A stretch of DNA of 64,000 bases from a phage. The translations under genes and the position numbers were made by a program. The notes below the pieces were generated by a model that saw only the letters and a program-made list of their open reading frames with translations, was not told the DNA's origin and ran no database searches. How positions within the stretch are numbered: position 1 is the stretch's first letter; the number at the start of each line of letters is the position of its first letter. Location: the NCBI GenBank assembly GCA_024571205.1, contig GCA_024571205.1_4523.1; one strand, written 5' to 3'. This document shows, one piece after another, positions 1 through 64,000 of this stretch.

Positions 1-41
1 AAAAAAAAACCATCGCATCAATTAACGCGAGATGCAAAAAA

Positions 42-1202
42 ATGAATACTTTTAAAATCGGAACGAATTTTGATTTAGCTCTTCTTGATAAAATCGTAGA
101 GCTCAATAAAACCTATCCTAATAGCTTGATAAACGAAGTATATGGCTCTACAAGAGAAATGGCTTTTGTAGCAGCCAGACCTGATTTTAGGCTTCCTGAC
201 GTTGACAAAAAGATGTTAGAAGACTACGTTAAACGTTGTAACGAATTAGGTATTTGCTTTAACTATACACTCAACACGATAAATCCTGGTTCAAAAAGAG
301 AACTAGTTGAGTGGAAGAAGAAAGCTATTCAGGATTATGTTCAGTATCTTTGGTCAATAGGCGTATGGCGTATTACTATCGCTAACCCTGTTGTTATGGA
401 AATTGTTCGTGAAGTCAATAAAGATATTGAGATTGAAGTTTCAACAATTCTACATGTCGATGCTGTAACTCAAATCAAATACTTGCATGACCAATATAAC
501 ATCAAAAAAGTCTGTTGCGGAATTCATAAGAACCGTTCAGTTTCTTTCCTGAAGCGTGCAGCAGAGTTTTGCAATAAGAACAATATAATATTTGAAGTTC
601 TTGTAAATGAGTTCTGTTCTAATGCTGGTAAAGGGTATACAACACATTGTAGCTATCGTGACTCTTGCTATATTTTCCATAGTACTGATGTTACCGCTGA
701 TGATGCTAAATCCTTAAATGGATATCCAATGCAGCACTGTATTAAAGCTCGTGATACAGACCCATTTAACTGGCTGAGAACTCGTTTTGTTCGTCCTCAA
801 GATTTGAAACTTTATAATGATATTGGTATCACTCAATTCAAAGTTTCAGGACGTACAGGTAGCACAGACTACATTTTGAAAGTTCTTGAAGCATACGCTT
901 CTGAAAAGTTTGAAGGTAATTTGTTAGAACTGTGGAAGCCTTTAGAGACTATTTTCACTCTTGAAAATGAGACTGAGTTTTCACATACAGTAAATATTGA
1001 AACCTCTTTGTTAGATGGCTTTTTAGAAAAAAGGTGGTTCAGACATCCAGATTTTGATTGTGCTAATGAAATCTGTGGGTCAACGTGTACATATTGTGAA
1101 AGGTATTATAAACGTCAATTATCTAAAAACGGGTTAGCAGAAAACTCCATATCTATTATTGATATAACTAACTCTGATGACGCTTTGAGGTACCCTGAAT
1201 GA
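42..1202 (+). CDS. U32-family protein (peptidase U32 / Fe-S O2-independent hydroxylase family), 386 aa
   Basis: Long ORF; motifs YTLNT, ITIANPVVMEIVRE, IEIEVST and Cys-rich FEVLVNEFCS..HCS..SCY resemble the U32 TIM-barrel core (recalled E. coli YegQ/TrhP: VVVN..DPGLIMLVRE..EIFVHGALC); C-terminal CGSTCTYC. Only 41 nt upstream are in the window. Confidence 0.55.
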   Translation: MNTFKIGTNFDLALLDKIVELNKTYPNSLINEVYGSTREMAFVAARPDFRLPDVDKKMLEDYVKRCNELGICFNYTLNTINPGSKRELVEWKKKAIQDYVQYLWSIGVWRITIANPVVMEIVREVNKDIEIEVSTILHVDAVTQIKYLHDQYNIKKVCCGIHKNRSVSFLKRAAEFCNKNNIIFEVLVNEFCSNAGKGYTTHCSYRDSCYIFHSTDVTADDAKSLNGYPMQHCIKARDTDPFNWLRTRFVRPQDLKLYNDIGITQFKVSGRTGSTDYILKVLEAYASEKFEGNLLELWKPLETIFTLENETEFSHTVNIETSLLDGFLEKRWFRHPDFDCANEICGSTCTYCERYYKRQLSKNGLAENSISIIDITNSDDALRYPE

Positions 1203-1438
1203 TTTCTAGAAAAAGTTTTAATTATAAACTTAACGAAGAGATTTTGACTATGAAACTGAACACTAACGAACAAATTCTTAAAAAGGCCCTTATGGGCCTG
1301 TTTGAAACCAAAGCGGCTAAAGTGATTAAAGAACCTGTTCAATTGGAATACTACACTGATGCATTCCTTCATAGTGTTCTTGGAAGTATAGATTCTGAAG
1401 CTTTACGTTATATCAACATTGTCAAGAAATTCAAATAA
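1199..1438 (+). CDS. hypothetical protein, 79 aa
   Basis: ATGA start/stop overlap with upstream gene; soluble, no recognisable motif; internal GGCCC-TTAT-GGGCC hairpin at 1285-1298. Confidence 0.45.
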   Translation: MISRKSFNYKLNEEILTMKLNTNEQILKKALMGLFETKAAKVIKEPVQLEYYTDAFLHSVLGSIDSEALRYINIVKKFK

Positions 1439-1453
1439 GCTTTATGAATTGAG

Positions 1454-1480
1454 TATATAATAAATTGTATTGAGGTAAAC
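1454..1480 (+). promoter_or_regulatory. -10-like TATATAAT plus RBS GAGG ahead of the ThyA-like gene
   Basis: tatataat at 1454-1461, gaggtaaac before ATG 1481; no clean -35 seen. Confidence 0.3.
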
Positions 1481-2197
1481 ATGGGAAAACATAACACAAT
1501 GAAATATATCAAAGCCGCAGATTTTCAAACCGCATTTAAAGCAGTCAATCGTGAAATTTTAGAAAACCCCGAATTCGTAACTGATTCTCGTATTGGACGT
1601 TGTAATGAAATTGGGTCTATGACAGTAGTTGTTGACACTCCATCATCATTCAAAATGACCGACCCACGTATTAACCGCATCTCTTATGAATATGCCGAAG
1701 ACTTCTGGAAGTTTATGATTTCTGGTGGTACCAACGCAGAAGAAGCGTTTAAGGCATATCCTAATGTCGCTAAATTTATTTCTAAACCAAAATCAGATGT
1801 TTTGCCGGCGAACTTCAACACTTTCTATGGCCCTCGCATTGCGGCCCAATTACCAACTCTTCTAAAAGAACTTAAAGAAAAACCTAACTCTCGAAGAGTT
1901 GTGTTCCAAATTCTAGAAAGTTCTGATCAGGCTTTGCTTGATTCGGACGAAACACTTGAATATCCATGTACTGACTCAGTAACTTATTATATTCGTGATG
2001 GTAAGCTTTATACCCACTGTCATATGCGTTCTCAGAACTGTGCTGTTGTTATGCAGTTGGATTTTTATCTCCAAGGAAAATTACTTCATTATATCGCTAA
2101 CGAATGCGGTGTAGAAGTTGGTGATTATACTCATACCATGGTAAGCGCCCATGTGTTTGAACGTGATTTTGATTATGTTAAAGGATTCCTTGACTAA
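1481..2197 (+). CDS. ThyA-superfamily deoxypyrimidylate hydroxymethylase-like protein (gene 42 candidate, dCMP hydroxymethylase)
   Basis: 238 aa; NSRR, catalytic-type Cys in EYPCTDSVTYYIRDGK, RSQN and an Asp (QLD) at the position that is Asn in thymidylate synthase and Asp in dCMP hydroxymethylase; sits upstream of uvsX as gene 42 does in T4. Confidence 0.7.
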   Translation: MGKHNTMKYIKAADFQTAFKAVNREILENPEFVTDSRIGRCNEIGSMTVVVDTPSSFKMTDPRINRISYEYAEDFWKFMISGGTNAEEAFKAYPNVAKFISKPKSDVLPANFNTFYGPRIAAQLPTLLKELKEKPNSRRVVFQILESSDQALLDSDETLEYPCTDSVTYYIRDGKLYTHCHMRSQNCAVVMQLDFYLQGKLLHYIANECGVEVGDYTHTMVSAHVFERDFDYVKGFLD

Positions 2198-3096
2198 TGG
2201 CTATTTTCCGCGTACCAATCTTGAGTATGCGGTCTTATGAAACTGGACAGTATGCTATCCTTAAGGATGGCAACTTCCAACTTCATTTGCACCGTGCTAA
2301 TCCGGGTGATGTGATTACATATCCACGTAATGCATCTGATATTAAAGAATGCGAACGTCTTTTCCCAGAATTTAAGTTTGTTCCATTATGGTATAAAGAT
2401 AACGCGTATAACACTCGTAAATATTTCTGGACTGAAAATGAATTTGTGGTTGATTCATTAATTGATTATTATGATTGTGATTTTCTAATCACAGATATCA
2501 CTGGTTATGGCGGCGCTTTTGATGTAGAATTCAATTTCAATATCACTGCAGACCCTAATAAACCACGTTTTTATATTGACGAATTCTTAAAAACCGATAT
2601 GTTGTCAGTTAATCGTTCACTTCAAACTACCGTGTTGAATGAACGTCAAAAAGAAGTGCTGGTTAACGCAGGTGCAGATGGTAATAAGATTATCGTAACT
2701 CAGAAAGTTATACGTCCTTCCATCATGCAGCGTCTTGTAGGTGATTTGGCTCCTATTCATCTAGATGGTATTTTTCATCCATTTCGAATTAGTGACCCAT
2801 GTTATCGTTTTGAACAAGTGGTTGAATGTGCAATTCAATTAGGTCAACCGCTTTATATAACCGATCCAAATAATAGCTTCGACAGAAATAAGTATCCTGA
2901 AGAAGCGCTGATTCGAATTTTTAAACCAACTAAAACTGAGTACTATCAAATTCTTAAAGGACGCCCGAAGATTCAATATTTCGAAAATCCTGAAGAAGTA
3001 TTCCATCCAGGTCTTGGTGAGTTCATCTACTTTAATGCTTTAATTTCTTCACCATATAATATACCTAAATACGAAGATGTCGTAATCGAGGAATAA
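2197..3096 (+). CDS. hypothetical protein, 299 aa (in the slot where T4 has beta-glucosyltransferase)
   Basis: Start overlaps upstream stop (TAATG); no motif recognised. Confidence 0.6.
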   Translation: MAIFRVPILSMRSYETGQYAILKDGNFQLHLHRANPGDVITYPRNASDIKECERLFPEFKFVPLWYKDNAYNTRKYFWTENEFVVDSLIDYYDCDFLITDITGYGGAFDVEFNFNITADPNKPRFYIDEFLKTDMLSVNRSLQTTVLNERQKEVLVNAGADGNKIIVTQKVIRPSIMQRLVGDLAPIHLDGIFHPFRISDPCYRFEQVVECAIQLGQPLYITDPNNSFDRNKYPEEALIRIFKPTKTEYYQILKGRPKIQYFENPEEVFHPGLGEFIYFNALISSPYNIPKYEDVVIEE

Positions 3097-3097
3097 A

Positions 3098-3646
3098 ATG
3101 GCTAAAATTATTTTAGTAGACGGCCCAGATAATGCTGGTAAAACAACTTTCATTAATGACATAATGGAAATTAGTGAAAGATATGTAAAGATTGATTTTC
3201 CTAAACGAACAGTTGATGGACGTTTCGATGTTAAGTCTCGAAATGAAGTTGGCTGTTTCGAAACGATGTTGAATTATTTAGACCCTACTAAGATTTATCT
3301 GTTAGACCGTGGATATATTAGTAACTGGGTTTATGGACGTATTCGGCAAGATGCGGACTCTGTTCTTGATGTTTATGAACAGGACTATGTTCGTCTTTGC
3401 CAAAACCATGATGTGTTCACAATTATTTTAACACGTAATGAAATGACTGAAAGTTTTGAAGACGACCTTATTACTTTGTCTTCATTCGGTTTTAATACAG
3501 TCATTTCACATTTTGAAGAGTTTGCAATTCATAACAAAATCCAAACGTATCAATTACTTAATCATGATGGTGCTAACAAAATTATAGGATTTAATGCAAG
3601 CGAACGTAATGGTTTGATTACAGAAATCATCAAATGGGCTCGTTAA
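3098..3646 (+). CDS. P-loop kinase, thymidylate-kinase-like (nucleotide/nucleoside kinase family)
   Basis: Walker A GPDNAGKTT near N-terminus; LLDRGYISNWVYG resembles the TMPK DRx..S..Y motif; 182 aa. Confidence 0.6.
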   Translation: MAKIILVDGPDNAGKTTFINDIMEISERYVKIDFPKRTVDGRFDVKSRNEVGCFETMLNYLDPTKIYLLDRGYISNWVYGRIRQDADSVLDVYEQDYVRLCQNHDVFTIILTRNEMTESFEDDLITLSSFGFNTVISHFEEFAIHNKIQTYQLLNHDGANKIIGFNASERNGLITEIIKWAR

Positions 3647-3663
3647 GAGCCATTTAAAGTTTT

Positions 3664-3691
3664 AAATGCTGTATAACCCTTAGTATATAAT
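3664..3691 (+). promoter_or_regulatory. possible MotA-dependent middle promoter upstream of uvsX
   Basis: aaaTGCTgtA box about 12 nt upstream of -10 tatataat (3684-3691). Confidence 0.35.
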
Positions 3692-3744
3692 CGTCTTATC
3701 TTTTAAACATGAGTAAAATATAATGATGCCTATGGAAAAATACA

Positions 3745-4917
3745 ATGTCTGATTTAAAATCTCGTCTGATTAAAGCTTCTACTTCTAAAATGACTGCAGA
3801 CTTGACTAAGTCTAAGCTGTTTAATAATCGTGATGAAGTCCCTACTCGTATTCCGATGTTGAATATCGCACTAGGTGGTGCTCTGAATGCAGGATTGCAA
3901 TCAGGCTTAACTATTTTTGCTGCTCCTTCTAAACACTTTAAAACATTGTTTGGGCTGACTATGGTTGCAGCGTATATGAAGAAATATAAAGATGCAATCT
4001 GTTTGTTTTATGACTCGGAATTCGGTGCTTCAGAATCTTATTTTCGTTCAATGGGTGTTGATTTAGACCGTGTAGTTCATACTCCGATTCAATCTGTAGA
4101 ACAACTTAAAGTTGATATGACTAATCAGCTTGACGCTATTGAACGCGGTGATAAAGTTATTATCTTTATCGATTCAATCGGTAATACTGCATCTAAGAAA
4201 GAAACCGAAGATGCATTGAACGAGAAAGTCGTAGGTGATATGTCTCGTGCTAAGGCACTTAAATCTCTGTTCCGTATTGTGACTCCTTATCTGACTATTA
4301 AAGATATTCCGTGTGTTGCAATCAACCATACAGCAATGGAAATCGGCGGACTATATCCTAAAGAGATTATGGGTGGTGGTACAGGTATTCTTTACTCTGC
4401 TAACACTGTATTCTTTATCTCTAAACGTCAGGTTAAAGAAGGTACAGAATTGACCGGTTATGACTTCACGTTGAAAGCAGAAAAATCTCGTACAGTTAAA
4501 GAGAAATCTACTTTCCCAATCACGGTTAATTTTGACGGCGGTATCGATCCATTCAGTGGCTTGTTAGAAATGGCAACTGAAATTGGATTTGTTGTTAAGC
4601 CTAAAGCTGGTTGGTATGCTCGTGAATTCCTTGACGAAGAAACAGGTGAAATGATTCGTGAAGAGAAATCGTGGCGTGCTAAAGCTACTGATTGTGTAGA
4701 ATTCTGGGGACCGTTGTTTAAACACAAACCTTTCCGAGATGCAATTGAAACTAAATATAAACTAGGCGCTATCTCTTCTATTAAAGAAGTTGATGACGCT
4801 GTTAACGACCTTATTAATTGCAAAGCAACAACTAAAGTTCCGGTTAAAGCTTCTGATGCTCCGTCTGCAGCAGATATTGAAAACGACCTTGACGAAATGG
4901 AAGATTTCGATGAATAA
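3745..4917 (+). CDS. uvsX: UvsX RecA-like recombinase
   Basis: 390 aa; RecA-fold ATPase motifs and acidic C-terminal tail; T4 gene order uvsX-40-41. Confidence 0.92.
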   Translation: MSDLKSRLIKASTSKMTADLTKSKLFNNRDEVPTRIPMLNIALGGALNAGLQSGLTIFAAPSKHFKTLFGLTMVAAYMKKYKDAICLFYDSEFGASESYFRSMGVDLDRVVHTPIQSVEQLKVDMTNQLDAIERGDKVIIFIDSIGNTASKKETEDALNEKVVGDMSRAKALKSLFRIVTPYLTIKDIPCVAINHTAMEIGGLYPKEIMGGGTGILYSANTVFFISKRQVKEGTELTGYDFTLKAEKSRTVKEKSTFPITVNFDGGIDPFSGLLEMATEIGFVVKPKAGWYAREFLDEETGEMIREEKSWRAKATDCVEFWGPLFKHKPFRDAIETKYKLGAISSIKEVDDAVNDLINCKATTKVPVKASDAPSAADIENDLDEMEDFDE

Positions 4918-5251
4918 TCTCGATGATTTAAATCTAGAAATCGTTGATGAATCCCCTTCTTCGGAAGGGGAAGACATTCGCAAAGAACGAGTGTTTAATG
5001 AATCTCTTAAAATTATCCGTTCAGCAATGGAAAATGTCATTCAAGAGATTCTGATTACACTTGAAGATGGTTCTCATCATATAGTCTATATTACAAAACT
5101 AGACTGGGTTGATGGTAAAATCGTAATGGACTTTGCAGTTCTTGACCAGGACAGAAAAGCAGAACTTGCACCACATGTTGAAAAATGTGTTACAATGCAA
5201 GTACAACAAGCTTTTAATGAACGGACCAAGAAAAAATTTAAATTCTTTTAA
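4910..5251 (+). CDS. 40: gp40 head vertex assembly protein
   Basis: 113-aa ORF starting MNNLDD, overlaps uvsX stop by 8 nt; position between uvsX and 41. Confidence 0.6.
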   Translation: MNNLDDLNLEIVDESPSSEGEDIRKERVFNESLKIIRSAMENVIQEILITLEDGSHHIVYITKLDWVDGKIVMDFAVLDQDRKAELAPHVEKCVTMQVQQAFNERTKKKFKFF

Positions 5252-5260
5252 GGAGTTATC

Positions 5261-6703
5261 GTGGTAGAAATTATTTTGTCTCATCTAGTATATGACCAGG
5301 CTTATTTTTCTAAGGTCTGGCCTTATATGGATTCTGAGTATTTTGAGCGTGGACCGGCAAAAAATGTCTTTAAAATTATAAAGAGCCACGTTAACGAATA
5401 TAATGCAATGCCATCTATCAATGCATTAAAGGTGGCTTTAGATAACAGTTCTTTAACTGAAGCCGAATATAAAGGAACTTCGGACCTAATTGAAAAATTG
5501 GCTGATACTCCTGAAGACCACGAATGGTTGGTTAAAGAAACTGAGAAATATGTCCAGCAAAAAGCGATGTATAATGCTACATCCAAAATCATTGAGATTC
5601 AGTCTAATGCTGAACTACCTCCAGAACAACGTAACAAGAAAATGCCTGACGTAGGAGCTATTCCTGATATTATGCGTCAAGCACTTTCAATTTCGTTTGA
5701 TAGTTATGTTGGTCATGACTGGATGGAAGACTATGAAGCACGCTGGCTTTCTTATCTAAATAAAGCACGTAAGGTCCCGTTCAAATTAAACATTTTGAAT
5801 AAAATCACCAAAGGCGGTGCAGAAACAGGTACACTGAACGTTTTAATGGCCGGTGTTAACGTTGGTAAATCTTTAGGCCTTTGTTCACTTGCTGCAGATT
5901 ATCTTCAAACAGGACATAATGTTCTTTATATTTCCATGGAAATGGCTGAAGAAGTTTGTGCTAAGCGTATAGATGCAAACATGCTTGACGTATCACTCGA
6001 TGATATCGATGATGGTAATGTATCTTATGCTGAATATAAAGCCAAGATGGAAAAATGGCGTTCAAAATCAACATTAGGACGTTTAGTAGTCAAACAGTAT
6101 CCTACTGGTGGAGCTAATGCTAATACATTCCGTGCATTGCTTAATGAATTGAAACTCAAGAAGAACTTTGTGCCGTCTGTAATCATAGTCGATTACTTAG
6201 GTATTTGTGGGTCTTGTCGTATCAGAGTTTACACTGAAAATAGCTACACATTAGTTAAAGCTATCGCAGAAGAACTTCGTGCATTAGCAGTAGAATCTGA
6301 AACAGTTCTATGGACTGCAGCTCAAGTAGGACGTGCAGCATGGGATGCTTCAGACATGAACATGAGTGATATCGCAGAATCAGCAGGTTTACCAGCAACG
6401 GCAGATTTCATGTTGGCTGTAATTGAAACCGAAGAACTTGCACAAGCTGAACAACAACTTATCAAACAAATCAAATCACGATACGGTGATAAGAATAAGT
6501 GGAACAAGTTCTTGATGGGTGTACGTAAAGGCAATCAGAAATGGGTTGAGATTGAGCAAGAAGGCATGAACACACCTAACACGGTAAATGAAAACGCAGG
6601 TGCTCAGATGCGTCAGGCAGAGGTGAATCGCACGGAACGCGTAGGTAAAGCCAAAGCAACACGGGCGGACCTAGATAGCTTAGCCAATGAGTTAAAATTT
6701 TAA
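5261..6703 (+). CDS. 41: gp41 replicative DNA helicase (DnaB-like)
   Basis: GTG start after RBS AAGGAG; Walker A GVNVGKSLGL; N-terminus MVEIILSHL closely matches T4 gp41. Confidence 0.95.
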   Translation: MVEIILSHLVYDQAYFSKVWPYMDSEYFERGPAKNVFKIIKSHVNEYNAMPSINALKVALDNSSLTEAEYKGTSDLIEKLADTPEDHEWLVKETEKYVQQKAMYNATSKIIEIQSNAELPPEQRNKKMPDVGAIPDIMRQALSISFDSYVGHDWMEDYEARWLSYLNKARKVPFKLNILNKITKGGAETGTLNVLMAGVNVGKSLGLCSLAADYLQTGHNVLYISMEMAEEVCAKRIDANMLDVSLDDIDDGNVSYAEYKAKMEKWRSKSTLGRLVVKQYPTGGANANTFRALLNELKLKKNFVPSVIIVDYLGICGSCRIRVYTENSYTLVKAIAEELRALAVESETVLWTAAQVGRAAWDASDMNMSDIAESAGLPATADFMLAVIETEELAQAEQQLIKQIKSRYGDKNKWNKFLMGVRKGNQKWVEIEQEGMNTPNTVNENAGAQMRQAEVNRTERVGKAKATRADLDSLANELKF

Positions 6704-6706
6704 TAA

Positions 6707-6730
6707 AAAGGAGACTTCGGTCTCCTTTCG
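6707..6730 (+). terminator. intrinsic terminator hairpin (UUCG tetraloop)
   Basis: aaaGGAGACttcgGTCTCCttt directly after gene 41 stop. Confidence 0.6.
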
Positions 6731-6732
6731 GG

Positions 6733-6762
6733 GTTTACATCTTCCTCTAGGCATGATATGAT
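6733..6762 (+). promoter_or_regulatory. T4-early-type promoter
   Basis: GTTTAC at 6733, then tatgat -10 region; about 55 nt upstream of ATG 6792. Confidence 0.5.
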
Positions 6763-6791
6763 GAACTTACACCAACCAAGAGGAAAACATT

Positions 6792-7166
6792 ATGAATATG
6801 TCTCAAGCAATTTTTACTGCAATCACCGAAAACACAACTGTTGAAGTAGTTTCTCCACTGGCAACCTACGTTATTCTTGCTCCTAAAACTATTGTATCTC
6901 GTATGGAAAACATGGGCAAACGTATCGTACAAATAGTTGGAGCTGGAAATCAAAAACTTGATTATCTGCGAACCATCAAAGCTTATGAACATTTCCAACT
7001 CGAAAAAGGTTCTCCTATCCAGGTAGAACTCGTAAATGGTGATATCGTTCGAGCAATGTTCCATCATTTCTATGCATTGAATGACCCATCTAAAGCGGTT
7101 CGTTTAATTGCATACGACGCAAACCAAAACGAAATCAACGCAGATATATCTAAATTACGTTTTTAA
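6792..7166 (+). CDS. hypothetical protein, 124 aa
   Basis: ORF with RBS GAGGAAAA; first gene of the 41-61 variable region. Confidence 0.6.
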   Translation: MNMSQAIFTAITENTTVEVVSPLATYVILAPKTIVSRMENMGKRIVQIVGAGNQKLDYLRTIKAYEHFQLEKGSPIQVELVNGDIVRAMFHHFYALNDPSKAVRLIAYDANQNEINADISKLRF

Positions 7167-7195
7167 GTTTACTTCTCCAGTAGTTGTGTTATTAT
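7167..7195 (+). promoter_or_regulatory. T4-early-type promoter with flanking inverted repeat
   Basis: GTTTAC 7167-7172, 17-nt spacer, tattat 7190-7195; arms ttctccagtagttg (7173-7186) and caactactggagaa (7204-7217). Confidence 0.6.
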
Positions 7196-7221
7196 AGACC
7201 TATCAACTACTGGAGAACAAA

Positions 7222-7539
7222 ATGAAAACCATCGATTGTAAAGCAGAATTTAAGATTTTTTATCACGGTTCAAGTAGTTCAGCTAAAATCGAAAACATGC
7301 TTTGTCCTCCTGAAGAAACAGGAGTTCTGTCTGAAACCGGACGTAAGAAAAACTTGAATCGTGTATTCTTTACTGAAGATATCGGTTTAGCAAAGATTTA
7401 CGCAGGACGAGCAGCACGCTCTTATGGAGGTGAACCACGTCTCTATCGAGTAATTTCTCCGGTAGATGTAGTTCAAATGAATGATACTAAAGGTGCTAGC
7501 GTATACCACGCAACCTGGGCCTTCTGCGAGGAAATATGA
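7222..7539 (+). CDS. hypothetical protein, 105 aa
   Basis: ORF following a promoter; RBS GGAGAAC inside the downstream repeat arm. Confidence 0.6.
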   Translation: MKTIDCKAEFKIFYHGSSSSAKIENMLCPPEETGVLSETGRKKNLNRVFFTEDIGLAKIYAGRAARSYGGEPRLYRVISPVDVVQMNDTKGASVYHATWAFCEEI

Positions 7540-7748
7540 ACATTGTAGTATTTAAACCATCAACATACGAATTTGCATCAACTACACAATGGAAAGCTCT
7601 TATTCAGGAAGGATGGGAACTAATGATGGACTGCGAAGCATCTGAAAAGTTTCCACACGGCAAAGTGGACTTCGTTAAATTTGCTGTACGTCCGACCAAA
7701 CGTCAAATTCGTCAAGAAAAACGCAAATTTCGCAAAAGTTTAAAATAA
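7536..7748 (+). CDS. hypothetical protein, 70 aa, basic C-terminus
   Basis: ATGA overlap with upstream gene; C-terminal RQIRQEKRKFRKSLK. Confidence 0.5.
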   Translation: MNIVVFKPSTYEFASTTQWKALIQEGWELMMDCEASEKFPHGKVDFVKFAVRPTKRQIRQEKRKFRKSLK

Positions 7749-7750
7749 CC

Positions 7751-7780
7751 GTTTACAAGCACCACATACTGTGTTACTAT
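7751..7780 (+). promoter_or_regulatory. T4-early-type promoter
   Basis: GTTTAC 7751, 18-nt spacer, tactat 7775-7780; precedes ATG 7809. Confidence 0.6.
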
Positions 7781-7808
7781 CTTTCTATCAACTACAGAGG
7801 AAATTGAA

Positions 7809-8177
7809 ATGAAAAAATTAATCGCTTTAGCAATGGTATTCGGATTAACTGGATGTGGTGCTCATGGCTTTATTCCTAATAACGTAGGGCAACTGATTTA
7901 CAATCCAAATGTTAAACAGTATGAACAACCTAAAGTTGAAGTGGAAGACCCGGTTACTGTAGGTAATCGAATGATTCAAGCTGATGAACGTGCTCAAAGA
8001 TATCGTGACTCTGATACCGTAGCATTGTCAAAAGAACAACGTGTTCAAGAGCATTGTTTACAGGCCACTGAAATCGCATTTATTCGTTATGTTGAAACAA
8101 CAGGTAAAGAGCCTACTCAGCAACAAATCATGGCTAACTACGTCCAATGTATTGAACGTTTAAACAAATTTAATTAA
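7809..8177 (+). CDS. putative lipoprotein, 122 aa
   Basis: N-terminal signal peptide with lipobox LTGC. Confidence 0.65.
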   Translation: MKKLIALAMVFGLTGCGAHGFIPNNVGQLIYNPNVKQYEQPKVEVEDPVTVGNRMIQADERAQRYRDSDTVALSKEQRVQEHCLQATEIAFIRYVETTGKEPTQQQIMANYVQCIERLNKFN

Positions 8178-8180
8178 TTA

Positions 8181-8210
8181 GTTTACATCCAATTTAAAAC
8201 AAGATACTAT
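8181..8210 (+). promoter_or_regulatory. T4-early-type promoter
   Basis: GTTTAC 8181, 18-nt spacer, tactat 8205-8210; precedes ATG 8239. Confidence 0.6.
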
Positions 8211-8238
8211 AAACATATCAAATCAAGAGGAAATTATC

Positions 8239-8487
8239 ATGGAATTATTAGTAGTTAGTTCAGTAGCAGTTTTGATCGCAGGTATCGGTTCAATTATCAT
8301 TTACATGTTGCCTTGGGTTATCGCACTTATTCGTGGCACCAAAAGCACAACAGCAATCTTCTTCGTATCCTTACTCTTTAACTGGACGATGATTGGATGG
8401 ATTGGAACTTTAATTTGGTCTATCGCAGCAGAAAAGAAATCTGCCCAACAGACACAACAAGTAATTATTATTCGCGAAAAAGAATAA
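8239..8487 (+). CDS. small two-pass membrane protein, superinfection-immunity (Imm)-like
   Basis: 82 aa, two hydrophobic helices; motif YMLPWVIALIRG..IFFVSLLFNWTMIGWIGTLIWS resembles the Imm-type superinfection immunity family pattern as I recall it. Confidence 0.55.
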   Translation: MELLVVSSVAVLIAGIGSIIIYMLPWVIALIRGTKSTTAIFFVSLLFNWTMIGWIGTLIWSIAAEKKSAQQTQQVIIIREKE

Positions 8488-8491
8488 AACA

Positions 8492-8521
8492 GTTTACAAC
8501 GTTGATAGGTCATGTTACTAT
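8492..8521 (+). promoter_or_regulatory. T4-early-type promoter with flanking near-inverted repeat
   Basis: GTTTAC 8492, 18-nt spacer, tactat 8516-8521; arms gttgataggtc / gacttatcaac. Confidence 0.6.
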
Positions 8522-8548
8522 AGACTTATCAACTAATGGAGAACAAAA

Positions 8549-8707
8549 ATGAAACCTTCAAACTACGCAGTAAAAATTTGGAACGAAGTTAACGGTAATC
8601 GTGATGAATTTTTCAAAGTCATGATTGAGAAATTAGGTAAAAGTTTTAGCATTACAGAACGCAATTATTACGCTATTAAATCCACCCAATATAATCGTTA
8701 TGCTTAA
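8549..8707 (+). CDS. hypothetical protein, 52 aa
   Basis: Below the ORF-track cutoff; RBS GGAGAAC 7 nt before ATG; follows a promoter. Confidence 0.5.
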   Translation: MKPSNYAVKIWNEVNGNRDEFFKVMIEKLGKSFSITERNYYAIKSTQYNRYA

Positions 8708-8717
8708 GGAGAATATC

Positions 8718-9011
8718 ATGAAAAAGTTAACATTAGCAGCAATCTTACTAGCAGTGTCATGTGCACCAGCTCCAGTTACTGCCGGTTATGACAAAGACCT
8801 CTGTGAATGGTCAATGTCAGCAAATCAAGAAGATGTTGAACATCAAATCTTTGCCGATATCATGAACATCACTAAACGTGATCGCCCTAATATGGTTAAT
8901 AAAGTTGTAGAACAACTTCAGTCTGGTGGTATCATGCAGTACAACTATGTTTTGTATTGTGACCCTAATTTCGATAACAAAGATATCGTAACTGAAATCA
9001 CAGGTGAATAA
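8718..9011 (+). CDS. putative secreted protein or lipoprotein, 97 aa
   Basis: Start chosen at MKKLTL after RBS AAGGAG; signal peptide with AVSC lipobox-like cysteine. Confidence 0.6.
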   Translation: MKKLTLAAILLAVSCAPAPVTAGYDKDLCEWSMSANQEDVEHQIFADIMNITKRDRPNMVNKVVEQLQSGGIMQYNYVLYCDPNFDNKDIVTEITGE

Positions 9012-9663
9012 TATGATTTATTATATGCACAAAAATCCACCGTTTAAATACGGTAAATTTCCTGATGCACAATGTTATAATATAACGCCTGATGAAAATA
9101 ACCGTGGATATCTTATTGGCACAATTTTTGTAATTGTTAAAGATAACGAAATCGTTGCCTGGGCAGATTTTAAAGGTACAACACATGATGTTAATCCGGT
9201 GCCTTTCACATATTACAATATAATGGATTTGGCATACGATTATAATTGGTTTAATCATGACACGTTGGCTTATATTGAAGGTGTAGGATTTGATATCTCT
9301 TATTCTAGTTATTCATTATGTCCTATGAGCCGAGCACACGGTAAAGATACCTCATATTTTTCATTTAGGAAACGTGTGAACTTCAAACGTAGCACAGAGT
9401 ATGTCGGTGGAATATTTGTTAAAGATAATCGAATTACTCGTATTAGTTACCCTTTGAGCTGTGGCCAAAAAGATATTGACGTCGATTTAGACTTCACTGA
9501 AAATGTCATTAATCATATTGCTTCCGTATATTTTGACATCGATGAAAAAATTGTAGTGTGCGGTTACGAATTGCCACCGGAAGAAAAGATCGAAGCAATT
9601 GAAGTCGAATTAAAAGTTTCTATTGATGACCAAATCTTTAACGCATTTATGAATCGAGGTTAA
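9004..9663 (+). CDS. hypothetical protein, 219 aa
   Basis: Long ORF, AT-rich, no recognised motif. Confidence 0.6.
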   Translation: MNNMIYYMHKNPPFKYGKFPDAQCYNITPDENNRGYLIGTIFVIVKDNEIVAWADFKGTTHDVNPVPFTYYNIMDLAYDYNWFNHDTLAYIEGVGFDISYSSYSLCPMSRAHGKDTSYFSFRKRVNFKRSTEYVGGIFVKDNRITRISYPLSCGQKDIDVDLDFTENVINHIASVYFDIDEKIVVCGYELPPEEKIEAIEVELKVSIDDQIFNAFMNRG

Positions 9664-9664
9664 T

Positions 9665-9862
9665 ATGATTACTGCAACTTGTGCCGGCTCAAAAATTGAT
9701 GTGTTTCAATTGTTTGAAGAATATGAAATTGTTTCTAAGAACAAAGACTTTATTCAAGTTCGTGCTGACGATGGTACTGTCTGGAACATCCCCCATTATA
9801 ACGACGAGACCTATGAAGTCACAGATGCAAATGGTGACAAAGCAATCTTTGTGATTGATTAA
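9665..9862 (+). CDS. hypothetical protein, 65 aa
   Basis: Tightly packed downstream ORF (TAATATG junction). Confidence 0.5.
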   Translation: MITATCAGSKIDVFQLFEEYEIVSKNKDFIQVRADDGTVWNIPHYNDETYEVTDANGDKAIFVID

Positions 9863-9881
9863 ATATACTCAGGAGGTACCT

Positions 9882-10349
9882 ATGGGTATTATTAACACTG
9901 CAATAGATTCAGTTTATGCATATAAGTTTATTCGACTAATGCAAAAACCTTTTACCGAATGGAAAGCATACGAAGCCAAAATCATCGACGAACGTGGAAG
10001 TGTTCTTAAACGTCCTTCTACTCCTGAAGAGAAAGCGGCTTATACACCTTTCCATGCTTCAGTTCGTTCAATGAAACGAATGTTGAGCACTGTTCCCGGT
10101 CTTAATGGAATGGCCTCAATGATGTCCGCCTGGAGTGCTGTAGCATCCCGCTATAACATCACAGAAGAACAACAGAAAGAAATATTTAAAGAACTCCCTT
10201 TATTTGAGGATATGGTTGCTGGTGATTCAGGTGGCAGTCCTCAAGCTATTGCATCAGGAACTACTACAGGTGCAGTTGTAAATAAAGGTCCAGAACAAAT
10301 TCCTTCCAAGAAAAGAAAGCGAATTAAAGTAAATATCAATAAGTTGTGA
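9882..10349 (+). CDS. hypothetical protein, 155 aa
   Basis: Start moved to ATG 9882, which follows RBS AGGAGG; basic C-terminus KKRKRIK. Confidence 0.55.
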   Translation: MGIINTAIDSVYAYKFIRLMQKPFTEWKAYEAKIIDERGSVLKRPSTPEEKAAYTPFHASVRSMKRMLSTVPGLNGMASMMSAWSAVASRYNITEEQQKEIFKELPLFEDMVAGDSGGSPQAIASGTTTGAVVNKGPEQIPSKKRKRIKVNINKL

Positions 10350-10356
10350 TATGATG

Positions 10357-10376
10357 GCCTTATTAATTTAAGGCCT
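10357..10376 (+). promoter_or_regulatory. stem-loop immediately upstream of the gene 61 RBS
   Basis: GGCCTTA-ttaatt-TAAGGCC, then tctGGAGaatactATG. Confidence 0.4.
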
Positions 10377-10388
10377 CTGGAGAATACT

Positions 10389-11411
10389 ATGGCTGAATGG
10401 ATAGATAATGAATTTGCTTATCGTGCGTTTTCTCACCTACCTCGTTTTAGACAAATCAATAATTCAAGCACATTTAAATTAACGTTTCGTTGTCCAGTTT
10501 GTGGCGACTCTCAGACAGATGCAATGAAAGCCCGCGGATGGTATTATGGCGGTACTCCAGGTAATGTGCATTGCTATAACTGTCAATATCATAATACGAT
10601 TTCCGGATACTTAAAAGAGTATGACGAAGAGCTTTATCGTGAATATCTAATGGAAGTTCGTAAAGAAAAAGCTAGAATGGAACCAAAGATTGAAAAGGTT
10701 CCTGAACATAAACCAGAACCGGAGAAAAAGACTATAAATTCTTTGCCGTCTTGTTCTCGTCTGGACAAGTTGCCTGAAGAGCATCCTATTGTGAAATATG
10801 TTAAGTCTCGGTGTATTCCTAAAGAATCGTGGAACAGATTATGGTTCACATTAGAATGGCCTAAATTGGTCAACAAGATTCAACCAGGCACGTATAAGAA
10901 AGAGATTCCAGAACCGCGTTTAGTGATTCCTATTTTTAATAAAGACGGGAAGGCTGAGTCATTTCAAGGACGTGCACTTCGCAAAGATGCTCCTCAGAAA
11001 TATATAACTATTAAAGCGTTTGAGTCTGCAACAAAAATTTATGGTGTTGAACGTGTTAAGGAAGGAGACGTCTGGGTAATGGAAGGCCCTATTGATAGTT
11101 TATTCATACCCAATGCAATCGCTATTACAGGCGGTTCAATAGATTTAGATGTGGTACCATTTAAAGAACGTCGGGTATGGGTGATGGATAATGAACCTAG
11201 GCATCCGGATACTATAGCTCGTATGAAGCGATTAGTAGATGCAGGCGAACGTGTTATGTTCTGGGACCGAGCTCCATGGAGTTCAAAGGATGTGAATGAT
11301 ATGGTAATGAAAGAAAATGCAACACCACAAGAAATTTTAGAATATATGAAACAGAATATTTCAAGTGGGTTGCATGCTAAAATGAGATTATCTCGTTATT
11401 CGAAGATTTAA
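10389..11411 (+). CDS. 61: gp61 DNA primase
   Basis: N-terminal zinc ribbon CPVCGDS..CYNC and TOPRIM-like C-terminal part; strong match to recalled T4 gp61. Confidence 0.9.
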   Translation: MAEWIDNEFAYRAFSHLPRFRQINNSSTFKLTFRCPVCGDSQTDAMKARGWYYGGTPGNVHCYNCQYHNTISGYLKEYDEELYREYLMEVRKEKARMEPKIEKVPEHKPEPEKKTINSLPSCSRLDKLPEEHPIVKYVKSRCIPKESWNRLWFTLEWPKLVNKIQPGTYKKEIPEPRLVIPIFNKDGKAESFQGRALRKDAPQKYITIKAFESATKIYGVERVKEGDVWVMEGPIDSLFIPNAIAITGGSIDLDVVPFKERRVWVMDNEPRHPDTIARMKRLVDAGERVMFWDRAPWSSKDVNDMVMKENATPQEILEYMKQNISSGLHAKMRLSRYSKI

Positions 11412-11605
11412 ACAAGCCCTATAATAGCAAAGGCCAAATCAACTACAGTATCCAATGGAACAGAAGGAACTATAATACCATGGGCAACTAACAATGGTGC
11501 AATCCCGAAGTTCCATGAAATAATGCCACCTACAACTATTGCGGCGATAGCAGTTTTCTTTTTATTGCCTTTAATAGCGTTGATTAACGATGGAAGTTTA
11601 AACAT
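11408..11605 (-). CDS. small hydrophobic membrane protein, 65 aa, convergent with gene 61
   Basis: Minus-strand ORF with strong RBS (taAGGAGatatt-ATG); two hydrophobic segments; LPSLINAIKGNKKK motif loosely Imm-like. Confidence 0.5.
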   Translation of the reverse strand: MFKLPSLINAIKGNKKKTAIAAIVVGGIISWNFGIAPLLVAHGIIVPSVPLDTVVDLAFAIIGLV

Positions 11606-11693
11606 AATATCTCCTTAGTTACCTATTATTTATTACGCTTTATAAAATTAATGTTAGAATTAACTCTCTTATACTGAATTGAAAGGAAAAATA

Positions 11694-12215
11694 ATGGCGC
11701 ACTTTAATGAATGTTCACAACTTATTTCTGGTGTTGATAAAGCAGAAGAAGCTTATTTTAATGCTCTGATTCACGAAGATAAAGACCCACTGCAGGTAAT
11801 GCTTGATATGCAGAAATCTTTACAGGTTCGTCTGGCAAATGACAAGCCTGAACATAACAAACATCCTGATGAATTGGCTACTGCTGGTGATGTTGTTGAT
11901 TGGCTGCGTAATCAGAAAGATTATATTGATGATGAATTCCGTGAACTGCTGACTTCACTTGGTGGTATGAGCAATGGTGAAAAAGCCGCTAGCAGTGTAT
12001 GGAAGCCATGGAAAGCACAACATGCTGAATATCGAAATCGTCGTATCGATGAACTGTCTCCTGAAGACCAGCTTGAAATTAAATTTGAAATGATTGATAT
12101 TCTGCATTTCGTTCTAAATATGTTCCAAGGTCTTGGTCTTTCTGCTGAAGAAATCTTTAAACTTTACTACTTGAAAAACCAACACAACTTTGAACGTCAG
12201 GATAATGGTTACTAA
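11694..12215 (+). CDS. 56: gp56 dCTPase/dUTPase (dCTP pyrophosphatase)
   Basis: MAHFNEC start after RBS AGGAAA; MazG-like motifs; matches recalled T4 gp56. Confidence 0.85.
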   Translation: MAHFNECSQLISGVDKAEEAYFNALIHEDKDPLQVMLDMQKSLQVRLANDKPEHNKHPDELATAGDVVDWLRNQKDYIDDEFRELLTSLGGMSNGEKAASSVWKPWKAQHAEYRNRRIDELSPEDQLEIKFEMIDILHFVLNMFQGLGLSAEEIFKLYYLKNQHNFERQDNGY

Positions 12216-12221
12216 TTAAGT

Positions 12222-12229
12222 TATAAATA
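12222..12229 (+). promoter_or_regulatory. late promoter TATAAATA upstream of soc
   Basis: Exact TATAAATA about 30 nt upstream of soc ATG. Confidence 0.5.
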
Positions 12230-12260
12230 CACCTGTAATTAAACAACAAAGGAGTTAATT

Positions 12261-12497
12261 ATGGGTGGTTATGTAAACATCAAAACCTTTACGCATCCTG
12301 CTGGTGAAGGCAAAGAAGTTAAAGGTATGGAAGTTTCTGTTCCGTTTGAGATTTATTCAAACGAACATCGGATTGCAGATTCTCATTATCAGACTTTCCC
12401 GTCTGAAAAAGCTGCTTACACTACTGTGGTGACTGACGCAGCAGATTGGCGTACTAAGAACGCTGCAATGTTTACCCCTACACCAGTAAGTGGTTAA
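12261..12497 (+). CDS. soc: Soc small outer capsid protein
   Basis: 78 aa; YVNIKTF..HYQTFPSEKAAYTTV matches recalled T4 Soc. Confidence 0.8.
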   Translation: MGGYVNIKTFTHPAGEGKEVKGMEVSVPFEIYSNEHRIADSHYQTFPSEKAAYTTVVTDAADWRTKNAAMFTPTPVSG

Positions 12498-12505
12498 ATA
12501 ATTTA

Positions 12506-12531
12506 AGGAATCCTTCGGGATTCCTTTTTTC
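12506..12531 (+). terminator. intrinsic terminator (UUCG tetraloop)
   Basis: AGGAATCCttcgGGATTCCT followed by TTTTTT. Confidence 0.75.
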
Positions 12532-12540
12532 GTTTCTAGA

Positions 12541-12570
12541 GTTTACATCCACTAAAAACTATGTTAAGAT
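12541..12570 (+). promoter_or_regulatory. T4-early-type promoter
   Basis: GTTTAC 12541, 18-nt spacer, taagat; precedes ATG 12599. Confidence 0.55.
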
Positions 12571-12598
12571 ATTCTTACTTACTCAAGAGGAGAACATT

Positions 12599-12826
12599 AT
12601 GTTAAATCGTTGGATTAAACCTAATAACACATTAGGCGCTTTGATTGCACAAGAAGTTTCGTTGAAATACGGACTTGGATATTATGATGACGTAGTCGTA
12701 CACTCATTCATGATGGATGGTGAAGACGTCAAATTTAATGCCGAAATCCGTTGGGATGATGGTGGTGTTCGTTTTGTTCGAGGAACAATTAATGCTTACG
12801 ATACTGAAGAAGTTATTTGCTGTTAA
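12599..12826 (+). CDS. hypothetical protein, 75 aa
   Basis: RBS GAGGAGAA; follows a promoter. Confidence 0.55.
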   Translation: MLNRWIKPNNTLGALIAQEVSLKYGLGYYDDVVVHSFMMDGEDVKFNAEIRWDDGGVRFVRGTINAYDTEEVICC

Positions 12827-12839
12827 ACCAGGCGAAGGT

Positions 12840-13028
12840 ATGATGCCTATTCCTGATACACACGAAAAAAGTTGGGAATACATTGGTGACGGCATGATGG
12901 AAGAAGTTATTCGTCCTAAGTCTGCTTCAAGCTCTTCAAGTTATAATCATTCATACGTATCGTCTTGGCCTGGTGATTCCGGGTCAAGTTATTCTGATTG
13001 TGGTTCAAGCTCAGGGAGCTGCGAATGA
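12840..13028 (+). CDS. hypothetical Ser-rich small protein, 62 aa
   Basis: Start trimmed to ATG 12840 (the track N-extension overlaps the previous gene); C-terminus SASSSSSYNHSYVSS..GSSSGSCE. Confidence 0.45.
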   Translation: MMPIPDTHEKSWEYIGDGMMEEVIRPKSASSSSSYNHSYVSSWPGDSGSSYSDCGSSSGSCE

Positions 13029-13204
13029 ACAAGATAGTTAAATGGTTTAAAAGCTGGGACGATGGTGTCGGTCCAGAAGATTGGTTAGATGTTCTTGAAG
13101 AGAATATGGCTAAAGAATTCCAGAAACATGAAGAAAAGCTCGTCGAAGATGAAGGCGAACGTATTGTAAAACTTTATATGGGTGAACCATCGAGGAAATT
13201 ATAA
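13025..13204 (+). CDS. hypothetical protein, 59 aa
   Basis: ATGA overlap with upstream stop; start MNKIVKWFK. Confidence 0.45.
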   Translation: MNKIVKWFKSWDDGVGPEDWLDVLEENMAKEFQKHEEKLVEDEGERIVKLYMGEPSRKL

Positions 13205-13668
13205 TGGATGCTATGTTATTTAAAATGTATTTGCTTGAAGCCAAGTCATTTAAACATATACCAGTAGAAGATAAGACTCCACTAGAAATAGCTATTCTCA
13301 TTAACAAAAGTCTAAATAATCCGCAATATATCGTAGAAGAATTCTGCAAATTGCAGATTCCTAAAGGTTACAAAATTCGTGTAGAGCGAGTTGGAGCTAT
13401 TACTCATTCTAAAAATTCTCCGTTTAGTCTTGAAGAAGGCATAAAGGACTTAGGTTATGAATCTACAGAAAATGCTGTTTATGTGAATCCTGAAAAGCGT
13501 TTAGACCTGTTTGAAAAGCGAGACCATACGTATTTTGCCAAAAAATACTTTATTACATCATTAGCAGATTTAATCCATTTGCAACGAGCTATTTGGAAAT
13601 TTTTTAAGACAAAAGGTGTAGCACTAGAAACATTCTCTGAACCTGCTAGTTTTTATTTAGGTGAATAA
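13204..13668 (+). CDS. hypothetical protein, 154 aa
   Basis: ORF in a tightly coupled array. Confidence 0.6.
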   Translation: MDAMLFKMYLLEAKSFKHIPVEDKTPLEIAILINKSLNNPQYIVEEFCKLQIPKGYKIRVERVGAITHSKNSPFSLEEGIKDLGYESTENAVYVNPEKRLDLFEKRDHTYFAKKYFITSLADLIHLQRAIWKFFKTKGVALETFSEPASFYLGE

Positions 13669-13849
13669 TATGGACCTTATGAGTATGTTTGATGAGCCTG
13701 AAGTCAAGGCTCCTAAAGTGCATCATAGTGAACTTGTTGATGAACTAGATAGTATTATACAACGACACGGCTTTAGTTTACCTGTTGAAGCCCTGAAAGA
13801 CCTTGCCTCTTATTATGACGACCCTCCACCATGGAGTCCTTGGAAATGA
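13661..13849 (+). CDS. hypothetical protein, 62 aa
   Basis: Overlaps upstream stop; acidic. Confidence 0.45.
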   Translation: MNNMDLMSMFDEPEVKAPKVHHSELVDELDSIIQRHGFSLPVEALKDLASYYDDPPPWSPWK

Positions 13850-14010
13850 AAGAGAAATTTAAAGAGAAATTCTTACTAGAAATCAAGGAAAAAGACTTTG
13901 AGACATGGTATCGAATGGTGAAAGGGTTAACATTGCTTTTTAAAGCATCGTTATTCATGTTAGAACAACCTGGCCCTGATGGACCTTTAGTAGGAAAGCT
14001 TAAAAAGTAG
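13846..14010 (+). CDS. hypothetical protein, 54 aa
   Basis: ATGA overlap; below the ORF-track cutoff. Confidence 0.4.
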   Translation: MKEKFKEKFLLEIKEKDFETWYRMVKGLTLLFKASLFMLEQPGPDGPLVGKLKK

Positions 14011-14038
14011 TTTACATTCCCTCCTCTCGTGTTATGAT
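14010..14038 (+). promoter_or_regulatory. T4-early-type promoter
   Basis: GTTTAC 14010, 17-nt spacer, tatgat 14033-14038; precedes ATG 14066. Confidence 0.55.
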
Positions 14039-14065
14039 AGGCTTATCTTTAAATGGAGGTCTATC

Positions 14066-14647
14066 ATGACATGTCAATCTGAACTTCAAGAACGCGAATA
14101 TCTCGCAGCACTAATTGATGATAAATTCACTAAACAAGAACAAAACATTCTCTGGGCTTGCACTGATTATAAGGAAGACCCAGATTTCCACTATGAATTA
14201 GACCGTCTTGTTCGTAAGCATATGACTTCTACAGTACCAGTAGAACTCTACCGTGGTGTAACTCCAGAAGAAGTAGAACATCTTTCATTGTTATCTGTAG
14301 GATGCCATTGGTCTCCTGGACGAGTAACATCGTTTACAACAGACTTTGGTACGGCCAGACAGTTCTCTGGGAGTTGGGAATATCAAACGTACACTATTCT
14401 TAGTCTCAGGAATGCTCCGTTCATTTTCGATTACTACCAAAACATGGTTAACATTGTACTCGCCGGAAAGAACCCTAAGCATGTTATGGAAGAAAAACGT
14501 GTTGACGTCCTAGATATGATTGAATCTGAACAAGAATACATGGTCTCAGGTATCTCTAGATTTGAGATTGTAGAAATTGAAGACTTAGAATATGACCCTT
14601 TATCTCGGTTATACAAAATCATTCATTTGAAAATGTTGAATTTTTAG
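14066..14647 (+). CDS. Mod-type ADP-ribosyltransferase (R-S-E class), 193 aa
   Basis: R (ELYRGV), S-x-T (TSFTT) and E-x-E (EQEYMVSG) motifs; tandem paralog follows, as with T4 modB/modA. Confidence 0.75.
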   Translation: MTCQSELQEREYLAALIDDKFTKQEQNILWACTDYKEDPDFHYELDRLVRKHMTSTVPVELYRGVTPEEVEHLSLLSVGCHWSPGRVTSFTTDFGTARQFSGSWEYQTYTILSLRNAPFIFDYYQNMVNIVLAGKNPKHVMEEKRVDVLDMIESEQEYMVSGISRFEIVEIEDLEYDPLSRLYKIIHLKMLNF

Positions 14648-14676
14648 TGTACAAACTCTTCCGATGATGATACTAT
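14647..14676 (+). promoter_or_regulatory. T4-early-type promoter (GTGTAC variant)
   Basis: gtgtac, 18-nt spacer, tactat; precedes ATG 14705. Confidence 0.5.
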
Positions 14677-14704
14677 ACCTTTATCAACCACAGGAGAAAC
14701 CTAA

Positions 14705-15313
14705 ATGTTTATGCCGTATAACGAGTGTGAAATTGAAGAAATGGTTCGTCGTGCTCAATGCCCTGAATATCAAGATGAATTGCAGTACGAAATTGATAGT
14801 CAATTCAGCGACATTGAACAAAGTGTACTATGGCAGTGTATGGAAAACAAGCCTGATAGCATCCAACAAGATTTAAGTGCAATTGTTCGTAGAAATTGGA
14901 CGTCTTCTGTTCCTGAGACAATGTATCGTGGAATCTCTAAGAAAACTATGGCCACACTCGATGATAAAGGCATTGGTAGTATTATTAAATTTGACAGAGT
15001 AATGAGCTTTAGTCCAGTGTTCGGTGTAGCACGTAACTTTGCTTCGTATAATTTTTACGGAACATTTAATATGTTCTGCATCAAAGATGCACCATTTGCT
15101 TTCAACTTCCGTGAACATATGCTTAACATGATTCTGGCTGCGCCATCTTGTGAGTTCAATGGAGCTTTCCCTGAAGCGACAAGACGGTCTAATGCTAGAC
15201 TTATATCTGACGAATGTGAATTTATGCTCCCTATAGGGACTACACTGCGTGTAGATTCTATTATTCAAGATGGAAATTATACAATCTGGAATCTGTCTAT
15301 TGTCGGTTACTGA
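14705..15313 (+). CDS. Mod-type ADP-ribosyltransferase (R-S-E class), 202 aa
   Basis: TMYRGIS, MSFSP, ECEFMLP motifs; paralog of 14066-14647. Confidence 0.75.
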   Translation: MFMPYNECEIEEMVRRAQCPEYQDELQYEIDSQFSDIEQSVLWQCMENKPDSIQQDLSAIVRRNWTSSVPETMYRGISKKTMATLDDKGIGSIIKFDRVMSFSPVFGVARNFASYNFYGTFNMFCIKDAPFAFNFREHMLNMILAAPSCEFNGAFPEATRRSNARLISDECEFMLPIGTTLRVDSIIQDGNYTIWNLSIVGY

Positions 15314-15387
15314 CTGGATTGGAATAACCGGATGGAACTCAGAACCATTATAACACATAAAAAATTAAAGCATTTTACGAAAAAAGA

Positions 15388-15416
15388 GTGTACACTACCT
15401 GAGGGCATGATATTAT
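15388..15416 (+). promoter_or_regulatory. T4-early-type promoter (GTGTAC variant)
   Basis: gtgtac 15388, 17-nt spacer, tattat 15411-15416. Confidence 0.5.
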
Positions 15417-15466
15417 AAGCTTATCAGCTAAATGACCTTAACGTCCGTAAGACAGAGGAAAATATT

Positions 15467-16213
15467 ATGTTATCAAATAATAAAATTAACAAAATCAATC
15501 GTCGTCTTGACCACACCAGAGCTTCTGCGAAGAGACGCTCTAAGGATTTTAACTTAGACTTTAATTACCTTAAAAACATTCTTGATCAAAAGGTCTGCGC
15601 TTACTCAGGTGAATCTTTCAATAACTCTGTTGAAGGTGAGAAATTATCCTTAGAACGTTTTGATAACGATATCGGCTACATTAAAGGTAATGTTATCCCA
15701 GTTAAGAAAAAATATAACACGGCTCGTTCCGATTTAACATTAGAAGAACTTATCGAGAAACGTGATGCCATTGCAAGGCGTATCGCTAATCCTTCTGCCC
15801 GTAAAGTAGAGAAACTTAATCTCGACGAGAAGAAATGGGCCCAAATCAAAAAGGTTTATGATACTATTTTAAAAATCCGAGCAAAACGTGAAAATCGTGT
15901 TAAGCATATGACGAACATGATGAAAAATCAACCTTTATCTAACGAATCTAAACTTAGAATTGTTGCTTTGAAAGCACGCATTAATGGCTCGCATCAAGCA
16001 GAAGGCCATGAACTTACTAAACTCAACGTTCTTCTTAAAGGCTCTGACTGGAAAACTAAAACTAAATTAACTGACGCTGAATCGCTTTTCGATACATATG
16101 ATAAAGTTATCCAAGGTCTGCAACGTTTTGAAAAGATTGGTTTCATTGGTAAATTAAAATTGAAACGTGGCCTACCACTTAGCGCATCATTATTCCAACT
16201 GATTAAAGGTTAA
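15467..16213 (+). CDS. hypothetical basic protein, 248 aa (srd position)
   Basis: Lys/Arg-rich; lies between the mod genes and dda, where T4 has srd. Confidence 0.55.
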   Translation: MLSNNKINKINRRLDHTRASAKRRSKDFNLDFNYLKNILDQKVCAYSGESFNNSVEGEKLSLERFDNDIGYIKGNVIPVKKKYNTARSDLTLEELIEKRDAIARRIANPSARKVEKLNLDEKKWAQIKKVYDTILKIRAKRENRVKHMTNMMKNQPLSNESKLRIVALKARINGSHQAEGHELTKLNVLLKGSDWKTKTKLTDAESLFDTYDKVIQGLQRFEKIGFIGKLKLKRGLPLSASLFQLIKG

Positions 16214-16215
16214 TT

Positions 16216-16527
16216 ATGGTTTATGTATATGCAATAGTTTATCGAGATATGGAAGGATTTACTGTCCCAGTTCCACTTGATGAACATCGTCCTGCAGTAT
16301 TTTTTAGAAAGGATATTGCAGATAAAGTTTTCGATACTTTGAAAACACAGTATAAAACAGATTTAAAAATGGGAGTTCTAAGAATGGTCGAAACTCCGCG
16401 TAAGTTCTGGTTTAATAAGCTTGAAATGAAACACATTAAACTAGATGCGGAGACGCAAAGATTGTATCAACGAATTCTAGATACTGGCCGTATTGTTAGT
16501 ATTCCAATTGCAGGGACTTTACGATGA
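16216..16527 (+). CDS. hypothetical protein, 103 aa (dda.1 position)
   Basis: ORF directly upstream of and overlapping dda. Confidence 0.55.
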   Translation: MVYVYAIVYRDMEGFTVPVPLDEHRPAVFFRKDIADKVFDTLKTQYKTDLKMGVLRMVETPRKFWFNKLEMKHIKLDAETQRLYQRILDTGRIVSIPIAGTLR

Positions 16528-17837
16528 CATTTGATGATTTGACTGAAGGCCAGAAAAACGCCTTCAACGTTGTTATGAAAGCTATTAAAGAAAAGAAACA
16601 TCACGTAACTATTAACGGGCCTGCTGGTACAGGTAAAACAACCCTTACTAGATTCATCGTTGAAGCCCTTATTTCTGCCGGAGAATCAGGTATTATTTTA
16701 GCAGCCCCTACACATGCTGCTAAAAAGGTTCTAAGCAAACTTGCGGGTCAAGAAGCATCGACTATTCATAGCATTCTTAAAATCAACCCAACTACATACG
16801 AAGAAAACGTATTATTTGAACAGAAAAAGGTTCCAGACTTAGCCTTGTGTCGTGTACTGTTATTTGATGAAGCATCAATGTGTGACCGTTCTCTGTTTAA
16901 AATAATGTTAGCTAGTATCCCTAAATGGTGCACAGTAATTGGAATTGGTGACCGATGCCAGATTCGTCCGGTAGACCCAGGCGAATCCACTGCGTATCTA
17001 AGTCCTTTCTTCACTCACAAAGACTTCGTGCAATGCAACCTTACAGAAGTTAAACGTAGCAATGCACCAATTATTGATGTTGCGACTGATATTCGTAATG
17101 GCAAATGGATTTATGATAAAGTAGTTGATGGGCACGGTGTTCATGGATATACAGACCTTAAATCGTATATGATGAACTATTTTAATGTCGTTAAAACTCC
17201 TGAAGACCTTTTCGAAAATCGAATGATGGCATTCACAAATAAGTCGGTGGACAAGTTAAATTCAATTATTCGCCGAAAACTTCTTGAAACAGAAAAGCCA
17301 TTTATTAAAGACGAAGTCATTGTTCTACAAGAGCCGTTTACCAAGACGTATAAGCTAGATGGCAAAAATATGACCGAAATGCTTTTCAATAACGGGCAAT
17401 TCGTTCGTATTCGAGATGCTGTAGAAACGTCTACATTCGTTAAAGCACGTGGTGTTTCAGGCGAATATATGATACGATACTGGAATCTTACAGTAGAAAC
17501 ATATGGGGATGATGAAGAATACGTCCGCGAGGATATAAAGGTTATTTCTTCCGAAGAAGAGCTTTATAAATTCAATTTGTTTTTGGCTAAGACCGCAGAA
17601 ACATACAAATTCTGGAATAAAGGTGGTAAAGCTCCATGGAGTAAATTCTGGGATGCTAAACGCATGTTCACTAAGGTGAAGGCGCTACCTGTATCAACCT
17701 TCCATAAGGCTCAGGGTATGTCTGTTGACACGGCCTTTGTTTATACACCGTGTATCCATTATGCCGATTCAGAATTAGCTAAACAGCTATTGTATGTCGG
17801 CACAACTCGTGGTCGTTTTGACGTCCATTTTATTTGA
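16524..17837 (+). CDS. dda: Dda SF1 DNA helicase
   Basis: Walker A GPAGTGKTT; 437 aa; strong match to recalled T4 Dda. Confidence 0.9.
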   Translation: MTFDDLTEGQKNAFNVVMKAIKEKKHHVTINGPAGTGKTTLTRFIVEALISAGESGIILAAPTHAAKKVLSKLAGQEASTIHSILKINPTTYEENVLFEQKKVPDLALCRVLLFDEASMCDRSLFKIMLASIPKWCTVIGIGDRCQIRPVDPGESTAYLSPFFTHKDFVQCNLTEVKRSNAPIIDVATDIRNGKWIYDKVVDGHGVHGYTDLKSYMMNYFNVVKTPEDLFENRMMAFTNKSVDKLNSIIRRKLLETEKPFIKDEVIVLQEPFTKTYKLDGKNMTEMLFNNGQFVRIRDAVETSTFVKARGVSGEYMIRYWNLTVETYGDDEEYVREDIKVISSEEELYKFNLFLAKTAETYKFWNKGGKAPWSKFWDAKRMFTKVKALPVSTFHKAQGMSVDTAFVYTPCIHYADSELAKQLLYVGTTRGRFDVHFI

Positions 17838-17846
17838 GAGAAAATT

Positions 17847-18524
17847 ATGAGCACTGATGTTATTATAGACTTTGAAACATTCGGCAATACATCAAAAGCG
17901 GCTGTTATTGACCTTGCGGTTATTGCATATAATTCAGACCCTGAAGTTGTTGAATCATTCGAAGAACTTGTTCAACGAGGTAAGCGAATTAAATTTAATT
18001 TAGCTTCTCAAAAAGGGAAGCGAGTTTTCGCTAAATCCACCATGAAATGGTGGAAAGAACAATCGGCTGAAGCACGTAAAAACTTGGCCCCATCTGAAGA
18101 CGATGTCACTACGCTTGATGGCATTAAAATCTTTTTAGATTATTGTCGAGCTAATAAAGTTGACCAATGGAAATCACAAATGTGGTGCCGTGGTATGAGT
18201 TTTGACTTCCCAATCTTGGTCGATTTGATTCGTGACCTCTATCGTGATGAAGGTGTTCTTGAACCAGATATTGATACTGATAAATTAGAACCGGTTAAAT
18301 TCTGGGCTCAACGCGATATTCGTACGGCAATCGAAGCTTACTCGTTGACGCGAGGATTAAGTATGTGTCCGTTACCAATGGGTACGCTAAAAGGATTCGT
18401 TGCCCATGATAGTGTTCATGATTGTGCTAAAGATATTTTGATGTTAAAATATGCTCAGCGTTATGCGCTTGGCCTTGAAGATGTCCCTGAGAATCCTGAC
18501 CCGTTAAGTGTAAAACAGCGATAA
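17847..18524 (+). CDS. dexA: DexA exonuclease A (DnaQ-like 3'-5' exonuclease)
   Basis: 225 aa; IIDFETFG exonuclease motif I; position after dda. Confidence 0.85.
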   Translation: MSTDVIIDFETFGNTSKAAVIDLAVIAYNSDPEVVESFEELVQRGKRIKFNLASQKGKRVFAKSTMKWWKEQSAEARKNLAPSEDDVTTLDGIKIFLDYCRANKVDQWKSQMWCRGMSFDFPILVDLIRDLYRDEGVLEPDIDTDKLEPVKFWAQRDIRTAIEAYSLTRGLSMCPLPMGTLKGFVAHDSVHDCAKDILMLKYAQRYALGLEDVPENPDPLSVKQR

Positions 18525-18529
18525 AATCA

Positions 18530-18559
18530 GTTTACAACCAAGGATGGTTGGAGTATAAT
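18530..18559 (+). promoter_or_regulatory. T4-early-type promoter
   Basis: GTTTAC 18530, 18-nt spacer, tataat 18554-18559. Confidence 0.6.
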
Positions 18560-18590
18560 CTTTCTATCTTAACCAAACAGGAAAAACATT

Positions 18591-19085
18591 ATGAATATCA
18601 ATACTACGGCTACTTATATCCTGAAAGACGAAAAACAAATCAACTGGTACAGTGCTTCAGTGCGAGCTTATGAAAAGTTTTGCGAAATTTTAGGTGCCAC
18701 TCAAGGTAATAGTTTCACTATTGTTAACTTCATCAAACAAGTTGAAGGCCCTTGGTTATTCTTAGAAATTAAAAATTCATATGGTACAATTTCTACCACC
18801 GCCCTTCCAAGCACCGACTTTGAACTGTTGATTGAAGAAGTAGAACCCGTTAAAGATATCTGTATTGATATGGATATCGCTTGTATGTACGGTACTCTGA
18901 TTAAGCCTATTGAGCCTACCGATTTGTTGTGTAAATATGTTTCAATTCGACGCCCATTCGCTGGTCCAGTAAATGGATGGGTGACTGATCAGTGGATTGA
19001 AGACGGTGTTGAACTTCTGAACGTTGTTCATGCAGGTGATTTTAGTGTAGTTCCACGTAGTGCTGTGGTTAATATCCTTAATTAA
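18591..19085 (+). CDS. hypothetical protein, 164 aa, paralog family member A
   Basis: C-terminal GWVTDQWIEDGVELLNVVHAGDFSVV shared with the next two ORFs. Confidence 0.6.
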   Translation: MNINTTATYILKDEKQINWYSASVRAYEKFCEILGATQGNSFTIVNFIKQVEGPWLFLEIKNSYGTISTTALPSTDFELLIEEVEPVKDICIDMDIACMYGTLIKPIEPTDLLCKYVSIRRPFAGPVNGWVTDQWIEDGVELLNVVHAGDFSVVPRSAVVNILN

Positions 19086-19086
19086 T

Positions 19087-19117
19087 GTTGTACATCCAAG
19101 GACGGATGGAGTATAAT
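19087..19117 (+). promoter_or_regulatory. T4-early-type promoter (variant -35)
   Basis: gttgtac, 18-nt spacer, tataat 19112-19117. Confidence 0.5.
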
Positions 19118-19146
19118 GAATTCAACTTAAACAAAGAGAGAAAATT

Positions 19147-19632
19147 ATGAATCTTGGTATTATTGGTGAAATCGTTCGCGTATCTAACAAATCTCGTTCT
19201 AAAGCAGCAGGAAAATTGGTCGAAGTTGTAAGTATTCAACTTAAAGAAGGTGTTAAAGATGAAGATTCTGAGGTAAAAGTTCGTATTATTCCTAGTCTTG
19301 GGTCAATGGAAACCCAATTTGCTTATGTTCGTGCAAAGTTCTTGGAAACTCCTGTGAGTGGTGCTTTTGCTTCAAGAGAAAAAGTTGAATCCACAGAGCC
19401 TAATGCACAGTTCAAATGGGCCTTGTGTAAAGGTGTTGAATTCCAGACTGATAAAGAATTTGACTTCATCGATGAATACGGTTATCCAAGCAAAACTGAT
19501 ACTATGTGTGGCTTCATTAGTGACCAATGGGTAGAAGATGGTGAAAAGTTATACAATATCGTATTCTTAGGTGACTTCCGAGTTGTTAAAGAATCTGAAA
19601 TCACTCGCTATGTGTCTCCTCGTAAAGCTTAA
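19147..19632 (+). CDS. hypothetical protein, 161 aa, paralog family member B
   Basis: Shares N-terminal SRSKAAGKLVEV and C-terminal GFISDQWVEDGEKLYNIVFLGDF with member C. Confidence 0.65.
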   Translation: MNLGIIGEIVRVSNKSRSKAAGKLVEVVSIQLKEGVKDEDSEVKVRIIPSLGSMETQFAYVRAKFLETPVSGAFASREKVESTEPNAQFKWALCKGVEFQTDKEFDFIDEYGYPSKTDTMCGFISDQWVEDGEKLYNIVFLGDFRVVKESEITRYVSPRKA

Positions 19633-19641
19633 GGAATTATT

Positions 19642-20061
19642 ATGAATATTGTAAATCTCTCTACAGGTGATTACGTATATGTATCTGTTGCTTCTCGCTC
19701 TAAAGTTGCCGGGAAGTTGGTTGAAGTTCTTTCTGTGAGCGATCCGGTTTTTGGACGTAATGAAGTTAAAGTTCGTGACGCCGATGGTAACATTGGCTAT
19801 GTCTCAGGCCAATTCATTGAACCGGAAGAAAAAGCGTTCAAATGGGGACTATGCAGATCAGTTTCTGTTGAAAAAGACCATGAATTCACTATTGCTGCGG
19901 CAACTGATGGAACGCCATGGAAAACTAAGCAAATTGCTGGTTTTATTAGCGACCGTTGGGTAGAAGATGGTGTTAAGCTTTATAACATCGTTTTCGCTGG
20001 ACAGTTCATGGTAGTTCCTGAACTCCAAATTAAAAAATATAGCCCAGCTGCTTTCGCATAA
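19642..20061 (+). CDS. hypothetical protein, 139 aa, paralog family member C
   Basis: SRSKVAGKLVEV, GFISDRWVEDGVKLYNIVFAGQF. Confidence 0.65.
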   Translation: MNIVNLSTGDYVYVSVASRSKVAGKLVEVLSVSDPVFGRNEVKVRDADGNIGYVSGQFIEPEEKAFKWGLCRSVSVEKDHEFTIAAATDGTPWKTKQIAGFISDRWVEDGVKLYNIVFAGQFMVVPELQIKKYSPAAFA

Positions 20062-20065
20062 AGTT

Positions 20066-20094
20066 GTTTACTTCTCCTCTGGTTTTGATATTAT
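20066..20094 (+). promoter_or_regulatory. T4-early-type promoter with perfect flanking inverted repeat
   Basis: GTTTAC 20066-20071, 17-nt spacer, tattat 20089-20094; arms ttctcctctggtt (20072-20084) and aaccagaggagaa (20104-20116), the latter containing the RBS. Confidence 0.6.
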
Positions 20095-20120
20095 AACCAT
20101 ATTAACCAGAGGAGAATAAT

Positions 20121-20645
20121 ATGTTAGTTTACCGCGTAGAACGTAGTTTTTGTACTCAACGTGAATCATTACCAGGAATTGCTATCGAAGACGGTAAAGC
20201 CGTCAGAATTTGGGAAACCTCTTGGAATAAAGAACCACGCTCACCTTACGGTTGGTCTGGCACTGACAACTCTGAAGAAACATGGGAGTTCCTTGATAAA
20301 CATGGAATAATCTCAGGTAACTTCTACCATCACGGCGACAACTATAATGTCCCTAATCGTCCTACAGTAAATGAAGACAAACTTCTTGAACAAAATATCT
20401 TAAGATACCATAGAATTGAGTACACATTTGAATTGAGTGAAGATTGGGCTCAAGGGTTCTATTTTGGATTTGAAAGCGTTGACGCGGTTTATGCATGGTT
20501 TGATGACCAGGTGGATGTTGAACTCTTGAAAGCTAAAGGATACTACATCGCGGTCTATGAAGCACCTGATTTCATCCTCGGAAGTTGTCAATTAATGTTT
20601 AGACGTTCATTGGCAGAACAAGTTGATTTTATTTTGCTAAAATGA
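20121..20645 (+). CDS. hypothetical protein, 174 aa
   Basis: ORF after a promoter; RBS GAGGAG. Confidence 0.6.
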   Translation: MLVYRVERSFCTQRESLPGIAIEDGKAVRIWETSWNKEPRSPYGWSGTDNSEETWEFLDKHGIISGNFYHHGDNYNVPNRPTVNEDKLLEQNILRYHRIEYTFELSEDWAQGFYFGFESVDAVYAWFDDQVDVELLKAKGYYIAVYEAPDFILGSCQLMFRRSLAEQVDFILLK

Positions 20646-20674
20646 TGTACAACAACTATGGTCTATGATACTAT
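20645..20674 (+). promoter_or_regulatory. T4-early-type promoter (variant -35)
   Basis: atgtac, 18-nt spacer, tactat; inverted repeat ggtctat / atagacc around the -10. Confidence 0.5.
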
Positions 20675-20702
20675 AGACCTATCAAAACAAGAGGAGAATA
20701 TT

Positions 20703-20930
20703 ATGAAACGTCAAATCATTAAAAACGTAACTACTGATTCAAACATCGATGAGTTTGAAGATGTTCTGTTTAATCCTGATTTAGTTGTTGTACAGAAAAA
20801 CTGGACTGAATTTTTATGCTACACTGAAGTGGTTTACGTTTACGAAAAACTCGGTGATGAAATGCCTATCTATGGTATCTTCCGTGAAATCACTGAAAAC
20901 GGTACAACTTATTGGAAGGAAACTTACTAA
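20703..20930 (+). CDS. hypothetical protein, 75 aa
   Basis: Start trimmed to ATG 20703 after RBS GAGGAGAA (the track start lies inside the promoter). Confidence 0.55.
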
Positions 20931-21334
20931 TGGCTAATAAATTCCGCGTTAACTCATGGTACCAATTTAAAGATAAACGTGCCCAAGAAGAGTTTATTAA
21001 AAACCACACTGATAATGGGATTTATGCACGACGTCTTGGCATGGAACCATTTAAAGTATTAGATGTTGACCATCTTGGACGACCTACTAAAATTGTGACA
21101 TCTACTGGCATGGTTGGATACGCAACTGGTGGTGATATTCTTGATGAAAACTTTATCTGGCTCTCTACTAGTGAAGCAGAGTTTTTTGATGAAGTTGGAA
21201 ATCCATATCAAGCATCTGAAGAGCAAGAACAGATAGAAGATTTCACAGAATTCCCAGTAATGAAAGTTACTATCGAAAATAACGACCAGGCATGGTCTTT
21301 GTATCAAATGTTGAAAGCACATTTTAAGGAATAA
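20930..21334 (+). CDS. hypothetical protein, 134 aa
   Basis: TAATG overlap start at 20930. Confidence 0.55.
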
Positions 21335-21336
21335 TA

Positions 21337-21516
21337 ATGCCGTTATATGACTATAAATGTCAATCTGAAGATTGTGGCCATGAATATGAAAAAATTAAAA
21401 GGATTTCTGAACGAGAAAACGATGTTTGCCCTGAATGTCATCGTCTGTCTACTCGTCGGGTTTCTGCTCCTAAACATGTGAATGGTGGTTTTTACGACTT
21501 ACTTAAGAAGGGATAA
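21337..21516 (+). CDS. zinc-ribbon small protein, 59 aa
   Basis: YDYKCQSEDCGHEYE...CPECH: two CxxC pairs; below the ORF-track cutoff. Confidence 0.5.
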   Translation: MPLYDYKCQSEDCGHEYEKIKRISERENDVCPECHRLSTRRVSAPKHVNGGFYDLLKKG

Positions 21517-21518
21517 TT

Positions 21519-21941
21519 ATGGCTTTTAAAGGTTTTGAAGTTGGTAAGAAATATCGTATTATCAAAGGTCAAGAAGATAATTTCTTGAGAATTCTTAATA
21601 CAACTGGTAAACGTCTTAACACTACTCTGCATACAGTTTTATTATCAAGAGATTTTATTGTAGAAGAGATGATTGGCTACGGTGTTTCAATGATTGCCGC
21701 TGAAACCGATGGACCTGGACGTACAATCATTAGTATGCAAGGTGATATTCTGATTTATGGTGCAGAATTTAAATTCTTTGAAGAAGTTCCGGAATCAGAT
21801 ACAGCTGTCGATTTCAAAAAAGGCTCTATAGAATTTGTTGATGGTTCAGTGATCGTATCAGGTGATGTGGTCATTACGGTTAAAAGTGAACAAGGGCGTT
21901 TGGCTGCAATTGATGCACTTCAGAAAATTAAATTTAAATAA
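21519..21941 (+). CDS. hypothetical protein, 140 aa
   Basis: ORF ending at a strong terminator. Confidence 0.6.
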   Translation: MAFKGFEVGKKYRIIKGQEDNFLRILNTTGKRLNTTLHTVLLSRDFIVEEMIGYGVSMIAAETDGPGRTIISMQGDILIYGAEFKFFEEVPESDTAVDFKKGSIEFVDGSVIVSGDVVITVKSEQGRLAAIDALQKIKFK

Positions 21942-21959
21942 GGGCTTCGGCCCTTTTTG
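21941..21959 (+). terminator. intrinsic terminator (UUCG tetraloop)
   Basis: aGGGCttcgGCCC followed by TTTTT. Confidence 0.75.
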
Positions 21960-22004
21960 CTTTAGATTTCGGATGATAGAATACCTTCATAACGAGGAGA
22001 CAAC

Positions 22005-23822
22005 ATGATTAAAAATGAAATTAAGGTATTGTCAGATGTAGAACATATTAAGAAACGTAGTGGTATGTATATTGGTTCTTCTGCTAAAGAAGCCCACGAG
22101 CGTTTTTTGTTTGGTAAATATCAACAAGTTGAATATGTTCCTGGCCTGGTTAAATTAATCGATGAGATTATTGACAACTCGGTTGATGAAGCTATTCGTA
22201 CATCATTTAAGTTTGCAAATAAAATTGATGTGCAAATTAAAAATAATCAAGTTTCGGTGGAAGATAACGGACGTGGTATTCCTCAAGGTTTAGTTACCGA
22301 CCAAACAGGTGAACAAATTCCTGGGCCTGTAGCAGCCTGGACTATTCCAAAGGCCGGTGGTAACTTTGGTGATGACTCTGAACGCAAGACTGGTGGTATG
22401 AACGGCGTCGGGAGTAGTTTAACTAATATCTTCTCTACGTTGTTTACAGGCATCACGTCAGATGGCGAAAATGAAATCACTGTTAACTGTTCAAACGGAA
22501 TGGAAAACAAATCATGGTCTTCTAAGAAATCTAAAGGTAAAGGCACTAAAGTAATCTTCACTCCTGATTTCACTTCATTTGAAGAGCATAATTTATCTCA
22601 AATTTATTTAGATATTACTTTAGATCGACTTCAAACATTGGCAGTCGTTTATCCTGATATCAAGTTCACATTTAATGGTAAAAAGGTCGATGGTAATTTT
22701 AAACGATTTGCTAAACAATTTGGTGAAGATAACATCATTCAAGAAAATGATAAAGTCTCTATAGCATTCACAACATCACCAGATGGCTTCCGTCATTTAA
22801 CTTATGTGAATAACATCCATACTAAAAATGGTGGTCATCATGTTGAATGTGTAATGGATGATATCTGCGAACATCTTTTGCCAGGTATTAAAAAGAAATA
22901 TAAGGGTATTGAAGTCACTAAAGCTCGTGTTAAAGAATGCCTCACAATGTTGATGTTTATTCGAGACATGAGCAACATGCGTTTTGATTCTCAGACTAAA
23001 GAACGTTTAACGTCAACGTATGGTGATATTCGTAATCATATCCAATTAGATGCTAAGAAAATTGCCCAGGCACTTCTTAAAAACGAAGCCTTGATTATGC
23101 CTATTGTTGAAGCAGCATTAGCTCGTAAATTGGCAGCAGAAAAGGCTGCAGAAACTAAAGCAGCTAAAAAGGCAACTAAAGCTAAGGTTCATAAGCATAT
23201 TAAAGCTAACCAATGTGGTAAAGATGCAGATACGACATTGTTCTTAACAGAAGGTGATTCGGCAATTGGATATCTCATTGATGTTCGTGACCGTGAACTA
23301 CACGGTGGATTCCCATTACGTGGTAAGGTGATGAATAGCTGGGGTATGTCATATGCTGATATGATGAAGAACAAAGAGTTATTCGATATCTGTGCTATCA
23401 CAGGTCTTATTCTTGGTGAAAAGGCAGAGAATACGAACTATCGTAATATTGCAATTATGACCGATGCCGATCATGACGGTCTTGGAAGTATCTATCCGGC
23501 TTTGCTTGCTTTCTTTAGTAATTGGCCTGAATTGTTTGAACAAGGACGTATTCGCTTTGTTAAAACACCTGTAATTATTGCACAAATTGGCAAAACTCAA
23601 AAATGGTTTTATACTGTAGCTGAGTATGAAGAAGTTAAAGATACACTGCCTAAGCATAGTATTCGATACATCAAGGGATTAGGCTCCCTTGAAAAGTCAG
23701 AGTATCGTGAAATGATTCAGAACCCTGTGTACGACGTAGTTAAACTTCCTGAAAATTGGAAAGAACTCTTTGAAATGTTGTTGGGTGATGATTCAGAACT
23801 TCGTAAAGAATGGATGTCCTAA
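22005..23822 (+). CDS. 39: DNA topoisomerase II large (ATPase) subunit, fused gene 39 (39 plus 60 equivalent)
   Basis: 605 aa; GHKL ATPase and TOPRIM motifs; single uninterrupted ORF. Confidence 0.9.
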   Translation: MIKNEIKVLSDVEHIKKRSGMYIGSSAKEAHERFLFGKYQQVEYVPGLVKLIDEIIDNSVDEAIRTSFKFANKIDVQIKNNQVSVEDNGRGIPQGLVTDQTGEQIPGPVAAWTIPKAGGNFGDDSERKTGGMNGVGSSLTNIFSTLFTGITSDGENEITVNCSNGMENKSWSSKKSKGKGTKVIFTPDFTSFEEHNLSQIYLDITLDRLQTLAVVYPDIKFTFNGKKVDGNFKRFAKQFGEDNIIQENDKVSIAFTTSPDGFRHLTYVNNIHTKNGGHHVECVMDDICEHLLPGIKKKYKGIEVTKARVKECLTMLMFIRDMSNMRFDSQTKERLTSTYGDIRNHIQLDAKKIAQALLKNEALIMPIVEAALARKLAAEKAAETKAAKKATKAKVHKHIKANQCGKDADTTLFLTEGDSAIGYLIDVRDRELHGGFPLRGKVMNSWGMSYADMMKNKELFDICAITGLILGEKAENTNYRNIAIMTDADHDGLGSIYPALLAFFSNWPELFEQGRIRFVKTPVIIAQIGKTQKWFYTVAEYEEVKDTLPKHSIRYIKGLGSLEKSEYREMIQNPVYDVVKLPENWKELFEMLLGDDSELRKEWMS

Positions 23823-23850
23823 GCTCCTTTAGGAGCTTCATTTTAATTTT
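23822..23850 (+). terminator. possible terminator hairpin after gene 39
   Basis: AGCTCC-ttta-GGAGCT followed by tcattttaatttt. Confidence 0.45.
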
Positions 23851-23864
23851 AATAAGGCTTAATT

Positions 23865-24965
23865 ATGAAAGTTATGTTTATCCCATCTCGTGCAGTCCCA
23901 TTTAATCCTGAACGTGTACAAGGTGGTCTTGAAGCAGTACATTTAAATGTGTTGAAATATTTAGTTTCTATCGGTGCCGATATTGATTATATCGGTTTTG
24001 ATAATGACACATTTGGTGATTGGAAGGTTAATCATCATCCTGTTGGTCATCTGACTAAATTCAGTCTAGGTATGAGTTATACTATGGCTCGTAAGATTGT
24101 TGAACTAGCCGGCATTAATGAGTACGATTTCGTTGTTACAATGGAACCGACCAAACTAACCGTTCAGGCAATTAAAGACGCAGGTCTCTCTAAAGTTCAT
24201 AAGAATTTTATGGCAACACCATTTGAACCGGTATCTCGTGGTATTGTTCAAATTTGGGACCAGACTATTCAAATTCATAAGAACGGTGGTAAGAGTTATG
24301 CTCCTACTAAAGCCTTCCGTGAATTTGAACGCAAATATTGTTATATGACTTCAGGTCTGACTGACAAAATTGATTATGATTATTGGCGAGCAAATCCGTT
24401 GTTTGAAGCCGAAGATTATCCGGTTATTTGTTTGAATGAGAAACCTGAAGTTCTTCCGGCGACTGATCTGATTATTAGTGCACAACGTTATGACACTAAA
24501 ATGCGTCGTACTGATGTTGCTCTTGAAGCGATTAAAGCACTAGGCGAAAATGGTGCAGGATACTGTCCTAGTAAATGGGCACCACCGGCTAAGTATCCTG
24601 TTATTATTGATGCTCCACACAGTGAAATCATGGAACGTCTTAAAACAGCTAAAGCACTTATCAATACGTGTCCTGACACGGGTACGGTAGAGAATAGTTC
24701 TATTGAAGCCATCTCTAAAGGTGTCCCTGTGATTCAGTTAGTTTTTAAGGATTATCCGCACGCGACATTCGAATATGACCCAGATACTGTGCGTGTAGAA
24801 ATTGATTCCTCTACTCCTAAGAAAGAAGTAGTTGCGCTTTACACAAAAGCTGTATTAGAATTCACTGACACATACGAAGCTCGAGTTAAACGTGCTGAAG
24901 CCGTATGGAAGAAGTATAACAGAGATGCAGTTGTTGCGATGTGGGATAAAATCTTCACAGCGTAA
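23865..24965 (+). CDS. GT-B fold glycosyltransferase-like protein, 366 aa
   Basis: C-terminal GTVENSSIEAISKGVPVI resembles the GT-B E..(7)..E / EA..G.PVI donor-binding motif; N-terminal MKVMFIPS..GGLE; inserted between gene 39 and rIIA. Confidence 0.6.
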   Translation: MKVMFIPSRAVPFNPERVQGGLEAVHLNVLKYLVSIGADIDYIGFDNDTFGDWKVNHHPVGHLTKFSLGMSYTMARKIVELAGINEYDFVVTMEPTKLTVQAIKDAGLSKVHKNFMATPFEPVSRGIVQIWDQTIQIHKNGGKSYAPTKAFREFERKYCYMTSGLTDKIDYDYWRANPLFEAEDYPVICLNEKPEVLPATDLIISAQRYDTKMRRTDVALEAIKALGENGAGYCPSKWAPPAKYPVIIDAPHSEIMERLKTAKALINTCPDTGTVENSSIEAISKGVPVIQLVFKDYPHATFEYDPDTVRVEIDSSTPKKEVVALYTKAVLEFTDTYEARVKRAEAVWKKYNRDAVVAMWDKIFTA

Positions 24966-24981
24966 ATCCTGAATCGCCTGA

Positions 24982-25032
24982 GGCACTATTACACATAAGA
25001 TGATAGATTATATGGTCTTTAGTAATAGTGCC
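24982..25032 (+). promoter_or_regulatory. inverted repeat enclosing a -10-like element upstream of the rIIA.1-like ORF
   Basis: ggcactattac (24982-24992) / gtaatagtgcc (25022-25032) flanking gatagattatat. Confidence 0.35.
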
Positions 25033-25057
25033 CTAGGAATCTACTGAAGAGAATATT

Positions 25058-25258
25058 ATGAGAACGTATAACGTGGACTTGGAACTTTTTGATAAAGCAG
25101 TGCTCCGGGAATTCCGGCTTATCCAAAGATTTTTTGATATCGAATCAGCAGAGTCCTTTAAAGAACGCTTTAAAGAAATTCGATATAAAATACAAACCGA
25201 TACAGCTACTAAAGAAGAACTTCTTGAAGTAGCAGAAATTTTTAAACGTAACTTGTGA
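25058..25258 (+). CDS. hypothetical protein, 66 aa (rIIA.1 position)
   Basis: Small ORF immediately upstream of rIIA. Confidence 0.5.
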   Translation: MRTYNVDLELFDKAVLREFRLIQRFFDIESAESFKERFKEIRYKIQTDTATKEELLEVAEIFKRNL

Positions 25259-25270
25259 TGAGAGAAAAAT

Positions 25271-27484
25271 ATGATTATTGAAACGGCTAAAGAAACGATT
25301 ATTGGTTCAGGCGGTAAGAGCACAGCATTCACTATTCAAGGCAATAGCAAAGTTTATAAGATTTTGTCTAATGACCTTTATACAAACAAAGAATTGGCTT
25401 GTGTACGTGAATTAATTACAAACTGTATCGATGGACAAATTCTTAACGGTTGCACTGATAAGTTTATTGTTCAGGCTCCAGGTCGTTTAGACCCACGTTT
25501 TGTAGTTCGAGACTTTGGTCCTGGTATGAGTGATTTCACCATTAGAGGTAATGACGAAGAGCCAGGAATCTATAACTCATATTTTGCTTCAACTAAAACA
25601 TCGAGTAACGATTTCATCGGTGGATTCGGACTCGGCTCTAAAGCTCCGCTAGCATATACCGATACGTTTAACCTTACGTCTTATCACAATGGTGAAGTTC
25701 GTGGTTACGTAATCTACCAAGATGACACGGGTCCACAAATTAAGCCGACCTTTGTAGATAAGATGGGTCCTGATGACCGTACGGGTGTAGAAGTAGTCGT
25801 ACCGGTTAACCCGGAAGATTTTGAAAAGTTTGCATCCGAAATTGCATATGTTATGCGTCCTCTAGGTGATATTGCAGAAGTTCGTGGTGTTAAAGATATC
25901 AAATACTTCCCGGAATTTGACGATGTATATTTGGCCAAGGAAGCTCCATGGGGTGAACGTGGTAATATCATGGCTGTTTATGGTGGTATTGTATATCCGA
26001 TCGGAAGTGTTATTAAAGAACAAACATGGATGATGACGCGATGCACTACAGCTTATATTAAATTCCCTATGGGTGAACTAGATGTAGCCCCGTCTCGTGA
26101 AGCATTGTCATTTGATAAACGTACAGTAGCAAATATCCATAAACGTGTTGCAGAAATCGATGCTAAATTGTTCGCTGAAGATTCTAAGAAATGGATTGAT
26201 TGTAAATACCCACGCCATGTGTTCCGTGAAATTGATTCTCTTGGCTATACCGCTCGTAAATACATGGAAAAGGCCGGGTCCAATATTGAATCACTGAAAT
26301 ACTCTAAAGAACAACTAACTTATTCTGAGTTGTACAAACGTTTTAAAATGGGGCCTGAGTGGTGTAATCTTGGCGTCGTATACGATATCGTTGAATCCCC
26401 TCGTCTTCGTCGTATTCGTGAAAGTGGTAGCTCAACGACAACCATTTCAATTAACAGTTTGATTGGCATTAACATTAAAAACGTTGAAATTGTTATTGAC
26501 GACGTTAAGGGACGCGTTCCATTAATGCGAGCTCTTAATTCAATTGAAATGTCTAAAGACGAGGTTAAATTAACTGGTAAAGTTCCACGCGGTTTTGGTA
26601 AAAGTGTACTATTCGTTGACCCTACAGACGAAGATGCAATGAAACTTCTGGAACGCCTTAAAGTTATCTTTGATGGCGACAACATTAACATGTACAAGAC
26701 TTCAGAGCTTTTACAAATCGTTAAGCCATGGATTGAAGTCAGGAAACGGACTAATGAGCCTCGTCCTAAATCGCCAAGTGCTCATCGATTCTTTAAGAAT
26801 GAAAACGATGTTTGGGTATCAGAAGACCTCTTTATTTCGGCAAGTGAAGCAGATGAAATCCAAGGTTATGCTATAGTTCGTAATCGTTCTAATGCTGAAT
26901 GTCTTGACGCAGATAAAGGTTGGTTGAACTATGATTCTAATTTCTTGACTCGTATTGCCGATTTGTCAGGTATTAAAGAGTTCACTGTAGTTCGCCCACA
27001 GATTGCTAAGAAAGTTCGTAAACTTGGTGAAGTAGAATGTTTGTTTGAAAAATCAATTAACGACTATATTATGCTAATCGATAAAGTAGATTATGATGAG
27101 TATGTATCACCAAGTCGTAGAGCTCAACCTTATTTGAATCATATTACTCGTAATGAAGAGCTTAACTTCCTTAGTAAGTATTTTAGCTCTAAAAACAAAG
27201 AAATCAGTAAAGATTTTGCAAAACTCTCAACAGTAAATAATCGTTGGGGATGGAATCGATTCTCAGGTGCTACTAACAGAGAACTGAATAAAAAGTTAGA
27301 ACTATGTGCTAAAATTTTCGATAAGCTTAAAGATAACGCTTACGATAATGATGATAAAATGGTTATTGAATTCGAAACCAATTATCATATTGTGTCAGAA
27401 TACATGGGACGACGTGGTACTCTTTCTAAAGAACAGGTCGCTCAAATCGTTAAATTCATGAAGGCCGTGGAAGCGGCCAAATAA
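25271..27484 (+). CDS. rIIA: rIIA protein
   Basis: 737 aa; N-terminus MIIETAKETIIGSGGKS..VRELITNCIDG (GHKL-like), matches recalled T4 rIIA. Confidence 0.9.
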   Translation: MIIETAKETIIGSGGKSTAFTIQGNSKVYKILSNDLYTNKELACVRELITNCIDGQILNGCTDKFIVQAPGRLDPRFVVRDFGPGMSDFTIRGNDEEPGIYNSYFASTKTSSNDFIGGFGLGSKAPLAYTDTFNLTSYHNGEVRGYVIYQDDTGPQIKPTFVDKMGPDDRTGVEVVVPVNPEDFEKFASEIAYVMRPLGDIAEVRGVKDIKYFPEFDDVYLAKEAPWGERGNIMAVYGGIVYPIGSVIKEQTWMMTRCTTAYIKFPMGELDVAPSREALSFDKRTVANIHKRVAEIDAKLFAEDSKKWIDCKYPRHVFREIDSLGYTARKYMEKAGSNIESLKYSKEQLTYSELYKRFKMGPEWCNLGVVYDIVESPRLRRIRESGSSTTTISINSLIGINIKNVEIVIDDVKGRVPLMRALNSIEMSKDEVKLTGKVPRGFGKSVLFVDPTDEDAMKLLERLKVIFDGDNINMYKTSELLQIVKPWIEVRKRTNEPRPKSPSAHRFFKNENDVWVSEDLFISASEADEIQGYAIVRNRSNAECLDADKGWLNYDSNFLTRIADLSGIKEFTVVRPQIAKKVRKLGEVECLFEKSINDYIMLIDKVDYDEYVSPSRRAQPYLNHITRNEELNFLSKYFSSKNKEISKDFAKLSTVNNRWGWNRFSGATNRELNKKLELCAKIFDKLKDNAYDNDDKMVIEFETNYHIVSEYMGRRGTLSKEQVAQIVKFMKAVEAAK

Positions 27485-27493
27485 GGAAACATT

Positions 27494-28429
27494 ATGTACA
27501 ATATCAAATGCTTGTCCCAAGAAGAACAGTTAGAAGCTTACGGCCTGGTTGAATCAGGCAAATGGACCCGTCGGGAAATTGCTGATTACTTCAATATTTC
27601 CACTGACACTCTTCGTAAGATTGTTAAGAATTTTAAAGCTGAAGAGAAAGCCGCTGAATTTGAAGACGAAGAACAAGTCCAAGAAAATGATGAACCTATT
27701 ATTGGCGGACATCGTCCAGAAATCGTATGGAATGCATCATCTAAATTTATTTCAATCATTGAAGGACGCGTAGCATACAATGCGACCCCATCAAGTCATG
27801 CAAATTTTGAAGAAATTAAAGCTAATTTGGTCGCAGGAAACCTTAGTAAAGCTGTCGAACTTATTAACATCAAGAAAGCTATTACTAAGTTTGTTGACGG
27901 TAATGTTACTATTGAAGGTGGTAGTTTATTTTATCAAGGTATAGAAATTCGTTCAGGACTGGTTAATCGTATTATTGATTCTATGGAAAAAGGCGAAGAC
28001 TTTAAATTCTATCTGCCGTTCCTTGAAAACCTGTTAGAAAACCCAAGCGAAAAAGCTGTACAACGTTTATTCGACTTCTTGGTTGCAAATGATATTGAAA
28101 TCACCGAAGACGGGTATTTCTATGCGTGGAAAGTAGTTCGTAAAGACTATTTAGATTGTTATAGCGGTACATTTGATAACTCCCCAGGTAAAGTTGTTTC
28201 AATGCCTCGTACTCGAGTTAACGACGATGATACTCAAACCTGTTCTCGCGGTCTCCACGTTTGTGCTAAATCTTATATTCGCCACTTTGGTTCAAGCTCA
28301 GATAAAGTTGTTAAGGTTAAAGTTCATCCACGCGATGTTGTATCCATCCCGGTTGACTACGGTGATGCTAAGATGCGTACTTGTCGTTATGAAGTAATTT
28401 CAGACGTTACTGAATTATTTGCAGAATAA
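27494..28429 (+). CDS. rIIB: rIIB protein
   Basis: 311 aa; MYNIKCL..., C-terminal PRTRVNDDDTQTCSRGLHVC matches recalled T4 rIIB. Confidence 0.9.
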   Translation: MYNIKCLSQEEQLEAYGLVESGKWTRREIADYFNISTDTLRKIVKNFKAEEKAAEFEDEEQVQENDEPIIGGHRPEIVWNASSKFISIIEGRVAYNATPSSHANFEEIKANLVAGNLSKAVELINIKKAITKFVDGNVTIEGGSLFYQGIEIRSGLVNRIIDSMEKGEDFKFYLPFLENLLENPSEKAVQRLFDFLVANDIEITEDGYFYAWKVVRKDYLDCYSGTFDNSPGKVVSMPRTRVNDDDTQTCSRGLHVCAKSYIRHFGSSSDKVVKVKVHPRDVVSIPVDYGDAKMRTCRYEVISDVTELFAE

Positions 28430-28434
28430 TAATT

Positions 28435-28457
28435 GGGGACTTCGGTCCCCTTTTTTC
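28435..28457 (+). terminator. intrinsic terminator (UUCG tetraloop)
   Basis: GGGGACttcgGTCCCC followed by TTTTTT. Confidence 0.8.
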
Positions 28458-28470
28458 TTTAGGGGTAATT

Positions 28471-28758
28471 ATGATTCATCCATTTGACGTATCAGAATCC
28501 AAAATTGCTAATCTTCGTGGTCATCATAAGTGTAAATCAGTTTATTGTGCTAAATTGGTAAAACATCCTGGTGATGCACACTACGGCTGGTTAGAATGCG
28601 ACGAAGTTGTTATTGAAATCCCACAGGTAGATGCTAACTATCTTGAAGAAGGAGACCGCATTTATTTTGGCGAACTACACATCAGAGGTATCTATGGTAA
28701 AGACGAACTTGGGACTGTTGAGACTGAAGAATCTTCCGACATTTATCCTGTCGAATGA
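28471..28758 (+). CDS. hypothetical protein, 95 aa
   Basis: ORF with RBS AGGGGTAA. Confidence 0.55.
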   Translation: MIHPFDVSESKIANLRGHHKCKSVYCAKLVKHPGDAHYGWLECDEVVIEIPQVDANYLEEGDRIYFGELHIRGIYGKDELGTVETEESSDIYPVE

Positions 28759-28774
28759 GTTTTTGACTAGTGAA

Positions 28775-29251
28775 ATGAAAGTGAAGATTGCTGACACCGC
28801 TCGGTATTCCCTGAGCCAAAATCCAGACCAAAACAAAGAAGATGTAGTTCGACGGTGTAAGGTTGCAGTTTTTGCAGAGTATGTAGTAGCAAATTGGCTA
28901 GACGGATATGTTAATAAAGGTAATGAAGACGTAGAAGACCCGTACACATATGCATGGGACGTGTTAGCTCATCCTAAATACTGCGGGTTGCGTGTCGAAG
29001 TCAAGACGCACCAGATAGATTCTAAATGGATTTCTGTTACCACAGGATACAGTGGTGATTATCCGGGTGGCAACGGAATCAACATAGGGCCCTTCCTTAA
29101 TCATCGAGTCGCTGACTGTATTATTATATTGAATGTCAAAGAAACCTCACCTGACGTCTTCTCTTATTCTATAAAGTTCGTGGGAGACCATGAAGACCTA
29201 AAGAAAATCGTCCGCAAGAGCAACTACAACGGGTGGTATCTTCATCTTTAA
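28775..29251 (+). CDS. hypothetical protein, about 158 aa (denB region)
   Basis: Start trimmed to ATG 28775, because the track N-extension overlaps the upstream ORF. Confidence 0.5.
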   Translation: MKVKIADTARYSLSQNPDQNKEDVVRRCKVAVFAEYVVANWLDGYVNKGNEDVEDPYTYAWDVLAHPKYCGLRVEVKTHQIDSKWISVTTGYSGDYPGGNGINIGPFLNHRVADCIIILNVKETSPDVFSYSIKFVGDHEDLKKIVRKSNYNGWYLHL

Positions 29252-29263
29252 TTTCATAAAAGT

Positions 29264-29293
29264 GTTTACAACTAAGTAGGACTATGATACAGT
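29264..29293 (+). promoter_or_regulatory. T4-early-type promoter with inverted repeat
   Basis: GTTTAC 29264; taggacta / tagtccta arms flank the -10 region. Confidence 0.5.
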
Positions 29294-29319
29294 AGTCCTA
29301 TCTAAAAGAGGATAACATC

Positions 29320-29583
29320 ATGAAATTTAAATTTTTCTACGCAAAACATAAAGTAACAGGCGAATTTGTTTCAATGTACAACACGGCAGATGACGAAGGG
29401 ATGATTTATACCCATTTAGGTCTATCTCATTGGGACTCAGACGTGCCTTATATGTCATCTGAAGCCGAAATAACTCGTTTAGTTAATGGACATATGAACG
29501 ACCATTTTGGTGTTATTCTTTCTAAAGACCTTAAAGAGGTTATCAACAAAGGATATATGGAACTCACGGAAGTTGAGATATGA
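29320..29583 (+). CDS. hypothetical protein, 87 aa
   Basis: ORF after a promoter; RBS AGAGGATAA. Confidence 0.55.
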   Translation: MKFKFFYAKHKVTGEFVSMYNTADDEGMIYTHLGLSHWDSDVPYMSSEAEITRLVNGHMNDHFGVILSKDLKEVINKGYMELTEVEI

Positions 29584-29775
29584 GCTCTAAAATGTGGATA
29601 GGAATATGGTTGCTTAGTATCCCAATGATTTGTATAATATTTTCAATTGTGTTGAGGTACTTATGAAAAATGCACTTCTTATTGTACTAAGAACATTTTG
29701 TGATACGGTTTTTTACATTGCATGTTCGTTCACTGGAACATGGTTGGCTTTAACATATTTTAATGTAATTTAATT

Positions 29776-29805
29776 GTTTACAACACAGTAGGATTATGGT
29801 ATAGT
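29776..29805 (+). promoter_or_regulatory. T4-early-type promoter with inverted repeat
   Basis: GTTTAC 29776, 18-nt spacer, tatagt 29800-29805. Confidence 0.5.
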
Positions 29806-29834
29806 AGTCCTACTTAAACATGAGGAATACAAAA

Positions 29835-30035
29835 ATGGCTAAGCTTTTTAAAGATGTTGAAATTGGTGAAAAATTTGTCCTGAATAATGGACAGCAGCTT
29901 ATTCGTGTAGCTTCTATAGCTGGACAAACTCATAACTGCATCGCCCCAACGTGTTGGACCCGATTCTTTATCGAGGATGACACTGAATGTTTAACTGTTG
30001 AAGAGCTTTTTGAACGTTCTGATATGGCCGAATAA
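29835..30035 (+). CDS. hypothetical protein, 66 aa
   Basis: Start trimmed to ATG 29835 after RBS GAGGAATA. Confidence 0.55.
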   Translation: MAKLFKDVEIGEKFVLNNGQQLIRVASIAGQTHNCIAPTCWTRFFIEDDTECLTVEELFERSDMAE

Positions 30036-30037
30036 AA

Positions 30038-30067
30038 TTGTACAAACTCTTGAGAGCAGAGTATAAT
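30038..30067 (+). promoter_or_regulatory. T4-early-type promoter (variant -35) with inverted repeat
   Basis: ttgtac, 18-nt spacer, tataat 30062-30067; arms gagagca / tgctctc. Confidence 0.5.
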
Positions 30068-30111
30068 GCTCTCATGGATTACAAAAACATTAATCAATTG
30101 AGGAAATTAGC

Positions 30112-30558
30112 ATGTCCAAATATTTAACTCGTAAAGACCTTCTGGCAGTTGGCGGTGAAGTTGTTGCAGTAGTTCGTAATGGCGAATACGGTTCTGAAGT
30201 TTCTAAAGAGTTTCGTTCTCGTGAAGGTTTTTACTTCTTTGTTAAAGGTTCATCTGACTGGCGACAAGTAGCAGCACGATTCTTTGTAGGACGTCAACGT
30301 TCTAAACAAGGGTTGGATGCAATTCTTTCTCACATTCGTCAAGGCCGTTCGCAACTAGCCCGTACCATGGGCACTAATAATATTGAATATGACGTAATCT
30401 TTGTTTCAGCCAAGAACATGAAACCCCTGACTACTGGTTATGGTAAAGGTCAATTGGCTCTGGCATTCACTCGCAACCATACATCAGAATATCAAACACT
30501 CACTGAAATGAACCGTCTTCTGGCAGATAATTTCAAATTTATTCTGCAGAGTTACTAA
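30112..30558 (+). CDS. ndd: Ndd nucleoid disruption protein
   Basis: 148 aa; [31 protein letters not shown] and C-terminal [12 protein letters not shown] match recalled T4 Ndd. Confidence 0.75.
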
Positions 30559-30565
30559 TTTATAC

Positions 30566-30597
30566 AGGCCTATTAAGTTAGGCCTTTAATTTATTTG
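30566..30597 (+). terminator. possible terminator hairpin
   Basis: AGGCCT-attaagtt-AGGCCT followed by ttaatttattt. Confidence 0.4.
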
Positions 30598-30610
30598 TGA
30601 GGTAATTAAA

Positions 30611-30757
30611 ATGGTATCATGGATTATTGCATTGTTGTGTTGGTCGTTTTTATTCGTTAACACTTTAGTTACAGGCGAAACAACGGTATTTCAACAGGCC
30701 GTATCACAAGGTACCTTAGCGGTCTTAGCTCTTTTTAACGTGTTAAAAGGCGAGTAA
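30611..30757 (+). CDS. small hydrophobic peptide, 48 aa
   Basis: RBS GAGGTAA; hydrophobic WIIALLCWSFLFV; below the ORF-track cutoff. Confidence 0.4.
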   Translation: MVSWIIALLCWSFLFVNTLVTGETTVFQQAVSQGTLAVLALFNVLKGE

Positions 30758-30897
30758 TGATTAAGAAAATCTTAGCAGGAGCCTTCGGGCTCTTGTTGTT
30801 GCTTACGGTTCTGTACTACGGTGTGATGTTTGGACTAATCCAAGTAGTGCTTTTCATTTCAGATGTTATAATGGATATTCGTTCATTAATATGGTGA
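30757..30897 (+). CDS. small hydrophobic peptide, 46 aa
   Basis: TAATG overlap; LAGAFGLLLLLTVLYYGVMFGL. Confidence 0.4.
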   Translation: MIKKILAGAFGLLLLLTVLYYGVMFGLIQVVLFISDVIMDIRSLIW

Positions 30898-30901
30898 AAA
30901 T

Positions 30902-32227
30902 ATGCAATTGAATTCTCGTAATCTAAAAAGTATTATTGATAACGAAGCCTTAGCATATGCGATGTACACCGTTGAAAACCGTGCAATCCCAAACATGATT
31001 GATGGATTTAAGCCGGTTCAACGTTTTGTGGTCCATCGTGCGTTAGATTTGGCTCGTGGTAATAAAGAAAAATTTCATAAACTTGCGTCAATTGCAGGCG
31101 GTGTTGCAGATTTAGGTTATCACCATGGTGAATCTTCTGCACAAGATGCAGGTGCATTGATGGCTAACACATGGAACAACAACTATCCACTGTTAGATGG
31201 CCAAGGCAACTTTGGTTCTAGAACAGTCCAAAAAGCTGCAGCATCTCGTTATATTTTTGCTCGTGTAAGTAAAAATTTCTATAACGTATATAAAGATACT
31301 GAATATGCTCCAGCTCATGAAGATAAAGAACACGTTCCACCAAAATTCTATCTTCCTATTATTCCGACAGTTCTTTTGAATGGTGTATCTGGTATTGCAA
31401 CCGGTTACGCAACAAATATTCTGCCTCATAGTTTTAAATCGGTAAAAAAGGCTGTATTACAAGCTCTTCAAGGTAAAAATGTCACTAAGCCAAAAGTTGA
31501 ATTCCCGGAATTCCATGGTGAAGTACATGAAGTTGATGGGCGTTATGAGATTCACGGAACATATAAGTTCACATCTCGTACTCAAATGCAGATAACTGAA
31601 ATCCCATATAAATTCGACCGTGAAACGTATGTGAGTAAGGTTCTTGACCCGTTGGAAGACAAAGGTCTAATCTCATGGGAAGATGATTGTGGTGAACACG
31701 GCTTTGGGTTTAAGGTGAAGTTCCGTAAAGAGTACTCGCTTCCAGATGACGAAGAGCTACGTCATGAAAAAATCATGAAAGATTTTAGTCTCATCGAACG
31801 TCGTTCACAAAACATCACAGTGATTAATGAAAAGGGTAAATTAGCGGTCTACGATAATGTAGTAGACTTAATCAAAGATTTTGTTGAAGTCCGTAAGACT
31901 TACGTTCAGAAACGTATTGACAACAAAATCATTGAATCTGAAAAAGCATTTAAACTGGCTTTTGCTAAGGCACGCTTCATCAAAAAAGTTATCAGTGGCG
32001 AAATCGTGATTCAGGGCAAGACTCGTAAAGCTTTGACTGAAGAGCTAGCACAAATCGAAATGTACAAAGAACATGTCGATAAACTGGTGGGTCTTAACAT
32101 CTTCCATATCACTTCCGACGAAGCACGTAAACTAGCAGAAGAAGCTAAAGCTAAGAAAGAAGAAAATGAGTATTGGAAGTCTACTGATGTTGTGACAGAG
32201 TACACTAAAGACTTGGAGGCACTTTGA
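30902..32227 (+). CDS. 52: DNA topoisomerase II medium subunit gp52 (GyrA-like)
   Basis: 441 aa; N-terminal MQLNSRNLKSIIDNEALAYAMYT..; catalytic Tyr region. Confidence 0.9.
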   Translation: MQLNSRNLKSIIDNEALAYAMYTVENRAIPNMIDGFKPVQRFVVHRALDLARGNKEKFHKLASIAGGVADLGYHHGESSAQDAGALMANTWNNNYPLLDGQGNFGSRTVQKAAASRYIFARVSKNFYNVYKDTEYAPAHEDKEHVPPKFYLPIIPTVLLNGVSGIATGYATNILPHSFKSVKKAVLQALQGKNVTKPKVEFPEFHGEVHEVDGRYEIHGTYKFTSRTQMQITEIPYKFDRETYVSKVLDPLEDKGLISWEDDCGEHGFGFKVKFRKEYSLPDDEELRHEKIMKDFSLIERRSQNITVINEKGKLAVYDNVVDLIKDFVEVRKTYVQKRIDNKIIESEKAFKLAFAKARFIKKVISGEIVIQGKTRKALTEELAQIEMYKEHVDKLVGLNIFHITSDEARKLAEEAKAKKEENEYWKSTDVVTEYTKDLEAL

Positions 32228-32303
32228 GTGCCCTAGCCTTAGGATTTCTCGGTGCAATAGCTGCACTAGTGATTTGGCTGTATTGGTTGGACAAACATGA
32301 TTA

Positions 32304-32324
32304 GGGAGCTTCGGCTCCCTTTTG
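32304..32324 (+). terminator. intrinsic terminator (UUCG tetraloop)
   Basis: GGGAGCttcgGCTCCC followed by TTTTgtg. Confidence 0.6.
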
Positions 32325-32345
32325 TGCATTTTTTCTCACAAAACA

Positions 32346-32374
32346 GTTTACATGTGCTTCAAACATGATATTAT
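32346..32374 (+). promoter_or_regulatory. T4-early-type promoter
   Basis: GTTTAC 32346, 17-nt spacer, tattat 32369-32374; conserved leader atagacctatcaa. Confidence 0.6.
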
Positions 32375-32413
32375 AGACCTATCAAAACAAAACAGCCAAA
32401 TTGGAGAAATAAA

Positions 32414-32629
32414 ATGTCTAAAATGAAATTAACCCAAAACACAACTACTCGTTTCGGTAAAGTTAAACCTGGTATGAATGCTCTCCGTAAAGCACTTGTT
32501 GAAGAATTAAATTTCTTAGAAGTTGAAATCAATTCTTTAGTGGTTCGCGGTTCAAATGGACATCATTTAGAAAAGCTTCGTTCTAAAAAGGCAAAACTTA
32601 TTAGCCTTATTAAAGAAATGAGTTTGTAA
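32414..32629 (+). CDS. hypothetical protein, 71 aa
   Basis: RBS TGGAGAAATAA; follows a promoter. Confidence 0.55.
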   Translation: MSKMKLTQNTTTRFGKVKPGMNALRKALVEELNFLEVEINSLVVRGSNGHHLEKLRSKKAKLISLIKEMSL

Positions 32630-32666
32630 ATTTTACCAGGGCTTTTGAAAAAGAGCCCAAAATAAA

Positions 32667-32695
32667 GTTTACTTTTGCTTCAAACATGATATTAT
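32667..32695 (+). promoter_or_regulatory. T4-early-type promoter
   Basis: GTTTAC 32667, 17-nt spacer, tattat 32690-32695; leader nearly identical to 32346 promoter. Confidence 0.6.
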
Positions 32696-32731
32696 AGACC
32701 TATCAAACAAATACTAATTTGGAGAAATAAA

Positions 32732-33364
32732 ATGTCTAAAGTTACTTACATCATCAAAGCTTCTGAAAACGCTCTGAATGAAAAAACTGCTGCAATAATG
32801 GTTTATATCATTAAGAACAACTTCACCACTGCTGCCAATGTCCGTGAAGCTCTGAAAGCGGAATACAATGCATCGGTTGTTAACTCTAACATTGGTGTAT
32901 TGATTAAGAAAGGTTTAGTCGAAAAATCCGGTGATGGACTTGTGGCAACCGGCGAAGCAATGGATATTATCCAAAAAGCTGCAGACCTCTTTGCCCAAGA
33001 AAATGCTCCAGAACTTCTTCAGAAACGTAACACCAGAAAAGCACGTGGAGTTACTCCTGAAATGCATGAATTAGCAAACTTTGTTTTTGAAAATATTAAA
33101 GATAAAGTTGAAGTTAAAGAAATCGGTGAAAACCGTAGTAACTTAGAAGTTCGATTCGCTAAACGAGTTCTAGGCATTCGCCAAATTGAAATTCGACGAG
33201 ATGGCGCTCTTAGAATCTTTGCATACAACATGTCAGAAACTGAATCAAAGCTGTTTACTTCTCTTGAAAATGATGTTAAGATTAAGATCGGTGGTAAATA
33301 TACTTACATTGACTTCCCTAATGTGTCTAAAGAAATCATTACCCTTGTAACTAACGTACTGTGA
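32732..33364 (+). CDS. motA: MotA middle-transcription activator
   Basis: 210 aa; MSKVTYIIKAS..SNIGVLIKKGLVEKSGDGL matches recalled T4 MotA. Confidence 0.85.
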   Translation: MSKVTYIIKASENALNEKTAAIMVYIIKNNFTTAANVREALKAEYNASVVNSNIGVLIKKGLVEKSGDGLVATGEAMDIIQKAADLFAQENAPELLQKRNTRKARGVTPEMHELANFVFENIKDKVEVKEIGENRSNLEVRFAKRVLGIRQIEIRRDGALRIFAYNMSETESKLFTSLENDVKIKIGGKYTYIDFPNVSKEIITLVTNVL

Positions 33365-33374
33365 GGAATACATA

Positions 33375-33704
33375 ATGAATAAGCTGAATATTATTAACGA
33401 ACTTCGTAAATGTGCAGAACCTACTCAGGAAGGATGGGATATTTGGTACCACGGGGCTTATTTAGGGACAATTGTAAAGATTAAAGCAGGCCAATATACG
33501 GTTATTCGTGAAAATAATGACGCGCCATTTGGCCTTCGTAAAAACTACATGGCAGCGATCAGTTCATTTGTTGATGCAGCTTACGAAATCTATAAAGAAG
33601 ATTATAAAGAATATCAGCAGTCACAACCGGTTATTCGTTCGATTGGTGTAAATAAACAAGCACAAAAATCTATTTGGCAACGTATTAAGGAATGGTTTAA
33701 ATGA
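33375..33704 (+). CDS. hypothetical protein, 109 aa
   Basis: ORF between motA and asiA. Confidence 0.55.
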
Positions 33705-34162
33705 AAACTTTTAAAGAACGTTTAGCTCTGTTAGATAAAGCTTTGTCGCGTGAGACTCCGGAAAGTCTGGCTGCTAAATTAGCTTCTTACGGTGGTGAAT
33801 ATACAGAACAAAATGTTTTAGACGAAGTTCCTGAAATCTGTTGGCAGACTCTGTATTGGGATGAAAACCAAAAGTATCAACGACGAATTGTCTGCGCAGC
33901 CAACCGTTTTAAATTAAAAGATGGACGAACTCTTATTATTCCAGGTGCTCGTCATTATTCTAAAGATATGGCAGAAGTTTTAGATGTAGTTAAACCTCAA
34001 TTAGTTACTCAACAAGTTTGTGATGATGACCAAGGGTTTATTGACCAATATAGTAATTATTGGACACGTGAAGAAGCAATGATTATTGCAACTTACGCTG
34101 GACAAGTACGTATTGAACGTGGTGGTAATGAAAAAGAACTTTACTCTGAGGACCTTTACTAA
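33701..34162 (+). CDS. hypothetical protein, 153 aa
   Basis: ATGA overlap with upstream gene. Confidence 0.6.
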
Positions 34163-34443
34163 TGAATCTTAAACAACTCCAGATTGATGCTATTGAAGCC
34201 CACATTAATCATATCAAACGCCTGAATGTTATGATGGAAGAAAATTATGGTATGTATGCTAATCAGCCTGGTTGGGATGCTTTAGATCATCCTTATTTGG
34301 TTAATTTATGTAAAGGTGATACGTTAGCAATTATTCGTGATGGGTTAAAACCTTTCTTGCGCGACATGTATATTAAAATGAACGAAGAAATTATTAGCTC
34401 GTTGCAATATCAATTAAGGAAATTAGATGATGAGAATAATTGA
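34162..34443 (+). CDS. hypothetical protein, 93 aa
   Basis: TAATG overlap; in the arn region of T4. Confidence 0.55.
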   Translation: MNLKQLQIDAIEAHINHIKRLNVMMEENYGMYANQPGWDALDHPYLVNLCKGDTLAIIRDGLKPFLRDMYIKMNEEIISSLQYQLRKLDDENN

Positions 34444-34654
34444 TTCTAAAGCAGATTATTTTAATTCTGTTAATGATAAGAATAAAGCTTTAATTCGCCA
34501 CTTTATTACTGAGATGGGTTATACTGACTCTAAAGATTTGAAAGAGCACATTATCGAATGTTCTGTGGCTAAAAAGTTTTCTTTCACAGACAAATGTTTA
34601 AATGAGGTTATAAATCATTATGAACAATCTTGTAGCAAAACACGATTTCAATAA
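34427..34654 (+). CDS. hypothetical protein, 75 aa
   Basis: Overlapping start; weak support. Confidence 0.45.
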   Translation: MMRIIDSKADYFNSVNDKNKALIRHFITEMGYTDSKDLKEHIIECSVAKKFSFTDKCLNEVINHYEQSCSKTRFQ

Positions 34655-34728
34655 GGCTTCTGTCCATAAGGACAAGAAGAAATCAGAACTTCAATCTAAA
34701 CGCAAACAAAAACATAAGGGTAAAGACT

Positions 34729-35028
34729 ATGCTTACTAAAATCAAAGAAAATCCTGCCACTGAACTTGTTATTCGATGTGAAGAACTTGCAGAGCTTTAT
34801 CAGGTTAACCGAGAAGTGTGTCGTAGTGTTATCGTAGATATGGAAGATGAAGTCTGTTCTCGTATTCCTTTTAGTGTCGATTTCAACCATATGAAGCCTG
34901 GTGAAATCACTATCGTCTTTGGTTCTGACTATACTGAAGAACGGGCTCTTAATGTCCTAGAATATGAAATGTCGTTCTTTGACATACAGGACTACATTGA
35001 TAGTTATAAGGAACAATATGAGTCATAA
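34729..35028 (+). CDS. hypothetical protein, 99 aa
   Basis: RBS AAGGGTAAAG. Confidence 0.55.
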   Translation: MLTKIKENPATELVIRCEELAELYQVNREVCRSVIVDMEDEVCSRIPFSVDFNHMKPGEITIVFGSDYTEERALNVLEYEMSFFDIQDYIDSYKEQYES

Positions 35029-35179
35029 TCTTCAGAACGTAGTAGAGGCCGAACGTGAGCGTGAGGCTTTAATCTATGATGAACTATTGGCCTCGTTCTT
35101 AGCCTTACACTCGTACGAACAGGAAGACTACATTGATTACGTTAAAAGCGTAGAAAAAGCCGTTTACAATCAACACTGA
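35018..35179 (+). CDS. hypothetical protein, 53 aa
   Basis: Start trimmed to ATG 35018 after RBS AAGGAACA; overlaps the upstream stop by 11 nt. Confidence 0.45.
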   Translation: MSHNLQNVVEAEREREALIYDELLASFLALHSYEQEDYIDYVKSVEKAVYNQH

Positions 35180-35225
35180 TAATGGTACTATACTCCTAAC
35201 AATTAAGTGGAATGAATAAAACGTT

Positions 35226-35498
35226 ATGAATAAAGACATTGAAATCGTACGTGAAATTATTACTATTGCTTCTATTTTGATTAAATTCTCTAGGGAAGAT
35301 ATTGTTGAAGACCGAGCAAATTTCATCGGATTCTTGAATGAGATTGGAATTAAAAAAGATGGTCGGCAGCTAAATCAGAATTCGTTCAGAAAACTAATTA
35401 CAAATTTAACTGCCGAAGAAAAGAAAACACTGATTAGTGAATTCAATGAAGGTTTTGAAAATATTTATCGCCATTTGACGATGTATTCTAACAACTAA
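35226..35498 (+). CDS. asiA: AsiA anti-sigma-70 factor
   Basis: 90 aa; MNKDIEIVREIITIASILIKFSREDIV matches recalled T4 AsiA. Confidence 0.88.
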   Translation: MNKDIEIVREIITIASILIKFSREDIVEDRANFIGFLNEIGIKKDGRQLNQNSFRKLITNLTAEEKKTLISEFNEGFENIYRHLTMYSNN

Positions 35499-36158
35499 TT
35501 ATTTAGCCCGCCCTAATATCCTTGCTGCTTGGTTGCATATTGCAGCCAAGCGTTCTTCATTTAGCACATCCGATCCCTTATACCAATACATAGAAACAGT
35601 TCCCGCATATATGTTATCCAAATTGAAGTAAGGACAACTATACATATACGCCAGTTCCGGAGTTTTTGATTTGGTAGGTAAGAAAGCAAAATCTGTTTTA
35701 GAAGTAAAGTGAAGTCCACTTAAATGGACCGAATATTCTGCTGTCGTTTTATCAACAGGAAATCCTCCCATAGATTTTTCAGTTACTGTGCTAGGTAACT
35801 TACCTTCATACGCAATAAGGTCGACGAAATAATTTAGATTTTTAGGTCTGAAAGAATACACCGAACTAAAATCCGCCCTTGATGTGACGTGGACTATTTG
35901 TAGTTGTTCTAAAGCCGCAGATTCAAATCGTGTATTTCTTTCTTTTTGAATTACTTCTGTGTAAGTATCATATTTCGACCTCACGTAATAATCCATAAAA
36001 ATATTCCCTTTGTACCATATTAGTGCCATTAGGAACAAAAGAACTACAACAGCAACTCTTGAAATAAGAATATTTCCAGAGGCGTTATCTTTGAAAATGC
36101 GGTCTAGCAACCCAAATAAAATATCACTAGGCGAAAATGATACTTTTGGTGCTGCCAT
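35499..36158 (-). CDS. t: holin T
   Basis: Start set at MAAPKVSFSPSD (second ATG, preceded by GGAGG); matches recalled T4 holin. Confidence 0.85.
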   Translation of the reverse strand: MAAPKVSFSPSDILFGLLDRIFKDNASGNILISRVAVVVLLFLMALIWYKGNIFMDYYVRSKYDTYTEVIQKERNTRFESAALEQLQIVHVTSRADFSSVYSFRPKNLNYFVDLIAYEGKLPSTVTEKSMGGFPVDKTTAEYSVHLSGLHFTSKTDFAFLPTKSKTPELAYMYSCPYFNLDNIYAGTVSMYWYKGSDVLNEERLAAICNQAARILGRAK

Positions 36159-36177
36159 ATTACCTCCCATTTATCAA

Positions 36178-36185
36178 TATTTATA
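36178..36185 (-). promoter_or_regulatory. late promoter TATAAATA for t
   Basis: Minus strand reads caatTATAAATAttgataaatGGGAGGtaatATG. Confidence 0.55.
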
Positions 36186-36203
36186 ATTGAGAGGTATTAT
36201 CGT

Positions 36204-36983
36204 TTAAATCCAGGAGCCGTAGATTGTGCCTGTAGCACCCCATGACGGTGAACTTCCGAATACTGCTCTGCCAGGAGCACCACCGCCAGATCTAGATAAG
36301 TGATTACCCCATCCATCTCCGCCACGACCTCCAGCATCACCGCCATTGCCTCCGCCGAATTGGGAAGTGTAACCGGCCCCGCCCGGGGCGTCATAACTAG
36401 CATTACCACCCGGCCAATTAACGCCACCTCCGCCGATGCCAAATGGTCTACCACCACCGCCACCTGCTGTAGCATTTGGCGCCCAGCTATTCTGTAATGA
36501 CACTGCACCACCTCCGCCACCGCCTGATGCAATAACACCATAGTTCCAAATACGAAGTCTTCCGCCGATATCATTTTGGATTACATCGCCACCATTAGTG
36601 CCTGGGTTTCCGTTTACAGTACCGTTACCACCTCGTCCCCACATATGAACTCCACCATGAATATTCAAAGTAACATATTCATTTGGCGTATCGCCATACA
36701 TAAAGAATAATGGAACATCTTTACTATATGATACCAAATTTCCGGTGATATTAAACACTATAGGTGCACTACCTGCCTCAAAACATCTATCTCGGAACCA
36801 TTGACCGTTGAAGTTATGGTCTGCTCCAAGTGTGTGAATTATTTCTCTTGAACGGCCCGCGAATTGGGACATCCATGAAGGGTTTCCTAAACGAAGTTCC
36901 CTTGAAGCAGCCGTCATCCATCTTTGTCCCGTTTCAGCAACGGCTGAAGTCCCAATCCAACCAGGGATTCCTACTACTGCCAT
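36204..36983 (-). CDS. 38: gp38 receptor-recognising adhesin of the long tail fibre (T2/T6 type, glycine-rich motifs)
   Basis: 259 aa with several poly-Gly segments ([34 protein letters not shown]); position between 37 and t. Confidence 0.8.
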
Positions 36984-36993
36984 ATAAACCTCC

Positions 36994-37009
36994 AGGGCCC
37001 GAAGGCCCT
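36994..37009. promoter_or_regulatory. GC hairpin between genes 37 and 38
   Basis: AGGGCC-cgaa-GGCCCT; a T-run follows on the + strand, the gp38 RBS GGAGG follows on the - strand. Confidence 0.5.
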
Positions 37010-37013
37010 TTTA

Positions 37014-40000
37014 TTATTTTATCAATGATTTAATTAATGCTTTCAATTCGGTAATTTCAGATTTCAATTCCTTGATTTCATCTGTATGCTCGTTTATTGC
37101 AGCTGTATTTAAACCAATAATACCGTTATAGTTCAAACGAAGCAGTCCGGTCTCTTTATCTTCAGAAACAAGTTCAGGTAATACTTCTTGAACTTCCTGA
37201 GCAATTAAACCTGCGGACGGTTTAACTTCGTCTGTAACAGAGTTTTTAAGCAGATAAGTATAACCGCCCAATAGTTTAGATTTCTCTTGAGCGTTCTTAA
37301 TAAGCTTAATTTCCGACTTACAACGAATATCAGAACGAATATAAACGTCGTTAACATCAATGTTATCACGAACATACATACCTGCATTACAGTGGAAGTT
37401 AACATCACCGAATGTCTGAGCTAAACCAGGTCTAAAACTAAACACACCTTGGCCGTTTGCATATGCGTTGAAAATACCATCGTTTTCCCAAAGCAAACCG
37501 GTATCGTTATCTCCAAGTACAATACACGGCCCGCCCCATGCAGGGTCACCACCACCAGCTGATACTCTACTGCTCTTAAGTAAGCTTGGAGCATAAAAAG
37601 TACCGTTATGATGGAATTCATATACAGCTTGTGGGTCGTAACCGTTTTCCTGATTACCTACACGAATAATACCTTGTGCCCATGTATTAGTAATGCGTCG
37701 CATACCAAAATCTACACCAGATATGTATCCTTCATTAGTAATACCGGATTTTCCTTTAATAATAGGATAATAACTATCATTACCAACATTACCAAAATCT
37801 ACAAATACCGGTGCTTCTTGATTCCATTGATTTCCCCAACCACCGCCCTGGTGTGCGGCCCATTGTGTACCGTTTATATGGAGGCGGTCTCTATTAAAAT
37901 TAAATGTTCCTTGGCCTTGAGGAGAAAGTGATATTTCTCCGTTATTTGTTATATATACACCGCCTTGTGTAACATAACTGTAAAAACCTAGACCATTGTC
38001 GGCACCGCCTTTACCAATATACCAATTATTGGCCCCGGCCGTATCAGAACGAATAAATGATGAATCACTGGTCAAAGGAGGATTAAGAACTATTCCAGCG
38101 GCATCTTTATTAATCCAAAGAGTGCCGGTCATCGTGTCGCCTTCTTTCGAAACACGAGTCGCAATAGCATCGCGAATATTTGTAGTATCACCGGCAGAAG
38201 TAAACGTTTTCCAGATATCAGACCAGATATTACCATTGCGAGCAATAGTAGCTTCACCGCCGCCAACAGAAACGTTATCTGGGAAGTTAACAGTACCGTC
38301 TTGATTAAAACGAGACGTATGGCCTTGTGATCCATCTTCTTTCAGATGATGAATAACGAATGTACCCGAATTAATTTCAGTACCTAAAGACCAAACGGCT
38401 TTACCATTTAAAAACTTCTGTTTAACAATAGGATAATATTTGCTTACAGCATCATCATCAATTTCCTGGAAAATAGGAGCCGCTTGGGCATATTGAATAT
38501 CATATCCACCTGCGCCAGCGCCATGTCCAACAAATTTAATATATCCGTTTGCTGCGAACGTATTGTAACTTGATTGTAAATCTGGAATAGTAACTTTACC
38601 AGTATCTAAAGCCAAACTAAACGGGCGAAGTGGGCCGATATCACCATTTTTGCCTTCGCCATAAGCAGTTGGAATAATATGAAGACTTCCTTCTGAACGT
38701 CTAAAAATGGCTCCATAATCTGCGTTCCAAATACGAAGAGCATTCACTGCTCCAGATGAAATTTCACCTGTTGTGTGAACTCCTCTATCTCCAGCAGTAA
38801 CACCAGATGATTCAAATGAACCATTAACGTTCATTTCTACTTCGCCAGTAGTAAGTCTTTGAATATAGCTCATCCAGCTAGTTGCATCAGAAATTTCCAT
38901 AACGTTTTTACGGATACCTCCGCTTGGATCAACAAACGTATTACCCCAAACTTTAATATCCATATTATCAACCGAGCTGTATCCTGTTGTGTTGCCTCTA
39001 AACATTAGTGTAGAAGAATTATTTCTACCATCTATATTTACAGAACCGCCAATAACGTCAATATTACCAGGAGTAACTAACAAACCGCCGTGAGTATTAA
39101 TGTTTGTAGTACCCTTGCCGCGGAAATAATGATGATAGTTACCGCCTTGATAATATCCCAAAAGAGTCTGACCATCTCCAAACGCGTTATTATCGTGATA
39201 TGTCACAACAGTAGCAAGAGCATAGTTTTCAGTTGGAGGAGTAGTTAAATCGGTTCCATTAGTAGAATATCCAGCTACAAATTTTCTTAGGCTAGTTGTT
39301 TCGCTAGGATTAAATAAAAACGTTTTTGTTCCATTATTAACGCTGAAATAATATCCGTCTTGATGCCATTTAAATCCAGTATCATTATCTCCTAAAGCAA
39401 TGCTAGATGGTCCTAATATTGAATAATCTTTATTACCTGGTGTTAAACCGATAGAAATTGAGTGACTTGATTTAATTCCGCCGCTCCAGGTAAATGACCA
39501 AAGATAAGCATCTAATCCATCTCCACTATACCAAGTTATTCCATCATTATCTTTAACTTCATGGAAAATACCAGAACCAACGGCATTACGCATGACACGA
39601 AGATGATTAATAGCAGTAGTGCTTTCAGACAATGGAACATTGTCTGCCATCGAATAGATGTCATAATCACCCGTAGATTTATTATTAGTAATGACTTTGT
39701 TGGTTAGAATTTGTGGAGACGAAATAGATTTCCATGCTGATACTTCAGGTGAAGTAAATAGTCCACTGCCTGAAAATGCATAAGTGCTTTCGCTACCAGC
39801 GGCATAGTCTTGAACCCTGATATTAAGTACTTGTGTAGTTAAACCATCATTAGCCGGGGCATAAATGATTCCGCGTTCGCGACTATTGTTATCGAAAAAA
39901 CGAACATGTGCTGTGCCTGAACTTTTTGTAATAAGTTCACCGCCTTCAGTCATAATCTGCCCGGCGGCAATAATATCGCGAGTTACTCGAGCAATACCAG

Positions 40001-40265
40001 TTAAATTAAAATTACCCGTCTGTGTGAAGACGCCATTTAAAGTATAATCACCAGTTTGGTTGTAATTGCCAGTATGAATAACATTCCCGTCAATACTACC
40101 ACCTTTAGCAAAACCTAGATCAATAATATTTCCTTGGTCATCTTTAGTAAAAAGTACACGGTCTTTTAAGTTTATAGCCAATTCACCTTCGGCTAATACT
40201 GAAGCGGCAGGACGTGCTCCTGCAGTTTTGCTTCTTTTAAATTGTATTTGTTTTAAAGTAGCCAT
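37014..40265 (-). CDS. 37: gp37 long tail fibre distal subunit
   Basis: 1083 aa; C-terminal coiled-coil/intramolecular chaperone-like segment; gene order 34-35-36-37-38. Confidence 0.85.
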   Translation of the reverse strand: MATLKQIQFKRSKTAGARPAASVLAEGELAINLKDRVLFTKDDQGNIIDLGFAKGGSIDGNVIHTGNYNQTGDYTLNGVFTQTGNFNLTGIARVTRDIIAAGQIMTEGGELITKSSGTAHVRFFDNNSRERGIIYAPANDGLTTQVLNIRVQDYAAGSESTYAFSGSGLFTSPEVSAWKSISSPQILTNKVITNNKSTGDYDIYSMADNVPLSESTTAINHLRVMRNAVGSGIFHEVKDNDGITWYSGDGLDAYLWSFTWSGGIKSSHSISIGLTPGNKDYSILGPSSIALGDNDTGFKWHQDGYYFSVNNGTKTFLFNPSETTSLRKFVAGYSTNGTDLTTPPTENYALATVVTYHDNNAFGDGQTLLGYYQGGNYHHYFRGKGTTNINTHGGLLVTPGNIDVIGGSVNIDGRNNSSTLMFRGNTTGYSSVDNMDIKVWGNTFVDPSGGIRKNVMEISDATSWMSYIQRLTTGEVEMNVNGSFESSGVTAGDRGVHTTGEISSGAVNALRIWNADYGAIFRRSEGSLHIIPTAYGEGKNGDIGPLRPFSLALDTGKVTIPDLQSSYNTFAANGYIKFVGHGAGAGGYDIQYAQAAPIFQEIDDDAVSKYYPIVKQKFLNGKAVWSLGTEINSGTFVIHHLKEDGSQGHTSRFNQDGTVNFPDNVSVGGGEATIARNGNIWSDIWKTFTSAGDTTNIRDAIATRVSKEGDTMTGTLWINKDAAGIVLNPPLTSDSSFIRSDTAGANNWYIGKGGADNGLGFYSYVTQGGVYITNNGEISLSPQGQGTFNFNRDRLHINGTQWAAHQGGGWGNQWNQEAPVFVDFGNVGNDSYYPIIKGKSGITNEGYISGVDFGMRRITNTWAQGIIRVGNQENGYDPQAVYEFHHNGTFYAPSLLKSSRVSAGGGDPAWGGPCIVLGDNDTGLLWENDGIFNAYANGQGVFSFRPGLAQTFGDVNFHCNAGMYVRDNIDVNDVYIRSDIRCKSEIKLIKNAQEKSKLLGGYTYLLKNSVTDEVKPSAGLIAQEVQEVLPELVSEDKETGLLRLNYNGIIGLNTAAINEHTDEIKELKSEITELKALIKSLIK

Positions 40266-40273
40266 AAGTCCTC

Positions 40274-40930
40274 TTAATAATAGCCGAAATCTTGAACAGA
40301 ATCCTTAATAACAATTTGGTCAAATCGTGGAACATGCGAGGGTTGAGATGCAGGATTCTGTGAGAAAAAGTTTGGGGCGGTTAGCGCGCCGGTCATCGTA
40401 TCTCCTGAACGGAGTACACGACTGTTTGCATTAGCATTAACTGTATTTATTTGACTATCAACATAATCTTTGCGAGTAAGGTCGTAATTATTTAAAGGTG
40501 CTAACGTTGTGGCTCTGAATTGAGATGCTTCAATAACGCCTTTAGAACTTATATTACCGGTGCGAGTATCAATTACAGCGGTTCTTTCACCTGTACCTTG
40601 AGATGATTTAAACCCAATACCATACCACGAAACAATATCCATGTTTGTTTGGTCGAATGTCGCGGCGTCACCACCACCAGAAAAAATACCATTCGTTTGG
40701 TCATCTGCTGTTTTGACTGCAACACCTTCATTAAAGATTACCTTTTTGAGATATGCCCCACCGTTTGCTTTAGATACGAAATCGTTATCAGCAGCCTGTG
40801 GTTTATTGTATTCAGTATATAATTTAAATGTTTTGTATAAGATGTCATCGCCAGCTGGCATTAAAGGAAAATTGCCTTGATGCCATATGACGGAACCACC
40901 AATTGTACTTCCGGCTTTTAAATCGGCCAT
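40274..40930 (-). CDS. 36: gp36 long tail fibre distal connector
   Basis: 218 aa, upstream of 37. Confidence 0.8.
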   Translation of the reverse strand: MADLKAGSTIGGSVIWHQGNFPLMPAGDDILYKTFKLYTEYNKPQAADNDFVSKANGGAYLKKVIFNEGVAVKTADDQTNGIFSGGGDAATFDQTNMDIVSWYGIGFKSSQGTGERTAVIDTRTGNISSKGVIEASQFRATTLAPLNNYDLTRKDYVDSQINTVNANANSRVLRSGDTMTGALTAPNFFSQNPASQPSHVPRFDQIVIKDSVQDFGYY

Positions 40931-40956
40931 TTCGTGTCTCCTTATTAATATTAAAG

Positions 40957-40964
40957 TATTTATA
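40957..40964 (-). promoter_or_regulatory. late promoter TATAAATA for gene 36
   Basis: Minus strand TATAAATA about 28 nt upstream of the gene 36 ATG. Confidence 0.55.
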
Positions 40965-40972
40965 CGCGAAAA

Positions 40973-40988
40973 GGAGACCGAAGTCTCC
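40973..40988 (-). terminator. terminator hairpin after gene 35 (UUCG tetraloop; functions on both strands)
   Basis: GGAGACttcgGTCTCC followed by TTTT on the - strand and tttatt on the + strand. Confidence 0.55.
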
Positions 40989-40989
40989 T

Positions 40990-42114
40990 TTATTCTGTAT
41001 ACTCTTTAAACTCTTGTCCAAATACCTTACCTGTATCAACAGATAACTGAGTAGGCAAATCCATTATATCATTGTCGGTTAATGATTCATCAATGTAATT
41101 AACGCGAATACCGTTTAGGCCGAACTCTGCTGGTTTTGCTATACTTCCGTTGCATGATACTTCGGTGAAAATGACATTTCGTAAACCACCTTGACCGACT
41201 GGGGCCGTACGATAACAATATACTGTAAAGCCGTCAGCTTCGGCTGGTATTTCGACATACTCTTCATATAACTTCCATTCACCAGCAGTTCCATCAAAGT
41301 TTATATCTTTAGATGATATAGGAGAGCTAGATGGAGTCTTAAAGAAACGAATTGAAAGTCTTGTGGTTCCTTCCTCTAATAATTCTTCATCAGCCATTAA
41401 TTGAAATTTCAGATAAAGAAAATCTGTAGGCTTTAATCTATAGTTTGCTAGAGGAGTAACAAGGGATGACGTAGGCATCCTTTTTATTTCATTGTTAGTT
41501 CCTCCAACAGGAGATAAAAACGTTTCCAATGCTTCGTATGTACGACTAGGGTAGCCGGTAGCACCTATATCAGCAATAGAGTCATAAACTATATCCAATG
41601 GGGTCCCATAATCTGCAATTGTTTTCTTATTACTGTATTTTATATGTTCTAACGCAATAGAATTTTTACCAGACACATAAAACGCCGAATATGAAATATC
41701 AACAAGATTAGCAACTTCAATCGAAGGTATAACTGAACTCCCTGCGGCTTTAAACCATGCAATTATTTCGGGTGGTAAATTAAATTTGTTATTAGAAATA
41801 AATGCGAAAATGAAATTATTTGCATACGTATTAACAAACGAAATAAATGCAGCTGAAGTGGCATTATTTGTTGGTGCAAAATTGTATAATTTACTATCAA
41901 CTATAGTCCCATTTTCCGGATTTATCACCCTAACATTTAGCCCAATACCAAAAGACTGCAGTCCTAAAGGCTCGTTTTGGAACAAAATATATGGATTAGA
42001 TGTTGAAAGCGGGCATGAACCCGCTATACTTAACTTAAATCTAACCGAATTGCTTTCCGATAAAAATGGCGTTTGGACGTATCCTTGTCCAAACCTTGCC
42101 ATAAATTTTTCCAT
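40990..42114 (-). CDS. 35: gp35 long tail fibre hinge connector
   Basis: 374 aa; between 34 and 36. Confidence 0.8.
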   Translation of the reverse strand: MEKFMARFGQGYVQTPFLSESNSVRFKLSIAGSCPLSTSNPYILFQNEPLGLQSFGIGLNVRVINPENGTIVDSKLYNFAPTNNATSAAFISFVNTYANNFIFAFISNNKFNLPPEIIAWFKAAGSSVIPSIEVANLVDISYSAFYVSGKNSIALEHIKYSNKKTIADYGTPLDIVYDSIADIGATGYPSRTYEALETFLSPVGGTNNEIKRMPTSSLVTPLANYRLKPTDFLYLKFQLMADEELLEEGTTRLSIRFFKTPSSSPISSKDINFDGTAGEWKLYEEYVEIPAEADGFTVYCYRTAPVGQGGLRNVIFTEVSCNGSIAKPAEFGLNGIRVNYIDESLTDNDIMDLPTQLSVDTGKVFGQEFKEYTE

Positions 42115-42122
42115 ATAACCTC

Positions 42123-45100
42123 TTATTCAACCCATATAAATTTAACGGTTTTGTTGACCGGGTCCGGAACAATTCTCACATTTCCTAATTGTAAGAAGTC
42201 TCGAACAGTAAGGTTTCCGATTACCGCGTTATCAGATGGGATAGCACCGACATCGCTAGGTGAAGGTGGGTTGCCGCTATCAAACACCATTGCAAATGAC
42301 GTCCAAGCGTCTTTGTTTTTCTGCCAGGTACGAGTGTAGCGAATACTACCACCATTTGCACCTGTAGGATAACAAATCCAATCCTGATAAAGCGAATCTA
42401 AACTATTACCAAATTGGGTCAAAGTACCAGGATATTTAATCTCTTGGTCACGGTTACCTTGGTTATCACGAGTCCAATACCCCGGGAATTGACTATATGT
42501 TGCAGAATCATTGATATCAATAGACCAAAAACCTACAGTAGAAGCAGTTGGCTTATCAGTATAAACGGTTGTTGTTTTAACACCATTAGAAATAATTCTG
42601 TTGTTTACAGTTAATCCACCAGTAGTTATTGTTGCACCACTTGTGATTTGAACACCATTATCCAAACGAACAAGACCAGTGGCATTGTTAATCGTGATTG
42701 GACGTAAGTTATTAAATGTCCCGGTTTGGTCACCTGAGTTAGTTAATGCGATATAAGAACTGTTGCCAGCGTTATAAAGCATAACACCATAGTTACCATT
42801 AATAGCTCTGAATGCAATAGGAGAACGAGAAACAATTTCACCTGTAGCAGTAATAGACCCGGTAAATGTCGAAACACCTGTAACGTTTAAACCATTTGTA
42901 GAAACAACACCAGCAGAATAAAGCGTTCCATTAACATTGAATGATACTTTACTGTCTGCGGCACGCTGAGAATAGAAATGATAGCCGGTTGTATCGCCAG
43001 CTTCAAATACTGTATCACGTCCACCAGTGGTAACGCTATTACCCCATACTCTAACAACAAAATCCTCTTTATTACTAAGAGGTTGGGTTCCTTTGGTGAA
43101 AAAGATTTCAGAACCACTAGAGTCATTGAGAGTTAATCTACGAGTAATAGATGCCTCGGAACCAAAAGAAGCAGTGCTTGTAGATACTAAAGGGGCACTC
43201 AGGTTGGTCTGCTTAGTAAGACTTAAAGAACCATTAACAGTCTGGTCGATGTCTCGACGGATGAACTGAAGAGAATCTAGCCCATCTAACAAATTGCTAT
43301 CTACGGCTTTAGCTTTCAATGGGAGATAGTTAGCAAGCACACGGTTTAATTCATATGGTGAAATAGCATAACCGTTTTTAGCGTATATGTCCAGGTCCTG
43401 CGTATTACCTTGGGTATCGTCACCAACAAATGTAATAGAGCCAGATGAAGTTCTTACAAATCCACGTTGAGATGTTGTTGCTTCCCATGTTGCTTCAGAT
43501 TGGACGATCCATTTTAAATTCTTAGGTGATACAGCGGTATTAGCAGAAGTTCCTGTTACAGTTTCTGCCTGAGTAGCAACCTTAATTACACCTTCAGACG
43601 TTTCAGTGGACTTAGTCCCTAAAAGCTTTTTAGGAGTAATAAGAACATCATCTAAAGTTCCTGCATTAGATTCTGCCTGGGTCGCTACGCGAAGTGTACC
43701 ACGCTGTGTTTCATTTGCTTTAGAAATATCAAGAGTATAATGGTTCCATAAGGTTCCTTCTTCAATAAGTCCGGAATCAGAATTAACACTGGTACGGCCA
43801 GAAGAATCAAAATGAGTTTTAATTTTCAGTGGAGTCGAGATACGAATATCATCAGTTCCAGTATCAAATTCAACTTGCGTAGCAATTTCGGCTATGCCGG
43901 ATAATCCTTCCGTAGCTTTCCTATCATTTAACGTCTTAGGCGTTACTGCTCTAGTATAATCAGCCCCAGCGTCAGTTTCTGCTTGCGTAGCAATTTCAAT
44001 TAAACCAATACGTCCATCGGTAGAAGTTTTCTTATGCAGAGTTTCAGGAGTCACTACAGCATTAGCCCAGCCGGTTTGCGATTCACCAGCGATAACTTCA
44101 CTTTCAATAGCAAGAATTACTGCACCCTGTTGAGTAGGGGTAGCTTTATACTGGTCAAGAGCCTTTGGAGAAATAGTTAAATTATCTACGGCTTTGTTAT
44201 AAACGTTAGTCCCGGCATTACCACGAATAGTAGCAGCTGTAGTACCAGTCGTAGATGTGTATTTTACAATACCAGATAAAACTTCAGAACCTTGACGTGC
44301 ATCCAATTTCTTAGGAGTAATAATAGTAGTATCATCAGTCCCAGCGTTAGTTTCTGCTTGCGTAGCAATTTCAGCGACACCTCTACGTGTTTCTGTTGCA
44401 GTACGTTCATTTAATTTCTTAGGAGAAATAATTAAATCATCCTGGAAAGCAAAATCGGTGTTCTGATTAACTTGTGTAGTTGTTGCAATACGGGCAATAC
44501 CACGCCGAGTTTCGGTTGCCGTACGATTTGCTAATGTTTCAGGCGTAATAGCAAGTTCTTTACCCGGAGAATTTTCTAAATCAACATTAGCTTGAGCCTG
44601 AGATGCTAGAGCAATAACACCTACTCGAGCTCTAGTTACATCACTAGTTGCATCAACACGTTCTACTGTGACAACATTTTGTTGTACAACCCAATAACTA
44701 GTTAAAGTGGACGTATCTTCGATGTATGCCAATTCAAGAACTGGAACATAAGATGTATCCCCATTGAATTCCAATTCAGGTACAGAAACCCATTGTGTTT
44801 CAGGTGGATAAGAAGAACGTTTAGGAAACTGGAGCAAGTTAATATTTGTTGCTATAACATCACCGACAGCCGCTTTAATTTTTACAGTTTGCCCTTTTCT
44901 CATATAATTCAGAGAAATTTTAACTGTATCACCGTTTGAAATACTAGTAGGCAAATTAAGATTTACCGTAGAAGACGTAGCGTTGTCGGTACCAAAAATG
45001 AGAACTTCTTCATTAGGACGAAGATTTGTATCGTTTCTAATAATACGAAGTCTTGCTTTCTGGTCGCCTTCCCATACACGCCATAAACTATTGGCGGCAT

Positions 45101-45956
45101 CATATACAAAAAATGCATCTGCAGAAGTACGTCCTTCAGCACGATGGGTGCCTATTTCTTTAATTGATGTCGTATCATCAAAAGTTTCAACAATCGTATG
45201 GTACAATGGGTTTAATTTGTCCAAATCAACAAGATTAATAATATCTCCATTGTTAGCATTACGCGGAAGTTTAATGTTGATTGGTTCACCTGAAGTAAAG
45301 CGTCGTATAATAAAATCATTTGCTTGGGCCTGATAAGCTGCTGCCGGAGTTACGGTAACAGTATTACGTCCATAATCCGAAATATACATCTGCCACAAAC
45401 GATTACTAAAAACAAAAACAATCTGGGATTTAGGATGGGTCATTAAAACAGAACGAACTTGTTGACCTCTAAAATTGACAATACTTTGAACTGGAGCTAT
45501 GATTTGGACTTTAACATATCCTACACGTCCACCTATATCAGATAAAATTAACGTATCACCGTCTAATGGGTTAGGAGGAAGAGTGAAATTAATATCAGTG
45601 CCTGCCGAAGTATCAACAGATATAGAGTTACCTACAGATAATTGGAAATCACCACCTGAAACAGTAATCCATTGGGCATCAGTACGGACTGCTTTCCATT
45701 TAACAGAGTCAAAGGTGCCCGCTGGTGCCGGAATATCACTTAAAGCCTGATAAAAACGATTATCATAAAGAACAATAAAATCTTTAGTATACGCGCGCAA
45801 CGCGTCATAATTCTGTACGGTGTTTTCTTGCACTAAGAAGTCAACGTTCACGCCATCGGTGCCAACTGTGCGGTCAGCAAGCGCAACGTTAACTATCTTA
45901 TCACCGCCTGCGTCAAGACCATCTTCGGCCCTGAACTTACGTTTGATGTCAACCAT
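42123..45956 (-). CDS. 34: gp34 long tail fibre proximal subunit
   Basis: 1277 aa; internal tandem repeats of ATETRRG.A.IAT.AE.NAGTDD..ITPKKL. Confidence 0.85.
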   Translation of the reverse strand: MVDIKRKFRAEDGLDAGGDKIVNVALADRTVGTDGVNVDFLVQENTVQNYDALRAYTKDFIVLYDNRFYQALSDIPAPAGTFDSVKWKAVRTDAQWITVSGGDFQLSVGNSISVDTSAGTDINFTLPPNPLDGDTLILSDIGGRVGYVKVQIIAPVQSIVNFRGQQVRSVLMTHPKSQIVFVFSNRLWQMYISDYGRNTVTVTPAAAYQAQANDFIIRRFTSGEPINIKLPRNANNGDIINLVDLDKLNPLYHTIVETFDDTTSIKEIGTHRAEGRTSADAFFVYDAANSLWRVWEGDQKARLRIIRNDTNLRPNEEVLIFGTDNATSSTVNLNLPTSISNGDTVKISLNYMRKGQTVKIKAAVGDVIATNINLLQFPKRSSYPPETQWVSVPELEFNGDTSYVPVLELAYIEDTSTLTSYWVVQQNVVTVERVDATSDVTRARVGVIALASQAQANVDLENSPGKELAITPETLANRTATETRRGIARIATTTQVNQNTDFAFQDDLIISPKKLNERTATETRRGVAEIATQAETNAGTDDTTIITPKKLDARQGSEVLSGIVKYTSTTGTTAATIRGNAGTNVYNKAVDNLTISPKALDQYKATPTQQGAVILAIESEVIAGESQTGWANAVVTPETLHKKTSTDGRIGLIEIATQAETDAGADYTRAVTPKTLNDRKATEGLSGIAEIATQVEFDTGTDDIRISTPLKIKTHFDSSGRTSVNSDSGLIEEGTLWNHYTLDISKANETQRGTLRVATQAESNAGTLDDVLITPKKLLGTKSTETSEGVIKVATQAETVTGTSANTAVSPKNLKWIVQSEATWEATTSQRGFVRTSSGSITFVGDDTQGNTQDLDIYAKNGYAISPYELNRVLANYLPLKAKAVDSNLLDGLDSLQFIRRDIDQTVNGSLSLTKQTNLSAPLVSTSTASFGSEASITRRLTLNDSSGSEIFFTKGTQPLSNKEDFVVRVWGNSVTTGGRDTVFEAGDTTGYHFYSQRAADSKVSFNVNGTLYSAGVVSTNGLNVTGVSTFTGSITATGEIVSRSPIAFRAINGNYGVMLYNAGNSSYIALTNSGDQTGTFNNLRPITINNATGLVRLDNGVQITSGATITTGGLTVNNRIISNGVKTTTVYTDKPTASTVGFWSIDINDSATYSQFPGYWTRDNQGNRDQEIKYPGTLTQFGNSLDSLYQDWICYPTGANGGSIRYTRTWQKNKDAWTSFAMVFDSGNPPSPSDVGAIPSDNAVIGNLTVRDFLQLGNVRIVPDPVNKTVKFIWVE

Positions 45957-45990
45957 GGTAGTCCTCTTATCATTATGTGTTCTATTTTAC

Positions 45991-45998
45991 TATTTATA
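45991..45998 (-). promoter_or_regulatory. late promoter TATAAATA for gene 34
   Basis: Minus strand TATAAATA about 35 nt upstream of the gene 34 ATG. Confidence 0.55.
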
Positions 45999-46005
45999 AA
46001 TGAAG

Positions 46006-46035
46006 TAAAAGTCCTGTTTACGCTTTCAAGTGAGT
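46006..46035 (+). promoter_or_regulatory. T4-early-type promoter
   Basis: GTTTAC 46006, 18-nt spacer, tactat 46030-46035; precedes rnh. Confidence 0.6.
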
Positions 46036-46077
46036 GTGTTACTATAGACACGTTGACTAACTGAACAAGAGGTTCAT

Positions 46078-46995
46078 ATGGATTTAGAAATGATGTTAGA
46101 TGAAGATTACAAAGAAGGTATTGCACTTGCCGACTTTAGTAACATTGCATTGGCTGCTGCATTAAACAACTTTGAAGATGGTGATAAAATTACTATTCCA
46201 ATGGTTCGCCATGTAATCTTGAATTCAATTCGTAAAAACGTAGTGATGTTTCGTAAACAAGGTTATACGAAATTTGTATTGTGTATGGATAATGCTACTT
46301 CTGGCTATTGGCGTCGTGACTTTGCTTACTACTACAAGAAAAATCGTAAAACCGATCGTGAAGCTTCGAAGTGGGATTGGGAAGGATATTTCACTGCACT
46401 TCGTCAAGTTGTTGATGAGCTCAAGAAATATATGCCTTATGTTGTAATGGACATTGATAAGTATGAAGCGGATGACCACATTGGTGTTCTCTCTAAACAT
46501 TTATCTCTGGCTGGATATAAGGTATGTATCGTTGCATCAGATGGTGACTTTACCCAATTACACAAATATCCAAATGTTAAACAGTGGTCACCGCCCCAGA
46601 AAAAGTGGGTCAAAACTAAGAATGGTTCTGCTGAAATTGATTGCATGACTAAAATTCTTAAAGGTGACCGTAAGGATGGTGTTGCATCTGTTCGAGTTCG
46701 TGGTGACTTCTGGTTTACTCGAGTTGAAGGTGAACGAACTCCAAGCATGAAAACTTCAATTATTGAAGCAATTGCTAATGACCGTTCTCAAGCTGAAGTA
46801 TTATTAAGCCCTGAAGAATATAAACGTTATCAAGAAAACCTGGTTCTCATTGATTTCGATTATATCCCTGATAATATTGCTTCAAATATTATAGAGTATT
46901 ATAACTCATACAAACCACAACCTAAAGGCAAGATTTATTCATATTTTGTGAAATCTGGTCTTTCCAAATTAACAAGTGTAATTAACGAATTCTGA
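46078..46995 (+). CDS. rnh: RNase H (5'-3' exonuclease, FEN-1 family)
   Basis: 305 aa; flap endonuclease acidic motifs; position next to gene 34. Confidence 0.9.
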   Translation: MDLEMMLDEDYKEGIALADFSNIALAAALNNFEDGDKITIPMVRHVILNSIRKNVVMFRKQGYTKFVLCMDNATSGYWRRDFAYYYKKNRKTDREASKWDWEGYFTALRQVVDELKKYMPYVVMDIDKYEADDHIGVLSKHLSLAGYKVCIVASDGDFTQLHKYPNVKQWSPPQKKWVKTKNGSAEIDCMTKILKGDRKDGVASVRVRGDFWFTRVEGERTPSMKTSIIEAIANDRSQAEVLLSPEEYKRYQENLVLIDFDYIPDNIASNIIEYYNSYKPQPKGKIYSYFVKSGLSKLTSVINEF

Positions 46996-47002
46996 GGTAA
47001 AC

Positions 47003-47272
47003 ATGGCTAAGAAAGAAGCAGTCGAATTTAATCAAGATGTACACGGTGACGAACTGGCTAAACTAGTCAAGGAAGCTTCCGATAACAAACTTAAAATCTC
47101 TGGCTACAACGAACTGATTAAAGACATTCGTACTCGTGCTAAAGAAGAGCTTGGCGTCGATGGAAAAATGTTTAATCGTCTGTTGGCTCTTTATCATAAA
47201 GATGCTCGTGACCAATTTGAAGCTGAAAACGAAGAGGTGGTAGAGCTTTATGACACTGTTTTCACTAAGTGA
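47003..47272 (+). CDS. dsbA: DsbA double-stranded DNA binding protein
   Basis: 89 aa; MAKKEAVEF..KISGYNELIKDIRTRAKEELGVDGKMFNRLLALYHKD matches recalled T4 DsbA. Confidence 0.8.
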   Translation: MAKKEAVEFNQDVHGDELAKLVKEASDNKLKISGYNELIKDIRTRAKEELGVDGKMFNRLLALYHKDARDQFEAENEEVVELYDTVFTK

Positions 47273-47588
47273 TATTAAACCGGCCGATGAGGCCGATCTC
47301 TCTGAAAAAGAGTTAGCTATTAAACATGATAAAGACGATATTGCTAAATTGCTTGATCGCCAAGAAAATGGGTTCATTATCGAATCTATGGTCGAACAAT
47401 TCGGTATGTCTTATTTAGAAGCAACAACTGCTTTCTTGGAAGAGAACTCCATCCCCGAAACTCAGTTCGCTAAATTTATTCCTACAGGAATTGTTGAAAA
47501 AATTACAAGCGAAGCAATTGACGAAAACATGCTTCGCCCATCAGTTGCTCGTGGCGAAAAAACTAATACGTTAGATTTCTTATTATGA
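47250..47588 (+). CDS. 33: gp33 late transcription co-activator
   Basis: 112 aa; C-terminal IPETQFAKFIPTGIVEKITSEAIDENMLRPSVARGEK. Confidence 0.8.
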   Translation: MTLFSLSDIKPADEADLSEKELAIKHDKDDIAKLLDRQENGFIIESMVEQFGMSYLEATTAFLEENSIPETQFAKFIPTGIVEKITSEAIDENMLRPSVARGEKTNTLDFLL

Positions 47589-48238
47589 TTAAAATACGCA
47601 TGCCTCCTGACGGAGAACGTTATATTAACGGAAAATCGGTATACAAACTATACTTGATGTGCAAACAACATTTTAATGGTCGGTATGACGTAATCAAATA
47701 TAACTGGTGCATGCGTGTTTCGGATAATGCGTATCAAAAACGCCGAGATAAATATTTCTTTGAGAAACTAGCAGAGAAATATAAGTTAAAGGAACTCACC
47801 TTGATATTCATCAGTAACTTAGTTGCTAACCAAGACGCGTGGATTGGTGAGATATCAGACGCTGATGCATTAGTTTTCTATAGGGAATATATTGGACGTC
47901 TCAAACAAGCCAAGGAGACGTTTGCTGAAGATGTACGTAACATCTACTATTTCAGTAAGAAAGTGGAAGTTAGTGCGCTTCAAGAGATATTTGATTATAA
48001 TAATAAAGTTCAGTCGAGCTACATATTTAAATTGCTACAAAGCAATATAATTTCATTTGAAACCTTCTTGTTGTTGGATTCATTCTTGAATATTATAGAT
48101 AAGCACGACGAACTCACCGACAATTTAGTCTGGCAAAATTATTCTACCAAATTAAAGGCATATCGAAAAATACTTCAAATCGATGGAAATGCTGCTAAGA
48201 AATTGTTCATAGAAACAATCAAATCATGTAAGTATTAA
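47585..48238 (+). CDS. 59: gp59 helicase loader
   Basis: 217 aa; MIKIRMPPDGERYINGKSVYKLY..; closely matches recalled T4 gp59. Confidence 0.9.
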   Translation: MIKIRMPPDGERYINGKSVYKLYLMCKQHFNGRYDVIKYNWCMRVSDNAYQKRRDKYFFEKLAEKYKLKELTLIFISNLVANQDAWIGEISDADALVFYREYIGRLKQAKETFAEDVRNIYYFSKKVEVSALQEIFDYNNKVQSSYIFKLLQSNIISFETFLLLDSFLNIIDKHDELTDNLVWQNYSTKLKAYRKILQIDGNAAKKLFIETIKSCKY

Positions 48239-48267
48239 GCTTTATTTCTTGTGTGTTAAAATTACTT

Positions 48268-48275
48268 TATAAATA
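48268..48275 (+). promoter_or_regulatory. late promoter TATAAATA upstream of gene 32
   Basis: Exact TATAAATA in the gene 32 leader. Confidence 0.5.
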
Positions 48276-48282
48276 AATCATA

Positions 48283-48354
48283 CCAGCTACGAGGTATAAG
48301 TGTCGTAGCAACCAACTGTAAATAAATTAAATAATCTAAATAAAGGTAAATATA
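48283..48354 (+). promoter_or_regulatory. gene 32 translational operator candidate (stem-loop plus AU-rich unstructured tract)
   Basis: GCTACGA-ggtataagtg-TCGTAGC at 48286-48309, then AU-rich aaataaattaaataatctaaataaa before the ATG. Confidence 0.45.
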
Positions 48355-49257
48355 ATGTTTAAACGTAAATCTACTGCTGACCTCGCTGCTCAAATGGCTA
48401 AACTGAACGGTAACAAAGGTTTCTCTTCAGAAGATAAAGGCGAATGGAAGCTGAAGCTAGATGCATCAGGTAATGGTCAAGCGGTAATTCGTTTCTTGCC
48501 AGCAAAAACTGATGATGCACTACCATTTGCAATTCTTGTTAACCACGGTTTCAAGAAAAATGGTAAATGGTATATTGAAAATTGCTCTTCTACACATGGT
48601 GATTACGACTCTTGTCCTGTATGTCAGTACATTAGTAAAAATGACCTGTACAATACCAACAAAACTGAATATTCTCAACTGAAACGTAAAACTTCTTATT
48701 GGGCTAATATTCTGGTTGTTAAAGACCCTCAAGCTCCAGATAACGAAGGTAAAGTATTTAAATATCGTTTCGGTAAAAAGATTTGGGACAAAATCAATGC
48801 AATGATTGCAGTTGATACCGAAATGGGTGAAACTCCAGTTGATGTTACTTGTCCGTTTGAAGGTGCTAACTTCGTTCTGAAAGCTAAGCAGGTTTCTGGT
48901 TTTAGCAACTATGACGAATCTAAATTCTTGGGTCAATCTGAAATTCCTCGTATTAATGACGAAGCATTCCAGAAAGAACTATACGACCAGATGGTAGACC
49001 TTACTACTTTGACGGCTAAAGACCAGTTCAAATCTTTTGAAAAATTAAATGAATCTTTCGCTAAGGTTCTTGGTACTGCCGCTCTTGGTGGTGCAGCAGC
49101 CGCAGCAGCTTCTGTTGCAGATAAAGTTGCTTCTGACCTTGACGATTTTGATAAAGACATGGAAGCCTTTAGTTCTGCAAAAACTGAAGATGACTTCATG
49201 AGCTCTACCTCATCCTCTGATGATGGCGACCTCGATGACCTGTTAGCTGGTCTATAA
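48355..49257 (+). CDS. 32: gp32 single-stranded DNA binding protein
   Basis: 300 aa; zinc-binding [11 protein letters not shown], acidic C-terminus; closely matches T4 gp32. Confidence 0.95.
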
Positions 49258-49263
49258 TAAATC

Positions 49264-49286
49264 GGGAGACTTCGGTCTCCCTTTTG
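49264..49286 (+). terminator. intrinsic terminator (UUCG tetraloop)
   Basis: GGGAGACttcgGTCTCCC followed by TTTT. Confidence 0.8.
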
Positions 49287-49312
49287 AGTATCTGTAAATT
49301 ACTGAAAAAGTT

Positions 49313-49341
49313 GTTTACTTCTTCCATGGATGTGTTAGTAT
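49313..49341 (+). promoter_or_regulatory. T4-early-type promoter
   Basis: GTTTAC 49313, 17-nt spacer, tagtat; leader atagacctatcaa. Confidence 0.6.
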
Positions 49342-49370
49342 AGACCTATCAACAACATGAGGAAATCAAA

Positions 49371-49763
49371 ATGGAAATCGGAAAATCTTATATCATTAAC
49401 CCTTTATTTAAAGACGACTTTGTTCAAGAAGCACCACATAATAACGCTAAGATGTTAAAATTGATTGAACTCCATGGGCCTAGTTTTGTTGTAAACGGAA
49501 TGGAACCTGATTATGATAGCGATACGCCAAACGTAGTAAGTGTAACTATGGAAGATGGTACTGTATGTTCTGCCGGTGGTGAAATTGGAACTTATTTTGA
49601 GATTTATCCTGACGAGTTCAAATACTTTACTGAGGTAGATTTAGTAAAGCCTCAAACTACTAACGAAGGTATAACTTTAGGTGTAACAAAAATCCATTGT
49701 ATCGTAGATGAAACCAACGTCGACGAAATCATCGAACTTTTGCAAAAAACTTTTAAAAAGTAG
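49371..49763 (+). CDS. hypothetical protein, 130 aa
   Basis: ORF after a promoter; RBS TGAGGAAA. Confidence 0.6.
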   Translation: MEIGKSYIINPLFKDDFVQEAPHNNAKMLKLIELHGPSFVVNGMEPDYDSDTPNVVSVTMEDGTVCSAGGEIGTYFEIYPDEFKYFTEVDLVKPQTTNEGITLGVTKIHCIVDETNVDEIIELLQKTFKK

Positions 49764-49792
49764 TGTACAATCAGATAGGGTTATGTTATAGT
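49764..49792 (+). promoter_or_regulatory. T4-early-type promoter (GTGTAC variant) with inverted repeat
   Basis: gtgtac 49764, 17-nt spacer, tatagt; arms ataggg / ccctat. Confidence 0.5.
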
Positions 49793-49825
49793 AGCCCTAT
49801 CAAATCAAAAGTGAAGGAGAATAAA

Positions 49826-50074
49826 ATGAGATTGCAACGTCAGAGCATCAAAGATTCTGAAGTTAGAGGTAAATGGTACTTCAACATCGTCGGTAAAGAC
49901 GCTGAACTCCTTGAACAAGCTGAAGAAGCTTTACGTGAAATGGGTTGGAACGAAGAATGTGATGGATGTCCACTCTATGAAGATGGTGAAAGTGCAGGAT
50001 TCTGGATTTGCCACTCTGACGTTGAAATGTTCAAAGCTGATTGGAAGGTTGTTAAGAAAAATCTGAGGAAATAA
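49826..50074 (+). CDS. hypothetical protein, 82 aa
   Basis: Start trimmed to ATG 49826 after RBS AAGGAGAA. Confidence 0.55.
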   Translation: MRLQRQSIKDSEVRGKWYFNIVGKDAELLEQAEEALREMGWNEECDGCPLYEDGESAGFWICHSDVEMFKADWKVVKKNLRK

Positions 50075-50076
50075 AA

Positions 50077-50664
50077 ATGCTTAAATTAGTATTCGCATGC
50101 GCACCATCTAAAACAGTTGATGATAAACTGGAATATGCTTTTGGATTAGGTGATGGACTTCCATGGAAGCATATCAAACAAGATATGAGTAACTTTGTTG
50201 CTCGCACTAAAAACACTGTATTGGTTATGGGTGCTAAGACTTTTGCATCATTACCTCGTCTACTACCAGATCGTACTCATGTGGTTGTCACTGATATGGC
50301 CAGAAAACTGCCTAGGACTAAAACTGATGAACTTGCACGGTTCTATATCACCCAAGCAGAATTTATTACCCTGGTGACTGGTAGTGAAATTAACTTGTTC
50401 AGCCCTTCAACAGACGTACCGTTTAAACTTTCTACTGAACATGTTGATGTATCTGTTATCGGCGGTCCTGCCTTATTAAAACAAGCACTGCCTTATGCCG
50501 ATGAAATTGTGATGACTAAAATCATTAAGAAATGTCGTGTTAATTCCGATGTTCAACTTGATAAAGATTTCATCCAAGATATTATGCTTCAACGTTCTAT
50601 GGTAGAATCTCATTACTACAGAATCGATGAACTCACCGAAATTACTGAGAGCGTATATAAATGA
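50077..50664 (+). CDS. frd: dihydrofolate reductase
   Basis: 195 aa; FGLGDGLPW, VIGGPALL motifs; matches recalled T4 Frd. Confidence 0.9.
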   Translation: MLKLVFACAPSKTVDDKLEYAFGLGDGLPWKHIKQDMSNFVARTKNTVLVMGAKTFASLPRLLPDRTHVVVTDMARKLPRTKTDELARFYITQAEFITLVTGSEINLFSPSTDVPFKLSTEHVDVSVIGGPALLKQALPYADEIVMTKIIKKCRVNSDVQLDKDFIQDIMLQRSMVESHYYRIDELTEITESVYK

Positions 50665-51521
50665 AACAATACCAATACCTGATTAATGATATCCTAGAAA
50701 ATGGCTACGAAACAGACAACCGTACAGGCACAGGAACAATTGCCCTGTTCGGAACTAAATTACGTTGGGACCTGACTAAAGGATTCCCTGCAGTAACAAC
50801 TAAGAAATTAGCATGGAAAGCTTGTATTGCCGAGTTACTGTGGTTCATGTCCGGTTCTACTAATGTTAATGAATTACGTCTTCGTACTCATGGTAGTCTA
50901 ATTGAAGGTAAAACTATTTGGGACGATAATTACGAAAATCAGGCAAAAGACCTTGGTTATCATAGTGGTGAACTTGGTCCTATATATGGTAAACAATGGC
51001 GTGATTTCGGTGGTGTGGACCAATTAGTTGAAACAATCGACCGTATTAAAAAATTACCAACTGATCGTCGTCAAATTGTTTCTGCCTGGAACCCTGCCGA
51101 AATTGACCAAATGGCTCTTCCTCCTTGTCATATGTTCTATCAATTTAATGTGCGTAATGGTCATCTTGATTTACAATGGTATCAACGCAGTGTAGATGTT
51201 TTCTTGGGCCTGCCGTTCAACATTGCCTCGTACGCTGCCTTGACGCATATTGTGGCTAAGATGTGTAATCTTATCCCGGGTGATTTAGTATTCTCAGGCG
51301 GCAATACGCATATCTACAGCAACCATGTAGAGCAGTGCAAAGAAGTTCTTCGTCGTGAGCCTAAAGAACTGTGTGAACTTAAAATTGATTGGCCTGAAGG
51401 ATTCTCTGATTGGAGCACGACATTACAGCTTCATTGGGTAACAGAGCATATGAATCCGAGTGATTTCATTCTTAAAAATTACGAATCTCATCCAACTATC
51501 AAAGCTAAAATGGCGGTATAA
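50661..51521 (+). CDS. td: thymidylate synthase (uninterrupted, no intron)
   Basis: 286 aa; PPCHMFYQFNV..., RSVDVFLGLPFNIASYA; continuous ORF. Confidence 0.95.
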   Translation: MKQYQYLINDILENGYETDNRTGTGTIALFGTKLRWDLTKGFPAVTTKKLAWKACIAELLWFMSGSTNVNELRLRTHGSLIEGKTIWDDNYENQAKDLGYHSGELGPIYGKQWRDFGGVDQLVETIDRIKKLPTDRRQIVSAWNPAEIDQMALPPCHMFYQFNVRNGHLDLQWYQRSVDVFLGLPFNIASYAALTHIVAKMCNLIPGDLVFSGGNTHIYSNHVEQCKEVLRREPKELCELKIDWPEGFSDWSTTLQLHWVTEHMNPSDFILKNYESHPTIKAKMAV

Positions 51522-51776
51522 ATGATTTTACGTTTTATTAATTCATATGGCACCACAATTTTTGAAATGAAAAATCCAAGTGAACTGGATATCCCTTCAC
51601 CAAATAGTGAAATCACGGTTAAAGGTGAACGATTCGTTTGTTATTCACATGAACGAATTTATGAATATCGTGAATTTTGTGGTGGTTACGGTATGGAAAA
51701 AGAACCATTGGTTTATTTCGATATCACGGTCTTGACTCCTAAAGAATACAAAGAAATTATTGCTAAGAATAATTAA
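51522..51776 (+). CDS. hypothetical protein, 84 aa
   Basis: ORF between td and nrdA. Confidence 0.5.
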   Translation: MILRFINSYGTTIFEMKNPSELDIPSPNSEITVKGERFVCYSHERIYEYREFCGGYGMEKEPLVYFDITVLTPKEYKEIIAKNN

Positions 51777-51865
51777 CGCTTCAGTTTAAAAGTGTATAAT
51801 AAATTAACGGGATAAATACTATCCCCCGTTTGGAGTAATGTCTATCAACCTATACCGAGGAATAT

Positions 51866-54121
51866 ATGCAAGTAACTAAGAGCAGTGGGGTATCCCAAAA
51901 TTTTGATGCACAGAAAATTATTCAAGTATTAACGTGGCAATGTGAAGGAACACAAATCGACCCATATGAATTGTACGAAGAAATTAAGACCCATCTTGTT
52001 GACGGGATGAGCACCAAAGATATTCAGAAGATTTGTATTAAAGTTGCAGCCAACTCGATTTCTGTCGAAGAACCTGATTATCAATATGTTGCCGCTAAAG
52101 GATTAATGTTTGCACTTCGTAAAGATGTGTACGGACAGTTTGAACCTCCTGCTTTTATCGACCATATCTCGTATTGTGTTAATGAAGGCAAATACGATCC
52201 TGAGTTGTTGTCTAGATATTCTGCAGAAGAAATCATTTATCTTGATTCTCGGATTAAACATGAGCGAGATTTTGATCTGACTTATGCTGGTGCTATGCAG
52301 CTTAAAGAAAAATACCTGGTTAAAGATAAAACAACTGGGAAGATTTATGAAACTCCACAGTTTGCTATCATGGCTATCGGTATGGCCTTACATCAAGACG
52401 AAACTCATGACCGTTTGAAACATATTATTCGTTTTTATGATGCCGTTTCTACTCATCAAGTTTCATTGCCTACTCCAATTATGGCAGGTGCTCGTACTCC
52501 AACTCGCCAGTTCTCTAGTTGTGTAGTTATTGAAGCCGGCGATTCGTTAAAATCTATTAACAAAACTTCAGCATCAATTATTGAATATATTTCTAAACGA
52601 GCTGGTATCGGTATCAACGTTGGTATGCTTCGTGCAGAAGGTTCTAAGATCGGTATGGGTGAAGTTCGACATACAGGTGTTATTCCATTCTGGAAACATT
52701 TCCAAACTGCAGTAAAATCTTGTTCTCAAGGTGGTATTCGTGGTGGTGCTGCTACAGCGTATTATCCAATGTGGCACTTAGAAGTAGAGAACCTATTAGT
52801 TCTGAAAAATAACAAAGGCGTGGATGAAAACCGTATTCGACATATGGACTACGGAATTCAGATTAATGACCTCATGATGGAACGCCTTGGTAAAAATGAT
52901 TATATTACTTTATTTAGCCCTCACGAAATGTCAGGCGAACTATATTACTCATTCTTTGAAGATCAAGATAAATTCCGTGAGCTTTATGAGAAAGCTGAAA
53001 AAGACCCAACAATCAGAAAGAAAAGAATCAAAGCACTAGAACTCTTTGAATTGTTCATGACTGAACGTTCTGGTACTGCTCGAATTTATCCACAGTTTGT
53101 TGATAACACGAATAACTACACTCCATTTATTCGTGAAAAAGCTCCAATTCGTCAGAGTAACTTATGTTGTGAAATCGCTATTCCAACTAATGATGTGAAT
53201 GGCCCTGATGCTGAAATTGGTTTATGCACGTTATCTGCTTTTGTATTAGATAAATTTGATTGGCAAGACCAAGATAAAATTAATGAACTTGCTGAAGTAC
53301 AAGTACGTGCACTTGATAACCTGTTAGACTATCAAGACTATCCGGTTCCAGAAGCTTTAAAAGCCAAAAAGCGTCGAAATCTCGGTGTTGGTGTGACGAA
53401 CTATGCTGCATGGTTAGCTTCTAACTTTGCTTCATATGAAGACGCTAACGATTTGACTCATGAATTGTTTGAGAGATTGCAATATGGCCTTATCAAAGCA
53501 TCAATCAAACTCGCCAAAGAAAAAGGATGTTGCGAGTATTATTCAGACACTAAATGGTCTAGAGGCGAATTACCTATCGACTGGTACAATAAAAAGATTG
53601 ACCAAATCGCAGCCCCGAACTACGTCTGTGACTGGGAAGAACTTCGAGCTGAACTCAAAGAACACGGAATTCGTAACTCAACGTTGTCTGCACTCATGCC
53701 ATGCGAATCAAGCAGCCAGGTCTCAAATAGCACAAACGGTATTGAACCACCTCGTGGCCCAGTAAGTATTAAAGAATCTAAAGAAGGTAATTTCCGTCAA
53801 GTAGTTCCTAATATTGAACACAACATGGGTCTTTATGACTATGCGTGGAAACTTGCTAAGAAAGGTAATAAACCTTATTTGACCCAAGTTGCTATCATGT
53901 TGAAATGGGTGTGCCAATCTGCTTCTGCTAATACTTACTATGATCCTGCAGTATTTGAGAAAGGTAAAGTGCCAATGTCAGTAATGCTTGACGATCTGCT
54001 TTACTTCTGGTACTTTGGCGGAAAAAACCTCTACTATCATAACACTCGTGATGGGTCAGGTACAGATGACTATGAATTAGAAACACCTAAAGCTGAAGAT
54101 TGTTCTGCTTGTAAGCTTTAA
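51866..54121 (+). CDS. nrdA: ribonucleotide reductase large subunit (class Ia)
   Basis: 751 aa; catalytic NLCCEI and C-terminal Tyr/Cys motifs. Confidence 0.95.
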   Translation: MQVTKSSGVSQNFDAQKIIQVLTWQCEGTQIDPYELYEEIKTHLVDGMSTKDIQKICIKVAANSISVEEPDYQYVAAKGLMFALRKDVYGQFEPPAFIDHISYCVNEGKYDPELLSRYSAEEIIYLDSRIKHERDFDLTYAGAMQLKEKYLVKDKTTGKIYETPQFAIMAIGMALHQDETHDRLKHIIRFYDAVSTHQVSLPTPIMAGARTPTRQFSSCVVIEAGDSLKSINKTSASIIEYISKRAGIGINVGMLRAEGSKIGMGEVRHTGVIPFWKHFQTAVKSCSQGGIRGGAATAYYPMWHLEVENLLVLKNNKGVDENRIRHMDYGIQINDLMMERLGKNDYITLFSPHEMSGELYYSFFEDQDKFRELYEKAEKDPTIRKKRIKALELFELFMTERSGTARIYPQFVDNTNNYTPFIREKAPIRQSNLCCEIAIPTNDVNGPDAEIGLCTLSAFVLDKFDWQDQDKINELAEVQVRALDNLLDYQDYPVPEALKAKKRRNLGVGVTNYAAWLASNFASYEDANDLTHELFERLQYGLIKASIKLAKEKGCCEYYSDTKWSRGELPIDWYNKKIDQIAAPNYVCDWEELRAELKEHGIRNSTLSALMPCESSSQVSNSTNGIEPPRGPVSIKESKEGNFRQVVPNIEHNMGLYDYAWKLAKKGNKPYLTQVAIMLKWVCQSASANTYYDPAVFEKGKVPMSVMLDDLLYFWYFGGKNLYYHNTRDGSGTDDYELETPKAEDCSACKL

Positions 54122-54176
54122 GACTTTTGATTATAATTTACTCATGGATGAGTTAATAACTAAGTGAGAAAATATA

Positions 54177-55355
54177 ATGAGTACAGTTTTTAACACGCAA
54201 CAAGTCGATGTTTTGAATGAACCGATGTTCTTTGGTTCTGGTCTTGGCCTCGCACGGTATGATATTCAGCGTCATAAAGTTTTCGAAGAACTTATAGAAA
54301 AATCCTTGTCATTTTTCTGGCGTCCAGAAGAGGTAAACTTGATGTTGGACTCTGCGCAGTTCAATAAGCTTCCTCAGTTCCAACAGGACATCTTTACAAA
54401 CAATCTTAAGTATCAATCATTATTAGATTCTATCCAAGGCAGGGCCCCATCTGCGGTACTTATGGCACTGATTTCTGACCCTTCATTAGATACATGGGTC
54501 GCAACATGGACATTCAGTGAAACTATTCACTCTCGTTCGTATACTCATATTATGCGAAATCTTTATACTGATCCATCGAAGGTATTTGATGAAATTGTAT
54601 TAGATGAAGCTATTATGAAACGCGCTGAATCCATTGGACGTTATTATGATGACGTTTTGATTAAAACCCGTGAATGGGAAAATGCTAAAGAAATTTTTAA
54701 GTGTTTTTCCGAAAATGAATATGATTTAGATGCATATTCAAATAGTCTTATGCACATTGAAGAATGTAAACATGACCTAATGAAGTCTCTTTATCTCTGT
54801 TTGCATGTTATCAACGCCTTAGAAGCTATTCGTTTTTACGTATCATTTGCATGTACTTTCAACTTCCATAAAAATATGGAAATTATGGAAGGCAATGCAA
54901 AGATTATGAAGTTCATTGCTCGTGACGAACAACTCCATCTCAAGGGTACTCAGTACATTATCCGTCAACTTCAATCTGGTACTGACGGTGATGAGTGGGT
55001 TCAAATTGCTAAAGAATGTGAACAAGAAGCAGTTGACATTTTTATGGAAGTAAATAGTCAAGAGAAGGAATGGGCTGCACACCTTTTTAAAGATGGTACA
55101 TGTCCAGGTATCAATACTCAGAGTATGTGTGCTTTTGTTGATTACTTGACTGTGTCTCGTATGAAACAGTGCGGTTTGCCATGCCCAATCACTGACGCTC
55201 CGACCAAGCATCCGTATCCTTGGATTCGTGAATATCTGAACTCTGATTTAGTTCAAGCAGCTCCTCAGGAAGTTGAAATCAGTTCTTATCTTGTTGCACA
55301 AATTGATAATGATGTAGACCAAAATGTAATCAATTCATACAAAAAATATTTCTAA
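54177..55355 (+). CDS. nrdB: ribonucleotide reductase small subunit (uninterrupted, no intron)
   Basis: 392 aa; di-iron ligands and tyrosyl-radical region; continuous ORF. Confidence 0.95.
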   Translation: MSTVFNTQQVDVLNEPMFFGSGLGLARYDIQRHKVFEELIEKSLSFFWRPEEVNLMLDSAQFNKLPQFQQDIFTNNLKYQSLLDSIQGRAPSAVLMALISDPSLDTWVATWTFSETIHSRSYTHIMRNLYTDPSKVFDEIVLDEAIMKRAESIGRYYDDVLIKTREWENAKEIFKCFSENEYDLDAYSNSLMHIEECKHDLMKSLYLCLHVINALEAIRFYVSFACTFNFHKNMEIMEGNAKIMKFIARDEQLHLKGTQYIIRQLQSGTDGDEWVQIAKECEQEAVDIFMEVNSQEKEWAAHLFKDGTCPGINTQSMCAFVDYLTVSRMKQCGLPCPITDAPTKHPYPWIREYLNSDLVQAAPQEVEISSYLVAQIDNDVDQNVINSYKKYF

Positions 55356-55359
55356 GGAC

Positions 55360-55381
55360 GGGACTTCGGTCCCACTTTATT
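55360..55381 (+). terminator. possible terminator hairpin (UUCG tetraloop)
   Basis: GGGACttcgGTCCC followed by actttatt (weak T-run). Confidence 0.45.
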
Positions 55382-55792
55382 ATGAAAGATATTGCCGCCG
55401 AATATTCCTTTATTAAATATATAGAATTGGAGCTATTAGAAGATGCAACAATTAAAACCATTGATGCCCCTAATAAGAAAAATGTCATATACGCTATTGC
55501 TATAGATGACGAACTTGTGTATATTGGTAAAACCAAGAATTTAAAGAAACGCATTAACTATTATCGAACAGCCATAAATCGAAAAGACCAGACTTCAGAT
55601 TCAAGAAAATCACTTATGATTTTGGATGCCTTAATGCAAGGCAAAAAGGTTGAATTCTGGGCCCGCCAATGTTTTGACCTTTCAGTCACTAACGAACTTG
55701 GTTCAATGACCATTGCAACAATGGACCTTGAAGAACCACTTTTTATCAAAAAGTTCAACCCGCCTTGGAATATCCAACATAAGAAAAAGTAG
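55382..55792 (+). CDS. denA: endonuclease II (GIY-YIG family)
   Basis: 136 aa; GIY-YIG-like VIYAIAI..VYIGKTKNLKKRINYYR; T4 gene order nrdB-denA-rnlA. Confidence 0.75.
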   Translation: MKDIAAEYSFIKYIELELLEDATIKTIDAPNKKNVIYAIAIDDELVYIGKTKNLKKRINYYRTAINRKDQTSDSRKSLMILDALMQGKKVEFWARQCFDLSVTNELGSMTIATMDLEEPLFIKKFNPPWNIQHKKK

Positions 55793-55821
55793 TTTACATA
55801 CCACAAGGATTGTGGTACAAT
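55792..55821 (+). promoter_or_regulatory. T4-early-type promoter with inverted repeat
   Basis: GTTTAC 55792, 18-nt spacer, tacaat; arms accaca / tgtggt. Confidence 0.55.
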
Positions 55822-55839
55822 TTAAAAAAAACTAACTGA

Positions 55840-56973
<1,134 letters not shown>

Positions 56974-56975
56974 TG

Positions 56976-57005
56976 GTTTACAAACACCAAGGATGGTGTT
57001 ACTAT
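56976..57005 (+). promoter_or_regulatory. T4-early-type promoter with inverted repeat
   Basis: GTTTAC 56976, 18-nt spacer, tactat; arms acacc / ggtgt. Confidence 0.55.
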
Positions 57006-57035
57006 GGTTTTTATCAACAACACGAGGAGAAAATT

Positions 57036-57536
57036 ATGAATATGCAATTGATTACTAACGATATGGTTGTGGCAGCATTTGGTGATTCTACAGATGGAAT
57101 CCGGGTCTTTAAGAAAGGACGTCCAGTTGGTTATCTTACTGACCTCCGTGTTACACTGGCCAAAAATCTTAAAAAGAAAGTAAAACAAAAAGAGTATTCC
57201 ACCCGATACGCTGAAGAGAAACGCGAAGCGATGCCAGAAGCAGTTAATGCCATGGTAGAATTTCTTCAAAACAATTTGACTAAATACGACGCTAATGTGT
57301 TCATTAATATTAGTCAACCAAACGTACATATCGCAGGTATAAAATTCTACATCATTTGCGACCCTCTTACCGACAAATTCAACCGTCTCGGAATTTCAAG
57401 CCCGTATCATACAGCAGAAGAGTTGTGTGTATTGTTTGAATCGTACAAAATCCAGTGTGATGGTTTGAAAACCGTTCTTATCAATGGATTATCCCGAGAT
57501 GAAATCATTGAGATTATTAAAACATGCTTAAAGTAA
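57036..57536 (+). CDS. alc: Alc-like protein (inhibitor of transcription from cytosine-containing DNA)
   Basis: 166 aa from ATG 57036 after RBS GAGGAGAA; position between rnlA and pseT as in T4. Call rests mainly on position and size. Confidence 0.6.
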   Translation: MNMQLITNDMVVAAFGDSTDGIRVFKKGRPVGYLTDLRVTLAKNLKKKVKQKEYSTRYAEEKREAMPEAVNAMVEFLQNNLTKYDANVFINISQPNVHIAGIKFYIICDPLTDKFNRLGISSPYHTAEELCVLFESYKIQCDGLKTVLINGLSRDEIIEIIKTCLK

Positions 57537-57880
57537 ATCCGATTTATGCTATAGTAGCAGCTTTTGCTCTAGTTTCTACGGTAACAATAGTGGTCTTAAA
57601 CAACAAAGTTGATTCGTTGAATACTGAATTGGCCTCTGTTAAAGAGGCTGCTAAAAACAATGCTAAAGTATTAGACGACTTCAAAGTTCAATATCAGTCA
57701 ATCGAAGAAATGACTTATAAGAACCGTGTTTTAGTTGACCAACTTAAGGCTGAAAATGAAAAGCTCCGTAAGGATTCGAAGAAGAAGAACGTGGTGGCAA
57801 GTAAACCAGGATTGGTCGAAAAACAAATCAACAGGTCCTTCGATTCCTTTGCAGAAGACCTCAGGAAGCTCTCAGAATGA
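57524..57880 (+). CDS. i-spanin-like protein (N-terminal TM helix plus coiled coil)
   Basis: 118 aa; hydrophobic IYAIVAAFALVSTVTIVVL then heptad-rich region; overlaps the downstream lipoprotein gene. Confidence 0.6.
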   Translation: MLKVNPIYAIVAAFALVSTVTIVVLNNKVDSLNTELASVKEAAKNNAKVLDDFKVQYQSIEEMTYKNRVLVDQLKAENEKLRKDSKKKNVVASKPGLVEKQINRSFDSFAEDLRKLSE

Positions 57881-58167
57881 TTAAATTAACCGCAGTTGTA
57901 TTATCTATTGGCATTTTGGCTGGATGTGCCCAGGATGTGCCCTTAAGCCCTAAAGAAACTTTACATCCGCAATGGCCTGAATCTATTGCTGAATATAACC
58001 AGAAATGGCAAGTAAAGGTTATTGATGGTAATCCATGGGTTGGAATGCCATTTGAAGACTCTCAAGAATTTCGTATCTGGTTAAACGACGTAAAAAGATA
58101 TGTACATGACCAGAAGACTATGTTATGTTATTATCGTAGTGGTTTAAAAGAGGAAAAATGCCAATGA
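57877..58167 (+). CDS. o-spanin-like outer-membrane lipoprotein
   Basis: 96 aa; signal peptide with lipobox LAGC; ATGA overlap with the i-spanin-like gene. Confidence 0.6.
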   Translation: MIKLTAVVLSIGILAGCAQDVPLSPKETLHPQWPESIAEYNQKWQVKVIDGNPWVGMPFEDSQEFRIWLNDVKRYVHDQKTMLCYYRSGLKEEKCQ

Positions 58168-58382
58168 CTAAAGAACAGCATGAATACATTAAAGGGCTTA
58201 TCTATGAATCTGAAATGGCGGCTATGATTTATGGGCGCCAGATTCAACGATTAGAATCTTTGCCTCCGACTAATGACCGCTTGTTAGTTCAGTCTCGTGC
58301 TAATCTGAAAAATGAATACCAAAACAAGTGGGCAGTAGCGACTAAAGCTCTTCATGAGTATATCGAATCTTTAGTAAAATAG
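58158..58382 (+). CDS. hypothetical protein, 74 aa
   Basis: Overlapping ORF in the pseT-upstream array. Confidence 0.5.
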   Translation: MPMTKEQHEYIKGLIYESEMAAMIYGRQIQRLESLPPTNDRLLVQSRANLKNEYQNKWAVATKALHEYIESLVK

Positions 58383-58411
58383 TTTACAAACTCTCAGGAG
58401 CAGAGTATAAT
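58382..58411 (+). promoter_or_regulatory. T4-early-type promoter with inverted repeat
   Basis: GTTTAC 58382, 18-nt spacer, tataat 58406-58411; arms ggagca / tgctcc. Confidence 0.55.
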
Positions 58412-58439
58412 GCTCCTATGGATAATTGAGGAAATCTAA

Positions 58440-58738
58440 ATGAAAATATTACTAGAGAATTACATCAAACGGTCTGATGAGTATATTGATATCTGCCGTG
58501 GAACGTCACTTGACAATTATGACAAAGATGCTGCAAAGGCACTAGATGAAGCAGGTAAAGCTCTTCGTAAAGCGGCTAAAGAAAAAGGGTTGGATTTGCA
58601 ACAACTCAAAAGTCATATGATTAAATTTATTTCTTCAAACGTTAGAAGTACGTCAATTAATAAAAACGTTGCTGAAATTAATAAAGACCGGCGCGAGCAT
58701 AACATTCGTATTCTTGAAACTTTCTTAGGAATAAAATA

Positions 58739-58739
<1 letters not shown>
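58440..58739 (+). CDS. hypothetical protein, 99 aa
   Basis: RBS TGAGGAAAT. Confidence 0.55.
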
Positions 58740-59825
<1,086 letters not shown>

Positions 59826-59826
<1 letters not shown>

Positions 59827-60017
59827 TGAAACGATTATATGAAGTGATTGAGGCCATCGAACAGCATAAAGAATATTTGTTTGTAGCCTGGCCTTTAGTA
59901 AATGGACAGTTCGGTATTGATGTGCTGGACTATGAGCATGAAGAACGTTTGGACGGTGGTATATTTGATAACGTCGACCAGGCAATTGAATGGTTAAATG
60001 AAAACTATGTACGATAA
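59826..60017 (+). CDS. hypothetical protein, 63 aa
   Basis: TAATG overlap with pseT. Confidence 0.45.
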
Positions 60018-60222
60018 ACATCATGAAATCGAAGATGAAGCATACAAAATGCTTCGTAAACTAGTGGGACTTAATATGAGTTCTACATTAATCAACAAGC
60101 TTACCGAAATTCGTAACGACCTGAATACTCGTTACAAAGGCGAATATCATGTAGAGTTTGTTCCTGTAGGCGAACCGACCGAGCAATTTGTTGTTCGAGT
60201 TAAAGTAAATACTGTACACTGA
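59998..60222 (+). CDS. hypothetical protein, 74 aa
   Basis: Overlapping small ORF. Confidence 0.45.
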   Translation: MKTMYDKHHEIEDEAYKMLRKLVGLNMSSTLINKLTEIRNDLNTRYKGEYHVEFVPVGEPTEQFVVRVKVNTVH

Positions 60223-60229
60223 GGTAATT

Positions 60230-60505
60230 ATGTTCCCTAAATATTCTGAAATTGTAAAGGTCGTTTTTAGTCAGATTATCGCAAATCATTTCTTTGATAA
60301 GCTGGATACTGCTACTGAGCTTAAGGTCCACTCTGAACTACTCTACGTTTTGAATACTCTGGTGCCTGACCAAGTGGATTCTGTGTCTGTTACATTGCTG
60401 CCCAGCTCGGCTCATTCGATTGTTGTGTTTGGTCTTGATGCTGAACTAGTAATTCAGTGTGAAGTTGATTTCGATTCACAAGAAATTAAATGTTTTGCAA
60501 TTTAA
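60230..60505 (+). CDS. hypothetical protein, 91 aa
   Basis: RBS GAGGTAATT. Confidence 0.5.
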   Translation: MFPKYSEIVKVVFSQIIANHFFDKLDTATELKVHSELLYVLNTLVPDQVDSVSVTLLPSSAHSIVVFGLDAELVIQCEVDFDSQEIKCFAI

Positions 60506-60535
60506 GTTTACAACATGGTGGAGTTGTGATACTAT
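60506..60535 (+). promoter_or_regulatory. T4-early-type promoter
   Basis: GTTTAC 60506, 18-nt spacer, tactat 60530-60535. Confidence 0.55.
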
Positions 60536-60563
60536 AACTCTACCAACAAATGAGGAAATTGAA

Positions 60564-60800
60564 ATGCTAAGTGAAAATCCAATTACAGTACACGAATTTC
60601 AGATTAAAGTAAAAGAATTTGCTCAAGCACTCATCAATAAAGTGTCTGAACGTTTCCAAGATGCAACATTACGAGTTATTCAAGAATCTCCACGTTCTTT
60701 TCTCATAATCGTTAATCCTAAAGATGGTGACCAAATTACTAATCTTAAATTAGGCAGTGATGGTCTTGTTGAAGCAACTCGAGTATATGGAACACTATAA
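60564..60800 (+). CDS. hypothetical protein, 78 aa
   Basis: Start trimmed to ATG 60564 after RBS TGAGGAAAT (the track start lies inside the promoter). Confidence 0.5.
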   Translation: MLSENPITVHEFQIKVKEFAQALINKVSERFQDATLRVIQESPRSFLIIVNPKDGDQITNLKLGSDGLVEATRVYGTL

Positions 60801-60920
60801 TGAGAGCTATCTCATTACTATCGAGAATGGTCATAAATCTGAGCACTACCAACTTAGCCTGTCTAATCCGGTTAAAGGTATTGTTGAATCAGAATCTGTT
60901 TATATCTCCTAAGGATTGTT

Positions 60921-61913
60921 ATGTTACCTGTTGTCGGAAAACTTATTTCTCCAAAAGAACTGGCTGAGATTATTCCTTTGTCGGAAGCTTACGCATCACA
61001 AGTGGCTTCTCATCGCGAACAAGTTAATTCGATTATGAATGGTGAAGACCCACGCAAACTTATTGTTGTAGGTCCTTGTTCAATTCATGACCCTATTGCT
61101 GCTGTTGAATACGGCAAACGTCTGGCTGAACTTCAAACTCGTCTTCCTAATGTTCTGTTAGTGATGCGCGTTTATTTTGAAAAGCCTCGAACTACCGTAG
61201 GTTGGAAAGGTCTTGTAAATGATCCATATCTTGACGGAAGTTTTGATATGAACCACGGTCTTATAGTTGCACGAACATTGTGTCGTAAACTTCTACGTAT
61301 GGGACTTCCATTAGCAACTGAAGTATTAGACCCATTCACGATTAAGTATCTTTCTGGTATTTTCTCATGGGTTGCTATTGGCGCCCGTACGACTGAAAGT
61401 CAGACACATCGTGAAATTGCTTCAGGTCTACCGATGTGCGTAGGCTTCAAGAACGCAACCAATGGTTCTATTAAAGTAGCTACAGACGCGATGTATAGTG
61501 CCGCCTGGCCTCATCGGTATATTGGTATGGACGTCGATGGTACTGTAGGCATTGTTGAAGCTGAAGGTAATCAGAATACGCATATCGTATTGCGTGGCGG
61601 GACCAACGGCCCGAACTATCATTCTTCTGATATTCAAGAAGCTTCTAACAAAGCAAGGGCAGTAGGTCTGAATCATTATGTAATGGTTGACTGTAGCCAT
61701 GCAAACGCTGAAGGGCATTATAGCAATCAAATTGGTATTGGTAAAAATTTAGCAGCTAATGATTTGGTCAAAGGAATTATGATAGAATCGTTCCTACATG
61801 AAGGAAATCAAAAAATTTCTGATAATATGTCCTATGGCGTTTCCGTTACCGATGCGTGCATCAGTTGGGAACAAACTAAAGAGCTGTTAACTTATATTAA
61901 TAAGGTTCAATAA
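60921..61913 (+). CDS. 3-deoxy-D-arabino-heptulosonate-7-phosphate (DAHP) synthase, class I (AroG/AroF/AroH-like)
   Basis: 330 aa; KLIVVGPCSIHDP, VMRVYFEKPRTTVGWKGLVNDP, GARTTESQTHREIASGL, MIESFLHEGNQ match the recalled E. coli AroG core nearly motif for motif. Confidence 0.85.
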   Translation: MLPVVGKLISPKELAEIIPLSEAYASQVASHREQVNSIMNGEDPRKLIVVGPCSIHDPIAAVEYGKRLAELQTRLPNVLLVMRVYFEKPRTTVGWKGLVNDPYLDGSFDMNHGLIVARTLCRKLLRMGLPLATEVLDPFTIKYLSGIFSWVAIGARTTESQTHREIASGLPMCVGFKNATNGSIKVATDAMYSAAWPHRYIGMDVDGTVGIVEAEGNQNTHIVLRGGTNGPNYHSSDIQEASNKARAVGLNHYVMVDCSHANAEGHYSNQIGIGKNLAANDLVKGIMIESFLHEGNQKISDNMSYGVSVTDACISWEQTKELLTYINKVQ

Positions 61914-62494
61914 TGAAAGCTAGCACATACCTTCAGATTGCATATCTGATTTCTCAAGAATCAAAATGTTGTTCATGGAAAGTTGGTGCCGTCATTGAAA
62001 AAGATGGACGCATTATCTCTACTGGATATAACGGTTCACCTGCAGGTGGCGTTAACTGTTGCGAACATGCATCTGAAAATGGTTGGTTGAAGAATAAACC
62101 AATCCCAGTCATCGTTGCTGGACATAAAGAAGGCACTACAGCATTTGGACGGGTAGATAATTTTGTTTTAGCCAAAGAACATCGAGCTGCTCATAGTGCA
62201 TGGTCTGCTAATAATGAAATCCATGCAGAATTGAATGCAATTTTGTTTGCCGCTCGTAAAGGTAATTCTATTGAAGGTGCTACGTTATATACGACGCTTT
62301 CTCCATGTCCTGATTGTACTAAAGCTATTACGCAGTCAGGTATTAAAAAGGTCGTATACGCAGAATTATACGACCGATCTCCTGAAAATTGGGCAGATAT
62401 TCTAAAACAAGCTGGTATTGAAGTAATTCAGTACTCTCGTAATAATCTTCGTTCTCTGAATTGGGAACAAATCCGAAACTTTTGTGGTGAATAA
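61913..62494 (+). CDS. cd: dCMP deaminase
   Basis: 193 aa; zinc-binding HAELNAI and SPCPDC motifs. Confidence 0.9.
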   Translation: MKASTYLQIAYLISQESKCCSWKVGAVIEKDGRIISTGYNGSPAGGVNCCEHASENGWLKNKPIPVIVAGHKEGTTAFGRVDNFVLAKEHRAAHSAWSANNEIHAELNAILFAARKGNSIEGATLYTTLSPCPDCTKAITQSGIKKVVYAELYDRSPENWADILKQAGIEVIQYSRNNLRSLNWEQIRNFCGE

Positions 62495-62495
62495 T

Positions 62496-62792
62496 ATGAT
62501 TTTAACTGAACAAAAAACTATGGTTCTTCGTGAACGTATTAAAACTATTCTGTCTGTAGGCGTTCATTGTGTTGTATTTGAAAAGGCTAACGGTGATGTA
62601 CGCACTATGTTTGCTTCGCGCGATGAACTTGAAGTCAAATATGAAAATAACAATCCGGCAACAGAAGTTCGTTATGAACCTCGTGAATCAGTTCGAGCAT
62701 TCGATACCAAGTTAGGTCAGTGGCGTTCTTTCCGCCTTGATAAAGTAATTTCGGTTGATGGTACTCCGGTCGAACGTTTGCTTCTTATGTAA
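62496..62792 (+). CDS. hypothetical protein, 98 aa
   Basis: Start trimmed to ATG 62496 (TAATATG junction with cd). Confidence 0.5.
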   Translation: MILTEQKTMVLRERIKTILSVGVHCVVFEKANGDVRTMFASRDELEVKYENNNPATEVRYEPRESVRAFDTKLGQWRSFRLDKVISVDGTPVERLLLM

Positions 62793-62849
62793 TATGCTTT
62801 ACGAATAGTATGGTATTATTAATCTATCGTCAAACAACAAGGAAATAAG

Positions 62850-63182
62850 ATGTCTGAAGTACAACTCCCAATTCGTGCTGTTGGTGAATATGTCATTCTG
62901 GTTTCTGAACCCGCTCAAGCAGGTGATGAAGAAGTTACCGAATCAGGACTTGTGATTGGTAAACGTGTTCAAGGTGAAGTTCCTGAACTATGTGTAGTTC
63001 ATTCTGTAGGTCCTGATGTTCCTGAAGGTTTTGTTGAAGTCGGTGATTTGACTCCACTACCAGTTGGACAAATTCGAAATGTTCCACATCCATTTGTGGC
63101 TTTAGGTCTTAAACAACCTAAAGAAATTAAACAGAAATTCGTAACATGCCACTATAAAGCTATTCCGTGTCTTTATAAGTGA
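62850..63182 (+). CDS. 31: gp31 co-chaperonin (GroES-like)
   Basis: 110 aa; [34 protein letters not shown] nearly identical to recalled T4 gp31. Confidence 0.92.
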
Positions 63183-63306
63183 TATAAATAACTATATGAA
63201 GAGAACACTCTTCTAAGCGGTAGCCTACAACTGAGAGACTTGTCGAAAGAAGGTGAAATTCAGACGAACGTGGCTACTAAATATTATCTCGAATTGAGAA
63301 TTTAAA

Positions 63307-63555
63307 ATGATTAAACAATTACAACACGCTCTTGAACTGCAACGCCATGCATGGAATAATGGTCACGAAAACTACGGCGCGTCAATTGATGTTGAAGCCG
63401 AAGCACTGGAAATCTTACAGTATTTCAAACATCTGAATCCAGCACAGGCCGATCTTCGTGATGTACTGGCTCAGAAAGATGAATTGAAATATGCTAAGCC
63501 TCTGGCTTCAGCAGCTCGTAAAGCAGTTCGTCATTTTGTTATTACCCTGAAGTAA
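63307..63555 (+). CDS. rIII: rIII lysis-inhibition accessory protein
   Basis: 82 aa; MIKQLQHALELQR.AWNNGHENYGASIDVEAEALEIL matches recalled T4 rIII. Confidence 0.85.
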   Translation: MIKQLQHALELQRHAWNNGHENYGASIDVEAEALEILQYFKHLNPAQADLRDVLAQKDELKYAKPLASAARKAVRHFVITLK

Positions 63556-63577
63556 GTTAAATCGAGGAGCCGTCGAA

Positions 63578-63781
63578 TTGTCTGATTATCGATTTGCGAA
63601 TCGGTATGTTTTAGAAGTACCGCCCCGACAATTTTACGGTGTACCTCTTGAATGTTATTCTTATAGCGGCAAGTGCATGCTACCCCGAGGTGATGGCCAA
63701 TCGGGAGTACGCCTCAAGGCCTATATATCCATCAGTATATATCTTATCCTCGAGAAATCGAACCCGGAACCTTTAAGCTAA
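63578..63781 (+). CDS. possible small ORF, 67 aa (weak)
   Basis: ORF without a clear RBS in an otherwise unassigned 370-bp region. Confidence 0.3.
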   Translation: MSDYRFANRYVLEVPPRQFYGVPLECYSYSGKCMLPRGDGQSGVRLKAYISISIYLILEKSNPEPLS

Positions 63782-63925
63782 CGGTGTGCAACAGATAAGA
63801 GCTATAAGGTATGATGACGGGTTTATGGTTATCCTGTCGTTAAATATCCAAAACCTATGTTCCCCATGAGGGCTTGCGCAGGCAATGTCAATAAGTCCTG
63901 CATTTTCATTTAAAGAGAATTTATA

Positions 63926-64000
63926 ATGGCAAAACAAGCTAAAGCAAAGAAAGCAGTTGAAAAGAAAGTTGATGGTACCTCTAAACGCGCTGGATACAAG
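63926..64000 (+). CDS. 5' end of a CDS truncated by the window edge (Lys-rich N-terminus)
   Basis: ATG 63926 with upstream AAAGAGAA; MAKQAKAKKAVEKKVDGTSKRAGYK; runs off the window. Confidence 0.4.
   Translation, partial: MAKQAKAKKAVEKKVDGTSKRAGYK

Follow-up and report, generated by a model that had tools for sequence, protein, structure and literature searches.

The window analysed here, a stretch of 64,000 nucleotides, belongs to an RB69-like Mosigvirus, and the U32 gene near its start is RB69p050. The genes of this window that bear on the function of the U32 protein are as follows.

42..1202, + strand: U32-family Fe-S protein, ortholog of RB69p050 (99.2% identical), 386 aa, ATG start
1199..1438, + strand: orf79, small conserved protein, ortholog of RB69p049; its start overlaps the U32 stop
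1481..2197, + strand: ThyA-superfamily 5-hydroxy-dCMP synthase, FMN/O2-dependent; PF00303 match, 98.7% identical to RB69 gp48
2197..3096, + strand: gp46:47-type glycosyltransferase (GT), proposed first arabinosyltransferase on 5-hydroxycytosine (5hoC); PHROG 3891, role as proposed in PMC13326640
3098..3646, + strand: gp45-type P-loop nucleotide kinase, thymidylate-kinase-like; PHROG 761, weak dTMP-kinase match
11694..12215, + strand: dCTP pyrophosphatase of the gp56 type, which removes dCTP and supplies dCMP; tblastn 100% to the annotated CAU_ECP01 protein
23865..24965, + strand: RB69p003-type second arabinosyltransferase (proposed); 100% identical to the CAU_ECP01 ORF at the RB69p003 position
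60921..61913, + strand: type I-alpha DAHP synthase (DAHPS), AroF/G/H-like; PF00793 E=9e-75, TIGR00034 427 bits vs cutoff 173
61913..62494, + strand: dCMP deaminase (cd), from annotation and a 100% tblastn match; its start is overlapped by the DAHPS stop

The gene cluster around the U32 gene

The 386-residue reading frame and all of its quoted motifs were found exactly as an earlier note on this DNA had described them. In RB69, the genes run in the order A5P isomerase, p053:52, p051, p050 (U32), p049, p048, p047:46, p045 and uvsX, so that U32 belongs to the conserved cluster bounded by gene 43 and uvsX, and this order is kept in 17 T4-like loci. The gene had been said to lie where T4 carries imm, which is correct as to position only: the window does have an imm gene, but at 8239..8487, and what lies between genes 43 and 42 is the arabinosyl-5hoC gene cluster.

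This cluster is the seat of a known DNA modification. RB69 DNA bears arabinosylated 5-hydroxycytosine (PMC13326640), and the suggestion that the locus encodes a wholly undescribed system thus had to be given up. The neighbouring ThyA-like gene, earlier taken for a dCMP-hydroxymethylase-like enzyme, is instead the counterpart of RB69 gp48, which was shown experimentally to be a 5-hydroxy-dCMP (5hodCMP) synthase that requires FMN and O2 and incorporates 18O2 (PMC13326640). The role of RB69p003 as a second arabinosyltransferase was proposed in Table 1 of the same study; the RB69p003-type protein of the window has no Pfam match. RB69p050 is listed in that table under a guess from fold matches, 'sugar or heterocycle reductase'. 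In the literature that we could consult, no role as an O2-independent cytosine hydroxylase is assigned to RB69p050, nor is DNA hydroxylation or anaerobiosis connected there with phage U32, chorismate mutase (CM) or DAHPS.

The DAHP synthase gene, placed by the earlier note in the chorismate/prephenate pathway, encodes a genuine enzyme of the AroF/G/H type and not a KDO8P synthase, as judged from its TIGR00034 score, and shares a nucleotide-metabolism transcription unit with cd. No chorismate mutase of its own was found in the window phage, which would therefore rely on host PheA/TyrA. The small orf79 was considered as a cryptic chorismate mutase and ruled out: BLASTP, tblastn and Pfam searches were negative, including any similarity to the LC53 CM, and hhalign against a CM profile gave a probability of 0.14%. 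Its homologs stand between U32 and CM in loci L012, L018, L021 and L025, and other genera carry a genuine CM gene after orf79.

Fold and family of the U32 protein

The protein at 42..1202 matched the Peptidase_U32 profile PF01136 over residues 94-286 (E=7.3e-11, 42.2 bits vs a gathering cutoff of 22.4), a cutoff that is also passed by the U32 homologs from other phages, and matched PHROG 5757 over its full length (E=6.6e-267). A sequence search of the PDB with this protein gave no match. The AF2 model was confident (pLDDT 89.7, pTM 0.89), and its alternating beta/alpha elements agree with the TIM barrel that had been anticipated for it. The best PDB match of the model in Foldseek was 5d88 (E=8.9e-8, target-normalised TM 0.69), which is Mk0906, a TIM barrel and the only solved U32 structure. 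From the profile score and the fold model, it is clear that the protein is a member of the U32 superfamily.

Neither Peptidase_U32_C nor any second Pfam domain was found in the 386 residues, and this single-domain architecture, together with the lack of an SCP2-like neighbour, fits a small soluble substrate. U32 is also the most conserved protein of the cluster, with identities of 82-89% as compared with 65-79% for DNA polymerase.

Conserved cysteines and remote kinship to cellular U32 enzymes

The cysteines to which the earlier note drew attention are real and conserved. Across 34 homologs, C158, C177, C192, C203, C209, C233 and C340/C345/C349/C352 are invariant, the latter four making up a second invariant 4-Cys cluster at the C-terminus. 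Conservation among 123 representatives with 27-50% identity was 99-100% for C192, C203 and C233 and 93-94% for the four C-terminal cysteines. The central cysteines (C192, C203, C209, C233) are spaced C-x10-C-x5-C-x23-C, and among the homologs C-x(3-10)-C-x(5/7)-C-x(19-24)-C; the canonical spacing of the U32 [4Fe-4S] motif is CX6CX15CX3/4C, and that of UbiU CX6CX16CX38C.

Judged from sequence comparison, the similarity to the characterised U32 hydroxylases is remote. In hhalign, RlhA was reached with a probability of 79%, TrhP with 9% and UbiU with 3%. The invariant C203/C209 align on C169/C176 of RlhA, which are essential there along with its C-terminal cysteines (PMC5727448). A comparison with the RlhA, TrhP, UbiU and UbiV models, suggested as a check in the earlier note, produced no equivalog-level match, the sole NCBIfam match being UbiU at 18.5 bits vs a cutoff of 440. 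An exhaustive phmmer search with the phage U32 protein stayed within its own clade (about 1,200 representatives) and did not reach the abundant canonical U32 families.

Distribution among phages and cells

Among 50,697 phage records, U32 was found in 222 and DAHPS in 213, with an almost identical breakdown by genus among cultured phages, and the ThyA-like synthase in 374, of which 57 are Acinetobacter and about 20 Rhizobium phages. The co-distribution of U32 and DAHPS was judged by these genus counts and by two controls with complete genomes, one from an Acinetobacter phage and one from a Dhakavirus of E. coli; both carry the ThyA-like gene and the GT, and U32, DAHPS, CM, NrdD and NrdG are all absent from them. 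RB69 carries U32 with NrdD/G, and the RB69-like window carries U32 with DAHPS. In the hmC T4-likes, NrdD is present and U32 absent, which suggests that U32 occurs only where 5hoC chemistry meets anaerobic capacity.

The hosts of U32 phages are facultative or obligate anaerobes, and U32 is absent from those Acinetobacter and Rhizobium phages that make 5hoC by the O2-dependent enzyme. Since the Dhakavirus 5hoC phages of E. coli have no U32, the gene is evidently dispensable for some phages of facultative anaerobes. The clusters of Lazarusvirus (Acinetobacter) and Dhakavirus lack exactly the U32 (+CM/orf79) segment, and the cluster from which DLP3 makes tri-arabinosyl-5hoC has no U32 gene listed (PMC13326640); U32 is thus an accessory module and not part of the aerobic core set. 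Of about 100,000 species with cellular genomes, 6 contained the U32 clade, and these are known as anaerobes or as uncultured MAG lineages. By these counts, the clade is small and essentially phage-borne.

U32 loci outside the T4-like phages and prephenate-supply genes

Outside the T4-like phages, 33 phage loci were compared, equivalent to 25 lineages at 90% identity. Homologs of the gp46:47 GT flank U32 in 23 of these 33 loci, directly adjoining it, and homologs of the gp45 kinase are present in 25, of the sugar activator in 15 and of the A5P isomerase in 9; MazG/dUTPase, dCMP deaminase and a TAGT DNA glycosyltransferase are also present. No ThyA-like gene was detected within ±10 kb of U32 in any of the 33 loci, even at E<=10, and the U32 neighbourhoods examined contained no lipid-handling partner of the UbiT/SCP2 type. 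Some U32 cassettes contain a guanylate-kinase-methyltransferase fusion where the GT would stand.

Genes for prephenate supply recur next to U32. In 13/17 T4-like loci, U32 and the ThyA-like gene have a CM_2 chorismate mutase between them. Among the non-T4-like lineages, a stand-alone CM adjoins U32 in two, a DAHPS-CM fusion adjoins it or is one gene off in three, and a type I-beta DAHPS adjoins it in two. The CM counts were made with a CM-only HMM and domain coordinates, by which DAHPS domains were kept out. This link of CM or DAHPS to U32 arose independently in several lineages. With an A5P isomerase and KdsC-like phosphatases nearby, reading the DAHP_synth_1 genes as KDO8P synthases was plausible at first, and was ruled out by their scores (150-454 bits with DAHPS models vs 56-63 with KDO8PS); some of these genes are fused to CM domains.

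Discussion

We propose that the phage U32 protein is probably an O2-independent, prephenate-dependent pyrimidine C5 hydroxylase that converts dCMP into its 5-hydroxy form, and that in RB69-type phages it would serve as the anaerobic counterpart of the adjoining FMN/O2-dependent ThyA-like 5hodCMP synthase, gp48. Its substrate, its use of prephenate and its oxygen independence are what we infer here, and dCTP or cytosine in DNA is less likely than dCMP as the substrate. What speaks against the proposal is the Cys spacing, which departs from the canonical one, the remote kinship to the characterised U32 hydroxylases, the missing CM of the window phage and the Dhakavirus phages that do without U32. 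The earlier note had envisaged a hydroxylase of pyrimidines in DNA precursors, DNA or RNA: comparative genomics favours a pyrimidine destined for DNA and a metabolic coupling to DAHPS through prephenate, whereas the gene context speaks against tRNA or rRNA. It had also reasoned from the ThyA-like neighbour. That neighbour is indeed a pyrimidine C5 enzyme, but a known O2/FMN-dependent hydroxylase and not a hydroxymethylase with U32 as an upstream partner, and U32 is therefore best read as a parallel, oxygen-independent route.

According to this scheme, the oxygen atom of the 5-hydroxy product would be derived from prephenate, as in RlhA, TrhP and UbiU/V; for UbiU/V, it has been proven that the oxygen is donated by prephenate (PMC10990095). 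The phage DAHPS, joined in most other genera by a CM directly after U32, would push the host shikimate flux toward prephenate, and the product would then take the known route through the kinase, the polymerase and the arabinosyltransferases. Since the phage dCTPase destroys dCTP, a phage devoid of an anaerobic route would have no cytosine nucleotide for replication in the anoxic gut.

Other readings of the protein differ in the target or in the reaction. It could be a prephenate-dependent hydroxylase of something else (dUMP or another nucleotide, a further base position, or a quinone-like aromatic) that yields a minor or condition-specific product and does not supply 5hoC. The sequence sets no limit on the substrate, and the aromatic rings that U32 enzymes hydroxylate are diverse; the dCMP deaminase and dUTPase/DCD neighbours would be compatible with a uracil substrate, and the replacement of the GT by the guanylate-kinase-methyltransferase fusion in some cassettes also suits such a reading. 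We nevertheless regard it as unlikely, because U32 is confined among T4-likes to 5hoC-making genomes, is paired elsewhere with homologs of the very GT proposed to act on 5hoC, and has no UbiT/SCP2-type partner in its neighbourhoods, and because only cytosine is replaced in the virion DNA of aerobically grown RB69 (PMC13326640). A part in sugar metabolism or in redox support, whether as the reductase named in Table 1 of PMC13326640 or as an Fe-S flavin reductase giving reduced FMN to the ThyA-like hydroxylase, would suit both the position of U32 between the sugar-activation genes and gp48 and its two conserved Cys clusters, which are fit for electron transfer. It is hard to reconcile, however, with the U32-less clusters of DLP3 and of the Acinetobacter and Dhakavirus genomes checked, with the finding that gp48 and a kinase suffice for 5hodC in E. 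coli (PMC13326640), or with U32 cassettes that contain no ThyA-like partner to help, and it leaves the recurrent CM/DAHPS linkage unexplained; we consider it quite improbable.

Hydroxylation of host or phage RNA is very improbable in our judgement. Such an activity, converting tRNA U34 to ho5U like TrhP or rRNA C2501 to ho5C like RlhA, would tune translation and make the cluster position coincidental. RNAs are admittedly the only known nucleic-acid substrates of U32 enzymes (PMC5727448, PMC10990095), RlhA is the best remote alignment of the phage protein, and T4-like phages encode tRNAs. Yet the phage U32 protein ends without the C-terminal extensions that RlhA (653 aa) and TrhP (453 aa) have, its distribution tracks 5hoC chemistry and not tRNA genes, and it is found tightly together with dCMP deaminase, MazG/dUTPase, dNK, NT5C, TAGT and the gp46:47-like GT in dozens of unrelated phages. 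The name 'peptidase', under which most database records list the U32 homologs, is historical to the family, and a peptidase or collagenase-like protease is scarcely credible: the family has no defined catalytic peptidase residues, its characterised members are Fe-S hydroxylation factors, and two invariant Cys clusters in a context of nucleotide and shikimate genes make no sense for a protease.

The proposed hydroxylase has its closest cellular parallel in RlhA (YdcP), the 5-hydroxycytidine synthase for C2501 of E. coli 23S rRNA, with which it shares the U32 domain, the conserved C-terminal cysteines and, as proposed, hydroxylation of cytosine at C5; RlhA needs prephenate and Fe-S biogenesis. 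The two differ in Cys spacing and are related at the hhalign level only, with no phmmer-level relationship. Moreover, RlhA has large C-terminal regions and modifies a single rRNA residue, whereas the much shorter phage protein stands in a deoxynucleotide/DNA-modification context, and it is single-domain where RlhA and TrhP have RNA-binding C-terminal domains. A UbiT-like or second-subunit partner is likewise not evident, unlike for UbiU/V.

Paired O2-independent and O2-dependent routes to one product are known from TrhP/TrhO and from UbiU-UbiV with UbiH-I-F, and the same logic is proposed here for gp50 (U32) and gp48. Unlike in those pairs, both phage enzymes are virus-encoded and adjacent, their proposed substrate is a deoxynucleotide, and the virus brings its own prephenate-supply genes. 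The product proposed for gp50 is that of the ThyA-like 5hodCMP synthases RB69 gp48, DLP3 gp80 and HY126 (PMC13326640; reportedly also He et al. 2026), and would feed the same arabinosylation pathway. The means differ, gp48 having a ThyA fold, FMN and O2, with demonstrated activity, and gp50 a U32 TIM barrel, predicted Fe-S clusters and, presumably, prephenate. T4-like phages offer a precedent for aerobic and anaerobic enzymes at one DNA-precursor step in NrdAB/NrdDG, although the reaction and the families differ. In the 5hoC phage genomes that were checked, NrdDG was present or missing in step with U32 and DAHPS; many hmC phages, too, have NrdDG, and these are without U32.

The chances seem about even that this is the first U32 protein to act on a deoxynucleotide and that phages here, for the first time, rewire shikimate metabolism through DAHPS and CM to obtain an organic oxygen donor, with U32 as a backup of the ThyA-like synthase in enterobacterial T4-like phages and as the sole 5-hydroxypyrimidine source in many uncultivated anaerobe-associated phages. 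If the proposal is right, it would give the highly conserved RB69p050, which has no assigned function in PMC13326640, a specific and testable role, and would account for the DAHP synthase and chorismate mutase of T4-like phages, earlier regarded as oddities. The newly recognised prephenate-as-oxygen-donor chemistry, so far known for RNA and quinones, would come to include DNA precursors, and a small soluble substrate could permit an in vitro assay of a U32 hydroxylase, an activity so far reconstituted for no member of the family (PMC10990095).

For the phages themselves, the proposal would explain how replication in the anoxic gut is still possible for those in which the folate chemistry of hmC has given way to the O2-dependent flavin chemistry of 5hoC. 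In uncultivated phages, the 5-hydroxypyrimidine would provide a handle for glycosylated (arabinose, galactofuranose or others) and perhaps O-methylated bases, and the combination of U32, GT and kinase in the absence of ThyA would be a marker for hypermodified DNA in phages of anaerobes, relevant to restriction/CRISPR evasion and to the choice of therapeutic phages that work in the gut.

Identity of the U32 gene and its cluster

The 386-aa ORF placed at 42-1202 by the earlier note was found with an ATG start and all the motifs quoted for it, and its assignment to the U32 family is confirmed by Peptidase_U32 (PF01136; E=7.3e-11, 42.2 bits against a curated threshold of 22.4, residues 94-286). 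The match to the NCBIfam UbiU model stays sub-threshold (18.5 bits, cutoff 440). The ORF matches PHROG 5757 over its entire length, and its product is 99.2% identical to RB69p050. Similarity of the phage proteins to characterised U32 enzymes is remote. An exhaustive HMMER search against 1.84 billion cluster representatives gave 1,187 matches at E<=1e-3 and 111 at E<=1e-30, the top ones mostly full-length (about 350-390 aa); judged by sequence, the phage clade is small and well apart from the abundant cellular U32 families. The window features relevant here are as follows.

42..1202 (+): U32-family protein, RB69p050 ortholog, 386 aa, PF01136 above cutoff
8239..8487: imm, found elsewhere than the U32 site
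11694..12215: dCTPase
23865..24965: RB69p003-type glycosyltransferase (GT), proposed arabinosyltransferase
60921..61913: DAHP synthase (DAHPS), type I-alpha; its stop overlaps the dCMP deaminase start (61913)

Over its first 4 kb the window is 100% identical to Escherichia phage CAU_ECP01, and many Mosigviruses match this part at 98-99% identity. In RB69 the order is gene 43, arabinose-5-P isomerase, p053:52 (sugar kinase/nucleotidyltransferase), p051 (phosphatase), p050 (U32), p049, p048 (ThyA-like), p047:46 (GT), p045 (kinase) and uvsX; because of this order, the earlier statement that the U32 gene lies where T4 carries imm holds for position only, imm itself being present elsewhere. The neighbour, previously read as dCMP-hydroxymethylase-like, is instead a ThyA homolog (1481..2197) with 98.7% identity to RB69 gp48, which makes 5hodCMP.

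All RB69 DNA cytosine is replaced by mono- and di-arabinosylated 5-hydroxycytosine (5hoC) (Lee et al., NAR 2026, PMC13326640). According to the same study, gp48 binds FMN and converts dCMP to 5hodCMP, with 18O from 18O2 entering the product; He et al. are cited there for the crystal structure and in vitro confirmation of O2 as the oxygen source, and gp46:47 is proposed as the first arabinosyltransferase. RB69p050 appears in its Table 1 only, as 'Sugar or heterocycle reductase', based on a fold match to 5d88, and the paper mentions neither U32 nor prephenate, chorismate or DAHP. In genome papers, 'peptidase_U32' and 'DAHP synthetase' ORFs appear as unrelated features (PMC8022965).

Neither proposed arabinosyltransferase (2197-3096 and 23865-24965) has a Pfam match; several GenBank entries call the former 'RNA polymerase binding protein', probably a propagated annotation error. 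Between about 7800 and 25000, collinearity of the window with its closest record, CAU_ECP01 (PQ572755.1), is imperfect: offsets of about 25-190 bp arise past roughly 7 kb, and the two share only about 94% identity in imm and imm.1, which indicates local mosaicism in the gene 61/imm region.

Fold and conserved cysteines

An AlphaFold model built from 34 homologs (pLDDT 89.7, pTM 0.89) shows the strand/helix alternation of the barrel that had been expected, and its best solved match is 5d88, the sole U32 crystal structure (E=8.9e-8, TM 0.69 on target); the remaining matches are generic TIM barrels. Among the four E. coli U32 proteins, RlhA aligns best by profile (probability 79%, residues 54-285), with its C169/C176 aligned to the invariant phage C203/C209. 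RlhA is an rRNA cytidine C5-hydroxylase in which C169, C176 and the C-terminal cysteines are essential, and its function needs prephenate synthesis and Fe-S biogenesis (Kimura et al., PMC5727448).

Ten cysteines are invariant among close homologs of the phage protein. Across 123 representatives at 27-50% identity, C192, C203 and C233 are kept at 99-100%, most have a Cys 5 or 7 residues past C203, and 93-94% carry a C-terminal Cx(3-4)Cx(2-3)Cx2C. Since this spacing departs from the canonical CX6CX15CX3/4C (PMC6747719), the phage Fe-S motif is a variant of the U32 motif and not a match to it.

Distribution of the clade

A search of 50,697 cultured-phage records found the U32 gene in 222, with identity of 80% or more throughout; all 222 are T4-like phages that infect Enterobacterales or Shewanella. 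Relatives at 48-58% identity come from metagenomes only. They lie on contigs, some of them 150-470 kb long, of unrelated phages that have holins, terminases and a Pol III alpha type of replication module; the neighbours there include dCMP deaminase, thymidylate-kinase-like kinases, UDG, MazG/dUTPase_2, NT5C, dNK and dUTPase/DCD. Only 6 of about 100,000 cellular species genomes carry the clade (Erysipelotrichales, Bacillota, two Romboutsia MAGs, a BRC1 MAG and Phocaeicola faecalis), and three of these six contigs bear the same phage-type gene cassettes.

A second conserved context consists of GP88 (PF17338), a guanylate-kinase and SAM-methyltransferase fusion, a ~270-aa unknown protein and U32 (L057:3044-7137, L056:6929-11086, L004:5135-9098; also L005 and L054), on contigs that look cellular (the Phocaeicola faecalis isolate, the BRC1 MAG and Bacillota MAGs). 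This cassette suggests that an NMP is first hydroxylated and then O-methylated, comparable to ho5U to mo5U in tRNA, the product possibly being a 5-methoxypyrimidine nucleotide. Its 3' side (L004:9116-15428; also L005, L054) encodes NT5C, a PnuC-like transporter, deoxynucleoside kinase, an AlaX-like tRNA-synt_2c protein, a radical-SAM/SPASM enzyme, nucleoside 2-deoxyribosyltransferase and a very divergent second U32 paralog (377 aa, 21-25% identity), so that two U32 proteins in one locus recall the UbiU/UbiV or TrhP1/TrhP2 pairs.

U32 in place of the ThyA-like gene

We have called ORFs in 41 viral and 7 metagenomic loci and screened them using profiles built from proteins of the RB69 cluster. 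In all 17 T4-like loci, U32 is accompanied by the ThyA-like synthase, the gp46:47 GT, the gp45 kinase and sugar-activation genes. The 33 loci outside the T4-like group fall into 25 lineages at 90% U32 identity; within ±10 kb of U32 they gave no match to the ThyA-like profile, even at E<=10. In 23 of them gp46:47 GT homologs are nonetheless present, often immediately 5' of U32, together with the gp45-type kinase (25), a p052:53-type sugar activator (15) and A5P isomerase (9). One recurrent order, MazG-like dNTPase, kinase, GT, U32, Pol III alpha, maps one-to-one onto the T4 logic of gp56, gp1, glucosyltransferase and gp42, with U32 in the slot of the base-modifying enzyme. It is chiefly from this substitution pattern that we argue for U32 as the source of the hydroxyl handle given elsewhere by the ThyA-like enzyme.

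At L009:5777-14179 (L031 is similar), the order is kinase, gp46:47-like GT, U32, a TAGT-family DNA glycosyltransferase (33.9 bits, cutoff 27.5), dUTPase/DCD and, further on, UDP-galactopyranose mutase. This cassette, with no ThyA homolog nearby, predicts galactofuranosylated 5-hydroxypyrimidine DNA, to be compared with the hexosylated 5hoC of Rhizobium phage RL38J1. In phage contigs of 127-294 kb, a U32, CM (chorismate mutase), GT, NTK, HAD, GT2, kinase series has one or two RimK-type ATP-grasp genes just 5' of it (tandem in L038 and L041-L047, at about 7600-9000, minus strand; also in L053, L055 and L058), whose products might extend the modification by an amino acid or peptide.

Linkage to prephenate supply

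Prephenate is the demonstrated oxygen donor of UbiU/V (PMC10990095), and RlhA and TrhP genetically require it (PMC10990095; PMC5727448). The DAHP synthase reported earlier at 60921..61913 proved to be of the AroF/G/H type, scoring 427 bits with TIGR00034 (cutoff 173), and is not a KDO8P synthase. It is an aromatic-pathway enzyme inside a nucleotide-metabolism transcription unit (DAHPS/dCMP deaminase, 60921-62494), between pseT and cd. DAHPS and U32 occur in 213 and 222 phage records, with nearly equal genus make-up (Escherichia 125/137, Klebsiella 25/26, Shigella 12/14, Proteus 7/7, Serratia 6/7, Enterobacter 4/4).

The window has no CM. Serratia phage LC53 carries one between U32 and the ThyA-like gene (CM_2, 44.6 bits, cutoff 27), and a CM-only profile finds such a gene at this interval in 13 of 17 T4-like loci. 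Outside the T4-like group, a stand-alone CM comes right after U32 in two lineages, a DAHPS-CM fusion adjoins U32 or lies one gene off in three (CM_2 38.7 bits; 164 bits by DAHPS models versus 56 by KDO8PS), and a type I-beta DAHPS adjoins U32 in two (237 versus 63 bits). Three distinct placements of prephenate-supply genes with the U32 clade are hard to explain otherwise.

The 79-aa orf79 (1199..1438, RB69p049 ortholog), whose start overlaps the U32 stop, was considered as a CM and rejected; it is a separate conserved small protein, lying between U32 and CM, with invariant D54, H58, R70 and N73, and could be a U32 accessory factor. Public records mislabel it variously as 'P-loop NTPase' or 'RNA polymerase binding protein'. 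The LC53 CM ORF (L002:10158-10502) opens with RRINHTMNELV, like the orf79 N-terminus, and a deletion appears to have joined the orf79 start to CM.

Host lifestyle and oxygen

Phage records with the ThyA-like synthase number 374; 57 are from Acinetobacter, about 20 from Rhizobium, and Agrobacterium phages are also among them. These hosts are aerobes, and none of the three is among the listed U32 genus counts or 60 sampled rows. Acinetobacter phage fHyAci03 and E. coli Dhakavirus UGJNEcP4 both have an otherwise intact arabinosylation cluster from which exactly the U32(+CM/orf79) segment is missing: the phosphatase gene abuts the ThyA-like gene in the former, and in the latter the gp45-type kinase gene that precedes it. 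Whole-genome tblastn of both detected the ThyA-like gene and GT, and gave no match to U32, DAHPS, CM, orf79, NrdD or NrdG (the last two being the anaerobic ribonucleotide reductase). RB69 has both nrdD and nrdG; NrdD occurs in 2,911 phage records, and hundreds of T4-likes with NrdD 95-99% identical to that of RB69 lack U32. From these distributions, U32/DAHPS therefore occur only in phages that combine 5hoC chemistry with the capacity to replicate anaerobically.

Dhakaviruses without U32 infect E. coli all the same, and poor anaerobic replication of UGJNEcP4 relative to Mosigviruses is predicted. In UGJNEcP4 (L064-L067, OV877765.1), the interval from the nrdH-like gene to gene 49 contains nothing but small ORFs. 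The sugar pathway can do without U32, because phage DLP3 reportedly makes tri-arabinosyl-5hoC from a cluster listing no U32 gene (PMC13326640). U32 is nevertheless the most conserved cluster protein (82-89% identity across genera versus 65-79% for DNA polymerase).

Proposed pathway

Drawing on the observed family, fold, conserved cysteines, gene linkage and distribution of U32, we propose that dCTPase would turn dCTP into dCMP early in infection, and that gp48 with FMN would hydroxylate dCMP when O2 is present. When it is absent, the Fe-S cluster(s) of gp50, the U32 protein, would oxidise the cytosine ring, and prephenate decarboxylation might bring hydroxide to C5, by analogy with the proposal for UbiU/V (PMC10990095). 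Phage DAHPS (plus CM in other genera) would boost the prephenate supply, host PheA/TyrA presumably providing the mutase step for the window phage. Kinases would then take 5hodCMP to the triphosphate, the polymerase would incorporate it, and gp46:47 and the RB69p003-type GT would attach arabinose.

Taken together, the idea of a U32 phage hydroxylase survives and is sharpened to a specific hypothesis. We consider it rather probable that the U32 gene product is an O2-independent, prephenate-dependent hydroxylase for DNA modification, and hold with somewhat less assurance that dCMP is its exact substrate; no U32 protein has been reconstituted in vitro to date (PMC10990095). The enzyme class is known; if the proposal is true, the viral clade, the role in deoxynucleotide/DNA modification, the self-supplied prephenate and the function as a back-up to an O2-dependent enzyme would all be new.

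Follow-up and report, generated by a model that had tools for sequence, protein, structure and literature searches.

The three genes located directly upstream of uvsX in the 64,000-nt phage sequence analysed here (the window) very probably, at roughly 80%, represent the core of a Mosigvirus pathway replacing cytosine with mono- or di-arabinosylated 5-hydroxycytosine. The block has already been described (Lee et al. 2026, PMC13326640), and the finding is a rediscovery of a pathway published in 2025-2026. Its value lies in correct annotation, because the names 'dCMP hydroxymethylase', 'RNA polymerase binding protein', 'thymidylate kinase' and 'peptidase' are still in use for these genes in database records. 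For the arabinosyl-5-hydroxycytosine pathway, Lee et al. also cite He et al. (Nat Chem Biol 2026) and Mahler et al. (Cell Host Microbe 2025). Two points are now directly testable, the substrate of the kinase and the synthesis of 5-hydroxycytosine without oxygen.

Organization of the locus and the proposed pathway

The window belongs to a Mosigvirus and is 100% identical to phage CAU_ECP01 over 5 kb (identical at positions 2-5000). Plus-strand ORFs at 1481-2197, 2197-3096 and 3098-3646 specify a ThyA-superfamily protein of 238 aa, a protein of 299 aa and a P-loop kinase of 182 aa, the counterparts of RB69 gp48, gp46:47 and gp45, respectively. Their arrangement upstream of uvsX (3745-4917; Pfam T4_UVSX_C, 1e-38) was confirmed as originally predicted. 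The first two genes share 1 nt (TAATG), and the kinase gene follows after a 1-nt spacer. Further upstream on the same strand, a U32-family gene is located at 42-1202 (RB69 gp50), and an ORF of 79 aa at 1199-1438 (RB69 ORF049c), the start of which overlaps the U32 stop codon (ATGA). Matches of the ThyA-like, 299-aa and kinase proteins to PHROG families (7e-47, 2e-155 and 6e-45) and the detection of homologues in about 345 phage genomes indicate real genes, not chance ORFs. In a scan of positions 1-3800, promoter and terminator signals did not exceed the level expected from shuffled sequence, and the block contained no terminator on the plus strand. This is consistent with co-transcription of the block, but uninformative.

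Compared to the RB69 gp45-gp48 cluster and the 'Afh' cluster of HY126, nothing material differs. The same genes are present in the same order, with 97-100% protein identity and the same signature residues, flanked by the U32 gene upstream and uvsX downstream, and the genes for the second transferase and the dCTPase are contained in the window as well. When the flanking ORFs are included, RB69 gp50, gp49, gp48, gp46:47 and gp45 show 99, 89, 99, 97-100 and 98% identity to the window proteins, while each HY126 protein differs at 2 to 6 residues. The window has an intact 299-aa gene; its counterpart in the RB69 record (gp46:47) is split by a 1-nt indel.

In T4, the same slot is occupied by gene 42, beta-gt and segA, followed by uvsX, and a TMPK-like kinase, a U32 gene and sugar-nucleotide genes are lacking there. 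The T4 system of gene 42 and the alpha/beta-glucosyltransferases uses methylene-THF and produces a 5-CH2OH group, whereas the pathway of the window would use flavin and O2 to produce a 5-OH group (PMC13326640), with arabinofuranose as the sugar. The original prediction that this slot holds a replacement cytosine-modification module, to which the 299-aa protein and the kinase belong, is supported. The hydroxymethylcytosine chemistry assigned to it had to be abandoned, since the ThyA homologue is an orthologue of 5-hydroxy-dCMP synthases, as detailed below.

RB69 DNA carries Araf-Araf-5-hydroxy-dC (PMC13326640), and for another Mosigvirus the modification was confirmed independently by LC-MS (PMC13390438). 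For the window, the following route is proposed. The ThyA homologue would act with Cys163 on dCMP, selected by Asp194, and use flavin and O2 in place of methylene-folate to form 5-hydroxy-dCMP. This product would then be phosphorylated, a step performed in RB69 by gp159 and for which the adjacent TMPK-fold kinase may be the module's own enzyme, and the modified nucleotide would be incorporated into DNA. Subsequently, the 299-aa protein is predicted to move the first alpha-arabinofuranose from UDP-Araf to the 5-OH group, and a second transferase (23865-24965) would add the second sugar. UDP-Araf would be supplied by an Ara5P isomerase, a bifunctional kinase/uridylyltransferase and a HAD phosphatase, the genes for which lie upstream, just outside the window. 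A dCTP pyrophosphatase homologous to gp56 (ORF at 11694-12215, plus strand), annotated as in CAU_ECP01 and with the role of RB69p028 (PMC13326640), is expected to remove dCTP and to feed dCMP into the pathway.

The ThyA homologue and the glycosyltransferases

The ThyA-like protein (1481-2197) matches the Pfam family Thymidylat_synt (PF00303) with 57 bits against a cut-off of 24 (1.9e-15). It is 98.7% identical to RB69 gp48 (ORF048c) and 97.5% identical to the HY126 enzyme (6 differences in 238 residues), which is itself identical to the crystallised protein in PDB 9iqc. In alignments, Cys163 in the sequence YPC is found opposite the PC of ThyA, where C146 is the nucleophile in E. coli, and Glu160, Asn186 and Asp194 occupy the positions of E. 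coli L143, D169 and N177. Accordingly, the signature L143E, D169N and N177D is present, and the segment RSQN of the window corresponds to RSAD in ThyA and RSND in T4. The Asp noted previously at the base-specificity position is Asp194, and the specificity for dCMP deduced from it agrees with the orthology. T4 gp42 shows only 25% identity and keeps the Asp at the D169 position, whereas the window protein has Asn. D169N is the diagnostic signature of 5-hydroxy-dCMP synthases, and enzymes of the RB69 gp48/HY126 type make 5-hydroxy-dCMP with flavin and O2 and are not hydroxymethylases (Lee et al. 2026, PMC13326640). Together, gp48 and gp159 put 5hodC into the DNA of E. coli, with the oxygen originating from 18O2 and FMN being bound (PMC13326640). 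Judged by its identity to the RB69 and HY126 enzymes, the window protein is almost certainly a dCMP-specific, flavin/O2-dependent 5-hydroxy-dCMP synthase.

The 299-aa protein (2197-3096) had been regarded as an orphan without recognisable motif. At the sequence level this still applies, as no match was obtained in Pfam, including Glycos_transf_1 and Glyco_trans_4, in NCBIfam or in PDB, and the only hit was phrog_3891, a family of unknown function. The predicted structure (pLDDT 95), however, consists of two Rossmann-like domains in a compact GT-B/GT4-like fold, which makes the protein a counterpart of the T4 glucosyltransferases and not an enzyme of new chemistry. The top structural neighbours of the model are GT4-type enzymes, and T4 alpha-GT is also among the neighbours. 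A diverged beta-gt was considered and rejected at the sequence level, as no similarity between the 299-aa ORF and T4 beta-gt was found. GT4-type enzymes as a family retain configuration. A retaining mechanism would agree with the base-proximal sugar being alpha-linked (PMC13326640). The protein is likely to be the first, base-proximal arabinosyltransferase, acting with UDP-Araf on 5hoC. For its counterpart, UDP-Araf-dependent transfer to 5hoC is also a prediction only, and the first arabinosyl transfer was not reconstituted in that study (PMC13326640).

The second GT4-type DNA arabinosyltransferase, the homologue of RB69 gp3, is specified by the plus strand at 23865-24965, between the topoisomerase gene 39 and rIIA, in accordance with the description of Mosigvirus genomes (PMC13390438). 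With phmmer, the protein matches PDB 9iqz/9ir0 'phage HY126 glycosyltransferase' over its full length (2.6e-248).

The P-loop kinase and its substrate

The kinase (3098-3646) contains the motifs GPDNAGKTT and LLDRGYIS, as reported before, and shows the TMPK fold with the P-loop Asp and the FPxR and DR(Y) acceptor-phosphate motifs; the D-R motif is invariant in its family. Asn12 occupies the position of the P-loop Arg in type I TMPKs. Compared to thymidylate kinases (PF02223; vaccinia 2v54, yeast 1tmk), the protein is shorter, with 182 aa, and scores below the family cut-offs. TIGR00041 (NCBIfam) gave 16 bits against a cut-off of 83, confined to the P-loop, and a Pfam scan at E <= 0.1 did not list PF02223. 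The Arg that binds thymine O4 in TMPKs lies four residues beyond the stacking Phe; according to a manual reading of the alignment, it is replaced by Leu58 in the window kinase, next to an invariant Glu55.

Among isolated phages, kinase relatives (E <= 1e-3) were detected in 344 records and 5hodCMP-synthase homologues in 346, with the same host genera. Every T4-like locus with the synthase has the kinase in the same cluster, and this hydroxylase, the first transferase (GT1) and the kinase occur there in varying gene order. The pair of kinase and GT1 is also present in two unrelated phage contigs (L032 and L035), and in small phage contigs, distant members of the kinase family are accompanied by a MazG-like gene and by a ThyA homologue of the dCMP type. 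This genomic context argues for C5-modified dCMP, not dTMP, as the substrate, and 5-hydroxy-dCMP itself has a somewhat better than even chance of being the compound in question. Since RB69 gp159, a gp1-type dNMP kinase, converts 5hodCMP to 5hodCDP (PMC13326640), gp45 may either duplicate this activity or act on a different compound. The identity of the substrate is connected with the question, left open by Lee et al. (PMC13326640), of whether the first sugar precedes or follows polymerisation.

Different functions of the kinase can be envisaged. An ordinary dTMP kinase, or a redundant general dNMP kinase without specific link to the modification, would agree with the TMPK fold, the P-loop and DR motifs, and the annotation 'thymidylate kinase' in many records. 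T4-type phages, however, phosphorylate dTMP with gp1 already. Considering in addition the co-distribution with the synthase, the common cluster, the scores below the TMPK cut-offs and the Leu at the thymine-O4 position, such a function appears distinctly unlikely. Alternatively, the 299-aa transferase could add the first arabinose to the mononucleotide, the kinase being needed because the gp1-type dNMP kinase rejects the bulky Araf-5-O-dCMP, and the glycosylated nucleotide would then be polymerised. The data of Lee et al. do not separate the nucleotide from the DNA level, and DLP3 transferases showed no activity on 5hoC-DNA when taken individually (PMC13326640). Kinase and transferase are also physically and translationally coupled, and the scheme would account for the retention of a further dNMP kinase beside gp159, which handles 5hodCMP. 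It is nevertheless unlikely, as all known phage base glycosylations act on DNA, the second and third sugars are added on DNA, and gp48 with gp159 suffices for free 5hodC in DNA, so that the unglycosylated base has its own way through the polymerase (PMC13326640). The presence of T4 alpha-GT among the structural neighbours of the 299-aa model also speaks for transfer to DNA.

Following the original prediction, the phage would make hm-dCMP and the kinase would activate 5-hydroxymethyl or hydroxyl groups in DNA for further substitution, in the manner of 5-HMUDK in thymidine-hypermodifying phages, with the orphan protein as transferase. In the 5-HMUDK clusters, a small P-loop kinase is indeed likewise encoded near a ThyA homologue (PMC5889632). 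Moreover, some members of the window kinase family carry a fused DNA-glycosylase domain of the HhH-GPD or UDG type, reminiscent of SP10 gp186, in which a 5-HMUDK is joined to a glycosylase-fold transferase (PMC5889632). These fusions could point to a role at the DNA level; their genomic context was not recovered from viral contigs, the broad kinase alignment being too divergent to scan for loci. The 5-HMUDK clusters differ in that they specify glycosylase-fold transferases and in some cases PLP or radical-SAM enzymes, with no glycosyltransferase among the signature genes (PMC5889632). Furthermore, M6 gp54, a validated 5-HMUDK (PMC5889632, Table 3), belongs to phrog_800 (2e-39), whereas the window kinase belongs to phrog_761, and hhalign aligned the two with 81% probability in the P-loop region only. 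The D-R motif is missing in gp54, while the window kinase keeps the acceptor-phosphate motifs of thymidylate kinases, and a function as 5-HMUDK was therefore rejected. With a ThyA homologue of the 5-hydroxy-dCMP type (Asn at D169, 97.5% identity to the crystallised enzyme), there is no hydroxymethyl group to activate, and the RB69 modification has neither a methylene bridge nor a phosphate-derived substituent (PMC13326640, PMC13390438). From chemical reasoning, an aryl phosphate on C5 would also be a poor leaving group for glycosylation. Activation of this kind is thus highly improbable. It had also been considered that the three genes might be orthologues of characterised T-even genes with unrelated roles. 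They are orthologues of known genes, but only the ThyA homologue is experimentally characterised, and its role is related.

The U32 gene and the adjacent 79-aa ORF

The product of the U32 gene (42-1202) matches Peptidase_U32 (PF01136) with 42 bits against a cut-off of 22 (7.3e-11) and is 99.2% identical to RB69 ORF050c. Among its listed relatives, 117 out of 120 have a Pfam annotation, and all 117 carry PF01136. Ten Cys residues are invariant across 36 members of a Cys-rich phage U32 clade, and the window protein has an extra C-terminal CX4CX3CX2C cluster. In MAFFT alignments at 18-21% identity, the conserved Glu and two motif Cys of U32 hydroxylases are aligned in the phage protein; C192 is found opposite C169 of RlhA and C209 in an invariant Cys column, and the position of RlhA C176 is a Gly with C203 nearby. 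In RlhA, C169 and C176 are, together with C-terminal Cys, ligands of the 4Fe-4S cluster. Pairwise similarity to E. coli RlhA, TrhP, UbiU or UbiV was not detected by phmmer, and hhalign produced weak N-terminal barrel alignments only. PMC13326640 gives RB69 gp50 no label beyond 'sugar or heterocycle reductase'.

Directly downstream of the U32 gene, Marfavirus and most of the other relatives outside Mosigvirus have a chorismate mutase gene (CM_2, 6.7e-10), and in contig L032 a DAHP synthase gene follows U32. No CM-like ORF was found anywhere in the 64-kb window. In L032 and L035, U32 occurs with the kinase and GT1 and with no nearby ThyA-like gene. The GT1-family member of the L034/L035 contig is a 334-aa ORF upstream of U32; a TAGT-like protein encoded there was rejected as a GT1 relative. 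U32 is absent from all 57 Acinetobacter-phage records and also from the E. coli Dhakavirus QL01, so that a restriction of its absence to phages of strict aerobes holds in part only.

The known synthase needs O2, and the links of U32 to chorismate mutase, DAHP synthase and kinase-transferase modules with no nearby ThyA-like gene suggest the U32 protein as an anaerobic source of the hydroxyl group. The U32 domain, the Cys-rich, Fe-S-like clade and the genomic link to prephenate supply in relatives would be in keeping with U32 prephenate-dependent hydroxylases. Of these, RlhA performs the same step, hydroxylation of cytosine C5, at ho5C2501 of 23S rRNA (PMC5727448), and the family works without O2 (PMC10990095). 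TrhP (ho5U34 of tRNA) and UbiU/UbiV act on RNA or quinones, whereas the substrate of the phage protein would be a deoxynucleotide or DNA. We consider the odds even that it is a second, non-homologous cytosine C5 hydroxylase, an Fe-S, prephenate-dependent and O2-independent enzyme supplying 5-hydroxy-dCMP or 5hoC in DNA under conditions that stop the ThyA-type synthase, such as those of the anoxic gut. On this assumption, kinase and first glycosyltransferase are proposed to be a portable module pairing with either hydroxylase. In E. coli, the O2-dependent flavin enzymes UbiIHF are paired with the O2-independent U32 proteins UbiUV, and ho5U is formed by a dual route through TrhO or TrhP. The combination of U32 with a ThyA-type synthase would be parallel to both. 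If true, DNA precursors would join RNA and quinones as targets of prephenate-dependent hydroxylation, and prephenate would serve, perhaps for the first time, as an oxygen donor in a DNA-directed reaction. DNA modification, and hence evasion of restriction and CRISPR and the behaviour in phage therapy, would then depend on oxygen and on the aromatic metabolism of the host.

The 79-aa ORF (1199-1438) matches phrog_8601 (2e-50) and is 88.6% identical to RB69 ORF049c. A divergent chorismate mutase was rejected for this ORF, as there was no Pfam match at E=10 and no BLASTP hit, and hhalign against phage chorismate mutases gave a probability of 0.2%. It is located where related phages have the chorismate mutase gene, beside it or in its stead, with no detectable relation between the two. 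The ORF is intact in the window and interrupted in the HY126 record.

Layout and published function of the three-gene block

The block comprises a ThyA homologue (1481-2197, 238 aa), a 299-aa ORF (2197-3096) and a P-loop kinase (3098-3646, 182 aa), at the coordinates originally predicted and all on the plus strand, with uvsX (3745-4917) downstream. The first two genes meet at TAATG, a one-base gap precedes the kinase gene, and a terminator scan found no plus-strand terminator inside the block. All three ORFs strongly match phage protein families (PHROG E-values of 7e-47, 2e-155 and 6e-45, respectively) and are therefore regarded as genes rather than chance ORFs. The equivalent slot of T4 holds 42, beta-gt and segA. 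Over positions 2-5000 the window matches Escherichia phage CAU_ECP01 at 100% identity and many RB69-like phages of the genus Mosigvirus at about 98%. The RB69 counterparts are ORF050c (window 42-1202, 99.2% identity), ORF049c (1199-1438, 88.6%), ORF048c (1481-2197, 98.7%), ORF047c plus ORF046c (2197-3096, 97% and 100%) and ORF045c (3098-3646, 98.4%). Public records disagree on the annotation of the region (window 1-5000) and for the most part misname its genes: the transferase appears as 'RNA polymerase binding protein', the 79-aa ORF as 'P-loop containing NTP hydrolase', the synthase as 'dCMP hydroxymethylase' and the U32 gene as 'peptidase'.

The three-gene block is already known. RB69 DNA carries beta-D-Araf-(1-3)-alpha-D-Araf directly on the oxygen of 5-hydroxycytosine (Lee et al., NAR 2026, PMC13326640), and not arabosyl-hmC, the 2018 view (PMC13326640); a separate LC-MS study of a different Mosigvirus found the same modification (PMC13390438). 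The ThyA homologue of RB69, gp48, converts dCMP to 5-hydroxy-dCMP with oxygen from O2 and FMN bound (PMC13326640), and a flavin-containing crystal structure of the enzyme from phage HY126 is credited in that paper to He et al. (Nat Chem Biol 2026). The window protein scores above the Pfam thymidylate synthase threshold and is 97.5% identical to PDB 9iqc/9ir2/9iqu, whose sequence is exactly the HY126 protein. In the alignment the nucleophile Cys163 is kept, and Glu160, Asn186 and Asp194 occupy the positions of E. coli L143, D169 and N177; the Asp expected at the base-specificity position (N177) is thus present. Asn186 is the residue that decides the class of the enzyme, D169N being the published marker of the hydroxylating branch (PMC13326640). 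T4 gp42, in contrast, keeps Asp at this position (RSND versus RSQN in the window) and is only 25% identical. The idea of a replacement modification module stands, while the hmC chemistry proposed for it does not: the base is 5-hydroxylated, and the other two genes apparently specify a glycosyltransferase and a nucleotide kinase.

The 299-aa protein was not placed in a family by any sequence method (Pfam, NCBIfam and PDB sequence searches), in agreement with the original description of an ORF without recognisable motif. A relationship to T4 beta-gt was rejected at the level of sequence, no kinship being detected. BshA, PimA and others are among the lower-ranked structural neighbours of its predicted structure, and the gene is predicted to encode a glycosyltransferase; its RB69 counterpart gp46:47 is the predicted first arabinosyltransferase (PMC13326640). 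The RB69 record AY303349 contains one extra base here (locus L003, 7099-7999; GTAGTGTG versus GTAGGTG in the window), which splits the gene into ORF047c and ORF046c. It is intact in the window, HY126 and many other phages.

The kinase and its proposed substrate

The third gene encodes a putative nucleotide kinase rather than a kinase activating DNA bases; RB69 gp45 is entered in PMC13326640 as 'nucleotide kinase' only. In a 42-member alignment G9, G14, K15, D70 and R71 are invariant, and D11, K36, S75, N76, Y79 and R113 nearly so. In the family profile, conserved residues align with the P-loop Asp, the FPxR motif and DRY..S...Y of thymidylate kinases (TMPKs). TMPKs use these elements to bind the deoxyribose 3'-OH and the acceptor phosphate, which favours a dNMP as acceptor. 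M6 gp54, the 5-hydroxymethyl-dU DNA kinase of phage M6 (Table 3 of Lee 2018, PMC5889632), belongs to another PHROG, shows similarity confined to the P-loop region and has no D-R motif, which is invariant in the window family. The proposal of a kinase activating hydroxymethyl groups in DNA was abandoned on these grounds.

In T4-like loci the kinase gene clusters with those of the hydroxylase and the transferase in variable order: ThyA homologue, transferase, kinase in Mosigvirus and Acinetobacter phages; kinase, ThyA homologue, transferase in Dhakavirus; and kinase, U32, chorismate mutase, ThyA homologue, transferase in Marfavirus. Distant members of the family (phrog_761) adjoin a MazG-like gene and a dCMP-type ThyA homologue in small non-T4 contigs, in at least one case (L021) also a dCMP deaminase gene. 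Based on the TMPK motifs and this context, we propose a kinase for C5-modified dCMP, here 5-hydroxy-dCMP, with a probability of roughly 55%. An RB69 gp1-type kinase already phosphorylates 5-hydroxy-dCMP in vitro (PMC13326640), which is a caveat to this assignment, and the first arabinosylation might take place on the nucleotide; the kinase could then act on a glycosylated nucleotide. A further caveat comes from eight metagenomic relatives of the kinase (P0179, P0180, P0185, P0187, P0189, P0194, P0196 and P0239) whose C-terminus is a glycosylase-like domain of the HhH-GPD type that by eye resembles MBD4 (WKFF..LN..G, GxGKYaxDSy, DKEL). Pfam HhH-GPD is at or just above the cut-off for P0179 and below it for P0180. 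P0264 has a UDG-superfamily domain instead. The C-terminal domain shows, in addition, weak similarity to a protein from Xp12, a phage with 5-methylcytosine.

In the viral contigs L021 (48 kb; 6001-8589) and L022 (64 kb; 5998-9399), the genes for distant phrog_761 kinases adjoin a MazG-like gene, an unassigned conserved gene, a dCMP-type ThyA homologue, a dCMP deaminase (at least in L021) and a family-A polymerase. The ThyA homologue reads RSCD...FRDD and is thus not of the hydroxylase type; the contigs probably come from phages with 5-methyl- or 5-hydroxymethyl-cytosine that employ the same kinase family. A Morganella phage MP1-like genome (L016, 163 kb) has a clear kinase homologue (5995-6525, 54% identity) directly before uvsX, with a DNA polymerase gene just upstream and no ThyA-like, transferase or U32 gene within 6 kb.

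The adjacent U32 gene and the 79-aa ORF

The points of remaining interest are the kinase and, to a greater degree, the possible link of the neighbouring U32 gene to prephenate. The plus-strand gene at 42-1202 scores above the Pfam U32 threshold; it is not discussed in the text of Lee et al. (PMC13326640). The characterised U32 proteins RlhA, TrhP and UbiU/V are Fe-S, prephenate-dependent, O2-independent hydroxylases, and RlhA produces 5-hydroxycytidine in rRNA (PMC5727448, PMC10990095). Ten cysteines are invariant in the phage clade to which the protein belongs, among them those of a C-terminal CX4CX3CX2C. In a remote alignment Glu185, Cys192 and Cys209 match conserved U32-motif positions, whereas the position of RlhA Cys176 is Gly.

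Relatives of the gene were compared in L023, L007-L015, L020 and L030-L035. In most T4-like relatives outside Mosigvirus, U32 is separated from the ThyA homologue by a small AroQ chorismate mutase gene (Pfam CM_2 6.7e-10 in Klebsiella phage PWKp16), and an unrelated 80-kb phage contig has a DAHP synthase gene after U32 (2.6e-70 versus 2.9e-17 for KDO8P synthase). Both enzymes feed prephenate synthesis. The simplest reading, to which we give even odds, is that U32 is a candidate alternative, O2-independent and prephenate-dependent source of the cytosine 5-hydroxyl. No chorismate mutase gene was found in the window, so that the enzyme would rely on prephenate made by the host. Alternatively, U32 may act in sugar metabolism, as sugar-nucleotide genes are also always near it. 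In two non-T4 contigs, L032 and L035, members of the kinase and 299-aa transferase families cluster with U32, with no ThyA homologue within 6-10 kb; in L035 the genes for kinase, transferase, U32 and a TAGT-type transferase overlap in this order. Other clade members are flanked by a PolIII alpha gene on one side and a gene of the dCMP deaminase family on the other, or lie amid deoxynucleoside-salvage genes. Among phage records, 346 contain the ThyA homologue (57 from Acinetobacter) and 222 contain U32 (none from Acinetobacter); E. coli Dhakavirus QL01 also lacks U32, which is therefore considered accessory.

In an 86-kb metagenomic contig (L031, 10160-12360) a second, very divergent U32-like gene adjoins a radical-SAM/SPASM gene, in a neighbourhood with a phage-type U32, a 5'(3')-deoxyribonucleotidase, a PnuC-like transporter, a dNK kinase and a nucleoside deoxyribosyltransferase.

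The 79-aa ORF (1199-1438, plus strand; RB69 ORF049c) overlaps the U32 stop codon (ATGA) and is broken by indels in the HY126 record. Its family is small and distinct from the chorismate mutases that other genera carry in the same place or next to it. Some phages have both, and in two of the loci compared (L010 and L011) an N-terminus of the 79-aa type is fused to chorismate mutase.

Follow-up and report, generated by a model that had tools for sequence, protein, structure and literature searches.

What does the interval between helicase gene 41 (5261-6703) and primase gene 61 (10389-11411) of this phage encode, and how much of it is new? In the 64,000-nucleotide stretch of phage DNA analysed here (the window), the interval holds ten ORFs, all on the + strand (Table 1). 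A first-pass annotation had taken it for a hyperplastic early-gene region with anti-defence and superinfection-exclusion functions, and had proposed its ORFs as uncharacterised candidates for such proteins. The first claim was borne out by TifA, AdfA, Imm and Spackle. The second stands only in part: by sequence comparison these four are orthologues of already characterised proteins (TifA/gp61.4, AdfA/gp61.2), and the homologous T4 region was put forward earlier as an "anti-TA island" (PMC9391042), while ORF041c, ORF040c, Imm.1, ORF033c and the long 61.1 remain uncharacterised.

The window is Mosigvirus (RB69-like) by sequence, with about 93% DNA identity to known phages. The interval matches about 130 Mosigvirus genomes at 93% DNA identity across 94% of its length and is syntenic with RB69 gene for gene; nine of the ten ORFs are orthologous to annotated RB69 genes, and protein identities range from 66% to 100%. 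It is highly probable that the interval is an RB69-type copy of the T-even accessory early-gene cluster between genes 41 and 61, read early in five units, which has lost dmd and gained a cassette. The locus is mostly known and its gene-content variant modestly novel; the copy is unusual only in the absence of dmd and the gain of one rare 52-residue gene with the inserted cassette, two new features specific to this phage. The first-pass annotation had missed both.

Table 1. Features of the gene 41-61 interval (window positions)
Feature	Position	Strand	Basis
Hairpin GGAGAC-TTCG-GTCTCC, then TTT	6710..6725	+	directly past gene 41 stop (gap 6704-6791 sequence)
Early promoter P1 (GTTTACA-N17-TATGAT) for ORF041c	6733..6762	+	consensus match
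ORF041c orthologue, 124 aa, soluble	6792..7166	+	phrog_10668, E 3e-86
Early promoter P2 for ART-tifA operon	7167..7195	+	consensus match
ORF040c orthologue, 105 aa, predicted minimal ADP-ribosyltransferase (ART) fold ("p0068-like", H-Y-[EDQ] clade)	7222..7539	+	
dmd-less junction	7533..7550	+	ART stop overlaps tifA start, ATGA 7536-7539
tifA (gene 61.4), 70 aa	7536..7748	+	Pfam DUF7279, E 1.3e-20
Early promoter P3 for imm.1	7751..7780	+	consensus match
imm.1, 122 aa, predicted lipoprotein, DUF5481	7809..8177	+	Pfam PF17578, E 1.3e-9; RB69 annotation
Early promoter P4 for imm	8181..8210	+	consensus match
imm, 82 aa, superinfection immunity inner-membrane protein	8239..8487	+	Pfam PF14373, E 1.4e-15; phrog_1039
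Early promoter with inserted cassette, upstream of 52-aa ORF	8492..8521	+	consensus match
Inserted cassette, 206 bp, in place of 40 bp of RB69	8499..8704	+	RB69 comparison
Rare ORF of 52 aa; product basic and soluble, predicted to form a three-helix bundle	8549..8707	+	invariant GKSF and C-terminal YNRYA motifs
sp (spackle), 97 aa, signal-peptide periplasmic protein	8718..9011	+	Pfam PF25676, E 7.5e-42
adfA (gene 61.2), anti-DarT factor A, 216 aa	9013..9663	+	Pfam PF23813, E 8e-125
ORF033c orthologue, 65 aa, acidic, translationally coupled to adfA	9665..9862	+	phrog_3249
Long 61.1, 155 aa (RB69 ORF032c + 61.1 as a single ORF)	9882..10349	+	phrog_2086, E 1.7e-73

Early transcription units and conserved genes

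T4-early-type promoters of the form GTTTAC-N17/18-TAnnAT are found in five intergenic gaps of 55 to 88 nt; the whole window holds 19 matches, all on the + strand, against a chance expectation of 0.73. The promoter cassettes have 22 invariant positions in common, leader and Shine-Dalgarno sequence included. The remaining junctions are tightly coupled, by a 4-nt ATGA overlap or by gaps of 10, 1, 1 and 19 nt, as had been described for the ten ORFs at first pass. With promoter activity and operon structure inferred from consensus matches, early reading from five sigma-70-type promoters would give the units ORF041c, ART-tifA, imm.1, imm and 52-aa ORF-sp-adfA-ORF033c-61.1, and the fifth probably continues into gene 61. 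A hairpin upstream of P1 makes a stem-loop plus promoter arrangement at the start of the interval.

Matches exceeding curated cut-offs were obtained for AdfA, Spackle, Imm, DUF7279 (TifA) and DUF5481 (Imm.1); the functional assignments given here rest on orthology or predicted fold. TifA is 94% identical to RB69 TifA and retains H41, K55, R56 and R59. TifA (gp61.4) binds RNA and was shown by experiment to inhibit the endoribonuclease ToxN (PMC9391042, PMC10853763), and by orthology the window protein would trap ToxN on RNA. For AdfA, the ATG at 9013 is a more likely start than the GTG at 9004. The protein is only 88-89% identical to RB69 AdfA, and its codon 9514-9516 (CAT) encodes His at RB69 position 164, as seen by alignment and codon check. 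AdfA (gp61.2) is an anti-DarT1 factor for which R164H is the DarT1-neutralising change; residues besides 164 may matter, and AdfA is not a main factor in the resistance of T4 itself to DarTG1 (PMC11257639). By orthology the window AdfA would be expected to bind the DNA ADP-ribosyltransferase DarT1, and it has His164, the form with which DarT1 is neutralised in RB69. Inferred from these orthologues, the phage would resist ToxIN-like and DarTG1-like systems.

The predictions made for the envelope proteins fared variously. The proposed lipoprotein, Imm.1, does carry a lipobox (LTG|C) and an N-terminal hydrophobic segment at residues 4-22, and would be an envelope lipoprotein. The Imm-like two-pass protein is Imm itself, with two hydrophobic segments and 94% identity to RB69 Imm. 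The ORF called a secreted protein or lipoprotein is periplasmic Spackle with a signal peptide (PDB 6x6o "Protein spackle", E 6.5e-39) and no lipoprotein, as mature T4 Spackle (7cn6_A) aligns from residue 23. Imm at the inner membrane and Spackle in the periplasm would exclude superinfecting T-even phages, as their orthologues do. The interval is not packed with secreted and membrane proteins: signal or transmembrane segments occur in only 3 of the 10 products.

Four ORFs had been listed as orphans. That at 9004-9663 is AdfA; ORF041c is conserved in 133 Mosigvirus records, and ORF040c and 61.1 belong to families with 610 and 1474 phage records. ORF041c is 100% identical in amino acids to its RB69 and moskry counterparts and is Mosigvirus-restricted (135 phage records, 133 at at least 95% identity). 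The long 61.1, 99% identical to that of moskry, is by its matches a conserved Straboviridae gene, full length in 589 of the phage records of its family. No gene of the interval has diverged more than ORF033c, whose identity is 66% to RB69 and does not exceed 71% in 271 phage records. The only rare ORF, at 8549-8707, was left out of the orphan list. Not all ORFs, then, are orthologues of characterised T4 genes: five are uncharacterised, and the rare ORF is extra, absent from all related phages.

ORF040c and the loss of dmd

The gene dmd had been expected in the interval, but it is absent: BLAST, MAFFT alignment against RB69 and moskry and a Dmd profile did not find it in the window. RB69 has about 198 bp at the corresponding junction (dmd, 63 aa). 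None of 50,697 phage genomes contains this ART-tifA junction, and IMG/VR gave no exact match to it. The gene for Dmd, which counters the RNases RnlA and LsoA, would have been cleanly removed, which leaves tifA in translational coupling with the ART gene, and the phage would be sensitive to hosts with RnlAB/LsoAB if no other gene makes up for the loss.

ORF040c, upstream of the junction, has already been predicted in the literature to be a "p0068-family ART". No sequence-level match to solved ARTs was obtained, and the match to Pfam Arr-ms is sub-threshold (E 0.07; 13.8 bits where the cut-off is 25). All 24 invariant positions of the family are kept, H15 and E103 among them, while position 85 is Q. 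Phages of Klebsiella (116), Acinetobacter (68) and Aeromonas (62) are among the records of the family. The protein would be a minimal NAD+-using ADP-ribosyltransferase whose target would belong to the host or to a defence system.

A "p0068-family ART toxin + Dmd antitoxin" system was predicted in Escherichia, Shigella and Salmonella phages (Iyer et al. 2022, PMC9503650). If ORF040c and Dmd formed such a phage-borne type II toxin-antitoxin pair, loss of dmd would leave an unopposed toxin, and the ART would have to be attenuated, for instance by its unusual C85Q change, or neutralised by a new partner, for example the 52-aa protein. In RB69-like and Dhakavirus-like loci dmd does lie directly 3' of the ART gene with overlapping stop and start codons, position 85 of the window ART departs from the C found in at least 90% of the family (C85Q), and loss of dmd and gain of the 52-aa ORF co-occur in this genome. 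However, Dmd follows the ART in only 12 of 65 loci examined; elsewhere its place is taken by at least 24 unrelated genes. The 610 ART records include phages of the three hosts above, whereas all 799 records detected for Dmd come from Escherichia-, Shigella-, Yersinia-, Salmonella- and Citrobacter-type phages, and T4 has dmd-tifA without an ART. In addition, the invariant positions of the window ART are intact, Dmd already has a demonstrated host target, RnlA, and the 52-aa ORF lies about 1 kb from the ART in a different transcription unit. The presence of the ART without Dmd in most T4-like genera weakens the published idea, and we consider the pairing unlikely.

The inserted cassette

The cassette carries a different early promoter together with the 52-aa ORF and has displaced the promoter of sp, which has none of its own in the window. 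Its DNA matches other T4-like phages in the promoter/leader portion only. The exchange would most likely have come about when near-identical early-promoter/leader cassettes, present on either side of the region's genes, recombined with each other. Only three relatives of the 52-aa protein were found among 1.84 billion representative proteins; it is conserved, with 19 invariant residues at 45-57% identity, in two groups of phages that are unrelated and is encoded amid small early genes in both.

This conservation, the strong early promoter and Shine-Dalgarno sequence of the ORF, its position within an anti-defence island and its coincidence with the loss of dmd would suit a protein gained on a mobile promoter-ORF cassette as a functional replacement of Dmd or as another new anti-defence factor. 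But the protein has no Dmd similarity (the Dmd profile finds no match in the window) and no link to any defence system. Gaprivervirus phages that encode its homologue can have dmd as well; Yersinia phage vB_YenM_P8 is in both lists, which means that the two genes are not alternatives. Such a role is therefore very doubtful.

It is also very improbable that the absence of dmd is non-biological, by assembly or consensus artefact or by relocation of the gene: although the arrangement is seen in one source phage only, the 100% identical Logan contig (L005) may share the same reads, and about 104 kb of a roughly 168-kb genome in which dmd could sit lie outside the window, the junction reads cleanly and in frame, with its ATGA overlap and the tifA Shine-Dalgarno sequence kept, the gene call on the Logan contig has the identical structure, dmd is at the gene 41-61 locus only in every T-even record examined, and both flanks are diverged (tifA codons 2-4 are NIV rather than YST, like other natural tifA alleles), which points to a state reached by evolution, not to the collapse of a repeat.

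Comparison with known loci

The RB69 interval (RB69p041-p031) has ORF041c, ORF040c, 61.4, imm.1, imm, sp, 61.2, ORF033c and 61.1 in the same order and orientation, with the same early-promoter gaps and with flanking genes 41 and 61 whose products share 99-100% identity. Unlike RB69, the window has no dmd, has the cassette in place of the sp promoter, encodes His164 rather than Arg164 in AdfA, has an ORF033c of only 66% identity, and has 61.1 as one 155-aa ORF, like phage moskry.

The homologous T4 region (dmd-tifA-sp-adfA-61.1) was proposed as an "anti-TA island" whose leftover genes are attractive antitoxin candidates (Srikant et al. 2022, PMC9391042). It resembles the window in its helicase-primase position, its core of tifA, adfA and sp, its expression from early promoters and its evolution via microhomology or cassette recombination. 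It differs in that dmd is promoter-proximal in the tifA operon, where the window has the ART, and in its TifA, which has 85 aa with a C-terminal extension; RB69 TifA is 56% identical to it. The RB69 imm and imm.1 genes are annotated by similarity to T4 proteins with accession numbers apart from the run that covers T4 dmd, 61.4, sp, 61.2 and 61.1. In T4 the two genes presumably lie between genes 42 and 43.

In contrast to the minimal ARTs Arr, Tpt1/KptA (ART domain) and AcrIF11, ORF040c is shorter (105 aa against 140 for Arr and 137 for AcrF11) and has no significant sequence match to them, its ART activity being predicted. AcrIF11 is an anti-defence ART, a parallel by analogy only.

Finally, the interval resembles the mobile promoter cassettes (PeSLs) of T4-type hyperplastic regions (Arbiol et al. 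2010; Comeau et al. 2014). The composite of stem-loop and promoter occurs in the first gap only (6710-6762), unlike those PeSLs, and the other four gaps have a promoter without an obvious hairpin. As in those regions, near-identical early promoter/leader cassettes surround single small ORFs, and the indel that separates the window from RB69 begins and ends within such cassettes.

Gene organisation between genes 41 and 61

Genes 41 (helicase) and 61 (primase) enclose ten plus-strand ORFs of 52-216 codons each. Neighbouring ORFs stand 55-88 nt apart or meet at tight junctions, of which one is a 4-nt overlap and the others leave 10, 1, 1 and 19 nt. A promoter of the T4 early type (GTTTAC-N17/18-TAnnAT) was found in each of the five longer gaps, at 6733, 7167, 7751, 8181 and 8492. 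When these gaps were aligned, 22 positions were invariant, including the −35 and −10 elements, a TATCAAC leader and the Shine-Dalgarno sequence. The whole 64-kb window contains 19 such promoter matches, all on the plus strand (shuffles predict 0.73); this 3.7-kb interval alone has five. Therefore, the mapped gaps, promoters and tight junctions bear out the first-pass annotation, which had described ten short ORFs each with its own early promoter or tight coupling. Elsewhere in the window, three further matches (32346, 32667 and 33253) fall within 1 kb, and this stretch (32346-33282) is probably another hyperplastic region of small early genes.

Features of the gene 41-gene 61 interval, with protein identities to RB69 or phage moskry
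Feature	Position	Strand	Assignment	Identity
gene 41 (gp41)	5261-6703	+	helicase	99-100%
hairpin	6710-6725	+	GGAGAC-TTCG-GTCTCC, directly after gene 41	
ORF041c	6792-7166	+		99-100%
ORF040c (ART)	7222-7539	+	105 aa	94-96%
tifA (gene 61.4)	7536-7748	+	DUF7279; Pfam PF23945, 73.5 bits (cut-off 24.5), E 1.3e-20	94-96%
imm.1	7809-8177	+	DUF5481 protein; lipobox LTG/C	94-96%
imm	8239-8487	+	Pfam PF14373, 57.3 bits (cut-off 27.9)	94-96%
52-aa ORF	8549-8707	+		
sp (Spackle)	8718-9011	+	Pfam PF25676, E 7.5e-42; PDB 6x6o, E 6.5e-39	94-96%
adfA (gene 61.2)	9013-9663	+	Pfam PF23813, 414.6 bits (cut-off 27), E 8e-125	88-89%
ORF033c	9665-9862	+	acidic product; coupled to adfA	66%
gene 61.1, long form	9882-10349	+	single 155-aa ORF, as in moskry	99-100%
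gene 61 (gp61)	10389-11411	+	primase	99-100%

About 130 RB69-like genomes of Mosigvirus match the interval with 92-93% DNA identity across 94% of its length, and synteny with RB69 and phage moskry extends to every shared gene. Window positions 2549-14707 recur with 100% identity in a Logan contig (SRR20718339), and NCBI also lists the 52-aa protein, on a 168-kb contig from an 'E. coli' assembly. Complete RefSeq E. coli assemblies gave no match. The gene arrangement of the window is known from a single source phage. No ORF of the interval matched an NCBIfam family above its curated cut-off, and the sole listed match (17 bits against a 329-bit cut-off) was spurious. Rfam and tRNA scans of the window revealed no RNA elements. 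Among solved structures, no sequence-level match was found for TifA, AdfA, 61.1 or the ART profile.

Two features were noted at the gene 61 end. A hairpin (GGCCTTA-TTAATT-TAAGGCC, 10356-10375) lies immediately 5' of the gene 61 Shine-Dalgarno sequence, within the 39 nt that separate 61.1 from the primase gene, and may serve in RNA processing or in the control of translation. A 65-aa hydrophobic ORF (11408-11605, RB69ORF029w), whose end overlaps the gene 61 stop codon, is the sole minus-strand gene of the neighbourhood.

TifA, AdfA, the exclusion proteins and their neighbours

TifA inhibits ToxN, the endoribonuclease of toxIN, and does so more potently in its RB69 form (Srikant, Guegler, Laub; PMC9391042). 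ToxN is trapped on RNA by TifA; the RNA-binding mutant is K55A R56A R59A, and residue 41, a His in the potent RB69 form, tunes potency (Guegler et al.; PMC10853763). The TifA of the window is 94% identical to that of RB69 and retains both H41 and the basic cluster K55, R56 and R59. By orthology, it would thus bind and inhibit ToxN.

The Pfam match of AdfA covers profile positions 1-211 of 211 and is therefore full length. Wild-type RB69 AdfA, which has Arg at position 164, does not neutralise DarT1; the escape change R164H, acquired under DarTG1 selection, allows AdfA to bind DarT1, and His is natural at this position in most T-even phages (PMC11257639). In the window the codon at RB69 position 164 is CAT (His, 9514-9516), versus CGT (Arg) in RB69 and moskry. 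We infer from the orthologues that the window encodes a DarT1-neutralising variant.

AdfA and ORF033c form a sharp divergence peak, and among 271 phage records none exceeds 71% identity to ORF033c. Genes 2 kb away on either side of ORF033c are 99-100% identical, against 66% for ORF033c and 88-89% for AdfA. The peak suggests diversifying selection or allele replacement beside an anti-DarT gene, and selection at adfA-ORF033c may be ongoing.

Imm and Spackle exclude superinfecting T-even phages. The RB69 record states the roles of both proteins in this exclusion. In the Imm of the window two hydrophobic segments were found (residues 1-34 and 40-59). The mature T4 Spackle chain (7cn6) aligns from residue 23 of the window protein, which has a hydrophobic segment at residues 4-24; this pattern is that expected of a cleavable signal peptide and a periplasmic protein. 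Of the two products that had been called lipoproteins, Imm.1 does carry a lipobox, but the PDB alignment identifies the other as cleaved periplasmic Spackle. Two of the ORFs that had been taken for orphans turned out to be family members with relatives in Mosigvirus and in Straboviridae. The first, ORF041c, is confined to Mosigvirus. The second, long 61.1, belongs to a family of 1474 phage records (full length in 589) across Straboviridae, where the phages that conserve the long form include those of Acinetobacter, Klebsiella and Vibrio; in T4-type phages 61.1 is reduced to its C-terminal ~46 residues, and the RB69 annotation splits the region into two ORFs, ORF032c and 61.1. None of ORF041c, Imm.1, ORF033c and long 61.1 is strictly an orphan.

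A promoter-ORF cassette between imm and sp

Between imm and sp, 206 bp of the window (8499-8704) stand in place of 40 bp in RB69. They bring in a different early promoter (8492-8521) and the 52-aa ORF, and sp, which starts 10 nt downstream of this ORF, has no promoter of its own. At the DNA level, only the promoter/leader part of the cassette matches other T4-like phages. With respect to a PeSL arrangement, the inserted ORF is bounded on both sides by promoter cassettes, inside which the end points of the indel lie; a stem-loop is evident only at 6710-6725. From its sequence, the swap is what would be produced by recombination between repeated promoter cassettes (compare PMC2839356 and PMC4122927).

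No family for the 52-aa protein was found in PHROG, Pfam or NCBIfam. When 1.84 billion representative proteins were searched exhaustively with phmmer, three real relatives emerged, 51-53 aa long and 45-57% identical; the single long match, P0125 (941 aa), was a repetitive protein and was rejected as spurious. In the phage collection, homologues with at most 54% identity are present in 16 T4-like genomes of roughly 140-173 kb and four more in phages of 46-48 kb. One carrier from each set was inspected. In vB_EcoM_RZ, a Gaprivervirus, the gene lies between denB and ndd (3001-3156 of the retrieved segment L003), and in phage C1, a Deseoctovirus siphophage, it lies in the early region beside the helicase (3001-3156 of L004). 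The family has 19 invariant residues, including GKSF and a C-terminal YNRYA, and the ORF is very likely a real gene. In both carriers, a T4-like myovirus and a 46-kb siphovirus from unrelated groups, its homologue is surrounded by small early genes. The distribution points to horizontal movement of the gene. The protein is predicted to be a three-helix bundle (pLDDT 85.7); the structure search returned only generic three-helix, HTH/homeodomain-like matches and pointed to no specific fold.

Loss of dmd and the predicted mini-ART

In RB69 dmd sits between ART and tifA, and the successive stop and start codons overlap or adjoin, whereas dmd is absent from the window. About 198 bp of RB69 are missing at 7542/7548, and the ART stop codon overlaps the tifA start codon (ATGA, 7536-7539) behind the same GAGGAAAT Shine-Dalgarno sequence as in RB69. 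When the 64-kb window was searched by tblastn with RB69 Dmd and a T4 Dmd sequence, nothing better than E 3.5 was obtained, and a Dmd profile built from 12 sequences scored no better than E 2.5 with any of the 1223 window ORFs of 25 aa or more. The ART-tifA junction (81 nt) was covered by none of 50,697 phage records in a megablast search, and an exact 38-mer search of IMG/VR gave no match. Codons 2-4 of tifA read NIV, versus YST, and NIV is natural in other tifA alleles, so the junction looks evolved rather than recently collapsed. A Dmd-TifA fusion created by a microhomology deletion was rejected as the origin of the TifA N-terminus, since other T4-like phages naturally have TifA proteins that begin with MNIV-.

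Dmd acts on LsoA. It is also an inhibitor of RnlA (cited in PMC9391042). Without it, the window phage should be restricted by hosts carrying rnlAB or lsoAB.

ORF040c, assigned to the 'p0068-like' H-Y-[EDQ] clade of the ADP-ribosyltransferase (ART) superfamily, is modelled with the split beta-sheet core of the ART fold. In an alignment of 44 homologues, H15-G16, Y60 and E103 are invariant; they may correspond to the catalytic-type residues of ARTs, which are a His within an HG motif, an aromatic residue and an acidic residue near the C-terminus. All 24 invariant positions of the family are intact in the window. Residue 85 (7474-7476) is Gln, versus Cys in at least 90% of 44 diverse members. Among curated ART families, Pfam Arr-ms stayed below its 25-bit cut-off (13.8 bits, E 0.07), and the ART profile matched no PDB sequence. 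The family is found in 610 phage genomes with 60-98% protein identity. Some 4 kb downstream of gene 61, two adjacent genes with Pfam Mod_ADP_RT matches (ModA/ModB type) were noted at 14066-14647 and downstream (11518-12159 of L005, the Logan contig); together with ORF040c, at least three ART-fold proteins are therefore encoded in the window.

Iyer et al. (2022) predicted that ART and Dmd constitute a type II toxin-antitoxin pair. Of 65 ART loci compared, 62 came from IMG/VR, and the other three were those of RB69, moskry and the window itself. Dmd follows ART in only 12 of the 65, at least 24 unrelated genes fill this position elsewhere, and 53 loci have no detectable Dmd within 2.5 kb, which argues against obligate adjacency. 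Furthermore, all Dmd matches detected (799 phage records) belong to phages of Escherichia, Shigella, Yersinia, Salmonella and Citrobacter, yet ART is common also in those of Klebsiella, Acinetobacter, Aeromonas and Vibrio; T4 has dmd-tifA but no ART, and the window has an intact ART but no dmd. Locus counts, genus distribution, the T4 arrangement and the window genotype thus favour the simpler reading that ART and Dmd merely share an early operon in some lineages. On the other side, Dmd is short, so that divergent forms may escape tblastn, and the ART of the window carries the unusual C85Q change; the toxin-antitoxin idea is therefore weakened but keeps a small probability.

The following course of events is the most likely one. 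Host RNA polymerase would transcribe the five units immediately after infection; TifA would neutralise ToxN-like RNases and AdfA(His164) DarT1-like DNA ADP-ribosyltransferases, while Imm and Spackle would act against secondary T-even phages by blocking the entry of their DNA and the action of their lysozyme. These steps have been shown for orthologues and are carried over here. The mini-ART, according to its predicted fold, might modify a host or defence target using NAD+.

The first-pass annotation had seen the interval as a source of uncharacterised anti-defence or exclusion candidates. It was right in kind, but most of the interpretation is already established, since the homologous T4 region had been proposed to be an anti-TA island, with its remaining genes flagged as candidates (PMC9391042). 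As a whole the region adds little, for Dmd, TifA, AdfA, Imm and Spackle are characterised and its anti-defence character is already in print. What is new is a gene-content variant in one phage: dmd has been lost, a rare promoter-ORF cassette has been gained, and AdfA has His at position 164. The window copy can be regarded as a natural experiment in four respects: a Mosigvirus lacks dmd, with a host-range cost predicted on rnlAB/lsoAB strains; a conserved mini-ART is separated from its proposed antitoxin; AdfA carries the His164 variant with which RB69 escapes DarTG1 selection; and a promoter-ORF cassette swap is seen in action.

The best remaining targets for function discovery in the interval are the ART family and the fast-diverging ORF033c beside adfA. 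It is our tentative and rather doubtful proposal that ORF040c is an active free-standing ART, the smallest known, serving as an early anti-defence or host-takeover enzyme and not as a toxin restrained by Dmd. If so, the window, with ART intact, dmd gone and tifA coupled to ART, would be a natural genotype showing that ART and Dmd are separable. Weaker still is the idea that the 52-aa protein, with its predicted three-helix fold, is a new inhibitor making up for the lost Dmd. An ART-fold anti-CRISPR is known in AcrIF11, and by analogy ORF040c may work likewise, as an anti-defence ART.
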